Of a stretch of DNA of 64,000 bases, positions 1 to 64,000 are shown one piece after another; the stretch's first letter is position 1, and each line of letters opens with the position of its first letter. The stretch is from positions 29,368-93,367 of the forward strand of contig JAURPJ010000032.1 in NCBI GenBank assembly GCA_030835305.1. Direction: 5' to 3'. This stretch comes from Verrucomicrobiota bacterium. Lineage in GTDB: Bacteria; Verrucomicrobiota; Verrucomicrobiia; Verrucomicrobiales; Akkermansiaceae. A model generated the notes under the pieces. It was not told where the DNA came from. It searched no databases and saw only the letters and a program-made list of their open reading frames with translations. A program made the position numbers and the translations under genes.

Positions 1-849
1 GGCGATGCCAGGCTGGTTTTGATAAGCGTAGCGGCCCTGCTGATCGATGTAGCTGAATTTCCGGGCGGGATCAAAGTGGTCCATGAAAGCGCAGGGACCG
101 TAGTCAATGGTTTCGCCGGAGAGGCTCATGTTGTCGGTGTTCATGACACCGTGGATGAAGCCCACGCCCATCCACTTCGCAACGAGTTCCGCTTGGCGGG
201 TGATGACCTTTTGAAGAAGTCCGAGGGCACTGGTAGTCCCGGGGTAGTGGCGACGATTGGCGTATTCGACCAAGGCCTTCAGGCTCTCAAGATCACGGCG
301 TGCGGCAAAGAACTGCGCGGTGCCAATGCGGAGATGCGAACTGGCGACGCGGGTGAAGATACCTCCTTTTTCGGGAGCCTCGCGGAGGACCAACTCCCCG
401 CTGGCAACGGCGGCAAGGGCGCGGGTGGTGGGGATGCCCATCGCGTGCATCGCTTCCGAGACAAGATATTCGCGGAGGACGGGACCAAGAGCGGCTCGGC
501 CATCGCCCCGGCGGGAAAAGGGCGTGGGTCCGGCTCCTTTGAGCTGAATGTCCTTGCCGCCGATCTCGCCGAGTAGGATGGCGCGGCCGTCACCGAGTTG
601 CGGAGAGAAGCCGCCGAATTGGTGGCCGGCGTAGGCCATCGCGAGAGGTTCGGCTCCTTCGGGAATGGCATTACCTGCAAGGATGGCGAGGCCTTCTTTA
701 CTGCGAAGAAACTCTGGATCGACTCCGAGTTTTTGCGCCAATTCTTCATTCAGTACAATAAGAGAAGGCTGAATGACGGGGGTGGGCTGAGCTTTTTCAA
801 AGAAGCTTCCGGGCAGGCGTGCCCAGGTGTTTTGGAAAGGGAGAACCAT
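1..849 (-). CDS. selO: Protein adenylyltransferase SelO/YdiU (UPF0061), first 283 codons; 3' end lies beyond the window start
   Basis: Not in the ORF track because the frame runs off the edge. My reverse translation from ATG 849-847 reads [122 protein letters not shown], the SelO signature. Track ORFs 19..576(+) and 279..749(-) are off-frame shadows. Confidence 0.85.
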
Positions 850-931
850 CGGTTTGGAGCTTAGAGTGGAATTCCGAAGGTGCGACTCTGTATTCGATTG
901 AAACGTGACAAGATGGTCATTGTGTCAAATC

Positions 932-1168
932 CTACCTGATGAAGTTCGACCAGGTGTTGAGGAATGAAGATTCGGACCAGGGTCCTGAGCTAGGCTTTGG
1001 TCGGGGATCAGCACAATTGACTCGTGTGACAATGATTTGCAAGCTTGAGAGGCGAGTCTTGTCATTGGCGAAAAAGCGCGCGAGCCACAGCTTGATCAAG
1101 ATGTTAACAAACAGAATGAAGATTGCAGGGGTGAAGAAGGTCGAAGTGAAAATATATTTGTTCCTCAT
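932..1168 (-). CDS. Hypothetical small membrane protein (78 aa)
   Basis: Track ORF. Hydrophobic segment FFTPAIFILFVNILIKLWLARFF. No family recognised. Lies in the ~410-bp gap between selO and the sulfatase. Confidence 0.2.
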   Translation of the reverse strand: MRNKYIFTSTFFTPAIFILFVNILIKLWLARFFANDKTRLSSLQIIVTRVNCADPRPKPSSGPWSESSFLNTWSNFIR

Positions 1169-1263
1169 GCAGTCGGTTTAGGCTGCACCTACCTCCATCC
1201 GGGAACAGGCAGGATCGCGACGGTGAGGATGATGCGAAGGAGATTGAGGAGTATCGCGGGGGA

Positions 1264-2805
1264 TTAATCTTTGGCTCGCAACGCACCCCACCAGCTATTG
1301 TTGGGTTTGTAGTCGGGTTGGAGGAAGTTGGCGTGCTGTTTTTCAAGCTGGGCCTTTTTCCTGGTATGAAGGGATTCGATCTGCTGTTCCTTTTTCTCTG
1401 CATCAAAGCGGGGGTCGGGCTTGGGGATTTTGGCACCGACTTCAGTGAGGTGAGCCGAGAGTTCAGCCGAGAGTTTTTTGACAAGGGCGGCATTTTCGGG
1501 TGCTAGATCCTTGGTTTCGCCAATATCAGTTTTGATGTTATAGAGTTCTTCATGACCGTCTTCGTAGTAGCGGATGAGTTTGTGGTCGCCATCGCGAATG
1601 ATGCCGGAGGGTTCACCGCCCTGATTTCCGTAGTGCGGGTAGTGCCAGTAAAGAACGCGTTCGGAGTGGCCTCCTTTTAGTGCGTGAACAAGCGAGATGC
1701 CATCGACGTGGTGGGTCGGAAGTTTTTCGAGTCCGGCAAGTTCGAGGAGGGTGGGATAGAAGTCGGTTCCGGTGGCAAATTGGCTGGAAGCTGAACCGGG
1801 TTTAGTGACGCCGGGGGCCACGATGTAGTAGGGCTGGCGGATGCCGCCCTCCCATTGACGCCCTTTCCCGCCACGGAGTGGGAGGCAAGAGGTGGCGAAA
1901 GCATCGCCCGAGGAAACGCCGCCATTGTCGGAAGTGAAAATGACAATGGTATTGTTAGCGAGGCCGAGTTCCTTAATCTTGTTCATGACAAGGCCGACGG
2001 CGTCATCCATGGACTCCATCATGCCGCCATATACCGGGCAGTCCTGAACTTTGCGGACCGGGAGGGTGCGGTCATTTTTGAAGCGCTCTTTGACCAGTCC
2101 GGCGGTGGTCGCTTTTTTGCGATACTTCTCCCAAAGATCAGGGGAGGTTTGGATGGGACCGTGAACCGAGTAGAAGGAAAGGAAGGCGAAGAACGGTTTC
2201 TTGGATTTTTGTTGGCTGATAAAGTTGTTGGTTTCCTTTGCTAGGCGGATGGGCAGGACTTCGCCGGCGGGGCCGTCATCAAGCTTGGGGTTGTTGAAGG
2301 GGGAGAAGTATCCACCGCGGGGGGAGCCGGAATGGTAGCCGCCTTTGTTGATTTCGAAGCCGTGGTCCTCGGGGCCCGACCCTTTGCCGCCGAGGTGCCA
2401 TTTTCCGGCGAAGAAAGTACGATAGCCACCTGACCTGAGTGCCTCGGCGACGGTGGTAATTTTTGCTGGGAGCTGGGCGCCGTTCTCGGGTGGAAGAATC
2501 CGGTCGTTGCGTTTCCAGTTCGTTCCGGTGGCTGCTCCGATCCAGTCGGTAATTCCGATGCGGGCGGGGTATTGGCCGCTCATGATGGAGGCCCGTGAAG
2601 GAGAGCACACCTGGCAGGTCGAGTAGCCATTGGTGAAGCGCATGCCGCTCTTGGCGATGGCGTCGATGTTTGGCGTCTCGTGGAAGGTGGAGCCTTCGCA
2701 GGAGAGATCTTTGATGCCGAGATCATCGGCAAGGATGAAGAGGATGTTGGGCTTGTCCGCCGCGGGGATGGGAAGCGCAAAGACTAGGAAAAGCAATATT
2801 CGCAT
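1264..2805 (-). CDS. Secreted Cys-type sulfatase (arylsulfatase A family)
   Basis: 513-aa ORF. Signal peptide MRILLFLVFALPIPAA. PNILFILADDLG. Formylglycine motif CxPxR in QVCSPSRASIMSG. GKWHLGG. Confidence 0.9.
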   Translation of the reverse strand: MRILLFLVFALPIPAADKPNILFILADDLGIKDLSCEGSTFHETPNIDAIAKSGMRFTNGYSTCQVCSPSRASIMSGQYPARIGITDWIGAATGTNWKRNDRILPPENGAQLPAKITTVAEALRSGGYRTFFAGKWHLGGKGSGPEDHGFEINKGGYHSGSPRGGYFSPFNNPKLDDGPAGEVLPIRLAKETNNFISQQKSKKPFFAFLSFYSVHGPIQTSPDLWEKYRKKATTAGLVKERFKNDRTLPVRKVQDCPVYGGMMESMDDAVGLVMNKIKELGLANNTIVIFTSDNGGVSSGDAFATSCLPLRGGKGRQWEGGIRQPYYIVAPGVTKPGSASSQFATGTDFYPTLLELAGLEKLPTHHVDGISLVHALKGGHSERVLYWHYPHYGNQGGEPSGIIRDGDHKLIRYYEDGHEELYNIKTDIGETKDLAPENAALVKKLSAELSAHLTEVGAKIPKPDPRFDAEKKEQQIESLHTRKKAQLEKQHANFLQPDYKPNNSWWGALRAKD

Positions 2806-2827
2806 GGCGGAGATTTGAGGGTGGCGA

Positions 2828-2864
2828 AGTGGGAAGCAAGTGGGAAAGTGGGAAAGTGGGGAAA
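2828..2864. repeat. Tandem octamer repeat AGTGGGAA-like x4 (TTCCCACT on the gene strand), 22 nt upstream of the sulfatase ATG
   Basis: Direct reading: AGTGGGAAGCA AGTGGGAA AGTGGGAA AGTGGGGAA. Confidence 0.6.
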
Positions 2865-3044
2865 GGGGTTTTGAGGATGCGAGATTGGTGCCGACGATTT
2901 CAATGTCGGGGCCGTTCGACCAAGATGGTTACGATGTTTTTCAGCGGAAAGGTAGAGGTGTCCGCTGGCTGGGACAGGCGAGGCTGCAAATCTGAGAACT
3001 CGGAACTTGTTGGCCGGGCCTGCCAATCCCTCAAAGGTCTTCTT

Positions 3045-3413
3045 TTACCTGCGGGCTGATTCGTATTGATGAAGCACTTCCGCTTGGGAGAGCGCACGAT
3101 TCCGCGTCGCCAGTTCATCGAGCCGGTCCTTAAACGGGGTCATTCCTGCCAATCGCAGATCTGATTTCGTTTTGCCAAAGCGAACAAAGCGTTCGGTCAA
3201 TCCAATGCCGCCGGCCGTGTGGATACCGGCGGGTTGGTGGCAGCACCTGCCGATGCGGGCGTGGAGTATTTTGACGACGTCACGGCAGCGGTTGGGGCAG
3301 TATTTGATTCGAAAAATAACTTCGTTTCGCTGTCCGCTGTGGGGGAGCTTTTGGTCCTGAGTTTGGACTGATCCGGAGCTTGAGGAATGATCATGCCGTG
3401 ACTGATCTGACGA
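3045..3413 (-). pseudogene. Possible remnant of the C-terminus of a LamG/concanavalin-like domain protein
   Basis: The open minus-strand frame has no plausible start. It ends ..FGKTKSDLRLAGMTPFKDRLDELATRNRALSQAEVLHQYESARR*, resembling the LamG tail pattern F.G.iDE.ri.nrALsaaEi..ly. Only a 32-codon piece follows an ATG (3143). Confidence 0.25.
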
Positions 3414-3470
3414 TCACTAAACGTGCTCGCGGTGGCGCGAATCCTTTCGAAGACTGGTCGCCTGGCGGAA

Positions 3471-4754
3471 TTACTTTTGCTCGACCCGATAGACGTGCGA
3501 CTTCGTGCGGAGGTAGAGAGCTTTGCCATCGAGGGCGGGGGAAGACATGAAACCATCGTCGAGTTTACTGGTGGCGATGATCTTCATGTCGGGTCCGGGT
3601 TGGACGGTGAAGGTGCTTCCCTCTTCGCTGCTGAAGTAGAGATGGCCATCGGCGTATACGCCGGAGGCGGAGAAGGGTTCTTTGAGGGCCAGGTAGGTTT
3701 CGATTTCTCCGTTGGTAGCATCGACTTGGCTTAGGATTCCACTTTCGCTGACAAGGTAGATTTTTTTGCCAATGACGACGGGCGAGGAGCGGGCAGGCAT
3801 GCGCTTAAAGATGTCCCACTCGATGTGGCTGGCGGTGACGTCGCCGGCAAGTTTGTCATCGAGTCGCAGACCAAGAACGTGGGCCTTGCCAAGGCCGGTG
3901 TTGATGATGGCCATCTCGTTACCAATGAAGACGGGCGCGGCAGCATTGGAAAAGCCTTTGTAAGTGATCTTCCAAAGTTCCTTTCCGGTGTCGGCATTGT
4001 AGCCGTAGCAGGCTTTGGCTCCCGGAGAGACGAGTTGGCGGACGCCGTTGAGGGTGACGAAGTTGGGCGTGGTGTAGGCTTTACGAAAGTCACCACTGCC
4101 ACGGATTTTGCCATCGGCTTCTACGTCGCCGAAGTCGGTGGTGCGGTCGGTCTTCCAGACGTTCTTTCCGGTCTTGCGGTCGAGGGCGACGAGGTATTGC
4201 ACGTCGACACCGTCCATTGAGAGAATGACGAGGTGCTTGTGGAGGACGACGGACGACCCGGGGCCGCGGAAGTGCTGGCAGGGGAGATCACGGCGTTCCC
4301 AGACTTTCTTGCCGGTTTTGCGATCAAGAGCTGCCGTTCCGTAGCTGCCAAAGTGAATGTAGACGTGGTCGGCATCGATGGCGGGAGAGCAGGAACCGTA
4401 TCCGTTGACGTGGTTACTGAGCGGTTCGGGATCGGCGTTCTCGAAGAGAAGGAGGTCGTGAATTTTATTGCCGGTGGTTTTATTGAGGCAAACAGCGTAC
4501 ATCTTTTTCCCGTCGGGTGTGGCGTTGGTGACCCAGACCTCGTTGTCCATGACGACGGGAGTGGACCAGGCGCGGCCGGTGACGGGTGTTTTCCAAACGA
4601 TGTTCTTGGTTTCGCTCCATTCGGTGGGAAAGCCGTGGAGTTTGCCGTCCCTACGTGAGGGATAGATACCATCGTTATCCGGTCCGCGGAAGGCAGGCCA
4701 GTCGGCAAGCGCGGTTGTGATGAGGGAGAGCGGGAGAAGAAATCTGAAAACCAT
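3471..4754 (-). CDS. Secreted PQQ-like (BamB-type) beta-propeller repeat protein
   Basis: Track ORF 3471..4880. Start moved to ATG 4754 (MVFRFLLPLSLITTALADWPAFRGP, signal peptide). Repeated W-x-beta-strand propeller blades (VWKTPV, VWERRD, NVWKTD, ELWKITY). Confidence 0.8.
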   Translation of the reverse strand: MVFRFLLPLSLITTALADWPAFRGPDNDGIYPSRRDGKLHGFPTEWSETKNIVWKTPVTGRAWSTPVVMDNEVWVTNATPDGKKMYAVCLNKTTGNKIHDLLLFENADPEPLSNHVNGYGSCSPAIDADHVYIHFGSYGTAALDRKTGKKVWERRDLPCQHFRGPGSSVVLHKHLVILSMDGVDVQYLVALDRKTGKNVWKTDRTTDFGDVEADGKIRGSGDFRKAYTTPNFVTLNGVRQLVSPGAKACYGYNADTGKELWKITYKGFSNAAAPVFIGNEMAIINTGLGKAHVLGLRLDDKLAGDVTASHIEWDIFKRMPARSSPVVIGKKIYLVSESGILSQVDATNGEIETYLALKEPFSASGVYADGHLYFSSEEGSTFTVQPGPDMKIIATSKLDDGFMSSPALDGKALYLRTKSHVYRVEQK

Positions 4755-4829
4755 CTTTAAGTAGTCTGTCAGTTGGGGAAGGGGCATCAAGAGGGAATTT
4801 TTCCCGAGGCTGGGGAGTCGCCGTCGTTC

Positions 4830-4853
4830 TTTCATCGAAAAGCTTCGATGAAA
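4830..4853. promoter_or_regulatory. Perfect 10-bp inverted repeat TTTCATCGAA-N4-TTCGATGAAA in a divergent intergenic region
   Basis: Read directly. Lies between the propeller gene start (4754, minus) and the plus-strand disrupted gene. Confidence 0.4.
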
Positions 4854-5680
4854 AAACGCTCTCCCCTTCCAATACTGCAAATAACCTTAATTGGTTTGCC
4901 GATGGTCTGGGTGATCCCGGCAGTATGTCCGCGCTCAATGCCGCCGACGCGCCCCAGGCGATATTTAACGGAGGAGATACCTCAAATATTTGCGCTCCCG
5001 GGATCAAGACCGGAAATGGAAATACTTTTTTGACAACCTTTGTCAGCCTGACTGTTCTTCCCGGCGCTTCCGTGACTTTGACCGATATCACTTTCGACAA
5101 CTGGTCAATCAGCGGAGGGCAGGTTCAGAATGTGAATCGACGCAGTGATTGATCCATCGGGTGCGACCGTGGCGTCGGTGGATGTGGTTGATTGCCTGTC
5201 CGGAACGGCAGCAGGAGTTTCGAATGTGACGGCGACTTTCGAGGCTCCCGTGCCATTGTCCGAACCGGGAACCTACACTCTCGGAATCAAAGGAGGCGAT
5301 TTCCTTGGTGCTAATGAGGCTGGCAATCACACTGCGATTGATCATTTGTCGACCAACGGGGAAGTTGGCGGAGAAGTGGGTCTGCAGGTCACGGAGATCG
5401 TTTTTAACCCGGTAGCCGACACTCTTACTCTGACCTGGAATTCCTCTCCCGGTCAGGTTTGCGCCGTGAAGTATTCGACTGACCTCGAGGATTGGGACGC
5501 AGACCTGGATGATGGAATTGACGCTGACGATGGTACTACGACGCTCGTTGAATTTGATCTCAGCGAAGCCGGACTACAGGATCTTGCCAAGGGCTTTCTT
5601 CCGGGTTGAAGTTCAAACCGGAGGTCAAGGCCTTCTTGAGGCTTGGAATGGGTGGATGCTTTTTCTAGAGTATCCGTCAT
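4848..5680 (+). pseudogene. Frame-disrupted secreted protein with a C-terminal beta-sandwich domain of the W..S..G..Y.V.YS.DL..W ... FFRV type
   Basis: Four pieces in three frames: a signal-peptide-like MKKRSPLPILQITLIGLPMVWVIPAV (frame of 4773..5033), a body (4925..5152), LTLTWNSSPGQVCAVKYSTDLEDWDADL.. (5145..5609), and the expected family terminus AFFRVEV, which appears only in the +1 frame after 5593. Confidence 0.4.
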
Positions 5681-6359
5681 GAAAGCTATTGCCTTCCTCC
5701 TGCTGACTCTTCCTCTCGCTGCCGACCATCACAAGGCCAACGAGCTCACCGCTGCCGAAAAAGAGGCAGGTTGGACCCTCTTGTTTGATGGAAAGTCGAC
5801 GGAGCATTTTCGGAATTACAAGAAGGAGACGGTGTCTCCGAAATGGGTGGTGAAGGACGGAGAGCTCACGCTTACCGGTCGGGGTGGTGGAGATATTATC
5901 ACGAAGAAGCAGTATGACTCCTTCGAGTTTACGGTGGATTACAAGATCTCAAAAGGTGGTAACTCCGGGTTGATGTTTCACGTGAAGGAAACAGAGAGCA
6001 CTCCATGGCGCACTGGTCCGGAAATTCAAATCCAGGACAATGTCGATGGGCACGACCCTCAGAAAGCGGGATGGCTTTATCAACTTTACCAGCCGGCCAA
6101 GGGTGTCGATGCTACCAAGCCCGCTGGTGAGTGGAATACCCTGAAGATTCTCATCACGCCCGGGAAATGTGTGCAGTGGATGAACGGAACGAAATACGTC
6201 GAGTATGTCAAAGGCTCGGAAGATTGGGACAAGAGGGTGGCCGCTTCGAAGTTTAGTAAGTTTAAAAATTTCGGAAAAGCAACGAAGGGTCATCTATGTC
6301 TGCAGGATCACGGGAACGTGGTTTCCTTCCGGAATATTAAGATCCGGGAGGTGAACTAG
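5679..6359 (+). CDS. DUF1080 / 3-keto-disaccharide hydrolase-like secreted protein
   Basis: Start moved to ATG 5679 (MKAIAFLLLTLPLAA). WTLLFDGKSTEHFRNY, GGNSGLMFHV, EIQIQDN, HLCLQDHGNVVSFRNIKIREV. Confidence 0.85.
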   Translation: MKAIAFLLLTLPLAADHHKANELTAAEKEAGWTLLFDGKSTEHFRNYKKETVSPKWVVKDGELTLTGRGGGDIITKKQYDSFEFTVDYKISKGGNSGLMFHVKETESTPWRTGPEIQIQDNVDGHDPQKAGWLYQLYQPAKGVDATKPAGEWNTLKILITPGKCVQWMNGTKYVEYVKGSEDWDKRVAASKFSKFKNFGKATKGHLCLQDHGNVVSFRNIKIREVN

Positions 6360-6692
6360 TCATGTGAATTTACATCGGGTTCATGAGCGAAGGACCTCCA
6401 ATATTTTCAAAAAGGACCAAGCTGACCAGATCTCCACTTGGGCACTTTGCCGTTCCCGCCCCGACTCGATACCAATCGGTCGGGAGAAGGTTTCTCTCGC
6501 GACCGCCTTTCTTCCATTAGCCGGGAAAGCTGTTTCCGGTTTCGGGTGCGCGGTCTTTTGAGGAGTCTGTATGAACTATTGCCCGGCTATCTCCGGCACG
6601 ATCGCGTATCGCTGGGAGATTGGGGTTTGGCGAACCGCTGCAAGAGATGAGAAAAAAAGCGCCGAGTGCAAAAAAGAAATTGTGAGAGGATT

Positions 6693-8084
6693 TTAGTTCT
6701 TCAACCAGGGTTGACGCTGGTTTTCAGTGATCTCGGCGTCGAGTTCTTGCATGCGAATGCCGAGTTTGGCGACGATTTCAGGGTGCTCTTCGGCGAGGTT
6801 GTTTTTCTCGCCGAGGTCGGCTTTGAGGTCGAAGAGCATGATGTTTGCACGATCCGCGGGTTGGTTTTTTTGGCGACGGTTCTTTTTAATGAGGAGCTTG
6901 TATTTGCCCTGCCGAAGGCCTTCGAGATCGCCGCGCGAGGTGTAATAAATGAATTCGTTGCGCGGCGATTTGTTGCCACCGGCAAGGAGGTCGGAGATGT
7001 CGAGACCATCGATTTTCTTGTCTTTTGGAAGAGGGGTTTTGGTAAGGGCGGCGATGGTGGGAAGGAGGTCGATGGTGCCGCAGAGTTGGTCGCAGGTGGT
7101 GTCGGCAGGGATGCGGCCGGGAGCCCACATGACACAGGGGACACGTTGGCCACCTTCGAAGGTGGTGCCTTTGCCCTCGCGAAGAGACCCCGCTGATCCC
7201 CCGTGATGTTTGAATTGAAGCCACGGTCCGTTGTCGGTGGTGAAGATAAGGTAGGTGTTTTGATCGAGCTTCAATTCACGAAGGAGTTCTGCGATGCGTC
7301 CAACTTCGGCGTCGATATGCTCGATGACATTGGTATAGGCGTTGAGGGGATTCGGGTCGCGGATTTCATCCGGCACGTAGAGTGGGATGTGCGGCATGGA
7401 GTGGGGGAGGTAGAGGAAGAAGGGCTTGTCCTTGTTGGCTTTGATGAAATCGATGGACCGGTCGGTGTAGCGTCGGGTGACGGTGCGCTGGTCGACTGGG
7501 AGTTCGACGATTTTCTCGTTCTCCATGAGGGGTGTTTTCCACTTGGTGAGAGTGGATTCGGGGTCTTTCCAAAGTGCGTCCATGCCTACCCGGCCTCCTT
7601 TGGGTTTCCCCTTGTTGTCGGGGTGATTCATGTCGTTTGAGTAGGGGATGCCGAGGTAGGAGTCGAAGCCGTTGCTGGTGGGAAGGGTTTCGGGATGGTG
7701 GCCGAGGTGCCATTTGCCAAAGCAGGCGGTAGCGTAGCCCTGGCCCTTGAGGTGATCGGCGATGGTGTGCTCTTCGGGGTTGAGTCCTTTTGTCGAGGAG
7801 GGAAAGAGGACGTGTTGGTGCATGCTGACGCGCTTGGGATAGCAACCGGTGAGAAGGGCGGCGCGTGAGGGGGAGCAGACGGGGGAGGCGACCATGAAGT
7901 TGGTAAACTTGCGGCCTTCCTTGGCGAGGCGGTCGATGTTGGGGGTTTTGATTTTGGTGGAGCCGAAGCAGCCAAGATCACCGTAGCCCTGGTCGTCGGT
8001 GAAGATGACGATGAAGTTTGGTTGATCGGCAGCGCGGCCGATGAGCGAGGTGATCGCGAAGGTGAAGAGCAGGAGTTTGTTCAT
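6693..8084 (-). CDS. Secreted Cys-type sulfatase
   Basis: 463-aa ORF. Signal peptide. PNFIVIFTDDQGYGDLG. CxPxR in PVCSPSRAALLTG. GKWHLGH. Confidence 0.9.
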   Translation of the reverse strand: MNKLLLFTFAITSLIGRAADQPNFIVIFTDDQGYGDLGCFGSTKIKTPNIDRLAKEGRKFTNFMVASPVCSPSRAALLTGCYPKRVSMHQHVLFPSSTKGLNPEEHTIADHLKGQGYATACFGKWHLGHHPETLPTSNGFDSYLGIPYSNDMNHPDNKGKPKGGRVGMDALWKDPESTLTKWKTPLMENEKIVELPVDQRTVTRRYTDRSIDFIKANKDKPFFLYLPHSMPHIPLYVPDEIRDPNPLNAYTNVIEHIDAEVGRIAELLRELKLDQNTYLIFTTDNGPWLQFKHHGGSAGSLREGKGTTFEGGQRVPCVMWAPGRIPADTTCDQLCGTIDLLPTIAALTKTPLPKDKKIDGLDISDLLAGGNKSPRNEFIYYTSRGDLEGLRQGKYKLLIKKNRRQKNQPADRANIMLFDLKADLGEKNNLAEEHPEIVAKLGIRMQELDAEITENQRQPWLKN

Positions 8085-8109
8085 GAAGTCTGGTGGGTTG
8101 GGGATGAGG

Positions 8110-9318
8110 TTAGAAGCGTTCTCCGGGGCCGGTATTCCAGAGGAGGTGCATTTCCTCGAGGGTGGGATTCCTGGCGGGGCGGATGACGCGGAAGCCGAGG
8201 CCCCAGTTGTCGGTGTGATACCAAATCGATTTTGGATCCTGCGGGTCGGTGTTCTTCCAGCTTTTGTCGGAAGGAAGCCGCTGGCCGGAGCGAAGTTCCT
8301 GTGGGTCGGAATCCCAGTGGCCGCCGCGGGTCACGCGTGGGTAGCGCTTGGGCGAGAGGGCGAAGGGATTGGCGGAGCCTTCGGGGTGTTTGCTGTAGTC
8401 GGGAAGGTAGGCATCGAGGGTCCACTCGGTGACGTTGCCGTGCATGTCGAAGAGTCCCCAGGGGTTGGGCTTTTTGGTGCCGACGGGCTGATAGGAGCCA
8501 TCGGAGTTTTCAAAATACCAACCGTACTCGTCGAGCTTGGAGGCGTCGTCGCCAAAGGAATAAGCTGTGGTGGTGCCGGCGCGGCAGGCGTATTCCCACT
8601 CGGCTTCGGTGGGGAGACGGTAATAGTGGCCGGTTTGGGCGGTGAGCCATTCGCAAAATTTTGAGGCGGAGTGTTGGGTGGCGGCGACGGCTGGATATTT
8701 GCTATCGTAGCCGGCGTTGTCTCCCATGCTGTTGTGCATGGGCATGTAGGGAGGGGTGGGCTGGGAAATGGCGTCGACCAGGTCGGGGTTGCTCTGCAGG
8801 GGGGCTTCGGGCGAAAGCTTGTTTCCATCGAGGTCCAGTGTGCCATCCTTGTTGCGGTTTTTGCCATTCTCCATGAAGGCCCGGTAGAGTCCCCATGTGG
8901 TCTCGGTGGAAGCCATCCAGAAGGGCTCGATTTTGATCTTCTTTTGCGGGCCTTCGTCTGCAGAGCGGTCCGCTTCGCTATCCGGAGTTCCGAGGGTGAA
9001 TTCACCACCGGGGATGGGGAGCATTTCGAAGGTGGCATTGTCTGCTCCGGGGACGTTTTCAGTGTAAGGTTCGAGGTCACCCTCGGGAACGGGCTTGAGC
9101 TTGGCAAAGATTTTCTCGGAGACGGGAAGAAACTTGGCTGCGTTGTCCGGCATGTCACCCGGGATGATGTTCAAACCATCCGTGCTGATCTTCGGAGCCT
9201 CGGGCTTTGGTTCGGGTCTTTCCTCCGGAAGGAAGGTGTAGAGTTCGCGGTCGCAGCAGGATCCGAGAAGAGCGCAGCATGAAATGGTGATGATTTGAAG
9301 AGGTCGCGGACGAGTCAT
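8110..9318 (-). CDS. SUMF1/FGE-sulfatase-fold family lipoprotein (FGE paralog lacking the catalytic Cys pair)
   Basis: WEYACRAGTTTAYSFGDD, GLFDMHGNVTEWTLD, RVTRGGHWDS, GFRVIRP. Lipoprotein-like LLGSCC. ATG 9318 preferred over the GTG at 9336 used by the track. Confidence 0.8.
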   Translation of the reverse strand: MTRPRPLQIITISCCALLGSCCDRELYTFLPEERPEPKPEAPKISTDGLNIIPGDMPDNAAKFLPVSEKIFAKLKPVPEGDLEPYTENVPGADNATFEMLPIPGGEFTLGTPDSEADRSADEGPQKKIKIEPFWMASTETTWGLYRAFMENGKNRNKDGTLDLDGNKLSPEAPLQSNPDLVDAISQPTPPYMPMHNSMGDNAGYDSKYPAVAATQHSASKFCEWLTAQTGHYYRLPTEAEWEYACRAGTTTAYSFGDDASKLDEYGWYFENSDGSYQPVGTKKPNPWGLFDMHGNVTEWTLDAYLPDYSKHPEGSANPFALSPKRYPRVTRGGHWDSDPQELRSGQRLPSDKSWKNTDPQDPKSIWYHTDNWGLGFRVIRPARNPTLEEMHLLWNTGPGERF

Positions 9319-9415
9319 GGTAAGGTCTTGTGACACCGCTACTTAACCCGACCGCTGGATCTATCAAGCCTTCTTGGTTGACGGTTTCCGGAAATCAGTC
9401 AGTCTCCTCTCTCCT

Positions 9416-11467
9416 ATGAAACAGATCGGATTTTGCCTGAGTGCGTTGTTGGTTGGTGGCTTGTTGAATGCGCAGGATGTGTTGAAGCCCCTGATAGTCG
9501 AGGGTTACCGCGAGTTTGATGCGGCCGGGAATGTTGCGGTGCAGGCGCTTGATGCAGAGCGGGTAAATGAGCTCCTGGGATACCTTCCGGGGTTTGCCTC
9601 CGTTGCCTCCGATTCGGCTGGTTATGGTGACGTAATCGGGATGAGGGGGTCGACGAACACCTTGTTCTTTGGTGGAGCTGGCGTTGCAATGGTGGTAGAT
9701 GATGTCCCTTACGGTGATGTTTTTGGTTATTCGACCGAGTTTTTTGATCTGGAATCCTTCACCCTTCACCGGGGTCCCCAAGGATCTCGCTTCGCCCGGA
9801 ATGGAGTGGGTGGCCTGATGGAGCTACGAACGCTGGCACCTACAAAGGAGCATGAGCACGCGTTCAGCGCCGAGTATGGCAGCTACAACCTCACCCACCT
9901 TCGGTTTCGGTCCAGCGGACCACTTGATAAGAATTGGTCCTATGCGTTTCAGACTTATTCCAAGGAGCGGGATGGTTTCGTCGACAATGTCACTCTTGGT
10001 CGTGATACAGATACCCGCGAGCAGTTCGGGACCCTTGGAAGCCTTTACTACACTCCCAGCAAGGATTTGGAAATGCGCTTCCGCTTCATGTATGAGCGGA
10101 CCCGTGACGGGAGTCAGCGGCTGACTGCGCTGCCCGGTGTGAATTCGGCTTTTGGTCCGATAGTTGATTCACAGCGTGTGCAAGACCCTTTCAAGGTGGC
10201 CAGCAATGTCCCGGGGGTGACTGAGATCGATCGCTTTCAAATGTCGATGCACATCGATCAGAATTTCGGGTGGGGGAACCTAAAATCCATCACGGCCTTC
10301 TCGAATTGGAAGCTAGGACCAAATACGGTCGATCTGGATTTGACGGCCTTTGATCTCTCCAGGTCATCGATTGAGCAGGAACAAAATCTCTTTAGTCAGG
10401 AATTCCGTATTCAGTCCGATCAAGATGCCGATTTTCGCTGGCTCGGCGGGCTGGCCTACCTGAGCAAGGATAACCAAGGCGTGGCCAATCGATTTTTCCC
10501 TCTTCCCTTTGGAGGAATCTTCGCGAATCAGTTCACGAACTTTGACATTGAGGAAAAGAGCTTTGCACTCTTTGGAAACGTTCAATGGGACCCGGTCGAG
10601 AATTTGACCGTCGAAGTGGGTGGACGTCTTGAGTATGTCGATAACTCCATCATTCGGAGCAAGAACGAGCCGGGAGGTGGATTCATTCCTCTCCCTCCAA
10701 CCTTTGCCAACGAGAGTGATGGCTTCTATTTCTCCCCGTCACTCGGCGCGACTTATGCTTTGAGTTCCGAGACGAGCGTTTTTGCGCGGACTTCGCTTTC
10801 ATACAAACCCCAGGGTTTCACCGCCTTCAGTGATAATGCGGCGACAACTGATTTTGATGAAGAGCAGTCCTGGGAGACTGAAATCGGGGTTCGTTGTCAA
10901 AGCAGCGATCAATCCGTCGGCGCGGAGTTACGTGGCTACTACAAGCGGATCGATGACTATCAGTTGAACCAGAGTGTTCCGAATACGACTGATTTCATCA
11001 TCGCGAATGCCGACCGGGTGGAAGCCCTCGGTGTTGAGGGTGAGGTCTTCTGGAGGCCCGTGAGTGGGTTGACTGTTCAGGCGAGTGCAGGCTGGAATCA
11101 GATTGAGTTTGAAGAGCACACTGGAGCAGGTGGCGTAGATTTGTCTGGAAACGATGTGCCGTTTTTGCCGGAGTTTACGGCCGGGATGGTCGTCAGATAC
11201 GACTTTGAGAACGGCTTTTTTGCCCAGACCGGGGTGCGTGCCGTGGGAGCCACCTACTTTGACGAGACCAACAATGGTGACTTCCGCCAAGGTTCTTACG
11301 AGGTATGGGATGCGCAATTCGGCTTTCAGGGAGAAAGTTGGAATGCCGCGATTTTCGCCCGTAACCTTTTCGACGAGGATTACTACAGTTTCATGAACAA
11401 CCAGATTTCGGCAGGCGTTGTGGGTGATCCTGAAATGTATGGGGTTCGGGTTGGTTTGGAATTCTAA
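9416..11467 (+). CDS. TonB-dependent outer-membrane receptor
   Basis: Start moved to ATG 9416 (MKQIGFCLSALLVGGLLNAQ). Plug region (IGMRGSTNTLFFGG..VDDVPYG). Long beta-barrel. Ends ..YGVRVGLEF with a terminal aromatic residue. Confidence 0.85.
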   Translation: MKQIGFCLSALLVGGLLNAQDVLKPLIVEGYREFDAAGNVAVQALDAERVNELLGYLPGFASVASDSAGYGDVIGMRGSTNTLFFGGAGVAMVVDDVPYGDVFGYSTEFFDLESFTLHRGPQGSRFARNGVGGLMELRTLAPTKEHEHAFSAEYGSYNLTHLRFRSSGPLDKNWSYAFQTYSKERDGFVDNVTLGRDTDTREQFGTLGSLYYTPSKDLEMRFRFMYERTRDGSQRLTALPGVNSAFGPIVDSQRVQDPFKVASNVPGVTEIDRFQMSMHIDQNFGWGNLKSITAFSNWKLGPNTVDLDLTAFDLSRSSIEQEQNLFSQEFRIQSDQDADFRWLGGLAYLSKDNQGVANRFFPLPFGGIFANQFTNFDIEEKSFALFGNVQWDPVENLTVEVGGRLEYVDNSIIRSKNEPGGGFIPLPPTFANESDGFYFSPSLGATYALSSETSVFARTSLSYKPQGFTAFSDNAATTDFDEEQSWETEIGVRCQSSDQSVGAELRGYYKRIDDYQLNQSVPNTTDFIIANADRVEALGVEGEVFWRPVSGLTVQASAGWNQIEFEEHTGAGGVDLSGNDVPFLPEFTAGMVVRYDFENGFFAQTGVRAVGATYFDETNNGDFRQGSYEVWDAQFGFQGESWNAAIFARNLFDEDYYSFMNNQISAGVVGDPEMYGVRVGLEF

Positions 11468-11562
11468 AAGAATTCAGAGAAAGATTGGGCTTGCCTGCAA
11501 GGCGGTTTTGTGGTTTTCCACTCCGCCCGCGGGTAAATTTTCACCCGCTAAATTTTGGAGTT

Positions 11563-11832
11563 ATGGATGCAGACAATATCGTTCCTTTTGAAGCACCTAC
11601 TCCTCCTCCCCGTTCCAGTGCGATCCCTATGAAAAACGATCTTGTCGAAAAGGCTGCAGAAATTGTCCCCGATCCCCTCGTGCTCATCAATCTTGTGTCC
11701 AAGCGCGTGGCTCAGTTGAATCAGGGCCGGTCCCCGTTAATCAATGCTCTTCCCAGCATGGGATTTGCCGATATTGCCCTGACCGAGATCATAGAGGGTA
11801 AGATCAAGCTGATTGAAGGATCGAATTCCTAG
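11563..11832 (+). CDS. rpoZ: DNA-directed RNA polymerase subunit omega
   Basis: VPDPLVLINLVSKRVAQLNQGRSPLI...ADIALTEIIEGKI matches the omega core. ATG 11563 is preceded by GGAG. An alternative ATG lies at 11629. Confidence 0.7.
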   Translation: MDADNIVPFEAPTPPPRSSAIPMKNDLVEKAAEIVPDPLVLINLVSKRVAQLNQGRSPLINALPSMGFADIALTEIIEGKIKLIEGSNS

Positions 11833-11875
11833 AGGCGGTCTGCTTTTTTTGAAGGCAGGCGCAATTTTGAGTGTC

Positions 11876-12343
11876 ATGTCTAAAGAAGTAGCCACCAACA
11901 AACGTGCGCGCCGTGATTATAACATTACGGAGACTTTCGAGGCCGGATTGGTTCTGTGTGGAACTGAGGTGAAATCGATCCGCGAGGGAAAGGTCAGCAT
12001 CACCGAGTCCTTTGCCCGGATCGAGCGGGGCGAGTGTTGGCTTTATGGCTGTGATATCCAGCCCTGGCAAACCGCCGGAGCCTATTTTCAGCATGAGGCG
12101 AAGCGACCCCGCAAATTACTTCTTCATAAGAACGAGATCCTCAAGCTTTCCCAGGCTACCCTGCAGAAGGGCTTCACATTGATCTGCCTCAAGCTTTATT
12201 TCAAGGGACGGCGCGTTAAGGTCCAGCTTGGCCTGGGAAAAGGCAAGGGGCATAGCGACCAGCGACAGGATCTCAAGAAGAAGACCGAGTTGCGTGAGGC
12301 TCAGCGGGAAGTGGCCCGCTTCAACAAGGGGCGGGGACTTTAG
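11876..12343 (+). CDS. smpB: SsrA-binding protein SmpB
   Basis: MSKEVATNKRARRDYNITETFEAGLVLCGTEVKSIREGKVSITESFARI..RPRKLLLHKNEILKL. Start moved to ATG 11876. Confidence 0.9.
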   Translation: MSKEVATNKRARRDYNITETFEAGLVLCGTEVKSIREGKVSITESFARIERGECWLYGCDIQPWQTAGAYFQHEAKRPRKLLLHKNEILKLSQATLQKGFTLICLKLYFKGRRVKVQLGLGKGKGHSDQRQDLKKKTELREAQREVARFNKGRGL

Positions 12344-12364
12344 ACCAAGACCGAACCGGCCGGA

Positions 12365-13618
12365 TTACCGGTGGGTCGGCCCGGCAAGTGCTTTAAAGAT
12401 CGGCTGAAGCTCTCCGGCTTTCCCGTAGGTCTTCTCAAGTTTTTCCATCATACGCCCGAACTTTGTGGGGCCGTGTTCGGTCAAAGGGGTAAAGTGGCTC
12501 CCGTAGCGGGCGAGCTGGGTTTTCGAGAAAACATCAAGAGCCTCCATCCCCCGAACGTGGGCCACAGCTTCCTCGCTTTTTGAAAGCCCGGCATGAAGCT
12601 TCTCGATTTTCTGCTTGAACCGCCCCTTCAGTTGGCACTTTGATGTCAGTATTCCGGTCAGATAGGTGGCGTCTCCTTTTGAGGACAGGGCCATCTCTTT
12701 CAGGTATGGAAGAACCCGCTCTTCGAAGGTGTTGATCTCCTCGCTCCTGCCGGCGGCGTGTTCATAAAGCCCCTGGGCATACATCCAGATCATGCCAATT
12801 GCGATGTCCCGGGAATCGGGCATTTCACGAGCACCCACATAGAAGTTATGGGTGGCGTCCTCGTCGAATTTGGCGGCGGCATAGGCTGTCAGGTAGCGAT
12901 AGCTGCTATTTGTGCTGCCTGCCATGAAGTGGTGCCCTTTATTCGCTCCGGTCATGTCCGGAGTGAAGTATCCTGAAACGGTATAGGTGCCGGCGCTCTT
13001 CATCTTGAGTGAATTGTGGAAAGCAGCAGTTCCGCCGCTTTTGTCACCGCCAAAGTGAATGCCGTTGCCGCTGATGTTGTAATCACCTTTCACGTCTGCG
13101 AGAACATCCCGGGTGTGGGCGAAATTGTTGAGCAGGGTGACTTGTCCCTCGTAACGAGCCTCGATCGGGCTAGCGATGATCATTCCGAGGACGTCGGCAG
13201 CTTCGCTAAAGCGCTGCAAGGTTTCCGCCTTGGCACCATCGGACTGGGTCCAGATCATGACGGGAGCACAAGTCCCGGGATCGAGGTCTTTGGGAACGTA
13301 GACAAAGTAGGAGGTGTCGGCATCCGCTTTAACCGGGCCTTCCAAACTGCCGGCATTGGCAACAAGCCGGACTTCCTTCTTCTTGAAATGCTTTTCGAGG
13401 AACGCTTGATCCTGCTCGGAAAATTCGTCGATGCCCAGGGTGAGTTCGCGACCGTCTTTGGTGATAAGTTGAATTGCACCGTTTTTGGTCATCTCGATGG
13501 CTTTGGCGGAAATCTTGCTCCCGCTTTTCGAGGTCCAAATGCGTAATTCGGTCGGCTCGACAGCCCCCGCATATGAAGAAAGTGCGAAGAGTAAAATCGC
13601 AAGTGGCCAGAATTTCAT
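12365..13618 (-). CDS. Secreted hypothetical protein: N-terminal SHD1-like module plus a degenerate esterase-like region
   Basis: Start moved to ATG 13618 (MKFWPLAILLFALSSYAGA). LRIWTSKSGSKISAKAIEMTKNGAIQLITKDGRELTLGIDEFSEQDQAFL. YFVYVPKDLDPGTCAPVMIW, but no clean GxSxG motif. Confidence 0.6.
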   Translation of the reverse strand: MKFWPLAILLFALSSYAGAVEPTELRIWTSKSGSKISAKAIEMTKNGAIQLITKDGRELTLGIDEFSEQDQAFLEKHFKKKEVRLVANAGSLEGPVKADADTSYFVYVPKDLDPGTCAPVMIWTQSDGAKAETLQRFSEAADVLGMIIASPIEARYEGQVTLLNNFAHTRDVLADVKGDYNISGNGIHFGGDKSGGTAAFHNSLKMKSAGTYTVSGYFTPDMTGANKGHHFMAGSTNSSYRYLTAYAAAKFDEDATHNFYVGAREMPDSRDIAIGMIWMYAQGLYEHAAGRSEEINTFEERVLPYLKEMALSSKGDATYLTGILTSKCQLKGRFKQKIEKLHAGLSKSEEAVAHVRGMEALDVFSKTQLARYGSHFTPLTEHGPTKFGRMMEKLEKTYGKAGELQPIFKALAGPTHR

Positions 13619-13676
13619 GATCTCAAAGCTATGGTATGCAGGAGGCAATGTCAAAGAGGCAAAAGCACCGGCTCGG

Positions 13677-14363
13677 TCATGCTTCCCGTATTCCTTGGAT
13701 CGCAATGGCCATATCAGGAGCACCAAAGGTTGAAGATCCGGCTACAAAGACATTGGCTCCTGCGGCCCCCGCAATCGCGGCGGTCTCCAGTCCGATTCCG
13801 CCATCGACTTCAATATGGTAGTCGAGTTTGTTCTCGGCCCGGTATTTTGCCCCGGCTTCGACCTTGGGCATGACTTCTTCCATGAACGACTGGCCCCCAA
13901 ATCCGGGCACAACTGTCATTACGAGAAGAAGGTCAATTTCAGTAAGGAAAGGAACAACCGTCTCGAAGGGCGTTGCCGGGTTGAGCGCCAGCCCGGCAAG
14001 GCAGTTTGCTTCACGAATCGCCTTTAACGTTGAGGTGACATCGTGGTCGGCTTCTGGTTCGACATGCACTGTGATCAGGTCGGCTCCTGCCGCAATAAAG
14101 CGGGGAAGGTAGTGATCGGGTCGGGTGATCATGAGGTGGACATCCAGAAAGATATCATTGGTCTCGTGAACCGCCTGAATCATCGCCGGCCCAAATGAGA
14201 TGTTGTCCACGAAATGCCCGTCCATGACATCCATGTGCATCCAGTCAGCTCCGGCGTTGATGGCGCGGGAGGTTTCAGCCCCGACCCGGCCGAAGTCAGC
14301 GGCGAGGAGGGAAGGGGCGATGATGCGATCTTGGCAGGTCCACTTTTTCACGCCCCGAGTCAT
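13677..14363 (-). CDS. rpe: Ribulose-phosphate 3-epimerase
   Basis: IIAPSLLAADFGRVGAE..GADWMHMDVMDGHFVDNISFGP..VMTVVPGFGGQSF..IEVDGGI. Confidence 0.9.
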   Translation of the reverse strand: MTRGVKKWTCQDRIIAPSLLAADFGRVGAETSRAINAGADWMHMDVMDGHFVDNISFGPAMIQAVHETNDIFLDVHLMITRPDHYLPRFIAAGADLITVHVEPEADHDVTSTLKAIREANCLAGLALNPATPFETVVPFLTEIDLLLVMTVVPGFGGQSFMEEVMPKVEAGAKYRAENKLDYHIEVDGGIGLETAAIAGAAGANVFVAGSSTFGAPDMAIAIQGIREA

Positions 14364-14414
14364 AGGGTGAAAACCGGCTCGAGGCGCGAAAAAAAATCAG
14401 AACAAAAAGAGAAT

Positions 14415-14954
14415 TTATTCTCCGAGTGGCTTGATCACGATGGCGTGTTCGTCGAACTTCGTGGTGGCTCCGGTCCCGTCGAGAACATACCTGAGGGCAA
14501 CCGAGGCCGGGATGTTTTTCATCTTCAAGGTGACCTCTTGATTACTGACTTTGACCTTGGGGTCGCGGAGGACGAAGTTAGCCGCCAGTTTCTTGTCACT
14601 GGCTTTTAAGATGAGGACATTGAGTGCTTCAAGAGCTTCTTCGAGGGTGGCTTTGTTGAAGTTGATCTCGGGAATCATGACTTTTTCGAAGAGAGCCTTC
14701 CTGCGCGCCACCTTGGCACGCGCGTTCAACTCGGGAATTCGCGCAAGTTGGAACTTTGCCGGGGTATAACCTGGTTTGATTTTCAGGACATTCTCGAAGG
14801 CTGTTTTGGCTGCCATCGGGTCACCGGCCTTCAGCGCGGTCATGCCTTTCTGATACCAGGCTGCGGCACTCAGTTCTTTTTCCTTTTTGCTCTGGGCGAC
14901 TCCGGTACACGTCAGCGCCAGACCGATTGCTATACTAGCGGTCATTTTTTTCAT
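14415..14954 (-). CDS. Hypothetical secreted/lipoprotein with a TPR-like N-terminal half
   Basis: 179-aa ORF. MKKMTASIAIGLALTCTGVAQS signal. WYQKGMTALKAGDPMAAKTAFENVLKIKPGY. Confidence 0.5.
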   Translation of the reverse strand: MKKMTASIAIGLALTCTGVAQSKKEKELSAAAWYQKGMTALKAGDPMAAKTAFENVLKIKPGYTPAKFQLARIPELNARAKVARRKALFEKVMIPEINFNKATLEEALEALNVLILKASDKKLAANFVLRDPKVKVSNQEVTLKMKNIPASVALRYVLDGTGATTKFDEHAIVIKPLGE

Positions 14955-14979
14955 TGTTTCTTGGGATTAGGTTGGTGTC

Positions 14980-15008
14980 TGTAAATAAGCGAATTATCGA
15001 TATTTACA
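14980..15008. promoter_or_regulatory. Inverted repeat TGTAAATA-N13-TATTTACA in the divergent region upstream of lexA
   Basis: Read directly. The 8-bp arms are perfect reverse complements. Confidence 0.3.
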
Positions 15009-15120
15009 AAGGAAGCATAGCAACTCCCGGATTCCCCGTCAAGAACCCGTCGTTTAGTCGCGGAATTAGACCTGGTCCTTTTCGAGGAAGGTGAAGAGAT
15101 ATTTCCCGCTGGACAAATAG

Positions 15121-15134
15121 TGTTCATCGAAACA
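15121..15134. promoter_or_regulatory. Candidate LexA (SOS) box TGTTCATCGAAACA
   Basis: Matches 13 of 14 positions of the palindrome TGTTC-N4-GAACA reported for Verrucomicrobia LexA. Ends 9 nt upstream of the lexA ATG (15144), which fits autoregulation. Confidence 0.6.
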
Positions 15135-15143
15135 ATGTCCTGA

Positions 15144-15761
15144 ATGGCTCACAATCTTACAAAGCGGCAGCAAGAGTTGTTGGATTTTCTGAAATTGTCT
15201 CAAAACAAGAATGGTCTGATGCCCTCCACTCGTGAGATTCAGGCGCATTTCGGCTTTGCGAGTCAAACTGCGGCGATGAGCCACCTACGGGCGCTGGAGA
15301 AGAAAGGCGTGATCGTTCGTCTGCCCGGGAAGGCCAGAGCAGTTGTTTTCCCCGAGGATTTGGAGCGCGAGGAGCTCGTCGATATTCCAATTTACGGTTC
15401 AATCGCAGCGGGGATGGCGGAAGCGATTGAAGAAGAGAAGCAAGGTTGTATTTCGATCGATATCGCGTCGCTTGGAATTCCTCGCAACGCCCGCACGTTT
15501 GCCCTCAAAGTCCGTGGAGAGTCGATGATCGATGCGCACATTTGCGATGGCGATACGGTGTTGTTGGAGTTCCGGGAGCCACGGCATATGGATATCGTGG
15601 CCGCCTTGATTGATGGAGAAACAACCTTGAAGCGTTTTGTCCTGGAGAATGGTCGTCCTTTTCTTCGCGCGGAGAACAAGGATTTCCGGGATTTGATTCC
15701 GGCTCGTGAGCTCGTGGTGCAAGGAGTCCTGGTGGGCCTTCTGCGGACCGGCTTGATGTAG
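15144..15761 (+). CDS. lexA: LexA repressor (S24 autopeptidase)
   Basis: Winged-helix N-terminus (LTKRQQELLDFL..PSTREIQAHFGFASQTAAMSHLRALEKKGVI). VRGESMIDAHICDGD (Ser nucleophile). GETTLKRF (Lys). Confidence 0.9.
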   Translation: MAHNLTKRQQELLDFLKLSQNKNGLMPSTREIQAHFGFASQTAAMSHLRALEKKGVIVRLPGKARAVVFPEDLEREELVDIPIYGSIAAGMAEAIEEEKQGCISIDIASLGIPRNARTFALKVRGESMIDAHICDGDTVLLEFREPRHMDIVAALIDGETTLKRFVLENGRPFLRAENKDFRDLIPARELVVQGVLVGLLRTGLM

Positions 15762-15986
15762 TTCCGGTTCGGCTTGTTTGGAATTCCAACCAAAGCCCCG
15801 GGTCCCAGACGCGGGAGCTCTTTACGACCAAGCCGAAAAGCAGACGAAGTGGGGTCGTCGCGTTAGGGCGGAGTGGTGAGGGGAGATCTGCGAATTTAAA
15901 TTGAGTTTGGAAAACGGGTTCGCCTGTGGTTTTATCCGGTTTTACACGTGCGTTTGGCCCGCGTGGAAATGATTATAACTACATCA

Positions 15987-17177
15987 ATGACACACAGATT
16001 TCTATTACTGGCGGGTCTGGCTTTGACCATGGGACCGTTGGTCCTTCAGGCAGCGGATTTCTCCTCGGAAGACTCCAAGAAGAAGAAAAAAAAGAAGGGG
16101 CCAGGCGATTGGTGCGATACTCTGCAGGATTTTGGCGAACTTTATGATGTTAAGAAAAAAAAGAACCCCTACGTGCAGAAGGTCGAGATTTTTGGACGAT
16201 ACCAGCAGCAATGGATTTATTCAGATGGCACCGACCGTGGTCGCGATTTCAGCGGATATGGCCAGGAACTAAGGCGATTCCGGGTGGGGGCCTCGGTTGA
16301 ATTTTTTGATCGCTGGAAGTTCCAGGGGCGGATCAATCTGGAAGAGGGAGACGTCAACAATACCCGGCTGCACCATAATGATGTCGACACGTTGATCATC
16401 CGATATGAGTCCAAGGATATTGGTTTTTTGAATGAACCGATGTTTGGTTACGGCTTAACCAAAGTCGATTTCGGAGGCGAGTGGTATACTTCCTCTCGTT
16501 ACATTAAGACGGTCGAGCGAAGTAATCTCGCGACCATTTTTTCTCCGGATCGTGCCACGGGATTCTTCTCGGCCTTTGAGATTGAGGATTTTGATGTCGT
16601 TTTCGGGATTTTCTCATCCCGCGATCGTGATTACGCCTTGGCGGATTGGGATGGCGGAGAGGTCTATTTCGCTTCGATTCGGACCAAGATTGGGAAGGGA
16701 AAACTGAGGGCGGACTACATGTATGTGGATGCCACCGAGGAAGAGGATGAAATCTTCGGCTTCAATTGGGCGGTCTCATTGACCTACGACAAGGACATCG
16801 GGGATTGGGAGCTGATGGTGAATGGAACCTATGGTCGCAATGAGGACGGGGACATTTACGGGATTGTCATCATGCCTTCGATTTACCTCATCGAGGACCG
16901 GCTGGAGGCGGTGTTTCGTTACCAATGGGCGCATTCGACTTCGCTGCAACTTCGTCCCGGGAACGACAATCACACTTCGATCCGTGCGATTGCGGAGGCG
17001 GATGGGGTGAAAATTGCTCCAGGTGATGACAATCACGCCTTCTACGCCGGGTTGAATTATTACTTTTGCGAGGACAATCTCAAGCTCATGACCGGTATCG
17101 AATACGAGACTCTGACCGGGGGGATCACCGATGCCGAAGCGACCACACTTTGGGGAGCGCTACGCTTCTATTTCTAA
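15987..17177 (+). CDS. Outer-membrane porin, probably phosphate-selective porin O/P family
   Basis: Start moved to ATG 15987 (MTHRFLLLAGLALTMGPLVLQA). Alternating beta-strand pattern. Ends ..WGALRFYF. Sits directly upstream of pstS. The family call is by context and general pattern. Confidence 0.6.
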   Translation: MTHRFLLLAGLALTMGPLVLQAADFSSEDSKKKKKKKGPGDWCDTLQDFGELYDVKKKKNPYVQKVEIFGRYQQQWIYSDGTDRGRDFSGYGQELRRFRVGASVEFFDRWKFQGRINLEEGDVNNTRLHHNDVDTLIIRYESKDIGFLNEPMFGYGLTKVDFGGEWYTSSRYIKTVERSNLATIFSPDRATGFFSAFEIEDFDVVFGIFSSRDRDYALADWDGGEVYFASIRTKIGKGKLRADYMYVDATEEEDEIFGFNWAVSLTYDKDIGDWELMVNGTYGRNEDGDIYGIVIMPSIYLIEDRLEAVFRYQWAHSTSLQLRPGNDNHTSIRAIAEADGVKIAPGDDNHAFYAGLNYYFCEDNLKLMTGIEYETLTGGITDAEATTLWGALRFYF

Positions 17178-17222
17178 TCTCTCCACGCAAGGTCGTTCCC
17201 GATTTTTAGAGCGTTGAACACC

Positions 17223-17248
17223 GCCATGTGACAAAATCCTCACATGGC
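17223..17248. promoter_or_regulatory. 9-bp perfect inverted repeat GCCATGTGA-N8-TCACATGGC between the porin gene and pstS
   Basis: Read directly. No U-tract follows it. Confidence 0.35.
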
Positions 17249-17327
17249 ATGTTTGTGGTCGTGAGCCGACTTTGTTAACTTGATCCCAAGACGTTCATGG
17301 AGGACGGCTTTCAGAACCCTTCCCGGA

Positions 17328-18143
17328 ATGATCAAAAAAACCACCACAGCTTTTGCTCTCGGTCTCCTTTTTAGTCTCCCTCTTGCCGCAGATCCTGAAA
17401 AGCTGGTGATCATGGGGTCCGATACCCTTGGGTCCAAACTTGTTCTCCAATTGAAGGAAGCCTACATGACGTTAGGGCGCGATACTGAATTCGAGATCTC
17501 CGCCGAGGGTTCCTCCCAGGCCTTCGCCAATCTCCTGGCCGGAGAAGCCGACATCGGCATGTCCAGCCGGGATGCCCAGGAGGAGGAAGCCAATCGGTTC
17601 CTCGCCAAGGGAAAGAAGTTGGTGGAGCACGCTGCTGGTTGGGATATGATTGCAGTCATTGTGAATGAAAAGAAGGGTGTCCGTAAGCTAACGCTCAAGG
17701 AGATTGAGGGGATCTTCACGGGTGATATTATGGACTGGAGCGAACTCGGAGGTAAACCGGGCAAGATTTCCGTCTATACCCGTAACACCGCATCCGGGAC
17801 TTTTCAGATTTTCCAGCGTCTGGCGATGGGGGGGCGGGACTACTCGGCATCGAGCCAAAAGCTGGCAGGGAACGAGCAGATTGCCAGTGAGGTGGCTGCC
17901 AACGAAAATGGGATCGGATATGTTGGATTGGCCTTTATCGACAAGAAGGGTTTGCGGGCGGTGAAAGTCGATGGTGTTTCTCCCAGTCCGAAAAACAAAG
18001 GGAAATACCCCCTCGCTCGAAAACTTTTCTTCTACACCGCAGGTGAGCCGAAAGGGAGTGTGAAGAAATTTCTCGATTGGGCCACCAAGTCGGATGCCGC
18101 CAAGGAAATTGTCGCGAAAGTTGGGTTTATCTCAGTTAAGTAG
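17328..18143 (+). CDS. pstS: Phosphate ABC transporter substrate-binding protein PstS (PBP-like-2 type)
   Basis: Start moved to ATG 17328 (MIKKTTTAFALGLLFSLPLAA). IMGSDTLG, EGSSQAFANLLAGEADIGMSSR, NTASGTF. Confidence 0.85.
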   Translation: MIKKTTTAFALGLLFSLPLAADPEKLVIMGSDTLGSKLVLQLKEAYMTLGRDTEFEISAEGSSQAFANLLAGEADIGMSSRDAQEEEANRFLAKGKKLVEHAAGWDMIAVIVNEKKGVRKLTLKEIEGIFTGDIMDWSELGGKPGKISVYTRNTASGTFQIFQRLAMGGRDYSASSQKLAGNEQIASEVAANENGIGYVGLAFIDKKGLRAVKVDGVSPSPKNKGKYPLARKLFFYTAGEPKGSVKKFLDWATKSDAAKEIVAKVGFISVK

Positions 18144-18270
18144 AGACCGTTTAAGGGCTTCTTTTTTGGAAGGTAATGTTACGAAATTGTCACACACCGC
18201 TTTTCTGTGCCTGTATTCTCAAGCAATTTATTATAAGGCAAACCCGTGACGAGTTTCCCAATTCCCCCCG

Positions 18271-20163
18271 ATGGCAAATAAGTTTCAATCCAAAGAGCGG
18301 CGCTTGTTCGGCGTTGGTATCCAAGGGTGGATCAAAGGCTTCTTTAGTGGAAATGCCGGGGTTTCAATGGGGGTGATTTTCCTCATTTTTTTGTTTCTGG
18401 TTTTTGAAGCGGTTCGCTTTTTCCCTGATCACCACCGCGAACTGAAGCTGGTCCGCAGGACCGGTCAGGAATACGTCGATTTCCTAAGGCGCGAGGCGAG
18501 GGGATATCAGGAGATTTCGAGCTACACAAACCAAGCCTACTTCCAGGAGTTGGATGCACGGTTTGGTGTGCAGCGAGGCTTGGTTGATGGGTTTGAAGTC
18601 CTGCAAGGAATGATCGAGGATGGTGCGGAGCCTGAGATTGAGGCTTTGGCAGAAGCCCGCGATGTCTCTGATCCAGTGGCTTTAAGGGCCGCGGAGAAAC
18701 GTTATTGGGGCCGGGTTGGCGAGATTGTCGACTCGGCTGAGCGATCTTCGGTTGATTCTTTTGGCAGACTTTCAACTGAAGAATCAGCTTGGCAGAGTCT
18801 GCTGCAAGCTGCGCGTCGTTACGATGCGGTGGAGGAAGAGACGCCGGATTTAATTTTAGCGGCGGAGGCCCGGACGGAATCAGGAATGGCGGAATTCCGT
18901 AAAGCGAAAACGATGATTTCCTCGGCAGGATCTGATCTTAAGAATCTTCGAGATCGTCTCGTTCGAATCGCGTCAGCCACGAGGAAAGATGCAGAGACCG
19001 ACTACTCGCTTGGGATGCGTAAAAAAGCGTTGTTGGAAGGATCCGGGAAACTGGACGGCAAGGCCCGTGAAGAGCAAATCGCCGAGGCCGAGGCCTTGAA
19101 GGTGCTGGATCAATTTCCTTTTGAGGTGCGGGTGCAGCCGATTATCGACTCCCATGACGAGCATCAGAAAGCAGTGGAACATCTCAAAGAGCAGTTGAAA
19201 AAGGGGATTGCAGCGCTGCCCACGGAGTTTTCATCGGAGGCTTCTAAAAAACTGGTCATGAAAATTCGCGAGGCCGAACCAGCTTATCTCGAGGCGCTCG
19301 ACCAGAGTCTGGAAGAAGCAAGCGAGTGGACCTGGAATGAGGAAGTGAACTGGAGTTCCTCGGTGAGTCGCTTTTTTCTGGGAAAAGAATGGAAAACGGC
19401 AAGCGGGGGATGGAGGCAACTGTACGGATTTCTTCCTCTCTTTACCGGGTCTGTTACGATTTCCATGATTGCCCTCTGTTTTGCGCTTCCGTTCTCAATC
19501 GGAGCAGCGATTTATGTGAACCAACTTTCATCAAGATGGGAAAGATCGTTCATGAAACCGGCAATTGAAATGATTCAGGCCATTCCCTCAATTGTTCTGG
19601 GCTTCTTTGGGATCATGGTGCTTGGAAACATGTTGGTGGAATACAGCGACAGTCCATGGGTGTCTTGGTTGCCCGGCTTTCCCATTACCCAGCGACTCAA
19701 TATGTTGAATGCCGGGATGCTCTTGGCGTTGATGGCAATTCCGACTATTTTTACGCTTTGCGAGGATGCCTTGAACAACGTTCCCCGATCATTTTCCGAA
19801 GCCTCTCTTGCCTTGGGGGCCTCTCGTTTTCAGACGGTCCAACGGGTGGTGGTTCCTGCCGCTATTTCCGGGATTCTGGCAGCAGTCTTGCTCGGGCTAG
19901 GTCGCATCATTGGTGAGACCATGGTTGTCCTGTTGGTTGCTGGAAATCGAATCGCCATGCCGGATTGGGGAGACGGTTTGGGAATTATTACCCAACCAAG
20001 TCACACCATGACGGGGATTATCGCTCAGGAAATGGGTGAGGTGAGCGAGGGGACTCTTCACTACCGTGCGTTGTTCTTAATCGGGCTGGTCCTCTTTGTG
20101 GTCTCGCTCCTGATCAATTTGAGCGCGCAAAAACTTACCAAACGTCTTGGAGCCCATGTCTAA
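18271..20163 (+). CDS. pstC: Phosphate ABC transporter permease PstC, long form with a ~370-aa N-terminal extension
   Basis: The C-terminal ~260 aa is a typical PstC permease ([25 protein letters not shown]). The N-terminus has one TM segment followed by a charged, coiled-coil-like region. Confidence 0.85.
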   Translation: MANKFQSKERRLFGVGIQGWIKGFFSGNAGVSMGVIFLIFLFLVFEAVRFFPDHHRELKLVRRTGQEYVDFLRREARGYQEISSYTNQAYFQELDARFGVQRGLVDGFEVLQGMIEDGAEPEIEALAEARDVSDPVALRAAEKRYWGRVGEIVDSAERSSVDSFGRLSTEESAWQSLLQAARRYDAVEEETPDLILAAEARTESGMAEFRKAKTMISSAGSDLKNLRDRLVRIASATRKDAETDYSLGMRKKALLEGSGKLDGKAREEQIAEAEALKVLDQFPFEVRVQPIIDSHDEHQKAVEHLKEQLKKGIAALPTEFSSEASKKLVMKIREAEPAYLEALDQSLEEASEWTWNEEVNWSSSVSRFFLGKEWKTASGGWRQLYGFLPLFTGSVTISMIALCFALPFSIGAAIYVNQLSSRWERSFMKPAIEMIQAIPSIVLGFFGIMVLGNMLVEYSDSPWVSWLPGFPITQRLNMLNAGMLLALMAIPTIFTLCEDALNNVPRSFSEASLALGASRFQTVQRVVVPAAISGILAAVLLGLGRIIGETMVVLLVAGNRIAMPDWGDGLGIITQPSHTMTGIIAQEMGEVSEGTLHYRALFLIGLVLFVVSLLINLSAQKLTKRLGAHV

Positions 20164-21334
20164 AAGTTTTGGACGAAATTACAAGGCAGTGAAGGCCGGA
20201 AATCCTTTCGACTCCGGAGGGCGGGGTCGACGTTGGCGCGACCGGTTGGGGACTGGCGTTTTTGCAATTTTCACCTATTTCATCCTGGCCTGTGTCTTTT
20301 TGATTATCGGGAAGATTACCCTGACGGGTGCTCCGGTTCTCTTTCAAAGTGAAGCCCCGTTCCTGAATACGGAGTTCTTTTCAAAATCGCCGATGACTCT
20401 CCATGAATTCGAGGACGGGGAAGGAAACAATTGTCGGCTGGATCATGACCGCTTCGTGGATTTTAAGAAAAACAATCCCAATGCGGTGATCAAGAATGAA
20501 CAAACCCATTCCAATGCCGGTGGAGGGATTTTGGGGCCGTTGGTAGGGACAGTCTTATTGGTTGTTCTCTGTATGGCGATTGCCTTGTTCATCGGCATCT
20601 CAACAGCAATCTATCTGGTCGAGTATGCAAAGGAGGGAAGGATTACCAATACCCTGAGGCTTGCGATCATGAATTTGGCGGGAGTTCCCTCCATTGTATT
20701 TGGTCTATTTGGCTTTGCGTTTTTCTGTCTGTCTCCGATTTTTCCCGTCTTCACCGCGGTGCCGGACTGGGAGAAATCCCTCCTCGCAATTCCGCTCTGG
20801 CCAAGTGATGGTTATTTAAGTTTTCAGGGATGGGGTAGTTCTCTTTTGGCTGGCGGTGCAACGCTGGCGGTCATGGTTCTTCCAATCATTGTGGCGGCAT
20901 GCGAGGAGTCGCTGAAAGCTGTTCCCGAGGGGTTCCGGGAGGCATCGCTGGCTCTTGGAGCTACGAAATGGCAGTGCATCCGGACTGCCGTTCTTCCTTA
21001 TGCCGCGCCTGGAATGCTCACGGCTTCGGTACTTGGAATTACGCGTGTGGCCGGTGAAACCGCTCCCATCATGTTCACTGCGGCGGTCGTGACCAAGGGG
21101 AAGCTTCCCTGGGAAAATTCGGAGGGAAGTGGACTCTATTGGCTTTCTAGTGTGTTGACCCAAAAAGTTGAGGCCTTACCATACCACATCTATAGTATTT
21201 CAAAATTGCAGTCCAACGAGGCGCTTGACGAAATGCGATACGGCTCCGTTTTGGTCTTCCTCTTCCTTGTCATTGGCTTCGCTATGATCTCGGTGGTTCT
21301 TCGTTCGCGATATCGCAAAAAACTCAAATGGTAA
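20156..21334 (+). CDS. pstA: Phosphate ABC transporter permease PstA
   Basis: [28 protein letters not shown] 20156 overlaps the pstC stop. The track starts the ORF at TTG 20147. Confidence 0.85.
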
Positions 21335-21344
21335 TTGCCGGGTC

Positions 21345-22142
21345 ATGACGAATTCCACTTCCACAGGTCACAATGCCGATGACTCGATTATTTCCATCGA
21401 GGATTTGAGCTTTAGCTACGATATCGGGAAGACAAACACTCTTCGCAATATTTCGTTGAAAATTCCGGAAGGGCGCGTGACTTCATTTATTGGTCCGTCG
21501 GGTTGCGGAAAGTCGACTCTTCTTCGGTGCCTGAACCGCATGAACGATCTTGTGGAGACATCCAGAATTACGGGCGGTCGAATCGAGATTCTTGGTCAGG
21601 ATATCAACGCTCCGGATGTCGATGTGATCGAGTTGCGAAAGCACGTCGGGATGTTGTTTCAAAAGTATAATCCTTTTCCGAAATCCATCTACGAGAATGT
21701 GGCCTATGGCTTGCGGGTGCAGGGGGTGAGGCGAATGGATATTCTCGATCAGGCTGTCGAAGAGTCGCTCCGAAAAGCCGCTCTCTGGCTGGAAGTAAAA
21801 GACCGGCTCGACGCCAGTGCCCTCGAACTTTCCGGTGGTCAGCAGCAACGTCTTTGCATCGCCCGCACCATCGCGGTAAAGCCCCGGATTATCCTCATGG
21901 ACGAACCTTGTTCGGCCCTTGATCCTATTGCCACCGCAAGAATTGAGGAGCTCATCTCGGAATTACAGGATGATTTTACGATCGTGATCGTTACTCACAA
22001 CATGCAGCAAGCTGCGCGGGTTTCCGATCAGACCGCCTTCTTTTATCTCGGCGAGCTAGTTGAATACGCCGACACCACGACAATTTTTGGAAATCCAAAA
22101 GCCAAACAGACGGAAGACTACATCAGTGGTCGTTTTGGCTGA
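21345..22142 (+). CDS. pstB: Phosphate ABC transporter ATP-binding protein PstB
   Basis: Walker [34 protein letters not shown]. Canonical C-terminus ..YISGRFG followed by TGA. Confidence 0.95.
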
Positions 22143-22159
22143 ATTTACCCCCACAAAAA

Positions 22160-22819
22160 ATGCCCCATATCCTCAGAAACTATGACGAAGATCTCAGCGC
22201 GCTCAAGGACAGCGTGGTTGAGATGGGAACGATGGCCTTGGCCGCAATTGAGAAAGCTCTCAAAGGGCTGGCCTCGCGGGACAGCGATCTCTGTTATGAC
22301 GTTGTTGAGCAGGACGAAATCATCGACCAGCAGGAGAAAAAAATCGATGAGCTCGGAATGGCAATCCTTCTGCGCTTCAATCCGGTGGCCTCCGATTTGC
22401 GCCACGTGTTGTCTTCGATCAACATCTGTCGAAGTCTGGAGCGGATCGGGGACCACGCCGTGAATGTCGCCAAGCGGGCCCGGAAGGTGATTCGGAGCAG
22501 CGAGCTGGATGAGACGCGATTGTTGGAGCCTCTATTTGCCGAGGCCCGCAAGATAGTCTCGGTAGCCCTGACCGCCTACTCCGATGTGGATGAGGCGATG
22601 GCTCATGAGGTGATCAAAATGGACCAAAAGGTGGATGAAATTCACAAATCGTTGGGTAAGTCACTGAGTCAGAGAATCTCAGAGGGAGGTTGTGATACCG
22701 AGGCTTTGCTCAATGTCATTTTCATTTCCAGGAGCCTGGAACGAATTGGTGATCTCGCCGTAAATATTGCAGAGGACGTGGTCTTCTCAACATCAGCTGA
22801 AGACATCAGGCATACATAA
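22160..22819 (+). CDS. phoU: Phosphate signalling regulator PhoU
   Basis: Two PhoU repeats, each with an E(R)IGD motif (LERIGDHAVNVA, LERIGDLAVNIAED). Confidence 0.9.
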   Translation: MPHILRNYDEDLSALKDSVVEMGTMALAAIEKALKGLASRDSDLCYDVVEQDEIIDQQEKKIDELGMAILLRFNPVASDLRHVLSSINICRSLERIGDHAVNVAKRARKVIRSSELDETRLLEPLFAEARKIVSVALTAYSDVDEAMAHEVIKMDQKVDEIHKSLGKSLSQRISEGGCDTEALLNVIFISRSLERIGDLAVNIAEDVVFSTSAEDIRHT

Positions 22820-22845
22820 AAAACTAACTCTAAGTGCTTTATTCT

Positions 22846-22883
22846 GAAGGCTCGCTTTTAAGCGGGCTTCTTCTTTGATTTTT
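22846..22883 (+). terminator. Candidate rho-independent terminator after phoU
   Basis: Stem AGGCTCGC / GCGGGCTT (with G-U pairs), loop TTTTAA, then the T-rich tail CTTCTTTGATTTTT. Confidence 0.45.
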
Positions 22884-22933
22884 GGTCGATAATGGCGATT
22901 AATCCTTTGAAAACCCTGATTATTTAGGCTTTC

Positions 22934-22970
22934 TGGTTGATCTTTGGTGATCTTCAGTGTACTCCGGTGA
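22934..22970. promoter_or_regulatory. Direct repeats TGGTTGATCTT / TGGTGATCTT (+ GGTGA 20 nt later) upstream of mraZ; candidate MraZ operator
   Basis: Read directly. GGT(T)GA occurs at 22935, 22946 and 22966, roughly in helical phase, 30-65 nt upstream of the mraZ ATG. Confidence 0.35.
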
Positions 22971-22998
22971 CTGCCAATACACTTGGAAAGGCGTTTTT

Positions 22999-23466
22999 AT
23001 GAAAAAATGCGGACATCATCGTTCAGGTCATTTGGACCGTCAGCTTGATCCGAAGGGGAGAGTTTCCCTTCCGGTTGAGTGGCGTCCGAGCCATGGTGAA
23101 AGCGTTTATTTCGTGAAAGTCAGGGTGGAGGACATCCCGGCTCTAAGGGTTTTTACCCAAACGGCGTTCGATCGAAAGCTGTCTGATATCGAAAGTACAC
23201 CGGACGCCACCCCCGCCCAACGCGACCGCGCGCGTGGAATCCTTTTCGGCTCTTCGATCGAGTCCAAGGTCAATGAGCAAGGGAAGCTGACGATCCCCAA
23301 GGCTTTGGCCGAAGGTCACGGACTCGCTCTTCCCGGTGCGGTTCATTTGGTGGGCCGTGGCGAGCTTTTTGAAATCTTCACCCCTGAAAATGGCAAGGCC
23401 ATTGAGGCTGCCGAGGAACACGCCCGTGAAAGCGACGCGATGATCGCCGGCATGCTCGGCTTCTAA
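22999..23466 (+). CDS. mraZ: Transcriptional regulator MraZ
   Basis: Two SpoVT/AbrB-like halves (LDPKGRVSLP and VNEQGKLTIP). First gene of the dcw cluster. Start moved to ATG 22999. Confidence 0.85.
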   Translation: MKKCGHHRSGHLDRQLDPKGRVSLPVEWRPSHGESVYFVKVRVEDIPALRVFTQTAFDRKLSDIESTPDATPAQRDRARGILFGSSIESKVNEQGKLTIPKALAEGHGLALPGAVHLVGRGELFEIFTPENGKAIEAAEEHARESDAMIAGMLGF

Positions 23467-23491
23467 AAATCCCTTAATTTCTACGTTCGCC

Positions 23492-24538
23492 ATGTTATCC
23501 GCTCCTTTCATCCAGACGTCTCCCGATTTCGGTTGGCTCGATGATTTTTCGATCGGCTCTCTTTTCCGGAGAGGGTCGACGGGGGTTGCCTGTGCTGTGG
23601 ATTCAGGTGGCGACTCGCTGGACCAGCCTTTCTACCATGAATCCATCCTCTTGGATGAAGTGATCGAATTTTTGCAACCTGAAGCTGGGAAGCTCCTGGC
23701 AGATGGCACCTTGGGTGGCGGTGGTCACACCGAGGCTCTGTTGAAGGCGGGAGCAAGCGTCAAGGGAATTGACCGTGATGCAGATGCGCGGGCCTTTGCT
23801 AACAAGCGCCTGGCTCGCTTTGGTGATCGCTTCGAAGCAGTGGAAGGTTGCTTTGGAGATATGGCCGCTCTGGCGCAGGCCGGAGGATGGGAAGGGCTTG
23901 ATGGCATCTTACTCGATCTCGGCGTTTCCTCCCACCAACTCGATTGCGGTGAGCGCGGGTTCTCATTTCGTTTCGATGGTCCCCTTGACATGCGGATGGG
24001 GGGGGGCGGACCAACCGCCGCTGATCTTGTGAATGACTGGAGCGAAGAGGATCTGCGCCAGATCTTTTGGGAGCTGGGAGAAGAAAAATCCGCCCGCAGA
24101 ATCGCTGCCTGGATTGTTTTGCAACGAGAGAAGTTGAAGTTTGAAACGACAGGGCAGCTTGCCTGTGGCATTGAGAAATTGCTGGGCCGCCGCGGTCGAA
24201 CTCATCCAGCCACCAAGGTCTTTCAAGCGCTCCGTATGGAGGTGAATGACGAGCTCGGAGAGCTTCGTCGTTTTTTGAAAGTCGCTCCCGATCTTTTGAA
24301 GCCGGGTGGGCGGCTCGCCATTATCACCTTCCATAGCCTTGAGGATCGAATCGTCAAACAGACATTCCGAGATGAGTCGAAGGTCGAGATCGATCGTTCC
24401 GAGTGGCCGGCTCCCCGCCCCAATCCCGATTATTTTTACCGACTTCTGACCCGCAGAGGGATTGCTCCCGGAGCCCGGGAAGTCGCCCGCAATCCCAGAT
24501 CCCGGAGCTCACGACTACGTGTTGTGGAGCGAATTTGA
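23492..24538 (+). CDS. rsmH: 16S rRNA (cytosine1402-N4)-methyltransferase RsmH, with a ~50-aa N-terminal extension
   Basis: HESILLDEVIEFL, DGTLGGGGHTEALL, DLGVSSHQLD, FHSLEDRIVK. Confidence 0.9.
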   Translation: MLSAPFIQTSPDFGWLDDFSIGSLFRRGSTGVACAVDSGGDSLDQPFYHESILLDEVIEFLQPEAGKLLADGTLGGGGHTEALLKAGASVKGIDRDADARAFANKRLARFGDRFEAVEGCFGDMAALAQAGGWEGLDGILLDLGVSSHQLDCGERGFSFRFDGPLDMRMGGGGPTAADLVNDWSEEDLRQIFWELGEEKSARRIAAWIVLQREKLKFETTGQLACGIEKLLGRRGRTHPATKVFQALRMEVNDELGELRRFLKVAPDLLKPGGRLAIITFHSLEDRIVKQTFRDESKVEIDRSEWPAPRPNPDYFYRLLTRRGIAPGAREVARNPRSRSSRLRVVERI

Positions 24539-24556
24539 ATCTTTTTTCGTTAAAAA

Positions 24557-24895
24557 ATGAACCGTAAAAAAAGTACTTCCAGTCTTGGGTTTTCGTCTCT
24601 TGTCCTTCTCGGTATTGCCGTCGTGATTGTTTCGAGCAGTGGGATTGGATATGTCATTATGAAGAACAGGCAAATCTCGGCTCGCAGCCAGATTACAGAG
24701 GTTCAGCGTAAGATGGAGAAACTTCAGGTGTCCATTTCGCAGCACCAATCCGATATCGAGGAGTCCTTGGGAATCTTCCGGCTTCGAGAACATCTCGAGG
24801 AAATCAATTCTCCCCTTACTGAAATCGAATTCGTTGAGCCCCTCCTCAAACATAACGAAAAATCTCCACCCGAAAACTCGGTCGCTCACCGTTAA
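24557..24895 (+). CDS. ftsL: FtsL-like cell division protein (single TM + coiled coil)
   Basis: Position between rsmH and ftsI. TM segment LGFSSLVLLGIAVVIVSSSGIGYVI followed by a heptad-like region. The call rests on position and architecture. Confidence 0.6.
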   Translation: MNRKKSTSSLGFSSLVLLGIAVVIVSSSGIGYVIMKNRQISARSQITEVQRKMEKLQVSISQHQSDIEESLGIFRLREHLEEINSPLTEIEFVEPLLKHNEKSPPENSVAHR

Positions 24896-24898
24896 TTT

Positions 24899-26809
24899 AT
24901 GATAGATGCCGCTTTCAAACGTCGCGCTTTCCTGGTCTGCCTGGCTCTAGTAGTCGGGCTGAGTGCGCTTTCGGTAAGGCTGATTGCGCTTCAGGTTTGG
25001 GATCGGAAGCTTTCCGACACTTCTCCGGTCCCGAGATTCAAATCCCACGTGGTGATCCCTGCGCGGCGTGGCTTCATCGTCGATCGTAATCGTACCGTAA
25101 TCGCCCAGAATCGCCCGGAAGCAACCTTGATCGCGGATCTCAATCACCTGAATACCGAATCGATTCTCCACCGGGCAGTGGCACACTTTTATGCAAGCCA
25201 GGAGGCGGGTTGGCGAAACCTTAACGAGGCCGAAAAAAATGTCCTTCTTGGAAAAGCCCGCAAGTGGATCAAAAAAAACCTCAGCAAGGAAGAGGTGATT
25301 GACAAGCATCTTGATTACGCATGCGAAATCATCGGCCGGGAACTACAAATGGAATCCGAGGCCATTCGGGGCAAGTTTAAGGATGGCGTGACCCGGATTG
25401 AAATTCAGAAACGCATTCCCGAAGGCGAGGCCCGTCGAATTGAAAACGCACTTCAGGAACGCCGTATTCAAGGATTTAGTTTTGAGCGATACCAGCGCCG
25501 GGTCTACCCGATGCCGACTTTAGCATCCCACTTGATTGGGATTCGCGGATACAATAAGGACGACGAGCTTGTCGGCCTATCAGGACTTGAAAAATCAATG
25601 GATGGGATCCTTTCAGGTCGCGATGGCAGGCGTGTTCTGAAGCGAGATGAAAACGGTCTGGTGAACCTGACCGAGTCTGCCGAAATGCTGCCTGCAAGGA
25701 TGGGCAAGCACGTTCAGGTGACATTTGACATGGGGATTCAAGCCATCGTCGAAGAAGAACTGGGTATGGCCTTTGAGGCCTTTAACGCCAAGCATGGAAG
25801 TATCATCGTCGTGGATCCTCACACCGGTGACATTCTTGCGATGGCAAGTCGTCCTGATTTCAATCTGAACCTTCGGGAGAGCTACGCCGATGCGGTGAAT
25901 TACGCGGTCTCGGCGCAATATGAATCTGGCTCGGTAATGAAAATTGTCCCCATGGCGGCGACTCTTGATTTGAGGAAAGCGACTCGCGAGACGGTTGTGG
26001 ATTGCGGCTGGGGTGGAATTGATCGTTACGGATTCCGGATTCGTGACCACCACCGTTATGGTGAACTGACTTTTGACGGAGTCCTGGTAAAATCCAGCAA
26101 CACCGGAGTTTTCCAGTTTGCAGATATGGTGGGCCGTGGGCCTTATTATCAATACTTGCGGGATTTTGGTTTTGGTCGCCCCACTGGATTTCCAATACCA
26201 GGCGAAGCAAGCGGGGTGATTCAAAATGAGACAAACATGCGGAACTTTGCCAGTGCCACCTATGGCTATGGTGTTTCGGTGACACCGCTTCAATTGGCGA
26301 TGGCCTATTCCGTTCTGGCCAACGGAGGCAAGCTCATGAAGCCTCGTTTGGTAGATTCCATCATTGCCGACAATGGTGCGGTGCTGGATCAAACTCCGGT
26401 CCACCATGTGCGCGAAGTTGTCAGCCCACGAACTGCCAAAGAGATGTGCCTTGCCCTCGAGCAAGTCGTTCTGAAAGGAACCGGTCGGCGGGCTGGAGTT
26501 CCCGGATATCGGGCCGGTGGCAAGACTGGGACCGCAGAGAAGTGGGATAGTAAAAACAGGTGCTACAACGAGTACGAAAAAATCCTCACTTTCGCAGGTA
26601 TTCTCCCCGTTCACGATCCCAAGTTTGTTTGCATCGTGACCATCGATGAGCCCTCCGGGCTTGGCGAAGATTTTCAGATTGGCGGCGGCACCATCGCTGC
26701 TCCTGTTTTTTCGCAAGTTGCCGGGCGTATTGCCCGCTACATGAATTTAGCTCCCACCGAAGAGATTTCCGAAGAGATCTCCTCCATCATGCTCAATCCA
26801 AACGAATGA
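24899..26809 (+). CDS. ftsI: Peptidoglycan D,D-transpeptidase FtsI (class B PBP)
   Basis: SxxK (ESGSVMK), SxN (KSSNTG), KTG (GKTGTAEK). N-terminal TM segment. Confidence 0.9.
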   Translation: MIDAAFKRRAFLVCLALVVGLSALSVRLIALQVWDRKLSDTSPVPRFKSHVVIPARRGFIVDRNRTVIAQNRPEATLIADLNHLNTESILHRAVAHFYASQEAGWRNLNEAEKNVLLGKARKWIKKNLSKEEVIDKHLDYACEIIGRELQMESEAIRGKFKDGVTRIEIQKRIPEGEARRIENALQERRIQGFSFERYQRRVYPMPTLASHLIGIRGYNKDDELVGLSGLEKSMDGILSGRDGRRVLKRDENGLVNLTESAEMLPARMGKHVQVTFDMGIQAIVEEELGMAFEAFNAKHGSIIVVDPHTGDILAMASRPDFNLNLRESYADAVNYAVSAQYESGSVMKIVPMAATLDLRKATRETVVDCGWGGIDRYGFRIRDHHRYGELTFDGVLVKSSNTGVFQFADMVGRGPYYQYLRDFGFGRPTGFPIPGEASGVIQNETNMRNFASATYGYGVSVTPLQLAMAYSVLANGGKLMKPRLVDSIIADNGAVLDQTPVHHVREVVSPRTAKEMCLALEQVVLKGTGRRAGVPGYRAGGKTGTAEKWDSKNRCYNEYEKILTFAGILPVHDPKFVCIVTIDEPSGLGEDFQIGGGTIAAPVFSQVAGRIARYMNLAPTEEISEEISSIMLNPNE

Positions 26810-28374
26810 TTTCACTTCCGTTACTTCTTGAGATTCTTCCCGAAGCCAAGGGGCTGCGCATCGAAGATATACCCGTGGTTAGCGTGACTGACCACAGTGG
26901 GCGCGTGCAAGAAGGTGCCGTCTTTGTGGCGGTGCGCGGTGCCTCGGTCGACGGCCATGACTTTCTTGATCAAGTCGTGGGAAGAAATCCCGCGGCCATT
27001 GTTGCGCAATGCAAGGGGCCGGCTGATTACACCGGACTTTGGATTCAGGTTCCGGATACCCGGATCGTGTTGGGTCGCCTTGCCGCTCGTTTTGCCGGAG
27101 ATCCGGCCAAGTCGATGGTGGTGATTGGTGTGACCGGAACCAACGGTAAGACCACGGTGACCCACTTTATCCATGCCCTTTTTGAGAAGTCCATGATCAA
27201 GGCGGGAATGATCGGGACGATCAAAATTAATGATGGCCGTTGCTTGAGAGCTGCCACCCATACCACACCGGGGGCGGTTGAAATGCAGAGTATCCTCAAA
27301 ACAATAAAGGAAAATCGTTGCAAGGCCGTGACGATGGAAACCTCGTCACATGGTTTGGAGCAAGGGCGTTGCCAGGGGATTCCTTTCAATGTCGGGGTTT
27401 TTCTAAATCTGACCCAGGACCATCTCGATTATCACAAGACAATGCCGGCGTATTTTGCTGCAAAGAAGATCCTCTTTGAGCAAATGGCGGAGAGTGGAAG
27501 CGACGGGGTTGCCGTGATCAATATTGATGATCCTGCCGGTGAGAAGCTTGTCGCAGAGTTTGCGGGGCGCCTGAAGATCGTGACTTTTGGCTTCGGCGCG
27601 GGTGCTGATTTTCGTGCCAGCGAGGTTCGGCCCTCCATTCGCGGACAGGTCTTTGCACTCGAAGCGCGGGGGAAAAGCTTCCTTGTCAGGCTCCCGGTTG
27701 TTGGTCGCTTCAATGTCATGAATGCCCTCGCCGCGATGGCTGCGGTTTCCTCAACGGGCGTGCCATTACGAGATCTCGTTAAGGCGGTTGGGGAAACCCG
27801 TCAAACTCCGGGCCGGATGGAATTTGTTGGGGGAGATCGGATTTCGGTTTTCGTGGACTACGCGCACACTCCCGATGCGCTTGAGAAGGCCTGTGAGACC
27901 TTGAGCGATCTTCATCCAAATCGCCTCGTGACCATCTTTGGTTGCGGAGGTGACCGGGATCGCCCCAAGCGTCCCTTGATGGCCGAGGCTGCCGCCAGGC
28001 ACAGTCAATTTTGTATCCTGACCTCGGATAATCCTCGGACTGAAGATCCACAGGCGATTATTGATGAAACTATCCCTGGTTTGGGAGCAGCTCGTCACGA
28101 GGTGATCGTTGATCGACGTGAGGCGATTTATTCGACGATCGAAAATGCCCTGCCAGGTGATCTGGTTCTGATCGCTGGAAAGGGACACGAGACCTATCAG
28201 GAAGTTAATGGTCGACGACAGCATTTTGACGATCGCGAGGTGGCTCGTCGGGCGCTCGAAATTCGGAAGAAAAAGGAAGAAATCGAATTTGAGAAACGGC
28301 AGGCCGAGCGGGAAGAACGGGAGCACAAACGTGCCAGGGAAGAAGGCGGCGAAAGAAACTTTGATCAGGAATGA
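26806..28374 (+). CDS. murE: UDP-MurNAc-L-Ala-D-Glu:meso-DAP ligase MurE, with a ~40-aa highly charged C-terminal tail
   Basis: GVTGTNGKTT. DNPR motif (TSDNPRTEDP). ATGA overlap with ftsI. Confidence 0.9.
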   Translation: MISLPLLLEILPEAKGLRIEDIPVVSVTDHSGRVQEGAVFVAVRGASVDGHDFLDQVVGRNPAAIVAQCKGPADYTGLWIQVPDTRIVLGRLAARFAGDPAKSMVVIGVTGTNGKTTVTHFIHALFEKSMIKAGMIGTIKINDGRCLRAATHTTPGAVEMQSILKTIKENRCKAVTMETSSHGLEQGRCQGIPFNVGVFLNLTQDHLDYHKTMPAYFAAKKILFEQMAESGSDGVAVINIDDPAGEKLVAEFAGRLKIVTFGFGAGADFRASEVRPSIRGQVFALEARGKSFLVRLPVVGRFNVMNALAAMAAVSSTGVPLRDLVKAVGETRQTPGRMEFVGGDRISVFVDYAHTPDALEKACETLSDLHPNRLVTIFGCGGDRDRPKRPLMAEAAARHSQFCILTSDNPRTEDPQAIIDETIPGLGAARHEVIVDRREAIYSTIENALPGDLVLIAGKGHETYQEVNGRRQHFDDREVARRALEIRKKKEEIEFEKRQAEREEREHKRAREEGGERNFDQE

Positions 28375-29705
28375 AACCCTATCCTCTCCAGCAACTCGCG
28401 CACGCGATGAACGGCTCCCTTCTACAGGGCGGGGAGGATTTCATCATTTCGGCGGGTGTTTCGACCGATACCCGGAGTATCGCGACCGGGGCCTTGTTCT
28501 TTGCCCTCAAGGGGGAGAATTTTGACGCGCATCACTTCTTGGTCCAGGCGGTAGAGGCGGGAGCGGGAGCCCTCGTGGTTCAGAATGATTCAGATCTGCC
28601 GGAAGGAGTTCCCTTGGTGCTCGTCAATGATACCCTGGAAGCACTTCAGGCGTTGGCCAAGTGGTATCGAAGCAAGTTGGGGATTCCGGTCGTTGCCATC
28701 ACCGGGTCCAATGGAAAGACCTCGACCAAGGATCTGACACGCAGTGTTCTCAGTCAGAAGTTCCGAGTGAATGCCACCCTCGGCAATCTCAATAACCACA
28801 TTGGCCTTCCTCTGACGGTCCTCTCGACAGAAGCGGATGACGAAGTCGGCGTCTTTGAAATGGGCATAAACCATTCCGGCGAACTTGCACCTCTTTGTGA
28901 GATCGGGCAGCCGGATGTGAGCATAATTACCAACATTGGGACCGCCCATATCGAGCACCTGGGAAGTCGTGAGGCAATCGCCCTTGAGAAGGGAACGGTG
29001 GCCCGTGCTTTGAGCGAGAAGGGCACTCTGCTTGTGCCGGGTGATTGCGATTACGTGGAGCAATTTCGCGCATCCACTCCCGCTAGTGTGATCACCGTAG
29101 GTGATGGCGTGATTCGAGCCGAGAACATCATGCCTGGAGAAAGCGGTTCCAGTTTTGATCTCGTGATCGATGGGTTGGGAATGGTGAGAACTTCAATCGC
29201 GGTCTCTGGGCGCCACATGATCAGCAATGCCCTGCTTGCTGCGGGAGCGGGATTCGTACTCGGTCTTACTCTTGATGAGATTTCGGCTGGTCTTCGGAAT
29301 GCTGAGCTTACCAGTGGTCGACTTCGACGCTACTGCAGCAACGAGGTGACTGTGATTGACGATACCTACAATGCCAATCCCGAGTCAGTGATCGCAGCTC
29401 TGGAAACGCTCGCGGGGCTCCCCGGGGACGGACGTCGGATTGCCGCGCTTGGGATGATGGCCGAGCTCGGCGATCACGCTGCGGCGGCTTACCCCAAAAT
29501 TGGTCGCAGCGCTGCCGATCTCAAATTGACTTTGGTCACAGTCGGTGAGGACGCAAAGGCCTACGGTGCCAATCATCATTTCAACACTCGAGAAGAAGCT
29601 GCCACGTGGTTGTCCGAAGAGACCTCTTCTGGTGACATTGTTCTCTTTAAAGGAAGTCGGATGGCCGCGATGGAGCGGGTCATGAAACTCGCGTTTCCCG
29701 AATAA
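28371..29705 (+). CDS. murF: UDP-MurNAc-tripeptide:D-Ala-D-Ala ligase MurF
   Basis: ITGSNGKTSTKD. DDTYNANPES. ATGA overlap with murE. Confidence 0.9.
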   Translation: MKPYPLQQLAHAMNGSLLQGGEDFIISAGVSTDTRSIATGALFFALKGENFDAHHFLVQAVEAGAGALVVQNDSDLPEGVPLVLVNDTLEALQALAKWYRSKLGIPVVAITGSNGKTSTKDLTRSVLSQKFRVNATLGNLNNHIGLPLTVLSTEADDEVGVFEMGINHSGELAPLCEIGQPDVSIITNIGTAHIEHLGSREAIALEKGTVARALSEKGTLLVPGDCDYVEQFRASTPASVITVGDGVIRAENIMPGESGSSFDLVIDGLGMVRTSIAVSGRHMISNALLAAGAGFVLGLTLDEISAGLRNAELTSGRLRRYCSNEVTVIDDTYNANPESVIAALETLAGLPGDGRRIAALGMMAELGDHAAAAYPKIGRSAADLKLTLVTVGEDAKAYGANHHFNTREEAATWLSEETSSGDIVLFKGSRMAAMERVMKLAFPE

Positions 29706-29718
29706 TTCCGACAAAATC

Positions 29719-30885
29719 ATGCTGTATTGGATCCATCAAATTTGGAAAAAAGCCGAGGAATCGGGTTCGGACTGGGCGGAAACCTTTTCGTTCCTGAGAA
29801 TTCTCGGATACATTTCCGTGCGCGCCGGGCTAGCCACGCTGATTGCGTTCCTGCTGACCCTTTTGATCGGCGAGCGAGTGATCCGAAAGCTCATTTCCAT
29901 GAAAGTGGGGCAGCCGCTGAGAACGGCCGAGGAAGTTCACAAGCTTGCCGAACTTCACGGTGGCAAAGCCGGAACTCCTACAATGGGAGGAATCATGATT
30001 CTGGGAACGACCATGGCTGCCATCCTGATTTGTGGACGCATCCTCAACCCGTTTGTTCTGGTGGTGTCGATCGTGACTCTCGCTCTGGGCGTCCTGGGTT
30101 TCCTGGATGATTATCAAAAAGTGGCCAAAAAGAATTCCGACGGCGTCAGCGGCAGGTTGAAGCTCGTTTGGCAGGCCGCGGTCGGACTCGGTGCGGGGCT
30201 TTTTCTCTACTTGAATCCCGAAACTTCAAGTTACGTGTTCTACTCAACCAAGGAGGGGGTTGAGGCCGCCAATGTCACTGATTTTGGATTCCCGCTTTTG
30301 ACCTTCATCATTCCGCTGAGCTTGATCGCCATACCGCTCTTCATGGCTATCCTCATGGGGACATCCAATGCGGTGAACCTGACCGATGGGTTGGACGGAT
30401 TGGCGACCGGGGTGACCATCACGGTGGCGATAGCCTACGCTGTGATCACCTACCTCGGGGGGCGGGCCGATGCTTCCGAATACCTTCACATTTTCCATAA
30501 CCCCGGCTTGTCCGAGCTTTGCATCGTGATGATGGCTCTCGTGGGAGCCTGTTTCGGATTTCTCTGGTTTAACTGCCATCCGGCAAAGGTTTTTATGGGG
30601 GATACCGGTTCGTTGGCGATTGGTGGTGCCATTGGGATGACCGCGATTTGCGCCAAACAGGAATTCCTCCTCGTGATCGTTGGGTTCGTTTTTGTGATGG
30701 AGGCGGTTTCAGTGATCCTCCAGGTCGGAAGCTTCAAACTTCGAGGCAAGCGTATTTTTGCAATGGCGCCCATTCACCACCACTTTGAACTTCGAGGCTG
30801 GAATGAAAATCAGGTTATCATCCGATTCTGGATCATCTCCATCCTCTGCAGCCTGGGCGGTCTCGCCCTGTTGAAAGTCATCTAA
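29719..30885 (+). CDS. mraY: Phospho-MurNAc-pentapeptide translocase MraY
   Basis: NAVNLTDGLDGLA, FMGDTGSLAIGG, APIHHHFE. Confidence 0.95.
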   Translation: MLYWIHQIWKKAEESGSDWAETFSFLRILGYISVRAGLATLIAFLLTLLIGERVIRKLISMKVGQPLRTAEEVHKLAELHGGKAGTPTMGGIMILGTTMAAILICGRILNPFVLVVSIVTLALGVLGFLDDYQKVAKKNSDGVSGRLKLVWQAAVGLGAGLFLYLNPETSSYVFYSTKEGVEAANVTDFGFPLLTFIIPLSLIAIPLFMAILMGTSNAVNLTDGLDGLATGVTITVAIAYAVITYLGGRADASEYLHIFHNPGLSELCIVMMALVGACFGFLWFNCHPAKVFMGDTGSLAIGGAIGMTAICAKQEFLLVIVGFVFVMEAVSVILQVGSFKLRGKRIFAMAPIHHHFELRGWNENQVIIRFWIISILCSLGGLALLKVI

Positions 30886-32162
30886 TGCTCAATCTTACCA
30901 AAAAAACAGTAGCCGTTCTCGGGGCAGGACGCAGTGGCCGTGCCGCTGCCCGTCTCGCGGAGCACTGTGGTGCCCGGGTGACAATCTACGATTCCCGCGA
31001 AGCTGAGGAAGCAGTCCAAGCAGGTCCGACTACCGGGCTTGGAGTGAATGTCGATCTTGTCGTGGTTAGCCCGGGAATTGAGACTCAAGGAGAGTTCGTC
31101 CAATCCTTTGCCAAGGGGAGTGGCGCGCTGTGGGCTGAAATTGAATTGGCCTGGCGATGCTATTCCGGAAAGACCATCGGGATTACCGGGACGAATGGTA
31201 AGACGACCACGACCGAGTTGGTCCGGGATTTGGTCGAGGCCACCGGCAAGAGTTGCGTAGCTTGCGGGAATTACGGTGTGCCTCTTTCCGAAGTCGTTCT
31301 TTACAATTCTCCTCCCGAAGTGATTTCACTCGAGCTAAGTTCCTTCCAGCTGGAAACTATTGTGGATTTTAAGCCGGATGTCGTCATCTGGTTGAATTTT
31401 TCGCCTGATCATATGGATCGTTATCACTCGATCGAGGAGTATCGGGAGGCCAAACTGCGGATTTTTGACAATATTGAGGATGAGACCCCGGTCGTGGTCA
31501 GGGCCGGATCCAAAGTTCCTGAGCGGGGAAGCCGGATCACTTTCTCAGCCGATGGCGAAGCCGACTGGACTCTGTCGGGCGATGATATCCTTTGCTGCGG
31601 CGAAGCATTTGTGGCAATCTCCGGAACCAAGTTGCGTGGCTTGCACAATGCCGAAAACTTAATGGCTGCCTGTGCGGCGGTTGAGGAATTGACTTGCGAA
31701 GTTGCCCGGGAAACTCTTTCGAAATACAGCCCGCCCGAGCATCGCTGTGAGTTGGTGGCAATCGTCGATGGGGTCGAATACCTCAATGATTCAAAGGCTA
31801 CGAATCTTCATGCTCTCGAGTCAGCCTTGCGCTCGCAAACTAGACCCACCGTTTTGATAGCCGGAGGAAAGCAGAAAGGTCTGAACTACCAACCATTGGC
31901 TCCTTTGCTCGCCGGGAAAGCCAAAGCGATGATCACCTTTGGTGAAATTGGCGAGGAGTTGTACTCCGTTTTTTCGACCACTGTCCCATGCCGGAAGGTG
32001 GAAACTCTTGAAGAAGCGGTCCCTGCTGCCGCGGCCGAAGCAAGCCGTGGCGATACCATTCTCTTTTCTCCCGGCACTTCTTCCTTTGATCAATTTAACG
32101 GCTACGAGGAGCGCGGGCGGGCTTTCAAAGCCGCCGTGCCCCGACTGACAAAAACCCTGTGA
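30885..32162 (+). CDS. murD: UDP-MurNAc-L-Ala:D-Glu ligase MurD
   Basis: GITGTNGKTTTTE. DSKATN. 1-nt overlap with the mraY stop. Confidence 0.9.
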   Translation: MLNLTKKTVAVLGAGRSGRAAARLAEHCGARVTIYDSREAEEAVQAGPTTGLGVNVDLVVVSPGIETQGEFVQSFAKGSGALWAEIELAWRCYSGKTIGITGTNGKTTTTELVRDLVEATGKSCVACGNYGVPLSEVVLYNSPPEVISLELSSFQLETIVDFKPDVVIWLNFSPDHMDRYHSIEEYREAKLRIFDNIEDETPVVVRAGSKVPERGSRITFSADGEADWTLSGDDILCCGEAFVAISGTKLRGLHNAENLMAACAAVEELTCEVARETLSKYSPPEHRCELVAIVDGVEYLNDSKATNLHALESALRSQTRPTVLIAGGKQKGLNYQPLAPLLAGKAKAMITFGEIGEELYSVFSTTVPCRKVETLEEAVPAAAAEASRGDTILFSPGTSSFDQFNGYEERGRAFKAAVPRLTKTL

Positions 32163-32175
32163 ACCATTCCAAACC

Positions 32176-33045
32176 ATGAAGACTCCACGAACACTACAAA
32201 CCAGAAGAACCCGCCCTAAGACGGGTTTCCGCATCATGCACGCTGCCACCCGATCGACGAAAAAGAGGAAACAGCGCGCTTCGACCACTGCTGTTCCCGA
32301 AGATCTCGGTGAAGTCCCCGGAGTCGGAGTTCCACTCGCGCTGGTTGTGATTTTACTCCTTCACATTGCAGCGATCGCCGGCATCTGGATCCATGACAAA
32401 TGGAGTGAAAGTGCCAACCTTAAGGCGACAAAGGTTGCTCTGAAGGATAATGTCCCTCCCCAAAGAAATCCTGCATTGGATTTTGATGTTGTGAGCAGGG
32501 GAGAAACAATGGAATCGATCGCTAGGAAGCATGATGTCACCACAGACGCCTTGATTAGCGCCAACGATGGAATCGCTGAATTGCAGATTGGATGGAAGTA
32601 TAACATTCCACAGCGCCCCAGCGTAATTGCTGGTCCAGCCGATGCCGTCGCGGGTCGCAGTGAAGCGACGGAAGAGCCGCTGCGCTATACTCCGCAATCA
32701 CGGCCTTTGATCCAGACCCGTGATGATGAAAGTATCCCTGGAGCTCTTCCGGGACCTTTGGTTGAAGTCGGGGGGGCGGAAGCAGAATCCGGAATGACCG
32801 ACGAGCCTGTCTTGATCCGCCCGGTCGAGCCTGTTCGGGTTGATTCGTTTCACGTCGATCCTGCGCGTCCGGAATCTGCACCTGCCAGTGGTGCACGACA
32901 ACATATTGTAAAGTCGGGCGAAACTCTTTGGAGAATTGCCAAGAATAACAAGATCACGGTAGATCAGCTCAAGCAGGCGAATCCCAATGTGAATGTCAAC
33001 GTGCTCAAGATTGGCGCGAAATTGGTCATTCCACCGAGTCGCTAA
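32176..33045 (+). CDS. Membrane-anchored protein with two LysM domains, inserted between murD and ftsW
   Basis: TM segment PLALVVILLLHIAAIAGIWI. LysM 1: VVSRGETMESIARKHDVTTDALISANDG..LQIGWKYNIP. LysM 2: HIVKSGETLWRIAKNNKITVDQLKQANPNV..LKIGAKLVIP. Confidence 0.8.
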   Translation: MKTPRTLQTRRTRPKTGFRIMHAATRSTKKRKQRASTTAVPEDLGEVPGVGVPLALVVILLLHIAAIAGIWIHDKWSESANLKATKVALKDNVPPQRNPALDFDVVSRGETMESIARKHDVTTDALISANDGIAELQIGWKYNIPQRPSVIAGPADAVAGRSEATEEPLRYTPQSRPLIQTRDDESIPGALPGPLVEVGGAEAESGMTDEPVLIRPVEPVRVDSFHVDPARPESAPASGARQHIVKSGETLWRIAKNNKITVDQLKQANPNVNVNVLKIGAKLVIPPSR

Positions 33046-33061
33046 TTCATAGTCTCTGCAC

Positions 33062-34204
33062 GTGGGTAAAGGAGCTTCCATCATTCTGTGTCTGGCCGTC
33101 GCCGCACTTATCACCTTGGGCTTGGTGATGCTGGCGAGCGCCAGTGCGAAGTGGGACTACTCAGTGAATCAATACTCATATTTGGTCCGCCAGGCAACCT
33201 GGTTGGGAATTGGAGTTGTGGTGATGACGATCATGGCTCTCATGGATTACCGGATTCTTCAAAAGTTAGCTTGGCCGCTTTTTATTGCGGTCAGTATAGC
33301 GTTGCTTCTTTGTTACGTCCCGGGAATTGGTGATGCCGCAAAGGGAGAGAATCGTTGGATCGTCTTGCCGGTGATCGGTCGTTTTCAACCATCTGAACCT
33401 GCCAAACTGGTGATCATGGTGGCTCTTGCCTCATGGTTCGCGAAATATCAGGCAGAGACCAAAAGCTTCTGGAGAGGATTTGTGATTCCTTCGCTCATTC
33501 TGGGTGTTCCACTTATGTTAATTCTTTTTGAGATGGATATGGGAACAGCAGCTGGTTTGGGGGCGGCCGGATTGATCGTGCTCTTTGTGTCCGGAACCCG
33601 TATGCGCTATCTCGGGACTTCGGTCGTGATCACCCTGGCACTGGCGTATCAACTGGTTCGGAGCAATCCCAACCGATGGGAGCGAATCATCGCCTTTTTG
33701 GATTTGGAAACTTACAAGGAAGGGCGTGGTTGGCAGCAGTGGCTCGCGACTCAGGCATTTGGAAACGGAGGGACCGGTGGAATGGGACTGGGTAACGGAG
33801 TGGTGAAGCAAATGAATCTTCCCGAGCACCACACCGATTTTATTTTCCCCATCATTGGTGAAGAGTTGGGCGTTTTTGTGACGATGGGAGTGGTTCTTTG
33901 TTTCGTGGTGATCTTTTTGATCGGGTTGGGAATTTCAATGCAAGCCTCAGACCGCTTCGGAGGGGTGCTCGGAATCGGAGTGACCTCGGCCCTGATCATT
34001 CCAGCAATGATGAACCTTGGAGTGACCACGGCATCCCTTCCAAATACCGGCCTTCCTCTACCTTTCGTAAGTTATGGTGGATCGAATCTGGTCTTCAGCT
34101 TTGCAATGATCGGAGTGCTTCTTAGCATCTTGCGTCGCTCGCACTCCGGCGATGTCACCGAAATGCCAGCTATGAAACAAAAGATTCTTGAAGTTAGATT
34201 ATAA
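33062..34204 (+). CDS. ftsW: SEDS-family peptidoglycan glycosyltransferase FtsW
   Basis: GTG start. Polytopic membrane protein. ..PEHHTDFIFPIIGEELG.. and ..LPNTGLPLPFVSYGGSNL.. Confidence 0.9.
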   Translation: MGKGASIILCLAVAALITLGLVMLASASAKWDYSVNQYSYLVRQATWLGIGVVVMTIMALMDYRILQKLAWPLFIAVSIALLLCYVPGIGDAAKGENRWIVLPVIGRFQPSEPAKLVIMVALASWFAKYQAETKSFWRGFVIPSLILGVPLMLILFEMDMGTAAGLGAAGLIVLFVSGTRMRYLGTSVVITLALAYQLVRSNPNRWERIIAFLDLETYKEGRGWQQWLATQAFGNGGTGGMGLGNGVVKQMNLPEHHTDFIFPIIGEELGVFVTMGVVLCFVVIFLIGLGISMQASDRFGGVLGIGVTSALIIPAMMNLGVTTASLPNTGLPLPFVSYGGSNLVFSFAMIGVLLSILRRSHSGDVTEMPAMKQKILEVRL

Positions 34205-34302
34205 TCATTTTCAATAATCGGATGGTCTGGACTCTCTTCTTCAGACTAATTAAATAGTTATTGCATCGTAAATATTTAATTGAGTTATTAACGACCCTGC
34301 AA

Positions 34303-34629
34303 CTACAGAAAACCATCCGTCAACTTGCGCTCGCGGCTCCCCAGCATTTTGGCTACCGCCACCTTGCTTTTGTCGTCACTGATAAGCGCCGGAACCGCTC
34401 AAAAAAAACGGAAGGCCCGCACGTGCCCTTCCCAAAAAGTCTCGGTGTTCTCGCGCTCAATCACCTGCACAAAAAAGTTATCACTGTAGGCTACACTGAT
34501 TACGAAGAACGGTCTCTTGTTGAGTTCTTCATCGACGTTCACCAAAGCATGACCAAAAGCCCATCTGGGGGCTCGCGCCCGTTGTTCCATACCTATATAC
34601 AAATATCCTTTCTTGAATGCGTGCCGCTT
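34303..34629 (-). pseudogene. Remnant of an IS21-family transposase (IstA DDE core) with an in-frame TGA, truncated at both ends
   Basis: The minus frame reads ..RPFFVISVAYSDNFFVQVIERENTETFWEGHVRAFRFF*AVPALISDDKSKVAVAKMLGSRERKLTDGFL*. This lines up with the IS21 IstA segment as I recall it (..FAVNTLGFSRRFHVFAAPKQDAEHTYESLVRAFRYFGGCVKTVLVDNQKAAVLK....VFNSGFL). Track ORF 34399..34602 is its middle piece. Confidence 0.65.
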
Positions 34630-34849
34630 TTATCCTGACCCGAAAACCGCATTGCTTTTGCCCCGGCGTTTACAATTTACGGGTGGTCCAAGGGTGCTAC
34701 TTTTGACAGTCGATTTGAATGATTCCTTGGCTTCGGTGCTGAGGCGGCAGGGATTTGCAGTGTAACTGTTGACTGAGACAGTGTCGCTTCATGCCGGTCG
34801 GCTGTCGGGTGCGCGCGTATGTATTTTTAACAAAGTGCCGGCCGAATAG

Positions 34850-35308
34850 ATGCCACGTAAGTTGGAAGAAGGACCGGTGGTGCGGGAAGTTGCCCTCGTC
34901 GGGGAGTATGCGCTGCCTTTTGGACCGTTCCATGTCGGAAGCAGTGCGGAGTGGGCTTTTGAACGCAAGCAAGTCGATGCACTAAGGAATTTGGCGGCGA
35001 TATCGGGTGGTCGTGAGCTGCTCGATCCTAAAAAAGCGTAGGTGAAACCGGAGCAGATCCAAGTGACCGATATCTGCGGCCGGTTGGTTTTCGGAGTCTT
35101 TCTGTGTGTCTTGGTGACCCGGGAGGGTTGGCCGTTATGGCAAGGGGAGGGAAAACAGGTGAAGATTTCCGCAAAGCCAGGCAAACCCATAAAAGTGATC
35201 GCGCCGACGCCGAAGCCCGAACCGACAGAACAGCAGGGTGACGGAGTGAGCGCGGCAAGCGCGAGTGCCAAGCGCTGTGATCGCTTTGCCTCCAAAAAGA
35301 GGCGTTAG
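34850..35308 (+). pseudogene. Reading frame interrupted by an in-frame TAG (35039-35041); possible C-terminal remnant of a membrane protein
   Basis: Track ORFs 34850..35041 and 35042..35308 are in the same frame: ..ALRNLAAISGGRELLDPKKA*VKPEQIQVTDICGRLVFGVFLCVLVTREGW.. There is a stop immediately upstream of the ATG at 34850. Confidence 0.3.
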
Positions 35309-35314
35309 AACTCG

Positions 35315-36289
35315 CTATGGTTTGGGTAGAATCCAGATGTTCCGGAAGACCACAGGATTACCGTGATCCTGAAGATAGATGGGAAGCGGTTCGTCTTTGA
35401 GTGCTCCTTTCCCAGGAGCAGCCGTAGTGTTATCCTTGGGTAACTCTCGACTCTCATGAATGGTCACTCCGTTGAGCTGGACCGTCATGCGTGGCCAGGC
35501 GGTGCGCTTGCCGTTTTCGTCAAACTTGGCGGCGGTAAAAGTGACATCGTATGTTTGCCAGGTGAGGGGAGGGAGGCAAGCGTTTACATCGGGCTCGGCG
35601 ATAGAGTAGATGCCTCCGCATTCGTTCATTTTTCCGTCGAGTGCGAAAGAATCGAGAACCTGGGTTTCCCAGCGTCCGCCAAAATACACTCCGCTGTTTC
35701 CGCGACCCTGCCCACGGGCAAGGGGCTTGTAGGGAGTGCGAAATTCAAGGTGCAGCTTGTAGTTCTTGAACTTGGGCTTACTCGTGACGCCGGTGGCCTG
35801 AAGGAGGCCGTTCTTCATCTTGCCGTTTTGCCAATGCTCCACGCTTGTTCCATCAAAGAGCACCGTGGCACCCTCGGGAGCTTTTGCGTCGAGTGTCGGG
35901 CTTTGACGGCTGATACGGGCAAGTTTAATGGCATCCTTGCCGTCTTGCTGGATGGTCAGAATTTTCTCGTTGAGGAGGGCGGAGATTCCCTTTTCTTTTG
36001 CGAACGTGACGGTTCCTTCCTCAAGGGTGCCCGTCAATTTTGTCCGTGATTTACTCTTATTCCAACCCTGTCCGGGGAGCCCCCCTTCCAAAACGTAGAG
36101 GTCAAATTTCCCGTTTCCGAGCGCTACGACCTGTCCTCCGACGGGAGCCCCCTTGCGGTGGTATTCGCCTTGAATGGCAAAGTCAGGGTCTTCCCTAAGT
36201 GCGGTCTCCGGGTCGGTCCAGGTCTTGGATTGATCAGCGGCGGTCAGAAACAGAGTTGAGAGTAAGAAGGCGAAGGGAAGAGTTTTCAT
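35315..36289 (-). CDS. DUF1080 / 3-keto-disaccharide hydrolase-like secreted protein (two-domain)
   Basis: ATG 36289 (MKTLPFAFLLSTLFLTAA). ATVLFDGTSVEHWQNGKM, GNSGVYFGGRWETQVLDS, IYLQDHGNPVVFRNIWILP. Confidence 0.85.
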   Translation of the reverse strand: MKTLPFAFLLSTLFLTAADQSKTWTDPETALREDPDFAIQGEYHRKGAPVGGQVVALGNGKFDLYVLEGGLPGQGWNKSKSRTKLTGTLEEGTVTFAKEKGISALLNEKILTIQQDGKDAIKLARISRQSPTLDAKAPEGATVLFDGTSVEHWQNGKMKNGLLQATGVTSKPKFKNYKLHLEFRTPYKPLARGQGRGNSGVYFGGRWETQVLDSFALDGKMNECGGIYSIAEPDVNACLPPLTWQTYDVTFTAAKFDENGKRTAWPRMTVQLNGVTIHESRELPKDNTTAAPGKGALKDEPLPIYLQDHGNPVVFRNIWILPKP

Positions 36290-37015
36290 GGTCAAGCGTT
36301 TGATGCAATTTATGAATACTGAATGTCGGCAGGATATCTTTCCGCGGTAAAAGCGGTGGTAGCGTGATTATTCGGAATTAGATTTTGGGATCTTAAAATC
36401 CTATTTGTTGGCGATCCACCATTTACGAATGTCTCAGGCATGCCATTCGGCACGTTCGTTCGTCTCGCTTTTAAACTAGGTCTTTCAGGTCATGCGCTTA
36501 ATGTTAAGAAAAGCATTCTCACGAACGTCAGCCCAATCGAGGGTGGTGGCTTTGGTGATGATGAGATCGAGAGCTCGCTTCGAACTTCGTTGAGTCCGTT
36601 TTGTAGAGAAGAATGCAGGCGAAGTGTGGTGAAGAAAGGTCCTGACCAAGGTTGAGCGGGATGGCTGGTAGCTCGAGTTCGCCAAGGGTGATTCGTTCAA
36701 GGGTTTGGATCATCTCCCGAGAAGCGAAGCGGTCGAGCCATTTGAAGAGCCATGTAGCCTTGCCCCCGCGATCGTGTTTAGCGACGACTTCAATGAGCTT
36801 GGCTGTAATTTCCAGTCGGTCCTTGGCTGGGATTTTTCATGAGAGGTCTTCGAAAAAAGAAAAGCTGGAAAACACCGAGGAGAGTGGCGGGATCGGTTGA
36901 GTTGATAGCTTTGTCTCTTGTATCCGCAAGCGCTGGAAATGTGGCAAGTGTGAAAAAAGGGCGAGGAGTGGGAATCTCATGGTGCCTATAACTTCAATCG
37001 CAGCGCTGACGAGAG

Positions 37016-37708
37016 TCACTCGTCGTTCTCTGAAAAGTTTTCGGGAATGACTTTGAACTTTCGAAAAGCAATGGGGCCGTGGTCGCCTTGAATAAAGATG
37101 TGGTCTTTTGCCGCCCAGCCGCTGCGTTGGGCCGAGCGGGTGGGGCCTTTGGCTTCGACGTTTTTCTGAACGAGCTTGTCGTTAAGGTGTACGGAGATGA
37201 AGCGGGGGTGTTCGAGAACTTTCCCGTCCTTGTCCAAGCGGGGCGCCCGGAATTTGATGACCATTTTTTGCCACTCTCCGGCGGGCTTGGCGGCGTTGAC
37301 CGAGGGAGCGACGCCATCGTAGCCTTTCGGATCACGGTTGTTATCCCAACGGCGATACAGTCCGCCCATATCGCCATAACCGACTTTTTCCTTGCCGTGG
37401 CTGTCGAGAATTTGGATTTCATAACGGCCCTGAAGATAGATTCCGGAATTGGAGCCTTGCGGGATCAGGAATTCTGCGTCGATGGTGCAGTCGCCGAATT
37501 TTTCAATGGTTTGAAGGTAGCCCGCATTTTTTGGCGAAGTGGCGTTGGTGTAAACGGGAGGATCGGGAGAAGCAAGGATGATGAGGTTTTTGCCGCTGGC
37601 CGAGATTTTTTCAGCGGGTTGCCAGCCTTTTTGATTTTTGAAAATTTTGAGCCACTCGTTGGCGGAAACAGTGGAAGTGAGGGCGAGGAAGAGGAGCAGC
37701 GTTTTCAT
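37016..37708 (-). CDS. DUF1080 / 3-keto-disaccharide hydrolase-like secreted protein
   Basis: Start moved to ATG 37708 (MKTLLLFLALTSTVSA). SNSGIYLQGRYEIQILDS, IFIQGDHGPIAFRKFKVIP. The 88-codon upstream extension in the track is Arg/Pro-rich, non-protein-like sequence. Confidence 0.85.
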   Translation of the reverse strand: MKTLLLFLALTSTVSANEWLKIFKNQKGWQPAEKISASGKNLIILASPDPPVYTNATSPKNAGYLQTIEKFGDCTIDAEFLIPQGSNSGIYLQGRYEIQILDSHGKEKVGYGDMGGLYRRWDNNRDPKGYDGVAPSVNAAKPAGEWQKMVIKFRAPRLDKDGKVLEHPRFISVHLNDKLVQKNVEAKGPTRSAQRSGWAAKDHIFIQGDHGPIAFRKFKVIPENFSENDE

Positions 37709-37737
37709 GTGAAACGTTCTGTGATGGAAATGGATGG

Positions 37738-39156
<1,419 letters not shown>

Positions 39157-39202
39157 GGGGTTTAAGGGTGAAGGCTTAAGCTTGGTTGATGGGGAGCCTT
39201 TG

Positions 39203-41581
39203 CTACTGCTTGTTTTTGAAGCTGTCCTGGTTGAGAAGGGTGTGGATGATCATGGTCCAGGCAAATTCTTCGTCGCCATCTTCCCCGAAGGTGGTGAGGC
39301 CGTCTTTGAGGAGTTTGAGAGTTCCAGTTGAGGGCTGATGGGCGGTGATGGTTTCGTGGAGGCGGGTTAGTTTTTCGTCCTCTGTTCCTTCCTCGGCGAT
39401 GAGGGTTTGGGCTTTGTGTGCGGCCGCTTTAAAATACTCGGGCTCGTTCATGAGAAGAAGGGCTTGAAGGGGGGTATTGGTGCGTTCGCGTCGGGCGATG
39501 CAGGCGTCGCGACTGGGGGCATCGAATATGGTCATCTGCGGTGGGGCGAGGCCACGTTTCCAGAAGGTGTAAATAGAGCGGCGTTTGTCGGCGGGGGTGG
39601 GATCAGGGGTGAAGGAATTTGGATACGATGAGGGAAGAGCGACCATTTTCCAAATCCCTGGGGGTTGTGGGGTTTTGACGGAACGTCCGCTCATTTCGCG
39701 GTTAAGGACGCCGGTCACGGCGAGGACTTGGTCACGGATGACTTCCGAGTCGAGCCGGGTGCGAGAGCCGCGGGCGAGGAGGCGGTTTTCGGGGTCGGTT
39801 TCGAAGTCGACCGAGGAGGCGGCGGAGGATTGTTGGTAGGTTTGGGAGAGGACGATATCCTTGACGAGTTTTTTGACGTCCCAGCCGGATTGGATGAATT
39901 TGAGGCTGAGGTAGTCTAGGAGTTTGGGGTGGCTGGGCCACATGCCCTGGGCGCCAAAGTCTTCGGAGGTTTTGACGAGTCCAGTGCCAAAGAATTGTTG
40001 CCAGAACCGGTTGACCGCGACGCGGGCGGTGAGGGGATTTTCTTTTTCGACGAGCCAGTTGGCGAGGTCCATGCGGGAGGGGACATTGCCGGACTTTTTG
40101 AGGGGTGGAAGGAAGTGCGGGGTGTCGCGGGTAACTTCAGCGCCGATTTGATCGTAGTTGCCCCGAACGCGGATGTGGGTCCTTTTGGGCTCGGGTCGCT
40201 CGCGCATGACCATGGCTCCACGGACTTGGTGGAGGTAGTTTGAGCGTTGTTTGTTGAGTTCGGCAATTTGCTTTTCGGCTTGGGCGATCTGGGGTTTGAA
40301 ATCGGGCGTGGGTTGTGGAGTGCCATCTGGGCGGCCCGATGGCGCAGGCGCTGCTTGTTGTTTTTTGAGGTCAGTGACCCGGGCTTGGTTTGCTTGTATT
40401 TGGCGATCAAAGTCGTCGAGCTTTGCTTTCTGCTCTTCTGTCGGAAGATCGAGGTAGGGTGGTTGGAGGCCGCGATAGAAGTCGGGGCCGCCCCGACCGC
40501 CGGTTTCGGGGGCTCCGTCGAAGTTGTTGAAGAAGGCATACATTTGGAAGAAATCCTTCTGGGTGATGGGGTCGTACTTGTGGTCATGGCAGACGGCGCA
40601 GCCCATGGTGAGGCCCATGAAGGCGGTGCCGACGGCAGAGACGCGGTCGACGACGTTTTTGAAATGAGATTCCTCAGGGAGAGCGGTGCCGCGATCGATG
40701 ATGAGGTGGAGGCGGTTGAAGCCGGACGCGATCAGTTGTTCCCGGGTGGGGTTTTCGTAAAGGTCGCCGGCGATTTGGTATTTGGTGAACTCGTCGTAGG
40801 GGAGATTTTTGTTAAAGGCCTGAATGACCCAGTCGCGGTAAGGGGAGTGGTCGCGAAAGTGGTCGTGGTGGTTGCCATTGGTGTCGGCGACACGGACGAG
40901 ATCCAGCCAGTACTTTGCCATGTGCTCACCGTAAGCGGGTGTTGCGATGAAGCGTTCGACCATTTTTTGGTAAGCGTCGGGCGAGGAGTCGGCGAGGAAT
41001 TGCTCGATTTCCTCGAGGGTGGGCGGTAGTCCGGTGAGGTCGAGGGCGAGTCGGCGGATGAGAGTGCGCTTGTTGGCCTTCTCCTTGGGTGACTTGCCTT
41101 TGGCTTCGATTTTGGCGAGGACAAATTGATCGATTTCTGATTGGGGCCACGCTTTGTTTTCGACGGAAGGAGCTTCTTGTTTCTGAGGGGGAACGAAGGC
41201 CCAGAAGTCTTCGTATTCGGCACCTTCTTGAATCCACTTTTTGAGGAGTTCTTTTTCTCTGGAAGTGAGGGGTTTGGCGTGTCCGTCGGCGGGAGGCATC
41301 GGGTCATCCTTGTCGGTGATACGGATCCAGGCTTCAGAGTTTTCGAGGGAGTTGGGGACGATGGCGGCAATGCCATCTTTCTCGGCGTAAGCTCCTTCCG
41401 GGGTGTCGAGGCGAAGGCCGGCTTTTCGGTTGGCCTTGCCTTTGGCGTCAACGCCATCATCGGGACCGTGGCACACGATGCATTTGGCAGAGAGGATGGG
41501 ACGGATGTCCTGATTGAAAGAGATTTCGGCTGCCGGAAGGAGAGCAATGGTGAGGAGGCCAAGTAAGACACGTTCTACCAT
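39203..41581 (-). CDS. Planctomycete-type cytochrome c (PSCyt) + DUF1549 + DUF1553 protein
   Basis: Start moved to ATG 41581 (MVERVLLGLLTIALLPAA). Heme motif AKCIVCHGPDD. CAVCHDHKYDP. Large conserved C-terminal region. Confidence 0.85.
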   Translation of the reverse strand: MVERVLLGLLTIALLPAAEISFNQDIRPILSAKCIVCHGPDDGVDAKGKANRKAGLRLDTPEGAYAEKDGIAAIVPNSLENSEAWIRITDKDDPMPPADGHAKPLTSREKELLKKWIQEGAEYEDFWAFVPPQKQEAPSVENKAWPQSEIDQFVLAKIEAKGKSPKEKANKRTLIRRLALDLTGLPPTLEEIEQFLADSSPDAYQKMVERFIATPAYGEHMAKYWLDLVRVADTNGNHHDHFRDHSPYRDWVIQAFNKNLPYDEFTKYQIAGDLYENPTREQLIASGFNRLHLIIDRGTALPEESHFKNVVDRVSAVGTAFMGLTMGCAVCHDHKYDPITQKDFFQMYAFFNNFDGAPETGGRGGPDFYRGLQPPYLDLPTEEQKAKLDDFDRQIQANQARVTDLKKQQAAPAPSGRPDGTPQPTPDFKPQIAQAEKQIAELNKQRSNYLHQVRGAMVMRERPEPKRTHIRVRGNYDQIGAEVTRDTPHFLPPLKKSGNVPSRMDLANWLVEKENPLTARVAVNRFWQQFFGTGLVKTSEDFGAQGMWPSHPKLLDYLSLKFIQSGWDVKKLVKDIVLSQTYQQSSAASSVDFETDPENRLLARGSRTRLDSEVIRDQVLAVTGVLNREMSGRSVKTPQPPGIWKMVALPSSYPNSFTPDPTPADKRRSIYTFWKRGLAPPQMTIFDAPSRDACIARRERTNTPLQALLLMNEPEYFKAAAHKAQTLIAEEGTEDEKLTRLHETITAHQPSTGTLKLLKDGLTTFGEDGDEEFAWTMIIHTLLNQDSFKNKQ

Positions 41582-41902
41582 GATAAAAAAAGGTTCCTGA
41601 TTTGAAATTAGTGGGAATTTGCGTTGTGCCAAGTCGAGGTGGATCAGATACCCAAATACCAGCTTGATCGTTTCATTCTTGGAGGACGCAAATCCCGACG
41701 AATGATTCACATCATTTGGGCAATGCCTAGAATGATCAAGGACTTTGTAGGATAGTAGACTAAGGCAGACAGAGTCTGTCAGATTTTTGGGGAACATTAC
41801 AGATGGCCCTAACTCCCTAATAGATTTTATCTTAGGACGATAAAATTGAAGGGGCCACGTAGGGTGCTTTTTCCGACCTAATGATCAGCTACTTCAGACC
41901 CC

Positions 41903-41937
41903 AAAAAAACCAGCTCCCCTTTCGAGATGCTGGTTTT
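41903..41937 (-). terminator. Rho-independent terminator after the DUF1501 gene
   Basis: The minus strand reads AAAACCAGC-ATCTC-GAAA-GGGGA-GCTGG followed by TTTTTTT. Confidence 0.65.
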
Positions 41938-41961
41938 GAAAAGTAAAAATTACCCGCGGGG

Positions 41962-43275
41962 TTAGGCGAGAATTTCGGTGATGGGCTTACCGGTTTTGCC
42001 TCCCATCTTGAAAGGGCGCTTGGTGGGAGAGAATACGACCTGGTCGTATTGCAATCCCATGGCGGCGGCAATGGTGGCGTTGAAGTCGGATGCGGTGGTC
42101 TTTTCCGTGATGACGTTGGAGGCTGTTTTGTCGGTCTCGCCGTAAATGGTTCCGCCTTTGATGCCGGCTCCGGCGAGAGCAAAGGAGAAGGCTTTCGGGA
42201 AGTGGTTTCGTCCGGCGTCATCGTCGATCTTTGGGGTCCGGCCGAACTCGGTGGCGATGACAACGAGAGTGCTTTCGAGAAGTCCACGTTGCTCGAGATC
42301 GGAAAGAAGGGCGGCGTAGGCTTGGTCGAGGATGGGGAGTTTCTCGTCGGCCTTGGTGAAGTTATCGGAGTGCCAGTCGAAGCCACCGAGTTGCACTTCA
42401 ACAAAGCGGACTCCGTGTTCGACAAGACGTCGTGCGAGCAAAACTCCTTTGCCGAACTTATCGGTTCCGTAGGCCGCATGGGCGTCTTTGGATTCCTTGG
42501 AGAGATCAAAGGCTTCCAGGTCCTTGGACTGCATCAGGCTGACCGCGGAGCTGAACATCTCATCGTAAGCGCGAACGCTGCGCTGTCCTTTTTTGAAGCG
42601 CGAACCAAAGTCAGCGTCAAGCTTCAAGCGGAGAGCGATTTGGCGGTTAAAGGCTGACTCCGATACGTTGCTGCGGCGTCTGGAATTCTGGAGTCCCTTT
42701 TCGGCATCACCCACGGGAAGAGGCGCCACGTTGGGCTCGAAGAATCCTGCCCCGGGATGGTTGTTGCCGCTGTGAACGGTAACGTAAGGAGGGAGGGTTC
42801 CCTTAAGGCGATCGGCATCAAGTTTGTTGGCCCACGAACCGAGTGAGGGGTGGGTGATGGAGGCCCGCTGGGTATAGGACGTGTGGATGTGGTAGTTGCC
42901 TTGGGCGTGAGCCCCTTGGGTCGAGGTCATGGAGCGAACGATGGCCATCTTGTCGGTGTGCTTCGCGGTGCGTTCGAAGTGTTGGCCGAGTTGGATGCCA
43001 TCCACTTTTGTTGAAATTGCTTTGATGGGGCCGCGGTATTCGGAGGGCGCCTCGGGCTTGGGGTCAAAGGTGTCGATGTGAGTCATGCCGCCTGCCATGT
43101 AGAGGTAGATCACGTTCTTGGCCTTGCCGTTGGATTTTTTGATGGCTTCGGCCGCTTCGGCGGAGGAGAACCAGGAGGCAGAAGCGCCGCCAAGGGTCAC
43201 GCCGAAGGCGGTGCGGGCGGTACTGGCCAGAAAGCTCCGGCGTGATTGATCGTCGAGTTGATTAAAGGGGTTCAT
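41962..43275 (-). CDS. DUF1501 protein with a Tat-type signal
   Basis: DDQSRRSFLASTARTAFGVTLGG. ..ATEFGRT..GRNHFP.. ATGA overlap with the upstream DUF1553 gene. Confidence 0.85.
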   Translation of the reverse strand: MNPFNQLDDQSRRSFLASTARTAFGVTLGGASASWFSSAEAAEAIKKSNGKAKNVIYLYMAGGMTHIDTFDPKPEAPSEYRGPIKAISTKVDGIQLGQHFERTAKHTDKMAIVRSMTSTQGAHAQGNYHIHTSYTQRASITHPSLGSWANKLDADRLKGTLPPYVTVHSGNNHPGAGFFEPNVAPLPVGDAEKGLQNSRRRSNVSESAFNRQIALRLKLDADFGSRFKKGQRSVRAYDEMFSSAVSLMQSKDLEAFDLSKESKDAHAAYGTDKFGKGVLLARRLVEHGVRFVEVQLGGFDWHSDNFTKADEKLPILDQAYAALLSDLEQRGLLESTLVVIATEFGRTPKIDDDAGRNHFPKAFSFALAGAGIKGGTIYGETDKTASNVITEKTTASDFNATIAAAMGLQYDQVVFSPTKRPFKMGGKTGKPITEILA

Positions 43276-45335
43276 TGGACAAAGAGGAAACGGTTGGAGG
43301 TGAGGATGGCCCGGGCGAATGTCTCGGTGGACTCCGGGGTTTTCATTTCGGGGAGGAAGGCTTCTTTCTCGTTTTCGGTAGGGAAGGCGGAGTAGAGGCT
43401 GAGAAAGAGAAAATCGAGTTTTCTGGAGGGTGATTCAATGGCGCGGAGCGAGCGGGCAAAAGAATTCTTCTTATTGGTGAGAAGACTGGTCTCAAGCCCG
43501 TTTAGAAGGCGCAGGGTTTGGGGAACGTTTGCTTCGGTGTGAGCGGAAGACGGGCTCTCGGCATCCGATCCGCCGAATTCGGCGAGGAAGGTGCCACCTC
43601 TAGCGGGAACGGGGAGTTCGGAGGCCCGCATGCGGAACTCGGGTTCGTTGGGGCGGCCGATGCGGGCACGACGGGCAAGGGCTGGGGCTGCTTTGGTCGT
43701 TGCGCTGTTTTCGCTCATGCCTCTTCCTTTGCTGTAGCTCTTCCCGTATTTTTTCTGGACGGATCTGATTTCAGCAGAGATTTCCCGGAAGGCGGCCATG
43801 TTGCCATTTTCTCGTGCCTTCTGGGCTTTGGTGCGGAGAATGGAGACTTCCTTTTGGAGCGCCCGGCGTTGTTTTTCGCCTTCGATAACAACGGTGCTGA
43901 TTTCCTTTAGTTGCTTGCTGTTGGTGCTCATGAGGAAGTCGAAGGCTTTTACATAATCATCCCAAGCTTCTTCGAATTTGTTGTTGTTGTTGGAGTCGAC
44001 ATTTCCGGATGCAAGAGTGATGAATGAATCCCGAATTTCCTCGGCGCTCATCCGGCGGAGAATCGGTCCCTGGAAGTCGAAGGAGAACCCTTGGGCAGGC
44101 TCCTCGGTGCTGACTTCCCGTTGGAAAAGATTGGTGTGATAAAGGATGCGCAGGAACTCCCGGAGGTCGTAGTTGGCCGCGAGCATCGCTTTTTCGACAT
44201 GGTTGACGAGCTCAGGGTAGTGGGGCTGGGGCGAATTGTTCCAGTCATCGGGGTTGGCGACGAGGCCGTAGCCGAAGGCATACTCCCACATGCGGTTGGC
44301 GATGACCTTTGTGAAGTAGGGATTTTTGGGAGAAGTGACCCACTTAGCGAAGTATTCGCGCCGCTGCCCGGGTTTCACGTCCTTGGCATCAAGTCCGAAG
44401 AGGAATCCGGGCTTGACCACGTCGCCCGGTTTTCCATCTTCATATTGATAGTCGGCGGGTAGTTTGAGTTCCTTGCTGGTGTTGTCGGCTAGGGCGTTGC
44501 GGTTGTGGTAGCGGAAAACCTGACCGATGGCGCGGGCTTCCTCACGCTTGGACATGGCCTTTTCCCTCGCTTTTTTTGCCTGGAGGGCGAATCTCCGTCG
44601 CTCCTCTTTGGTCATGTTCTTAAAGGCTTTTTTGGGCCGTTTATCGGGATTGAACCCGATCGCTTCCTTGATTTTTTCCCGGCCACCCTCGAAGCGGTAG
44701 TCGGTGCCTCCCAGGAAAGCCGCCAATTGGTAATACTCCATTTGGGTGGTGTCGTCGAAGGGGTGGTCGTGGCACTGGGCGCAGCCGATTTGCTGGCCGA
44801 GGAAAACCTGGACGGTATTACTGACGTTATCGAGCAGCATGCCACGATCACGCAGGTAGTATCCCACGGCAGGATTTTCGGCAGCGTGGCCGTCGGCCGC
44901 GAGCATTTCCGTGACCATCTTGTCGTAGGGCATGTTGTTCTCGACGGCATCCTTCAACCAGACGTGCCAACCCAGTCCATTGTGCTCGTTGTTTGTTTGG
45001 ACGCGAAGGAGGTCGGTCCAGAAGTTGAAGAGTCGGGAGTTGAAGCCGGGAGATTCGACCAAGGAGTCGATAAGCTTGGTTCGCTTTTCTTGATCGCTTG
45101 ATTCCAGGAAGGAGCGGGCTTCGTCGTGAGTCGGGAGGCGTCCGATGATGTTCAGGTAGCTCCGGCGAATGAAGGTGGAATCATCGGTGATGGGATTTGC
45201 CTTGATGCTTCGGGCCTCTTGGCCGGCGTGCAAGAGCTCGTCGATCTCACGGGCGGTATTGCGCACCACGTCCAAGGGCAGCGGCTTCGCAAAAACCACT
45301 GAAATGGTGACAATTAGGGGGAGGAGGACTTTCAT
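43272..45335 (-). CDS. DUF1549/DUF1553 (PSD-type) protein without a cytochrome c domain
   Basis: Signal peptide MKVLLPLIVTISVVFA. RRSYLNIIGRLPTHDEARSFL. GCAQCHDHPFD. Confidence 0.85.
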   Translation of the reverse strand: MKVLLPLIVTISVVFAKPLPLDVVRNTAREIDELLHAGQEARSIKANPITDDSTFIRRSYLNIIGRLPTHDEARSFLESSDQEKRTKLIDSLVESPGFNSRLFNFWTDLLRVQTNNEHNGLGWHVWLKDAVENNMPYDKMVTEMLAADGHAAENPAVGYYLRDRGMLLDNVSNTVQVFLGQQIGCAQCHDHPFDDTTQMEYYQLAAFLGGTDYRFEGGREKIKEAIGFNPDKRPKKAFKNMTKEERRRFALQAKKAREKAMSKREEARAIGQVFRYHNRNALADNTSKELKLPADYQYEDGKPGDVVKPGFLFGLDAKDVKPGQRREYFAKWVTSPKNPYFTKVIANRMWEYAFGYGLVANPDDWNNSPQPHYPELVNHVEKAMLAANYDLREFLRILYHTNLFQREVSTEEPAQGFSFDFQGPILRRMSAEEIRDSFITLASGNVDSNNNNKFEEAWDDYVKAFDFLMSTNSKQLKEISTVVIEGEKQRRALQKEVSILRTKAQKARENGNMAAFREISAEIRSVQKKYGKSYSKGRGMSENSATTKAAPALARRARIGRPNEPEFRMRASELPVPARGGTFLAEFGGSDAESPSSAHTEANVPQTLRLLNGLETSLLTNKKNSFARSLRAIESPSRKLDFLFLSLYSAFPTENEKEAFLPEMKTPESTETFARAILTSNRFLFVQ

Positions 45336-45347
45336 GGTGAGTTTAAT

Positions 45348-45761
45348 TTAGTAGAGAAGAGCGACGATTTCCGCGTCGGAGAGGAGGGTTGGGTCTTCAG
45401 CCGCTCCCGAGAGGAGTTCGGTAGCGAAGGTGTCTTCGAGTTGATCGAAGTCTTCGGTGACCTCAGGAGTCTTTGCGACTGTTCCGCCCGTCGGGGCAGG
45501 TTCGCTGGGCAACGAGATTACGATTGCGATGGCAGCCAGCGCAGCTCCGGCGGCTCCCATGAGTGGTTTTGGGGAGAAGAGAGTTTTCCACCAAGGGGAT
45601 TTCCGTTCGGTCTCTTCAAGACGCACCCGGCGGAGGGTATCCTGCACAAAACGGGGGGACGGATCGGTTGGGGTTGCGTCATCAAGAAGATTCCAGACGG
45701 CATCGTTTTCGAGGTCCGCGTCGAAATCTGAGGGTGGATTGTTAGGGTGGTTCGGCTTCAT
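45348..45761 (-). CDS. Small single-TM protein, anti-sigma-factor-like
   Basis: 137 aa. ..SPRFVQDTLRRVRLEE.. then TM segment LMGAAGAALAAIAIVISL. 12 nt upstream of the DUF1553 gene. No sigma factor gene is adjacent. Confidence 0.5.
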   Translation of the reverse strand: MKPNHPNNPPSDFDADLENDAVWNLLDDATPTDPSPRFVQDTLRRVRLEETERKSPWWKTLFSPKPLMGAAGAALAAIAIVISLPSEPAPTGGTVAKTPEVTEDFDQLEDTFATELLSGAAEDPTLLSDAEIVALLY

Positions 45762-45870
45762 GGCTTTCTCCGGCTGCTGGAATAAACCCGGGTTCTCCGG
45801 AAAAGTTTCAAAAAACCTGAATGTGAGATGAATTTCCCACTTGGGCTATCTTGATTTAGGTTTCGGCGAG

Positions 45871-47223
45871 CTATTTAGAGCTTTTTCTTTTTTTTCTCCG
45901 GTTCCCCGTCATGTGCTCAAGGGCTTCCATTTCAGTGGCTTTGCCTCGATCACCGCAGGATTTCATCCAGGCCTGGAGCTCTTGGTAGAGGTTTTTCTGA
46001 ATTTTGGCTAATTCGGGCTTTCCGGCGAGATTGGTCAATTCGAGCGGATCTTTTTGGATGTCGTAGAGTTCGAACTCCGGCCGTCGCTGGTAGCGGGTGG
46101 TTTTAGCGATGGCATCCGGATTTCCGGTTTCAGCTAGGTCGAGCCAGCTTTTGAATTCAGGAGCGGTGGTGCAGGCGTTCACAAACTTGATCTCTGGAGT
46201 GAGATTCCAGATTAATTTGTAGCTTTCCGAGCGGATCGAGCGGATGCCATAATGCTGCGAGCCGTCATTAATGCCACGGGTGGTCATGATTCCGTGGACG
46301 AACTTCTTATGGGATTGTTTTCCGGCGAAGACCGGAAGGAGGCTTTTACCCCGGAGATCGGCGGGCGGGGTTCCACCTCCGGCCTCGATGAAGGTTGGGA
46401 GAAGGTCCAGGTACTCGATCATGGCATGGTTCACAGATCCGGGTTTGATGTGTCCAGGCCACCGGGCGATGAGAGCGGTCTGGAGGCCGTTGTCGTAGCA
46501 AGTCCACTTGGCAAAGGCGAAGGAGTTACCCTGTTCGGAGGTCACAATGAAGAGGGTGTCGTCGGTGAGGCCATTTTGTTCAACAAGTTCCATAGCTTGG
46601 CCGACTTGGGAATCGAAGTAGGTGATCTCGGAAAGATAGCGTGAGAATCCATCGCGGGTTTCGGGGGTATCGACGAAGTAAGAGGGAAGTTTTAATTTGT
46701 CGACTGGGTAGCGTGAGCGATCTCCCAAATTCCACGGAGTGTGTGGTTCGTTGGAGCAAAGCAGGAGGCAGAAGGGCTTCTTTTTTTCGACTTGTTCCTT
46801 GATGAATGAACTTACTTTTTCGAACTCGGGATTTTTGCCACCCGGGATTTTTTGCCAGCTGAAGACCTTTCCGGGTGAGACGTGCGTTTTACCGCTTTGA
46901 GCGACGGTGTAGCCGAGTTCGGAGAGATGTTGCACTACGCTTTTTGTTTCGGGTGCGACGAAGGTGTGGTTTGGATAGGCGCCGCTTACGACCGGAGGAA
47001 GGCCGGTGTAAATATTGTGCCGGGTGGGCGAACACATTGGCGCGGTTTGGAAGCAGCGGGTGAAGCGCATGCCCTGGCCGGCGAGTTTGTCGATGTTGGG
47101 AGTGTGGGCCTGCCCCCCGTAGCACCCTAGGTCGCGGAAGGTGCAATCGTCGGCAATAATAAAGACGATGTTGGGCTTGCCCAAGGCCGCGACAGAGAGG
47201 AGGAGATAGAGGAAGGAGCGCAT
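45871..47223 (-). CDS. Secreted Cys-type sulfatase
   Basis: Start moved to ATG 47223 (MRSFLYLLLSVAALG). PNIVFIIADDCTFRDLG. CxPxR in PMCSPTRHNIYTG. Confidence 0.9.
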   Translation of the reverse strand: MRSFLYLLLSVAALGKPNIVFIIADDCTFRDLGCYGGQAHTPNIDKLAGQGMRFTRCFQTAPMCSPTRHNIYTGLPPVVSGAYPNHTFVAPETKSVVQHLSELGYTVAQSGKTHVSPGKVFSWQKIPGGKNPEFEKVSSFIKEQVEKKKPFCLLLCSNEPHTPWNLGDRSRYPVDKLKLPSYFVDTPETRDGFSRYLSEITYFDSQVGQAMELVEQNGLTDDTLFIVTSEQGNSFAFAKWTCYDNGLQTALIARWPGHIKPGSVNHAMIEYLDLLPTFIEAGGGTPPADLRGKSLLPVFAGKQSHKKFVHGIMTTRGINDGSQHYGIRSIRSESYKLIWNLTPEIKFVNACTTAPEFKSWLDLAETGNPDAIAKTTRYQRRPEFELYDIQKDPLELTNLAGKPELAKIQKNLYQELQAWMKSCGDRGKATEMEALEHMTGNRRKKRKSSK

Positions 47224-47385
47224 TTTGGTTTTGGTTGATAAGGGGGAATTGTTTTTCGGAAGGTCTTTTCCAAAGGTGGTTGGCAATCGTTTTGGTTTCT
47301 GTTTCTCCGGAGCAGGCCGGAGATGGTGTTTCAACGTTTCAAATGGCGACGTTCTTCCAACGGGTTCGCTTGGATGATCTCTCGA

Positions 47386-48045
47386 TCAGGAGCTGAGTTC
47401 GTTATTGCGGGTTTCACCGTCGACGTTGGTTTGCCAGTAGTGGCCGGACTCCACATGGAGACAGGTGAGCCAGCCGCCGCGGCCGACGTCGGTATCGATG
47501 TTGATGGCGTGTCCTAGGTTGAGGGGGAGGTGGGGAGCTTTTTGGGCGGTGTGGCCACAGACCATGACCTTTCCGGACTGGTGGGGAAGCGGCGTGCCGA
47601 ATTTCTTGTGAATCAGGGTGAAAGGATGCTGGTTCGGAACGGGAATGTCATGCTCAAGGTTGGCATGTACAAAGATGTGGGTTCCGGTCTCGTAGTAAGG
47701 CTGGGTGTTGCGGATAAACTCCCAGTGGGATTCGGGGACGGCGTCCATGCCTCCATAGGATTCAAGGGTCTCCCCGCCGCCCCACGCCTCAAGCCAATGG
47801 GCGAGGTCGGTGTGATCGATCCGGGAAAGGAGAAGCTTCTCCTCGTGGTTTCCGTGCAGGAAGGTGGCTCTGTATTTTTCTTTGATGCCGATGAGGAACT
47901 CGATGACTCCTTTGGAATCTGGGCCGCGATCGACGTAGTCTCCGACGAAAATGAGATGGTCTTCCGGGGTGGGGGCGATGACCTCGATCATTTGTTTGAG
48001 CGGGTCGAGGCATCCGTGAATGTCGCTGATGGCAAGTGTTCTCAT
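47386..48045 (-). CDS. Metallophosphoesterase (Ser/Thr phosphatase 1 / ApaH-like family)
   Basis: ISDIHGC, FVGDYVDRGPDS, LHGNHE, VCGHT. Confidence 0.85.
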   Translation of the reverse strand: MRTLAISDIHGCLDPLKQMIEVIAPTPEDHLIFVGDYVDRGPDSKGVIEFLIGIKEKYRATFLHGNHEEKLLLSRIDHTDLAHWLEAWGGGETLESYGGMDAVPESHWEFIRNTQPYYETGTHIFVHANLEHDIPVPNQHPFTLIHKKFGTPLPHQSGKVMVCGHTAQKAPHLPLNLGHAINIDTDVGRGGWLTCLHVESGHYWQTNVDGETRNNELSS

Positions 48046-48171
48046 GAATTCTCGTTAAGGGTAAGCCTTTCGGGCCCCTAGAGTTAAGCACAGAAGTGAT
48101 GAATGTCTGAGAGCGTCTTTAGTTTTCGTATTGATGGGTTGTGGTGCACGGATACCTTCACACAAACGCTT

Positions 48172-49068
48172 ATGAAATTGCTTTTCACGCTCCCCGCTCT
48201 CTTTCTTCTTGTGAATTGCACGGCTGATCTTCCTTCAAGCCAATCGCCCAATGCCTTGAGGAGGGCTGCGGTGACTCCGGCGAACACAGGCGGACTGCAA
48301 CACATTATTAACGTCTCGGCTTATGATCCGAAGGAACGGTCGCGCTCGGGCTGGAGTTATTCCGAGCATGATGTCACTTCGCTGCGGGCCAATGGTGCAA
48401 AAGGTCTCATCGCCCGGGCGGGGAAAGGTGGAAATCTTGATGAAAAGTGCGGATCCTTCATCAAAGCGGCAGACCGGGCCGGATTGCTGGCCGGAGTATA
48501 TTACCGGGTCCAGAAGCATATGAGTGCGAGGCGTCAGGCTGATCAATTCGTTGACCGGGCGCAATCTCTCTCCCGGGGGCGGTCTGCCGGAGCAGCTCCA
48601 TTACTGCTTTGCGGGGATTACGACGGCGATTTATCCTTGTCGGACATCCTAGCGTTTCAAGATCGGGTCGAGCAACGAACCGGGGTGGTTCCGGTGGCTT
48701 ATTTGGAGAATAGCCAGGACTTGAAGCTCAAAATGAGAGCGGCGGATCGAGGAACCAAGTCGCGGCTTCGTCGAGCTCCCTATTGGCTTGCCTTGTATTC
48801 CCACGAGAGCGGGAAAACCTCGGAGTTTTCTCCACCGGGAAGTCCTGAAGCTCTCGTGGATCAATACGCTGTTTGGCCGACGTGGACGATTTGGCAATAC
48901 GGTGGAGTGAGTTGGGAGAATCGTCGTTCGAATGCCAAGGTTTATAGTCACGGGCGATATCAGTTCCCCAAATATTTCGGCAGCATGGACCGGGTGCTCG
49001 AGCGCAATGTTTTCAAAGGATCCTATGGCAGTCTGGTTGATTTCTGGAATCGCCACGGGATGCGATGA
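48172..49068 (+). CDS. Lipoprotein, glycoside hydrolase family 25 (lysozyme)-like
   Basis: Start moved to ATG 48172 (MKLLFTLPALFLLVNC lipobox). GAKGLIARAGKG..DEKCGSFIKAADRAGLLAGVYY.., PYWLALYS, WTIWQYG resemble the GH25 pattern. The family call is tentative. Confidence 0.5.
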   Translation: MKLLFTLPALFLLVNCTADLPSSQSPNALRRAAVTPANTGGLQHIINVSAYDPKERSRSGWSYSEHDVTSLRANGAKGLIARAGKGGNLDEKCGSFIKAADRAGLLAGVYYRVQKHMSARRQADQFVDRAQSLSRGRSAGAAPLLLCGDYDGDLSLSDILAFQDRVEQRTGVVPVAYLENSQDLKLKMRAADRGTKSRLRRAPYWLALYSHESGKTSEFSPPGSPEALVDQYAVWPTWTIWQYGGVSWENRRSNAKVYSHGRYQFPKYFGSMDRVLERNVFKGSYGSLVDFWNRHGMR

Positions 49069-49203
49069 TCCGAAATTGTTTATAAAAAGAGGATCTGCCG
49101 CACGAAGCTTTCGACATGTGCTGTCGGCTTGAGGTTTTTCGGAGCGGCAACGACCAGCTGGCGGACCAGCGAACGGGGGATGGGAATGATTTGGAACAGC
49201 AGT

Positions 49204-49235
49204 AAAAAAGGAGCCATTCCCCGGGGGAATGCTCC
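49204..49235 (-). terminator. Rho-independent terminator after the sigma factor gene
   Basis: The minus strand reads GGAGCATTCC-CCCGG-GGAATGGCTCC (one bulge) followed by TTTTTT. Confidence 0.75.
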
Positions 49236-49258
49236 TTTGAGAGAGAGTATCGGAGCGC

Positions 49259-50125
49259 CTAGGCCTCGTTGGAGAGAGTGGGAATTGGATTCTCTTTTTT
49301 CCCGAGGGCGCGCCGCATTTTATCCAGAGCAATGTTCTGCAACTGGCGGATGCGCTCCCGGGTAACGCCGAAGTCGCGGCTGATTTCCTCGAGAGTGAGG
49401 GGTTTCTTTCCGTTGAGTCCGAACCGGGCTCCGATAATTTTGGTCTCGCGCTTGTCGAGAAGGTTGAGGAGCGGGCCGAGTTCGTTGTGCATCTCCTTGG
49501 CAGTTAGCGCCTCGGAAGGGTCAACTGCCTTGGAATCGCCAAGAGTTTCGGCGTAGGTGGTCGAGCTGTCCTCTCCGACAGGTGCGTCGAGGGAGGTCGG
49601 GCGCTGGGCCGCCTGCTTGAGGAGAGCCAGCTTTTTGCGAGGAATCCCCAGTAGTTCGGTCAACTCCTCATCGGAGGGTTCGCGGCCGAGTTCCTCGGTA
49701 AGGGCGAGGGAAATCTTACGGAGCCGCGCGATCTTATCGACCATGTGGACCGGCAGACGCACGGTCTTGCTCTGGTTTGAGAGGGCACGCTTGATCGACT
49801 GTTTGATCCACCAGGCGGCATAGGTCGATAGCTTTCCGCCCTTTTCAGGGTCATATTTCTCCACTGCCTTCATCAAGCCGATGTTGCCCTCCGAGATAAG
49901 GTCGGCGAGCGGGAGGCCGTAGTTTGAATAGTCTTTCGCGATTTTAACGACAAGGCGCAGGTTGGCGCGGATCATGTGATCGCGGGCTACTTCGTCCCCG
50001 TCCTTGATGCGTTCGGCGAGTTCAACTTCCTCTTCAATGGTTAAAAGCGGGGTTTTGGCGATCTCGTTCATGTAAACACGCAAGATGCTATCGGAATCCT
50101 TGTTCATGGCCGACAAGTTTGGCAC
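49259..50125 (-). CDS. Sigma-70 family RNA polymerase sigma factor, RpoD/RpoS-like (regions 1.2 to 4.2; no region 1.1)
   Basis: RANLRLVVKIAKDYSNYGLPLADLISEGNIGLMKAVEKYDPEKGGKLSTYAAWWIKQSIKRAL. ..TLEEISRDFGVTRERIRQLQNIALDKMR. GTG start at 50125 or ATG at 50107. Confidence 0.9.
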   Translation of the reverse strand: MPNLSAMNKDSDSILRVYMNEIAKTPLLTIEEEVELAERIKDGDEVARDHMIRANLRLVVKIAKDYSNYGLPLADLISEGNIGLMKAVEKYDPEKGGKLSTYAAWWIKQSIKRALSNQSKTVRLPVHMVDKIARLRKISLALTEELGREPSDEELTELLGIPRKKLALLKQAAQRPTSLDAPVGEDSSTTYAETLGDSKAVDPSEALTAKEMHNELGPLLNLLDKRETKIIGARFGLNGKKPLTLEEISRDFGVTRERIRQLQNIALDKMRRALGKKENPIPTLSNEA

Positions 50126-50192
50126 ATAATCCAGAGTTGACTAGGAGTTAGATTAATTTTTGGGCGATTTCTCAGTTATCGGAGATCTAAGT

Positions 50193-50224
50193 AAAATAAA
50201 ACCGCCGAGTCATAAACCCGACGG
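50193..50224 (-). terminator. Rho-independent terminator after the small basic ORF
   Basis: The minus strand reads CCGTCGGG-TTTATGA-CTCGGCGG followed by TTTTATTTT. Confidence 0.6.
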
Positions 50225-50287
50225 TGCAAATGGCAGAAGTGTGCGGTCTGCCGGACCGGATCATGCAAGTCGCACGGGGAAAGATCC

Positions 50288-50392
50288 CTAGGACTTGTAG
50301 CGGAGGCGCTTCTTGTGGCGATTGGCCTTCATGCGCTTTCGGCGCTTGTGCTTGCTGATCTTGGTCTTCCGACGCTTCTTAAGGTTGCCCAT
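50288..50392 (-). CDS. 34-aa hyperbasic peptide, bS22 / AURKAIP1-COX24-like (not in the ORF track)
   Basis: My translation from ATG 50392 to TAG 50288: MGNLKKRRKTKISKHKRRKRMKANRHKKRLRYKS (19 of 34 residues are K/R). Its own terminator lies downstream. Confidence 0.6.
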   Translation of the reverse strand: MGNLKKRRKTKISKHKRRKRMKANRHKKRLRYKS

Positions 50393-50459
50393 GGTTTTTG
50401 TAGTTGGATTAAGTTCTGCGGATTTTTGAAACCGCAATTCCGTTAAATTTTTGTTTGTT

Positions 50460-51374
50460 TCAGGAAACGATCTTGTTGAGAGGATATTCGATAATGCCTT
50501 CAGCGCCCAGATCTTTCAAATCTGGGATGATATGACGCGCCACCTTCTCGCAGATGATAGTCTCGAGTGCAAGCCAACCATCTTCGGTGAGCTTTGCCAC
50601 GGTGGGGCGGCGCAGGGAAGGGAGCCGCTCGAGGACTGCATCGAGCGATGCCTCGGGCAGGTTGAGCTTGAGACCAACTTTATCGCGGGCTTCAAGCGCT
50701 CCCTTGAGCATCATTACCATGCGCTCCATCTTGCCGCGCTTCCATTCATCGTCGAAGGCTTTCTTACTGGAGTAGAAGTGAGGGAAGGAGGAGAGAAGTT
50801 CGTCAACAATGCGGAGTTTGTTGGCACGGAGGGAAGATCCGGTCTCGGTGACATCCACGATGGCATCGACTAGGTCGGGGACTTTGACTTCGGTCGCTCC
50901 CCAGGAAAATTCGACGCTGGCATTCACTCCTTTTTCGGCGAGGTAGCGCTTGGTGATATCGATCCCCTCGGTCGCGATGTGCTTGCCTTCAAGGTCTTGC
51001 ACCGTTTTGATGGGAGAGTCTTCAGGCACAACCAGAACCCAGCGGGTGGGGCGTGTGGATGCGCGTGAGTAGGGCAGTTCGGCGAGATCGACGAGATCGA
51101 CGTCGTGACCGTAGGCCCAGTCGAGGCCGGTGATCCCGCAGTCGATGAATCCCTGATCAATATAGCGTGCGATTTCCTGGGCCCGGATCATGTAGATATC
51201 CAGAGAATTATCGTCTGAAGAAGGCCGGAGGCCCCGATCCGAGATATAAATATTATAGCCGGCCTTCTCGAGGAGATCGAGGGTCGGTTTCTGCAGACTT
51301 CCTTTTGGAAGCGCTATTTTGAGTGAGTTGGACACGCGGGGCGGAGGTTTTAGCGACGAATCCCAAGGAAGCAA
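50460..51374 (-). CDS. hisG: ATP phosphoribosyltransferase, long form
   Basis: LKIALPKGSLQKPTLDLLEKAGY.. plus a C-terminal regulatory domain. The track start is TTG 51374. GTG 51335 (VSNSLKIALPKG) may be the true start. Confidence 0.85.
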   Translation of the reverse strand: MLPWDSSLKPPPRVSNSLKIALPKGSLQKPTLDLLEKAGYNIYISDRGLRPSSDDNSLDIYMIRAQEIARYIDQGFIDCGITGLDWAYGHDVDLVDLAELPYSRASTRPTRWVLVVPEDSPIKTVQDLEGKHIATEGIDITKRYLAEKGVNASVEFSWGATEVKVPDLVDAIVDVTETGSSLRANKLRIVDELLSSFPHFYSSKKAFDDEWKRGKMERMVMMLKGALEARDKVGLKLNLPEASLDAVLERLPSLRRPTVAKLTEDGWLALETIICEKVARHIIPDLKDLGAEGIIEYPLNKIVS

Positions 51375-51596
51375 GTATTTTGCGCGATTCCGCCATTTCC
51401 TTTCACTCCTTAGTGCTTTTCGCGTTGTCGTTGGTCAAATCACCAAGGACGCCGTTTGAGGCTGGTGGTTCGGAGGGACCCATGGCTGGGTGGCGCTGCT
51501 TCGTCCCAGGAGGACAAATGATCCCGATGAACTGGGGTTCCTCTTTTCTGGTGCACGAAGCAAGAGTAACAGCAAGTACTCCGAGGAGGACGTCGA

Positions 51597-52862
51597 TCAG
51601 AGAGTTGCCTCGCCGTAATAGGGCTGGAGTGCTTTGGGGATGTGAATAGTTCCATCAGCATCTTGGCATTGCTCTAGGACGGCTACGAGAAGGCGCGGCA
51701 GGGCAGTGCCGGAGCCATTTAAAGTGTGGCAGAAAATGTTTTTTCCCTTGGCATCCTTGTAGCGGAGCTTCATGCGGCGTGCCTGGTAATCTCCGAAGCA
51801 CGAGCAGCTGGAGACTTCGAGATACTTGCCCTGGCCGGGTGCCCAGATCTCGATATCATAGGTTTTGCAAGAGCTGAAGCCGACGTCGCCGGTGCAGAGC
51901 TCGATCACCTGATAATGCAGGCCTAGCTTTTGAAGAGCGGTTTCGGCGTGGCCGGTGAGTTCTTCAAGAACAGCCATTGAGGTGGCGGGATCGACAATTT
52001 GGACGAGCTCGACCTTGTCGAACTGGTGCATGCGAATGATACCGCGATTGTCACGACCCGCGCTGCCTGCTTCGCGGCGGAAGCAAGGAGTATGGGCGGT
52101 CATTTTGATGGGGAGCTCGCTTTCGGCGAGGAGGGTGTCGCGATAGAGATTGGTGACAGGAACCTCGGCGGTTGGCGCGAGGAAAAACTCGTTGTTTTCC
52201 GTGCCATACATGTCGTCCTCGAACTTGGGGAGCTGGCCGGTTCCCTCCATGCATTCGCGCTTGATGATGTGGGGAACGTTGACCTCTTCATAGCCGTTTT
52301 CACGGCTTTGAAGATCGAGGAGGAATTGGATGAGGGCACGTTGGAGCCGGGCCCCCTTGCCACGATAAACTGCGAAGCCGGAGCCCGACAGACGTGCCCC
52401 ATCGTCGAAGCTAATGATGCCTTTTTCTTCAGCCAGATCGAGGTGATCGCGGGCCTCGGCAAGGGCCGGTTTTTCTCCCCAGCTTCGGATGATTGGGTTG
52501 GCATCCTCGTCAGCACCAACCGGACAATCTTCGTGTGGAAGATTCGGGATGTTAAGAAGAAGTTCGTTTTGGCGCTTGGCGGCCTTACTTCCTTCGTCGT
52601 CGAGAGCCTTGATTTGTTCGCCGATCTTTTTGACCTCGGCTTCGATGCCAGAGGAATCTTCGCCATTGGCGCGGAGTTTTCCAATTTCCTTGGAGGTTGC
52701 TTTGCGCTCGGACTGAAGGACCTGCTTGGCCGTTTCGTTTTTGCGGCGGGTTTCGTCGCAAGCGAGGACTTCGTCGATAAGATCTGCTGAGCCATCGTGA
52801 CGATTGGCGAGGCGTTCTTTGACGAGTTCAGGATTTTCGCGGATGACTTTGATGTCGAGCAT
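51597..52862 (-). CDS. serS: Seryl-tRNA synthetase
   Basis: Start moved to ATG 52862 (MLDIKVIRENPELVKERL). Coiled-coil arm. Class II motifs (FRREAGSAGRDNRGIIRMHQFDKVE; TLNGSGTALPRLLVAVLE). Confidence 0.9.
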   Translation of the reverse strand: MLDIKVIRENPELVKERLANRHDGSADLIDEVLACDETRRKNETAKQVLQSERKATSKEIGKLRANGEDSSGIEAEVKKIGEQIKALDDEGSKAAKRQNELLLNIPNLPHEDCPVGADEDANPIIRSWGEKPALAEARDHLDLAEEKGIISFDDGARLSGSGFAVYRGKGARLQRALIQFLLDLQSRENGYEEVNVPHIIKRECMEGTGQLPKFEDDMYGTENNEFFLAPTAEVPVTNLYRDTLLAESELPIKMTAHTPCFRREAGSAGRDNRGIIRMHQFDKVELVQIVDPATSMAVLEELTGHAETALQKLGLHYQVIELCTGDVGFSSCKTYDIEIWAPGQGKYLEVSSCSCFGDYQARRMKLRYKDAKGKNIFCHTLNGSGTALPRLLVAVLEQCQDADGTIHIPKALQPYYGEATL

Positions 52863-53145
52863 GGTGAGGGATTGGATGTTTCGTGAATTCGCAAGGCGCT
52901 TACTCGATTTCCGCGAGTCTGGCAAAGGTAGATTCAACCCGCCTGACCGCCGAGGCATTTATTCCCAGTGTTGTTCGACGTAATTGCCTGAGGGAGAATA
53001 CCAAACGGAAATCTCATTTCGCTCAAACCGGCCAAAGCCCCAATTCATGGTCGCAAATGGAGCGATGAGCGGCTCAAGCAGGAAAAGGGAGATGGCGGAG
53101 TAAAGAGCGAATATTTCCTGTTGCGACCCCCCCCGCACCATGGGT

Positions 53146-53436
53146 CTAGGTTCCCCACGTGACGAAGTCTTCCCGGGAGGATACCGGCAGACTCATGGTG
53201 AGATGCGAGAGTTCGTCGGGCCTCTCTTTGAAAGCCGGGATGTTTTTTATGGGCATCGGCTTTGGGAAGTTCGTCGAGGACCAGGGTTTTCCCAACTTTC
53301 GGTGCACCTCTGTCCGCGTGTGAGATGGTTTGAGATGCGGTCTGTATTTCTCAGTTGCCGCGATATGGACAGTGCAGGAAGGGAGTGAGGAGGCGAGCAC
53401 ACGGGTGGAGATGAGTAAGATAATCGGGCGGGACAT
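53146..53436 (-). CDS. Hypothetical small lipoprotein, possibly truncated or frameshifted
   Basis: MSRPIILLISTRVLASSLPSC lipobox-like. HLKPSHTRTEVHRKLGKP resembles a BamE/SmpA-like motif. A second ORF (52959..53141) follows in another frame. Confidence 0.3.
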   Translation of the reverse strand: MSRPIILLISTRVLASSLPSCTVHIAATEKYRPHLKPSHTRTEVHRKLGKPWSSTNFPKPMPIKNIPAFKERPDELSHLTMSLPVSSREDFVTWGT

Positions 53437-53586
53437 ATTCCTTATGTAGCCAACTTTGGCGCCATTTCGTAAATCGATACTTTCAAATTGTGCATCGCAA
53501 AAACAGATGGTTCGCCCCTGGGAGAAAAGGGATCGCCTCTAAACCCCATACTTAAACTACTGATATTTCTGGATAATGATGACGGG

Positions 53587-54978
53587 TCAGGCGATGATCT
53601 TGTCTATCAGCTTTCCAGTGCGGTCTTGTGGGCCGAGTTTGGCTTTGGTGCCGGTGGTGCGGGCCATGGTGTTATAAACATCAAGGCCCTCGGCATTGAC
53701 GTCGACAATTTGGCCGGTTTTGAGGCGGCCGTTGGCTCCGGTGCAGGCGTGGAAGACGCCGGATAGTTCGCGTTTGGTGTCGTTATGACGACCATCACCT
53801 GATTCCGTGGAGACGGTGATCATGGCGTTTTCGAGAATGGTTTTGCCATTCGCTTCACGGGTCTCTTCCGTTGAAAGGAGAGAGAGGAAGTGAGCGACTT
53901 CGCGCATCTTCATGTGAGCGTGGGCGCGGAGCTGTTCGTTCTTCTTTTTCTCGTTGAATTTATGCCACCACTCGTGGGAACAACCTTTGTCGCCGGAAGC
54001 CCGAAGCTGGGCGGAGTCGTCGAAGGTGAAGCGCTTTTCGCCGTTGTAAATGTAGTCACCTTTGATGCGGAGTCGTTCGCCGGCGGCGAGGAAGGTCAGG
54101 GAACCGAAGCGGGCACGATCGGTCTGGATGGCGAGGGCGTAGAGCCCGGACATGAGGCGCCATTCGCGGACGAGGTCATCGAGTGGCATGTCGAGGCCCT
54201 GGCCGCCGGGGTCGGCTTTGCCTCCGTGGGGAAGTTGTGAGGATTCGGGGCGAGGTGGGGCGTCTTTGTCGACTTCGAACTGGAAGGCGCGTTGTTCGTA
54301 TTCGCGGATGCGGTCGAGGTGGTTTTTAAATCGATCTTTGGAGGCGGAGCCGAGAGGGGAGTTTTTGCCGGAGTAGTGCCGGTATTGTTCGAGAACGGAA
54401 TCGAGAACGCTTCGTTGAAGCCGTTCGTCAAGGTCGTCATTACCCTGGATTTTGCCGAAGACTCGGGTGAAGAGGTCGATGGGTCTTTCCTGCATCGCGG
54501 CGGCGACGGTGCCGTTGGCGTGGTAGGAATGGACGTAGCGGGAGATGCGGCTTCGCCGGAAAAAGGTTCCGGCGACGAGGGTGGGAACCACGCCATTGGG
54601 TTGGCCTTTCGGGTAGTGGGCCTGACGAAGGAGTTGGTCAAGGGAAGCACCACCGGCGCGCGCTTCTCCATTCGGGGCGGTGGCGGTGAAGGCGGCGGAT
54701 GAGCCGTCGAAGTGGGCGTTGATGCCGGATTGGTCGGCGCGGACGTGATCGACTCCTCGCATGACGAGGAGTTTGTCGGCGAGTGGCTTGAGGGGTTCCA
54801 TGACGCCATCGAATCCTTCCAGCTGAAGAGGCGAGGGAATGCCGAGACCAAAGAAAAGGTTGAAGGCGCGCATCGGAATGGCGGCATCTGCGCTCCTGGT
54901 GGCGGCTGACATTTCTTCGAGGAATGGAAGTCCGATGGTGGTTCCGGCAAGGGAGCGAAGGAGGGTACGGCGGTTCAT
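53587..54978 (-). CDS. DUF1552 protein
   Basis: Start moved to ATG 54978 (MNRRTLLRSLAGTTIGLPFLEEM, the typical DUF1552 N-terminus). 20 nt downstream of its DUF1592-type partner. Confidence 0.8.
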   Translation of the reverse strand: MNRRTLLRSLAGTTIGLPFLEEMSAATRSADAAIPMRAFNLFFGLGIPSPLQLEGFDGVMEPLKPLADKLLVMRGVDHVRADQSGINAHFDGSSAAFTATAPNGEARAGGASLDQLLRQAHYPKGQPNGVVPTLVAGTFFRRSRISRYVHSYHANGTVAAAMQERPIDLFTRVFGKIQGNDDLDERLQRSVLDSVLEQYRHYSGKNSPLGSASKDRFKNHLDRIREYEQRAFQFEVDKDAPPRPESSQLPHGGKADPGGQGLDMPLDDLVREWRLMSGLYALAIQTDRARFGSLTFLAAGERLRIKGDYIYNGEKRFTFDDSAQLRASGDKGCSHEWWHKFNEKKKNEQLRAHAHMKMREVAHFLSLLSTEETREANGKTILENAMITVSTESGDGRHNDTKRELSGVFHACTGANGRLKTGQIVDVNAEGLDVYNTMARTTGTKAKLGPQDRTGKLIDKIIA

Positions 54979-54998
54979 GGGAAGGAAGGGTGGCAATT

Positions 54999-57509
54999 TT
55001 ACTCGGTGACGAGAGGGGAGGTGGCGAGATGGAGAATGACGTTTTGGTAGGATTGATTTTCGCGGACTTGCGAAAAAATGGAATCAAGGTGAGGTCGATC
55101 AGTTGTAGCGATGGGGCGGCCTAATGAAAATTGCGCGAACTTCCAGATGATATTCTGACGCACGCGGGGGCTTTTGGCGAGCAGATCCATGAGTTCGCGC
55201 GAGGTCTTGTATTTGACTGTTTGGGCAGTTCCGGGAATGAGGATTTTGCCATCTTGGCGGAGTTCATTTTTGAAATGGTCGAGAGTTGTATAGCGGGCGA
55301 GTCCGTCATATTGCTCAAGGCCGAAGGCGAGAGGTTCGAACTTGGCGTGGCATCCGCCGCATGATTGATCGAGCATCCGGCGCTCGGCGATTTTTCGCTG
55401 GGAAAGCCCGGGTGCGGATGGGACGGGTGTGGTGTCGACTCCAGGCGGCGGGTCTTTGACCGAGCCTCGAAGAAGCTCGTGCAGTACAAAGAGGCCTCGG
55501 GTGACCATGGAGGCTTCGTCGCCTCCGATGGTGAGGAGGCTGCCCTGGGTGAGAAGTCCGCCACGTGGAGTACTGCTTAAGTCGTACTTGGTGAATGGAT
55601 CGGACTTGGGTTTGAGTCCGTAGTGTTTTGCGAGATCAGGGGTAAGGAAGGTGACGCGGGCGTTGAGGAGGTCGCCGAGGGGACGCTTCTCCTCCCAGAG
55701 GAGGTGTTTGGCAAAGGCGAGGGTTTCACGCCGCATGTCTTCTGCGAGTTCGGGGTTCCACTCGGGAAATTCTGTTCGATTGGGCTGAAGATTTTTGAGG
55801 TGATCGAGATTGAGCCATTCCGAAATGAAGGTCTGCGATTGGGCGACGGCAAGGGGGTCATTCAGCAACCTGATCACTTGTTTGCGAAGTTGCCCGGGAT
55901 TGTGGAGTGAGTGATTTTTGGCGGCGTCAAAAAGTTCCTGATCAGGTGGTCCGCCCCAGACGAGGTAACTCAGGCGTGAGGCAAGTTCGTAGGAGTCGGG
56001 TGAGCCCTCTCCCTCGATACGGTAGAGAAAGCGGGGGGACTGGAGCATGCCGCGAAGCACATAGGCAAAGGCTGAATCAAAATCACCACCGGATGCTCCA
56101 ACGCTGGTGACGATGCCCTGGAAGAGATCAATTTCACGGCCGGAAAGCGGACCGCGGAGCAGCCAGGTGCCGACCGACTGGAGGTGGGGGCGGATCGTAT
56201 TTTGAATCGTTTTGCGATTGCCTGAGAAGCGGCGGGCGAACTTTGGGACGTCGAGTTTTGCGACGATGAGGTTGGCGAGTTTGGCATGGGCTTCGACGTG
56301 CTTGAGGTCGACGCCGAGGTTGTAGGCAGTGTTGCTGAATCCGTCGGTGCGGATGTCTGCCGGCAGGAGTTCGCGAGCCTCCTTTTCGATGTCGACGCCG
56401 GTGGCGGCCTTGACGGTGGCGATATATTCCGAAGTGGAGAGGCGACGCGGGAACTTTTTTGGGTTGGTGATGAGAAGATGGGCGGCAGGGTCAAGATGTT
56501 CGCTGCTCCAGATCGCGCCGGTTTCGATCCACTCACGGAGGTGTGCTTTCTCCTCGGCAGAAAGAGGGGCGCGTTTTTCAGGCATCTCATCTGATTCGAC
56601 GGATTCCCAGACGACGCTCTTTTTGAGGTGTCCGGCGGAGATGATCTTCGGATCCAGAAACGCGGTGCTTTTATGGGAAAGGTCAAGATCGCCCTCGGCC
56701 GTGGTGGAGTCGTGACATTCCAGACAGTGTTTGGCCATGATTGGCTCGATGTGATTGATAAACAGAGTCCGGCTCCGGTCGGCGGGAGATTCGGGTATGG
56801 GAGGGGCGAGGCCATTTTGGAAAAGCTTGGCGATGTCGGTTGGTGAAAGGGCATCGGCGTAAATGGCAACCTGGTGGAAGGTCCCCAGCCAGGGGCGGTC
56901 ATTTGATAGTTCATTTCCAAGAGCGATGCGGTAGCCGCCATCCCAATTTACCGGCGATCCGGAGAAATTCCGTTGTCCGCTTTGACGCCCGTTGATGAAC
57001 GTTGTGCCCGTGCCGTTCTTTGATCTTGTGAAGACGACATGAGTTTGTTTCGTGAGGACTTTTCCCGAGGAAAGTGAGGGGGTTCCGTTTGTCCCGATTC
57101 TGTCGGTGCGAAAGCGGGCGTCGAAGGTGCTATTGTCCTGACCAAGAGTGGCGTTGCGATTTGAGGAGTCGCGCGAGATGGTGACGATTCTTGCAGGACC
57201 GGATTGAGAAAGATTGGCCGGAGTAATCCAGACGCTGATGGTGATTTCGCCTGATTTTTTGACAGCGTTGATGAGCTTGGTGGGGGGAGTCTTGGAGGCG
57301 AGAAAAGTGGGGCGGAGGAGGGTGAGGGATCCGGATTCGCGCTTCAGCGATTTTTGATCCGGGATTTCAAGGTGGGCAGGTGGATTGACGCCGGAGGAAT
57401 CGATGATTTGCGAGCTGCTATCTTCATTGAATTGGTAGAGGACGACCGGATCAGGACCGGCAAATGCGGAGGTAACGAAAAGAGGGATTAACAACAGTGA
57501 CCGGACCAT
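54999..57509 (-). CDS. LamG-like + PSCyt + DUF1592/DUF1588-type (PSD) protein
   Basis: Start moved to ATG 57509 (MVRSLLLIPLFVTSAFA). LamG tail WLGTFHQVAIYADALSPTDIAKLF. Heme motif AKHCLECHD. SCGGCHAKFEPLAFGLE. Confidence 0.8.
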   Translation of the reverse strand: MVRSLLLIPLFVTSAFAGPDPVVLYQFNEDSSSQIIDSSGVNPPAHLEIPDQKSLKRESGSLTLLRPTFLASKTPPTKLINAVKKSGEITISVWITPANLSQSGPARIVTISRDSSNRNATLGQDNSTFDARFRTDRIGTNGTPSLSSGKVLTKQTHVVFTRSKNGTGTTFINGRQSGQRNFSGSPVNWDGGYRIALGNELSNDRPWLGTFHQVAIYADALSPTDIAKLFQNGLAPPIPESPADRSRTLFINHIEPIMAKHCLECHDSTTAEGDLDLSHKSTAFLDPKIISAGHLKKSVVWESVESDEMPEKRAPLSAEEKAHLREWIETGAIWSSEHLDPAAHLLITNPKKFPRRLSTSEYIATVKAATGVDIEKEARELLPADIRTDGFSNTAYNLGVDLKHVEAHAKLANLIVAKLDVPKFARRFSGNRKTIQNTIRPHLQSVGTWLLRGPLSGREIDLFQGIVTSVGASGGDFDSAFAYVLRGMLQSPRFLYRIEGEGSPDSYELASRLSYLVWGGPPDQELFDAAKNHSLHNPGQLRKQVIRLLNDPLAVAQSQTFISEWLNLDHLKNLQPNRTEFPEWNPELAEDMRRETLAFAKHLLWEEKRPLGDLLNARVTFLTPDLAKHYGLKPKSDPFTKYDLSSTPRGGLLTQGSLLTIGGDEASMVTRGLFVLHELLRGSVKDPPPGVDTTPVPSAPGLSQRKIAERRMLDQSCGGCHAKFEPLAFGLEQYDGLARYTTLDHFKNELRQDGKILIPGTAQTVKYKTSRELMDLLAKSPRVRQNIIWKFAQFSLGRPIATTDRPHLDSIFSQVRENQSYQNVILHLATSPLVTE

Positions 57510-57558
57510 CGGTATTGAAACGGTGGTTGCGGGGATGGACTTACAGCTCTGCGAAGAT

Positions 57559-59583
57559 TTACTGAAGGTGCTGCTGGAAAAATTCAATGCGTTTACGGCG
57601 GAAGTGTGGGGCCTCGCCTCCGCCATGTCCGGCTCCGGGGATCATGTAGAAGGTGAAGTCCTTATCGGCTTTGATGAGATCGTTGACAATCTGGTAGGTT
57701 GAGGAGGGATCGACGTTTTTATCCATTTCGCCGACGGTGAGCATGAGTTTTCCCTTCAGTTTGGGGATGTGGGTGCGGTTTGAGTTCTCGATGTAGGATT
57801 CGTTGATGGGCCAGTCGAGCCATTGTTCGTTCCACCACATTTTGTCGACGCGGTTGTCGTGGCAGCCGCAGTCCGAGACCGCAACTTTATAGAAATCGGG
57901 ATGATGAAGAAGGGCGGCGGTGGAGGATTGGCCGCCGGCAGAGCCTCCGTAAATACCCACTCGGGTGATGTCCATTTCGGGATGCTTGGCGGCAGCGGCT
58001 TTCATCCACTTAATGCGGTCGGGAAAGCCGGAGTCCTTGAGGTTTTTGTAGGCGACTTGCTGAAATTTTTTCCCCCGGTGGTTGGTCCCTAGGCCATCAA
58101 TTTGGACGACGATGAACCCGCCTTCCGTCATTTCGTATTTGTGACTCGACCAGCTGCTCCAGCTTTTGGGGACAAAGGATCCGTGCGGGCCAGCATAGAT
58201 GTTTTCGATGACAGGGTACTTCTTTCCTTTTTTGAAGTTGCGGGGTCGCCAGATCACCCCGTGAATGTCGTATTCGTTATTGCGGTCTTTGCAGACGAAG
58301 CGCTCGGGGAGTTGCCAGTCGATTTTGAGTTCGGGCTTGTTGAGGGTGGCGACGATTTTGGTGTCGGAAGTACGGCGGACTTCGTAGACAGGGGGGTGAT
58401 CAACGCGGGACCATTTGGCGAGGTAGTGTGTTTTGTCGGGTGAGAAGGAAATCTCGTGGGTGCCGTCTGATTCGGTGAGAAGGGTTAGTTTGGCAGTGTC
58501 GAGATTAACGAGGGCGTAGTGGAGATAGTAGGGGTCCTGGTCGGAGTAGTAGCCGGAGACTTGGAGGAGCGCGGTGCGTTTGGCTTCATCGACGGAGACG
58601 ACGTTGCGGAGAACCCAGTCTCCGCTAGTGAGGGGGCGTATGACATCGCCTGATTTGCGGTCGAGGAGATAGAGGTGATTGTAGCCGGTGCGTTGGCTGA
58701 GCCAGAGAAATTCCCTTTGATTGCCAAGGAGGCGGTAGTAGCAGTGTTCAAAGACATGAACGAATTTGTCTGATTCTTCGGCGGCAAGGATGCACTGGAA
58801 ACGGGTGTCCGCGTCGATTTCAATAAGGCGGTATTTTCCGAAGCCACGCTCAATGTAGGCGAGGGTAAGGCGGTGGTCTTTTTCGTGCCAGCAAAGATCT
58901 GAAATGGAGTAGGGGTTTTTGATGAGGGTGGGACTGACGGGGATAGATTTGCGGTCGTCGGTGAAGAAGATGACCGGCATGGAGACATTACGTTTGTCGC
59001 CGGGTTTTTCGTAGTTGTGAACGATGTGCCGGGGTTGAAGCTGATCTTTTGGGGAAGATTCAACCAAGTGGACCTGGTAGGTGGGATGTTGGGTCCGGTG
59101 GGTGAGGTAGAAGCACGAGGAATCGGCATGCCAATGGACACGGGAGTCGTAGTTCGATCCTTTGGGGGGCGGTGGAAGCTGTTTCGTTTTGCCGCTGTTC
59201 AGATTTTTGAGACTGGGTTGGTTTTCAAAGATCACTTCCCATTTGCCATCGGGAGATTTTGGTGAAGACCCGGTCTTGTTGCGATCTCCTCCCGGCGCAA
59301 AGGCTTTGGGTTCGACGGAGGGTTTCGCCTGTTTGTTGAATTGGGCTTCGTCAACGTTGCCTGACTGAAGGTTAAGTTGATAGGATTTCTCCGAGCCATC
59401 GAGGTTGGCTTTGAAGAAGAAGGTTTTGTTGTCCCCGGACCATCGGTGGGGGAGTCTGGTGTTGGGAACCTGGGTCCGCTGTTTTTCATAGAGATCCTGC
59501 ATATTCTTAAGCCAAGATTTTGTGCCACCGTGTTCGGCAAGGAGGGGCAGACTCAGGGTGAGAAAGGCAATGATTCGGAGCAT
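57559..59583 (-). CDS. Dipeptidyl-peptidase IV-like S9 family serine peptidase
   Basis: Signal peptide. N-terminal propeller region. Nucleophile elbow GIYGGSAGG. ..GEMDKNVDP.. ..IPGAGHG.. Confidence 0.8.
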   Translation of the reverse strand: MLRIIAFLTLSLPLLAEHGGTKSWLKNMQDLYEKQRTQVPNTRLPHRWSGDNKTFFFKANLDGSEKSYQLNLQSGNVDEAQFNKQAKPSVEPKAFAPGGDRNKTGSSPKSPDGKWEVIFENQPSLKNLNSGKTKQLPPPPKGSNYDSRVHWHADSSCFYLTHRTQHPTYQVHLVESSPKDQLQPRHIVHNYEKPGDKRNVSMPVIFFTDDRKSIPVSPTLIKNPYSISDLCWHEKDHRLTLAYIERGFGKYRLIEIDADTRFQCILAAEESDKFVHVFEHCYYRLLGNQREFLWLSQRTGYNHLYLLDRKSGDVIRPLTSGDWVLRNVVSVDEAKRTALLQVSGYYSDQDPYYLHYALVNLDTAKLTLLTESDGTHEISFSPDKTHYLAKWSRVDHPPVYEVRRTSDTKIVATLNKPELKIDWQLPERFVCKDRNNEYDIHGVIWRPRNFKKGKKYPVIENIYAGPHGSFVPKSWSSWSSHKYEMTEGGFIVVQIDGLGTNHRGKKFQQVAYKNLKDSGFPDRIKWMKAAAAKHPEMDITRVGIYGGSAGGQSSTAALLHHPDFYKVAVSDCGCHDNRVDKMWWNEQWLDWPINESYIENSNRTHIPKLKGKLMLTVGEMDKNVDPSSTYQIVNDLIKADKDFTFYMIPGAGHGGGEAPHFRRKRIEFFQQHLQ

Positions 59584-59617
59584 GGCGAAAGGTATCTTGG
59601 GTTTTCTGTTCGGATAG

Positions 59618-59654
59618 AAAAAAACGGTGGCCGGGAAGAATCCCGATCACCGTT
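59618..59654 (-). terminator. Strong rho-independent terminator after the thioredoxin-fold gene
   Basis: The minus strand reads AAAACGGTG-AT-CGGGA-TTCT-TCCCG-GC-CACCGTT followed by TTTTTT. Confidence 0.75.
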
Positions 59655-59674
59655 TTGATGAGGTTTTTTAAGAA

Positions 59675-60373
59675 CTAGGCTTCGTCTTTTTTAGCGGCGG
59701 CTAGGGCTGCAGCTTTGCCGCGGGCGACTTCCTTGCCTTTCCGGTCGACAAGAATGTAGGAGGGCATTGGAATTCCGCCTCCCGGGAAGAAGGGGCTTAC
59801 GAATTGCCCGGTATCGAGATCTTCGCGCAAGATCGTAGGCCAGGGTTGATTGAATTGCTTGGCCCATGCGGTGGCCATATCTTCGGACCCATCGAGTGAA
59901 ATGTGGACCATCTCAAGGTTGGGATTGGTTGCAATTTCCTTATTGTAGGTCTCCGCTAACTGCGGGGCGCCATTACGACAGGGGCCTCATGTGCTGGCTG
60001 CAAAATAGAGAAGAAAGTATTTTGGAACTTCCTCGAGTTCATGTTTGGTAAACTTGGAATTCTCGAATTTTTGAAGCTTCCTGAGGGTCTTGCCAAACTT
60101 GCTTCTGGAGAACTCTTCAGCAGCGATCTTGTTGGCTTCGGCCGAGGCGATTTTCTCGTCTTCCGCTTTGGCCCACTTCTGATCTTCTTCCGAAAGAAGC
60201 GTAAGTTTGAAGGTCATCTGCTTGATGCCGCGTTTAACGGTGACCGAGGTGCCATCGCAAGAGACAAAGTCCCCTTCGAAGGTTTTCGAGCCATCGGCGC
60301 TGGTCCAGGTGCGGGACTGACCGAGGCCTGCCAACATGAGGGATGTGATTGCTGTAAGGATGGTTTTTTTCAT
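59675..60373 (-). CDS. Secreted SHD1-module + TlpA-like thioredoxin-fold protein with an in-frame UGA at the CxxC (candidate selenoprotein, T-U-G-P-C); alternatively a nonsense-mutated gene
   Basis: Track ORFs 59987..60580 and 59675..59911 share one frame (59989-59911=78). Read-through from ATG 60373 gives MKKTILTAITSLMLAGLGQS..RTWTSADGSKTFEGDF..LSEEDQKW..VPKYFLLYFAAST[TGA 59989-59987]GPCRNGAPQLAETYNKEIATNPNLEMVHISLDG..GGIPMPSYILVDRKGKEVARG. Confidence 0.6.
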
Positions 60374-60449
60374 AAAGGATCCAGCCCTCAATACGAAGCT
60401 GTGGAGCAATTTTGTCTCACCAAAGGCGATTTTTTGCCGAAACGTTCCG

Positions 60450-61883
60450 TCACTCCCCGGCTGCGAGGCTTTTGGCCATGCGGGGAAAGAGGATCCAGTG
60501 GAGGGGCAGAACGGCATACCAGTATGCTCGTCCAAGCAGTCCGCGGGGGCGGAAGGTGGCGGTTTGGATGAGTTGGTCATCGGTGATCTCGAATTGGAGC
60601 CAGGCTTCGCCGGGCATTTTCATTTCTGCTGCGAGAATCAAGCGGGCGGATGATTGAGCATGGCCCCGGTCGGAGAGGACGACGCGCCAGAAGTCGAGGG
60701 CGTCGCCGGGGAATAGCTCGGTGGGGTGGCGTCGGCCGCGCCGGATCCCGGTCCCGCCCATGAGGCGGTCCATCCATCCGCGAAGTTTCCAGGCCCAGTT
60801 CATCGAGGGTCAGCCTTTGGCGCCGCCAAGGGACCACACGGAGGTTATGGCTTGTTCACGTTCGGATTTGAGAGAGAAGGTTTGTTTGTCGGAGAGGATG
60901 CCGTGCGAGGGAACTTGCACAGATTGAAGAAAAGCGGGATCAAGATGACCAGAGGCGAGAGAGTCAAACCACGAGGAGGGAACCTTGTTCTGGGCGATAC
61001 GAACAAAGGCTTTATCGATGGCTTGTTCGTAGGTGAGTAGGTTCTGGGGGATAAGCTTGGAGAGGCGCTCGTCTTGGCAGATGGTTTCGTTTACGAGAGA
61101 TTGGACGAGGGACTTAGCGAGCGGGTAGCTGGCGGCGGTGACGAGGTAGAGCCAACGCGCGGAAAGCCCCGGGGTGAAAAACGGGATGGGTATGATCAGG
61201 CGCTTGAGGTGACGTGTGGAAGCGTACCCGGTGAGGAGTTTGCGGTAAGAGAGCATGTCGGGGCCGCCGATGTCAAATTCCTCGCCAAGGGTTTCTTCGT
61301 GTTCGAGGACTCCGGTGAGGTAGCCGATGACGTTACGGATGGCGATGGGCTGGCAAAGGTTGGCAGTCCACTTCGGGGTGATCATGAAGGGGAGCTTTTC
61401 GGCGAGGTCGCGGATGATTTCGAACGAAGCTGATCCTGAGCCGACAATGATGGAGGCGCGGAGGGTGGTGACGGGCGTGGGACCCTGACGAAGGAGATCG
61501 TTGACTTTTTCGCGTGAGGCGAGGTGGGTGGAAAGTGAGCCCTTTGGGACAAGTCCGCTGAGATAGATGACTTGGCGGGACTTGATCCAGCTGGTGAAGC
61601 GGTGGGCGCACTCGGCTTCGCGTTCTGCGAAATCACTTCCGGTTCCCATCGAGTGGAGCAGATAGTAGGCGGCGTCGATGTCTTTGGGAACGGGCGGAAG
61701 GTCGCCCAGGAAATCTCCTTCCAGCAGTGTGAGTTGATTGTTCGTAATGAATGGGCGGAATTGTGAGGAGGGGAAGCGCGGAATGGAGCGTACGATACAG
61801 GTCACGGTATGGCCCGCTTCCAGCAGGGTGGGAAGCAGGCGCATGCCAATGTACCCATTGGCGCCGGTGAGGAGAATGTGCAT
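60450..61883 (-). pseudogene. YbjT-like NAD(P)-binding SDR + DUF2867 protein split by an in-frame TGA (60812-60810)
   Basis: MHILLTGANGYIGMRLL.. (ATG 61883) ..ITSVWSLGGAKG[TGA]PSMNWAWKLRGWMDRLMGGTGIRRGRRHPTELFPGDALDFWRV..MKMPGEAWLQFE.. The two track ORFs (60810..61904, 60450..60803) are in frame. The joined length of 477 aa matches single-chain homologs such as E. coli YbjT (about 476 aa as I recall). Confidence 0.6.
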
Positions 61884-61935
61884 GAGACAACGCAAGCTAG
61901 CCACAAATGGCGAAAAGGAAAACGACTCTTGGGCT

Positions 61936-62853
61936 CTAATTGGCGTAGAAGGGAATCAACCGGAGGAGGGATTCACCAAGATCGAGGAAGTTGTTCCACC
62001 ACTGAAAAATGAAGCTCGCAAGTTGCACCTCGCGTGAAGTGGCGCAGAGGATGACGGAGAAAAGGACGAGGTTGGCGAAGATGATGATCATCAGCGAGAG
62101 GAAAGTCCCGTTCTCTTTGAGATCGGGTTGATCCTTCGGTATCATCCAGACAGTCCAGATAATGTGGAAGGTCCAGGTAAAGCCGAGGATTCCGGTGAGG
62201 ATAAGGCTTCCGGCGGGTATTTTCCACCACAGACTTACAAAACTGTGAAGGGAGATGATAACGGCCGACCAGAAGGGAATGAAGTAGGGCGAAAGGGCGA
62301 TGAGAATATTGGATTTATTGGTCATCACATATCCACCCTCGGTGCTGAAGTGAATTGCGCTGATACGCCCCCCGCAGACGTAAACAAACATGGCGTGGGT
62401 CATTTCATGTCCCAGCACGTAGAGGTAAAGCAGGCGGTCGTTGGCGATTCCGGCGATGAACCAGCTGATCATCGAGCCCATTCCGGCGACGAAGCAAAGG
62501 AGTTCGGTGGAATACCAGATGGTTTGAAAAATTCGTTCCTCACCGCTCTCTTTCATGAGGGTGATGGTGGTGATGAAGCAGAGCGGAATGAGGAGGATTG
62601 CTAATCCCCAGTGCAGAATCCGGCGGACCAAAGTGAGGTGGATAAAGTCATCCTCATAGAGGTCATCCGCTTTTGCGGTGTCGGCGATGGCTGCTTGGCG
62701 GGTCATGCCGTGGCGTCTGCGATTGCCCCGGAAATTGACCTGGCTTTGTGCACGTTGGTGAAGGTTGAGCAGGCTGGTGCACCAACCGGCGCGGCGCTTC
62801 TGGCGGGTGCGGGCGCGTTGGTTGAGTTTGCTGGAAAGTCTGCGATTGGCCAT
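61936..62853 (-). CDS. Polytopic membrane protein with an HExxH motif (M50B-like / DUF3267-like putative zinc metallopeptidase)
   Basis: LYVLGHEMTHAMFVYVCGG embedded among about six hydrophobic segments. Basic N-terminal tail. Confidence 0.55.
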   Translation of the reverse strand: MANRRLSSKLNQRARTRQKRRAGWCTSLLNLHQRAQSQVNFRGNRRRHGMTRQAAIADTAKADDLYEDDFIHLTLVRRILHWGLAILLIPLCFITTITLMKESGEERIFQTIWYSTELLCFVAGMGSMISWFIAGIANDRLLYLYVLGHEMTHAMFVYVCGGRISAIHFSTEGGYVMTNKSNILIALSPYFIPFWSAVIISLHSFVSLWWKIPAGSLILTGILGFTWTFHIIWTVWMIPKDQPDLKENGTFLSLMIIIFANLVLFSVILCATSREVQLASFIFQWWNNFLDLGESLLRLIPFYAN

Positions 62854-62947
62854 CGAGATGGTTAAGTTAACTAAATGATTCTGAAAAATAAAGCGAATGT
62901 CTTGGATTCCCTGAGCCTTCTGGCTTGCTCCTTGCTACGGTGAGCCT

Positions 62948-64000
62948 GTGAGCGACGAAAAAGAAGTGCCCGGTCTGGTGAAAATTGATCCCTGGCTCGC
63001 GCCTTATATCCGGATGATTCGTGACCGGACGGCCCGGTTTGAGGAGCGCCTGGCCGAATTTGGATCGTTGTTGGATTTTGCAACGAGTCATCAACGGTTG
63101 GGCCTTCATCGCGAAGGGGACTTTTGGGTATTCCGGGAGTGGGCTCCGCGGGCCAAGGCGCTCTTCCTGACCGGCGATTTTTGTGATTGGTCGCGTGTGG
63201 AATATCCCTTGCGGCGTTCGCCCGGACTGGGGATTTGGGAGGTCAGGATTCCCGGTCAGGCGATAAAACATGGCGATTTGTATAAAATCCACATCGTTGG
63301 GGCTAATGGCGCTCATGACCGTATCCCGTCGCATGCCACCTATGTAGTGCAGGACGAGGAGACCAAGGTGTTTTCAGCTCAAGTGCAGGATGCCCCCGCG
63401 TATGAGTGGCGGAACGAAGCCCCTGGGGCGGTTAAGATCCCAAAGATCTACGAGGCGCATGTGGGCATGGCCACCGAGGAGTTCAGGGTGGGGACGTATC
63501 GTGAATTTGCGGACGATGTTTTGCCGCGCCTCGCTCGTTTGGAATACAATGTGGTGCAACTCATGGCGATCGCCGAGCATCCTTATTACGGGTCATTCGG
63601 ATACCACGTTGCCAACTATTTCGCGCCAAGCTCGCGATGCGGTCCGGCCGAGGATTTGAAATATCTCATCGATACCGCCCACGGGATGGGGATTGCGGTG
63701 TTGATGGATATTGTGCACTCGCACTCGGTCAAGAATTTCGCGGAAGGACTGTCATCGTTTGACGGAGAGGAGGGGCTTTATTTTCACGAGCGCGACCACC
63801 CGCAATGGGACTCGCGACTTTTCGATTACGGTCGGGCCGAGGTCTGTCGGTTCCTGCTCTCAAATGTGGCTTACTGGATGACCGAGTTCCGCTTTGATGG
63901 CTTCCGCTTCGATGGGGTGACCTCAATGCTGTATCACCACCATGGCAATATCGCTTTCGATCACTATGATAAATATTTTCTGGATGGGGTGGAATGGGAT
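62948..64000 (+). CDS. glgB: 1,4-alpha-glucan branching enzyme (GH13, eukaryote/Bacteroidetes-like type), N-terminal 351 codons; continues beyond the window end
   Basis: Not in the ORF track (runs off the edge). My translation from GTG 62948: VSDEKEVPGLVKIDPWLAPYIRMIRDR..FREWAPRAKALFLTGDFCDWS..IYEAHVGMA..YNVVQLMAIAEHPYYGSFGYHVANYFAPSSRCG..VLMDIVHSHS..FRFDGFRFDGVTSMLYHHHG. Track ORF 62867..63334(-) is a shadow. Confidence 0.85.
   Translation, partial: MSDEKEVPGLVKIDPWLAPYIRMIRDRTARFEERLAEFGSLLDFATSHQRLGLHREGDFWVFREWAPRAKALFLTGDFCDWSRVEYPLRRSPGLGIWEVRIPGQAIKHGDLYKIHIVGANGAHDRIPSHATYVVQDEETKVFSAQVQDAPAYEWRNEAPGAVKIPKIYEAHVGMATEEFRVGTYREFADDVLPRLARLEYNVVQLMAIAEHPYYGSFGYHVANYFAPSSRCGPAEDLKYLIDTAHGMGIAVLMDIVHSHSVKNFAEGLSSFDGEEGLYFHERDHPQWDSRLFDYGRAEVCRFLLSNVAYWMTEFRFDGFRFDGVTSMLYHHHGNIAFDHYDKYFLDGVEWD

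Follow-up and report, generated by a model that had tools for sequence, protein, structure and literature searches.

Bacterial selenoproteins in which a thioredoxin-like domain carries a UxxC motif have been predicted since 2005, when a 'thiol-disulfide isomerase-like protein' with a Thioredoxin_8 / TlpA-like domain (pfam13905 / cd02966) was predicted from the Sargasso Sea metagenome (PMC1088965). The thiol-disulfide isomerase-like family is also listed in reviews (PMC9312934, PMC13188914). Bacterial SECIS elements are modelled, in the consensus used by bSECISearch, as a stem of 4-16 bp closed by a loop of 3-9 nt, with a G in the first two loop positions, a spacing of 16-37 nt from the UGA, and a free energy of -7.5 kcal/mol or lower (PMC13188914).

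Here we analyse a 64-kb stretch of DNA from a bacterium of the Akkermansiaceae, referred to below as the window. Its minus strand carries, at 60373..59675, what is very probably one functional gene for an exported selenoprotein with UGA at its active site. We compared this gene with its orthologs and tandem paralogs; counts out of 44 refer to the orthologs including the window gene, and the total of 54 Sec-TGA sites is made up of 43 orthologs, 10 paralogs and the window gene.

Results

One reading frame with a single internal TGA

The original prediction held that two ORFs on the minus strand are a single frame separated by nothing but a TGA, and this is what we find. From an ATG at 60373 to a TAG at 59677..59675, the strand reads as one frame whose sole interruption is the TGA at 59989..59987 (codon 129), in the context PKYFLLYFAAST-[TGA]-GPCRNGAPQLAETYNKE. 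Each of the 44 orthologs opens with an equivalent MKK..., and its frame closes about 100 codons past the TGA. A longer ORF from 60580, present in the mechanical ORF list, was rejected as the true start because the orthologs begin at the MKK equivalent to the 60373 ATG. Reading through the TGA also recovers the predicted layout of a signal peptide, a small module and a thioredoxin fold, in which the TGA takes the place of the first Cys (T-U-G-P-C). The features are collected in Table 1.

Table 1. Features of the predicted selenoprotein gene and its surroundings, in window coordinates
Feature	Position	Strand	Basis or detail
Predicted complete selenoprotein gene	59675..60373	-	232 codons + TAG; a single TGA in frame, at codon 129
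Predicted Sec-type signal peptide, aa 1-20, MKKTILTAITSLMLAGLGQS, ahead of RTWTS; without lipobox Cys	60314..60373	-	sequence
Small all-beta N-terminal module, SHD1-like, aa ~21-60, RTWTSADGSKTFEGDFVS...VTVKRG...TFKL..LSEEDQ	60194..60313	-	conservation, ortholog model
Charged alpha-helical linker, aa ~61-100	60074..60193	-	long helix H88-115 in P0002 model
Predicted thioredoxin-fold domain, tryparedoxin / TlpA / ResA type, aa ~105-220	59714..60061	-	Pfam, PDB, Foldseek
In-frame TGA, predicted selenocysteine codon U129, nucleophilic first position of UxxC	59987..59989	-	ortholog conservation, tryparedoxin alignment
TGT, predicted resolving Cys132 of U-G-P-C	59978..59980	-	Cys in 44/44 orthologs
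SECIS-like hairpin, coding region	59951..59967	-	pairing, compensatory changes, synonymous constraint
Intrinsic terminator: 15-bp interrupted stem, 4-nt loop, U7 tract	59614..59656	-	folding

Amino acids 1-20 are predicted to form a Sec-type signal peptide, and the orthologs share its traits, namely a K-rich n-region, a hydrophobic core and small residues at -3/-1. The beta module that follows (aa ~21-60) is the best-conserved part of the family; in an AlphaFold model of the Cys-containing ortholog P0002, it consists of four strands with a pLDDT of about 96. The description of this module as SHD1-like could be carried over only in part. Of 15 family members, three match PF03983 SHD1, with a best E of 4.6e-5, and P0053, which has the same N-terminal module, carries a precomputed PF03983, but the window protein itself has no Pfam match to SHD1 at E <= 1, and we use the label tentatively. 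Sequence conservation is low in the linker (aa ~61-100).

For scoring against Pfam and NCBIfam, we substituted Cys for the stop in the window protein. Thioredoxin_8 (PF13905) then matches residues 118-214 at 41.8 bits, against a cut-off of 27, and the Pfam models AhpC-TSA, Redoxin and Thioredoxin also exceed their cut-offs. The best match in a sequence search of the PDB is tryparedoxin I (E 2e-7), in which the first Cys of WCPPC aligns with the TGA. We modelled the fold on P0002. In this model, a strand at 145-151 is followed by the CxxC (154-157), with a helix beginning at 156, which places the CxxC at the N-terminal end of the helix after a beta strand; a Foldseek search with the model returned, at E about 1e-6 and probability 1.0, tryparedoxin, ResA, plasmoredoxin and DsbE. 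Together, the profile matches and the ortholog model point to a thioredoxin fold after the linker, with a CxxC-type site at the start of helix 1. The window protein is covered by no NCBIfam model: it scores 27.2 against a curated cut-off of 170 for ResA, 22.3 against 123 for DsbE and 20.4 against 230 for TlpA, and with 13.8 bits against a cut-off of 100 it is not a member of NF053656 (redoxin_TUGYCR).

The strong terminator proposed to follow the gene is also there. Its stem-loop (59656..59621, then a U tract) folds at -22.3 kcal/mol with z = -5.85, and 0 of 200 shuffles were equally stable; a simple consensus scan missed it.

The TGA is conserved throughout the family

The homologous codon is TGA in all 43 full-length orthologs, which come from 43 species-representative Verrucomicrobiales/Akkermansiaceae genomes, among them that of the cultured Oceaniferula spumae NT6N, and which range down to about 36% amino-acid identity. 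In NT6N, the ortholog is at about NZ_AP026866.1:2094037-2094738, with its TGA near 2094436; JAUIGV010000013.1 is 95.9% identical to the window. Tandem paralogs have TGA at the same codon in 10 of 10 cases; one of them (L026:6363, U-P-S-A) lacks the resolving Cys. The residue before the predicted Sec is Trp almost universally, and Thr in the window protein and its closest relative. These comparisons show an in-frame UGA that selection has kept across the whole bacterial family.

Only two full-length homologs were found in the database, and both have Cys at the TGA position: P0002 reads SASW-C-GPC with the codon TGC, and P0001 reads SASS-C-ATC with TGT. Both lie in the gene order of the window (AspRS, SDR/DUF2867, then the counterpart of the selenoprotein gene), and the two Cys forms are thus orthologs. 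Alignment with these syntenic orthologs shows that the UGA occupies the position of the nucleophilic Cys in the thioredoxin-fold CxxC. About 50 database clusters end exactly at the TGA, at about 128 aa, in ...SASW or ...AAST; in the protein collection searched, all Sec-form entries are truncated in this way, and the few that bear a name are listed as hypothetical protein.

Constraint is as strong past the TGA as ahead of it, and the downstream sequence is under purifying selection. The downstream ORFs are complete in 44 of 44 genes, mean pairwise identity is 0.49 after the TGA vs 0.48 before it, and dN/dS is 0.09-0.27 downstream vs 0.05-0.19 upstream. Five highly conserved residues, P131, C132, A136, P137 and Q138, lie between the TGA and the first Met. 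Translation must run through the UGA, since the frame beyond it is conserved at the protein level and offers no conserved codon for a restart.

This bears on the view that only the 128-aa N-terminal protein is made, and that the thioredoxin part is either untranslated or produced separately from an internal ATG at 59911. Public gene calls all stop at the TGA, and an ATG-initiated ORF of 78 aa is indeed present (59911..59675). However, the 25 codons from the TGA to this ATG hold the five residues just named, the best conserved of the domain, and a product started at M155 would have neither the redox motif nor the first helix of the fold. The upstream part, in turn, breaks off within the beta strand leading to the active site, and the Cys orthologs are single full-length proteins. 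We regard a 128-aa product, with or without a separate downstream one, as very improbable.

The TGA could also be a nonsense mutation (TGT/TGC-to-TGA) at the active-site Cys of a pseudogene, leaving the two ORFs as its remnants. The next gene upstream (SDR/DUF2867) lends this some credence: it had been predicted to be broken, and it does have a true nonsense lesion, a TGA at 60812..60810 where 8 of 8 relatives have TGG. In addition, the window hairpin described below is unremarkable when folded alone. But the lesion in the adjoining gene is private to the window, as expected of a real pseudogene, whereas the TGA in the selenoprotein gene is shared with 43 of 43 orthologs and the 10 paralogs. 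That 43 independent assemblies should share an artefact here is implausible, the frames past the TGA are intact and under the constraint given above, and the roughly 50 database clusters end at the same residue. The conservation of the TGA in orthologs and paralogs refutes the pseudogene reading, and we give it a vanishingly small probability.

A candidate SECIS hairpin follows the UGA

The short hairpin originally noted at 59965..59953 (CCGC-AGUUA-GCGG) is present, and is the inner part of a six-position helix at 59967..59951. Counted from the U of the UGA, this helix pairs nt 23-28 with nt 34-39 around the loop AGUUA at nt 29-33 (59961..59957). The window version has four contiguous pairs, one C.A mismatch and one more pair. 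In the family, the hairpin has 6 bp and a 5-nt loop, A-G-U-U-R, in which G30 and U32 are invariant; it spans 19-36 nt after the UGA, with the loop starting 25 nt past it. Loop length, helix length and spacing all fall within the geometry of the bacterial SECIS model.

Folding of the region after the UGA, which had been suggested as a check, finds a hairpin in the expected place, but one that is thermodynamically unremarkable in the window sequence alone. Over 28 nt, the window hairpin folds at -7.2 kcal/mol (z = -0.4), slightly short of the -7.5 asked by the model, and the 65 nt after the UGA fold at -14.2 kcal/mol (z = -0.06), with shuffles equally stable. Across the family, nt 21-41 have a mean of -7.5 kcal/mol and a range of -2.3 to -12.4. 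Since the single-sequence fold is unremarkable, only comparative data lift the hairpin above chance. RNAalifold gave no consensus structure for a 40-sequence alignment, and nothing in the whole window was matched in a scan at the Rfam gathering thresholds; to our knowledge, short bacterial SECIS elements such as this one are not represented by any Rfam model.

We therefore specified the helix by hand and tested it by pair counts against slid controls. Paired cells amount to 90.1%, vs 36-56% in the controls. Compensatory (double) changes occur in four of the six helix pairs, and the closing pair, C-G in 43 sequences and G-C in 6, is never unpaired; in the paralogs, it is the replacements Q-to-E and V-to-L that turn C-G into G-C. 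Of all seven-codon windows in the gene, codons 136-142 have the lowest synonymous entropy (0.296 vs a mean of 0.739; 0/100000 permutations), and here synonymous choice is frozen, with CAG in 44 of 44 genes, GTG in 30 of 30 and Leu encoded only by TTR. Among the Cys orthologs, the hairpin is lost in L083 and down to 4 bp in L084. Some of the conservation of the hairpin at the nucleotide level could stem from the APQL(V/A)E peptide, which is itself conserved.

Orthologs had been named as the place to look for TGA or Cys and for covariation of the hairpin. They have TGA in 43 of 43 cases and Cys in two, and 4/6 pairs are compensated; along with the 10 of 10 paralogs and the selection on the downstream frame, this supports the original prediction of a UxxC thioredoxin-fold selenoprotein.

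UGA is a normal stop elsewhere in the window and family

TGA ends 12 of the 35 long ORFs in the window and is the terminal stop in 5 of 44 family genes. Since roughly one in three window genes and five family genes end ordinarily at UGA, we rejected genome-wide reassignment of this codon.

The 64-kb window and 80 related loci (1.2 Mb) yielded no selA, selB, selD or tRNA-Sec gene; as they amount to well below 1% of each genome, this negative is uninformative about the machinery. Within this scope, tblastn with E. coli SelA, SelB and SelD gave one weak GTPase match only, and no tRNA-Sec was detected by ARAGORN in the window and 60 of the loci. When E. coli SelA was searched against a database, only Enterobacteria were among the matches listed. 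We also scanned the 1.2 Mb for further TGA codons lying in frame and matched by TGA or Cys in other loci, as signs of independent selenoproteins in the same genomes; this family and its paralogs excepted, the matches inspected looked like off-frame or low-complexity noise. Our literature search found nothing on a selenocysteine trait in Akkermansiaceae or on this thioredoxin-like family.

The UGA might instead be translated as something other than Sec, either by near-cognate read-through with Cys or Trp or by a recoding independent of SelB and SECIS, in which the hairpin slows termination. The hairpin is short, no Sec machinery was found in the window and the 80 loci, and UGA-to-Trp reassignment is reported for some Verrucomicrobiota (PMC13462651). 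Against this, UGA is a normal stop for other genes of the window and for members of the family, and its place at a catalytic Cys position that is Cys in orthologs makes a classic Sec/Cys pair. The hairpin geometry and the G-U of the loop fit the SelB-dependent bacterial SECIS model. It would also be hard to explain why a leaky stop was kept in 54 genes with a Cys codon one mutation away; as it is kept at an essential catalytic residue, the UGA likely encodes something that Cys cannot replace. Altogether, we consider translation as a residue other than selenocysteine improbable.

Discussion

A proposed route from UGA to periplasmic redox enzyme

Under our preferred reading, in which codon 129 is selenocysteine, a SelB-type elongation factor with Sec-tRNA(Sec) would bind the hairpin and deliver selenocysteine at the UGA. 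The signal peptide would then take the product through the Sec translocon into the periplasm, where the tryparedoxin/TlpA-like domain may act as a thiol-disulfide reductase. The U129 selenolate would attack a substrate disulfide (or a sulfenate or peroxide), C132 would resolve the intermediate to an intramolecular selenenylsulfide, and re-reduction could come from a DsbD/CcdA-type electron donor in the membrane. The SHD1-like beta module and the helical linker probably select or tether the partner. Both the export and the enzymatic role of the U129 protein we infer from its sequence.

No neighbouring gene is common to more than 9 of the 44 loci, and no dsbD/ccdA, cytochrome-c maturation or copper-protein genes are conserved near the gene in them. 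With no widely shared neighbour, gene context offers no functional clue and lends no support to the proposed redox partner.

Significance

The window gene almost certainly adds a member to a general kind, the UxxC thioredoxin-like selenoproteins, known since 2005. We suggest more tentatively, with confidence somewhat short of even, that it belongs to an undescribed subfamily: an exported protein that joins an SHD1-like module to a tryparedoxin-like domain, is nearly always in the Sec form (54 Sec vs 2 Cys), occurs in marine and freshwater Akkermansiaceae/Verrucomicrobiales and would provide periplasmic selenium redox chemistry across the lineage. In the same reading, tandem duplication in some genera and the copy without a resolving Cys would be traits of the subfamily, and a minimal 6-bp SECIS would be written into the APQL(V/A)E peptide, constraining that peptide.

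If the subfamily is indeed distinct, then periplasmic selenium redox chemistry would be a lineage-wide trait, and the family has been annotated throughout as a 128-aa hypothetical protein. Because Sec-form entries are cut at the UGA, the catalytic domain is invisible to annotation, and reading the Sec codon would restore a predicted exported redox enzyme to dozens of Verrucomicrobiales genomes. The gene would also imply a need for selenium, and Sec machinery, in these bacteria, which are common in marine and freshwater metagenomes. The family offers a clean example of how a minimal coding-region SECIS, as we take the hairpin to be, may constrain both synonymous sites and amino-acid choice, and of how such a hairpin decays once Cys replaces Sec. 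Oceaniferula spumae NT6N, being cultured and having a complete genome, makes the prediction directly testable.

Comparison with known systems

The closest described selenoproteins are those of the thiol-disulfide isomerase-like family (representatives MAK15852.1 and MGB1650493.1), a likeness that we draw from published descriptions. Thioredoxin_8 is the best Pfam domain in both, and both have a UxxC with the predicted Sec at the nucleophilic position, occur in marine bacteria, carry a SECIS-like hairpin in the coding region after the UGA and have Cys homologs. The descriptions of that family (PMC1088965, PMC9312934, PMC13188914) mention neither a signal peptide nor an SHD1-like module, whereas the window protein is predicted to have both. 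NF053656, the 'TUGYCR motif thioredoxin fold (seleno)protein', has Thr directly before Sec, as in T-U-G-P-C of the window protein, but nearly all orthologs of the latter have W there.

The putative recoding signal resembles the SECIS of the E. coli fdhF type in its coding-region place after the UGA and in its 5-nt loop with G and U at positions 2-3. It differs in that the window hairpin is very short and no extended lower stem is conserved, and binding by SelB is putative.

Thiol-disulfide reductases of the TlpA, ResA, CcmG/DsbE and StoA type, which are periplasmic or extracytoplasmic, share with the predicted product an exported thioredoxin fold and a reducing-type CxxC. Sequence matches to TlpA (1jfu, E 9e-4) and ResA (4nmu, E 1e-3) are weak but significant, and the fold scores of ResA, DsbE and StoA, obtained with the P0002 model, are similar to that of tryparedoxin. 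Unlike these proteins, the window protein would have Sec in place of Cys, and it has an added N-terminal module.

By both sequence (E 2e-7) and fold, the closest solved relative is tryparedoxin, the WCPPC oxidoreductase of trypanosomatids (PDB 1o7u, 1ewx, 6gxy), whose 21-residue active-site stretch is nearly identical to the family consensus Y/FSASW-U-(G/P)PC-R-xSAPQLVE-Y. Tryparedoxin is, however, a eukaryotic protein of the cytosol that works with Cys, receives its electrons from trypanothione and lacks both a signal peptide and an extra domain. The likeness to tryparedoxin shows a common fold and probable chemistry, not the same pathway.

A conserved in-frame TGA at the catalytic position

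The open reading frame under study (Table) is interrupted only once, by the TGA at codon 129, in the context PKYFLLYFAAST-TGA-GPCRNGAPQLAETYNKE; the window sequence confirms the in-frame TGA and its context as the original prediction gave them. A mechanical ORF list opens a 197-aa minus-strand ORF (59987..60580) at ATG 60580. We rejected this start, as the orthologs place it at ATG 60373 (MKK...) and the extension upstream is not conserved as protein in the ortholog comparison. Folding bears out the stem-loop terminator claimed 3' of the gene (-22.3 kcal/mol, z = -5.85).

Searching predicted proteins, we found about 50 clusters, 99% to about 35% identical, all of which stop at the codon-129 residue, leaving proteins of about 128 aa that end in ...SASW or ...AAST. 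The only full-length homologs in this search, P0001 (SASS-C-ATC) and P0002 (SASW-C-GPC), have Cys at the site. Scanning one genome per species gave 43 full-length orthologous loci, from Akkermansiaceae/Verrucomicrobiales metagenome-assembled genomes and the complete genome of the cultured Oceaniferula spumae NT6N. The aligned codon is TGA in all 43, followed by (G/P)-P-C. A scan of 1.2 Mb of fetched DNA added 10 copies, tandem paralogs in Roseibacillus-like and other genomes, again with TGA in 10/10; Sec-type genes thus total 54, the window's own included. As the gene order AspRS, SDR/DUF2867, thioredoxin gene is the same in the window and around both Cys forms, the latter are true orthologs of the window gene.

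If the codon-129 TGA were a nonsense lesion, the alternative that the original prediction had raised, the gene would be a pseudogene. This is refuted by the presence of TGA throughout the orthologs and paralogs and by the conservation of the downstream frame, which is complete over about 100 codons in every ortholog. Mean pairwise amino-acid identity is 0.49 after the TGA versus 0.48 before it. Comparing the window with nine relatives gives dN/dS values of 0.09-0.27 for the downstream part and 0.05-0.19 for the upstream part. A private lesion looks different, as the adjoining SDR/DUF2867 gene illustrates: this gene, correctly predicted to be broken, carries an in-frame TGA (...SLGGAKG-TGA-PSMNWAWKLRG...) where all eight covering relatives, the 95.9%-identical contig among them, have TGG (Trp). 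Judging from these relatives, that TGA reflects either a nonsense mutation private to the window or an error in base calling; it is not recoding.

General reassignment of UGA was likewise rejected, as TGA terminates 12 of the window's 35 long ORFs. Five of the 44 family genes also end on TGA, so recoding at codon 129 must be local and context-dependent. Could the domain after the TGA be made by independent downstream initiation? Residues P131, C132, A136, P137 and Q138, which lie within the 25 codons from the TGA to the first Met, rank among the most conserved, and such initiation cannot explain this. Collectively, the comparisons show a UGA that is evidently maintained and read through at the catalytic position, with a conserved hairpin at SECIS distance. 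With TGA in every Sec-type copy and Cys in syntenic orthologs, the original call of a UxxC thioredoxin-fold selenoprotein is judged correct.

Table. Features of the window and of related loci (locus:position in fetched DNA)
Feature	Coordinates	Strand	Description
Thioredoxin-like gene	60373..59675	minus	ATG 60373 to TAG 59677..59675; TGA 59989..59987 = codon 129
SECIS-like hairpin	59967..59951	minus	nt 23-28 pair with 34-39; loop A-G-U-U-R
SDR/DUF2867 gene	61904..60450	minus	about 484 aa, NAD-binding/DUF2867; adjoins thioredoxin gene upstream; broken by TGA 60812..60810
S9/DPP-IV peptidase			downstream of thioredoxin gene
875-aa protein	first of pair 53587..57626	minus	PSCyt1, PSD2-5 (DUF1585/1587/1592/1595), PSCyt3 (DUF1588), Laminin_G_3
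469-aa protein	second of pair 53587..57626	minus	DUF1552 (HXXSHH)
Tandem paralogs	L016:9659, L017:9646, L021:9646, L023:1318, L029:7598, L032:9647, L038:9584; also L019:5324, L025:11057		adjoin ortholog (just up- or downstream); all with TGA

One paralog clade carries the motif FSGST-U-GPCREHAPELLEKY, in which Thr precedes Sec, as in the window; its hairpin is kept and closes with G-C in place of C-G. An extra copy at L026:6363 (SSSW-U-PSAVSTAPQLV), with Sec codon and hairpin in place and the resolving Cys missing, is either decaying or a variant with a single selenol.

A SECIS-like hairpin under constraint

The hairpin originally predicted at 59965..59953 is present and forms the inner four pairs of a longer helix (nt 1 being the U of UGA). 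Folded alone, the window hairpin does not stand out (-7.2 kcal/mol, z = -0.4); RNAalifold predicted no structure on the alignment, and Rfam gave no match. Comparison across the family provides much stronger evidence. Across 49 distinct sequences (an earlier count used a 40-sequence version), standard pairs occupy 90.1% of cells, versus 36-56% with the 3' partners slid by 1-3 columns, and in four of the six pairs both partners have changed. At pair 27-35, A-U occurs with codon 140 Val (GUG) and Pro CCA, and G-C with Ala (GCG) and Pro CCG; by this alignment, a synonymous site tracks an amino-acid change. Gln-to-Glu and Val-to-Leu changes in paralogs turn the closing pair from C-G into G-C (CG 43, GC 6, never unpaired).

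Codon usage is also constrained here. Codon entropy is lowest in the whole gene exactly at codons 136-142 (0.296, the mean over the gene being 0.739), and 0 of 100000 permutations reached so low a value. Within the hairpin, all 44 Gln codons are CAG and all 30 Val codons GTG; Leu is restricted to TTA and TTG, CTC being preferred at other Leu columns. In the Cys ortholog at L083 the hairpin positions cannot pair and the hairpin is lost completely. The other Cys ortholog, L084:3262-3960 (P0001; TGT at the site), retains a 4-bp remnant, and its peptide ASQLAAT is close to APQLAE; together these suggest a recent Sec-to-Cys conversion with a decaying SECIS.

Fold and domains

We ran Pfam on the window protein with Cys in place of the stop. 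Thioredoxin_8 matches residues 118-214 at 41.8 bits (cut-off 27), and AhpC-TSA, Redoxin and Thioredoxin also exceed their cut-offs. The family has no NCBIfam model; the ResA, DsbE, TlpA and TUGYCR selenoprotein models of that collection all score far under cut-off. By sequence, the nearest solved relatives are tryparedoxins (E 2e-7), a 21-residue stretch of which aligns residue for residue, placing the TGA on the first, nucleophilic Cys.

The AlphaFold model of the Cys ortholog P0002, standing for the window protein (mean pLDDT 77.9), opens with a signal-peptide helix, followed by a beta module of four strands (pLDDT about 96) and a long helix. A thioredoxin fold comes next, and its CxxC is placed where a beta strand leads into the first helix of that fold. 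Foldseek against the PDB returned tryparedoxin, ResA, plasmoredoxin, DsbE and StoA, all near E 1e-6. The N-terminus is predicted to be a Sec-type signal peptide lacking a lipobox. The SHD1-like label given earlier to the N-terminal module holds in a weak sense: PF03983 matches 3 of 15 family members (best E 4.6e-5), and the module of the window protein has no Pfam match.

Genomic surroundings

No neighbours are common to more than nine of the 44 loci, and the gene neighbourhood gives no functional clue. Neither sel genes nor tRNA-Sec occur in the window or in the 20-kb pieces taken from related genomes. Querying a protein database with E. coli SelA gave only enterobacterial proteins among the matches listed, and literature searches found nothing on this lineage.

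Positions 51584..64000 share 95.9% nucleotide identity over 12.4 kb with JAUIGV010000013.1 (Verrucomicrobiia bacterium isolate Co_bin.176), so the two contigs belong to the same or sister species within the Akkermansiaceae/Verrucomicrobiales. The gene pair at 53587..57626 is typical of Planctomycetes and Verrucomicrobia. Every 4-kb bin of the window (1..64000) has positive GC skew, and the cumulative skew climbs steadily to 2.47 without a switch, placing the window inside one replichore.

Proposed mechanism and relation to known selenoproteins

The bacterial Sec pathway, comprising SelA, SelB, SelC and SelD, is established (PMC13188914). By analogy, SelB with Sec-tRNA(Sec) would bind the hairpin and insert Sec. 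Given the family and the U-x-P-C motif, the enzyme would be exported and act as a periplasmic reductase whose selenolate attacks substrate disulfides; C132 would resolve the mixed intermediate to a selenenylsulfide, and a DsbD/CcdA-type donor would recycle the enzyme.

We consider it very probable that the gene encodes a selenoprotein of the already established UxxC thioredoxin-fold class, stopping short of near-certainty mainly because the search for Sec machinery was confined to the window and the 20-kb pieces. The gene would then be a mis-annotated, lineage-wide predicted exported selenoprotein.

Under the bacterial SECIS model (PMC13188914), a stem of 4-16 bp carries a loop of 3-9 nt whose first positions include G followed by G or U; the UGA lies 16-37 nt away, and the energy criterion is -7.5 kcal/mol. 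The family hairpin fits this geometry, whereas the window hairpin taken alone is borderline in energy; across the family, the alignment points to an unusually clear minimal SECIS. By published description, the gene is of the same kind as the 'thiol-disulfide isomerase-like protein' family with a Thioredoxin_8/TlpA-like domain and UxxC, which was predicted in 2005 from Sargasso Sea sequences and still figures in current reviews (PMC1088965, PMC9312934, PMC13188914). It may be a member of that same family or of a separate SHD1-fused, Akkermansiaceae-specific subfamily.
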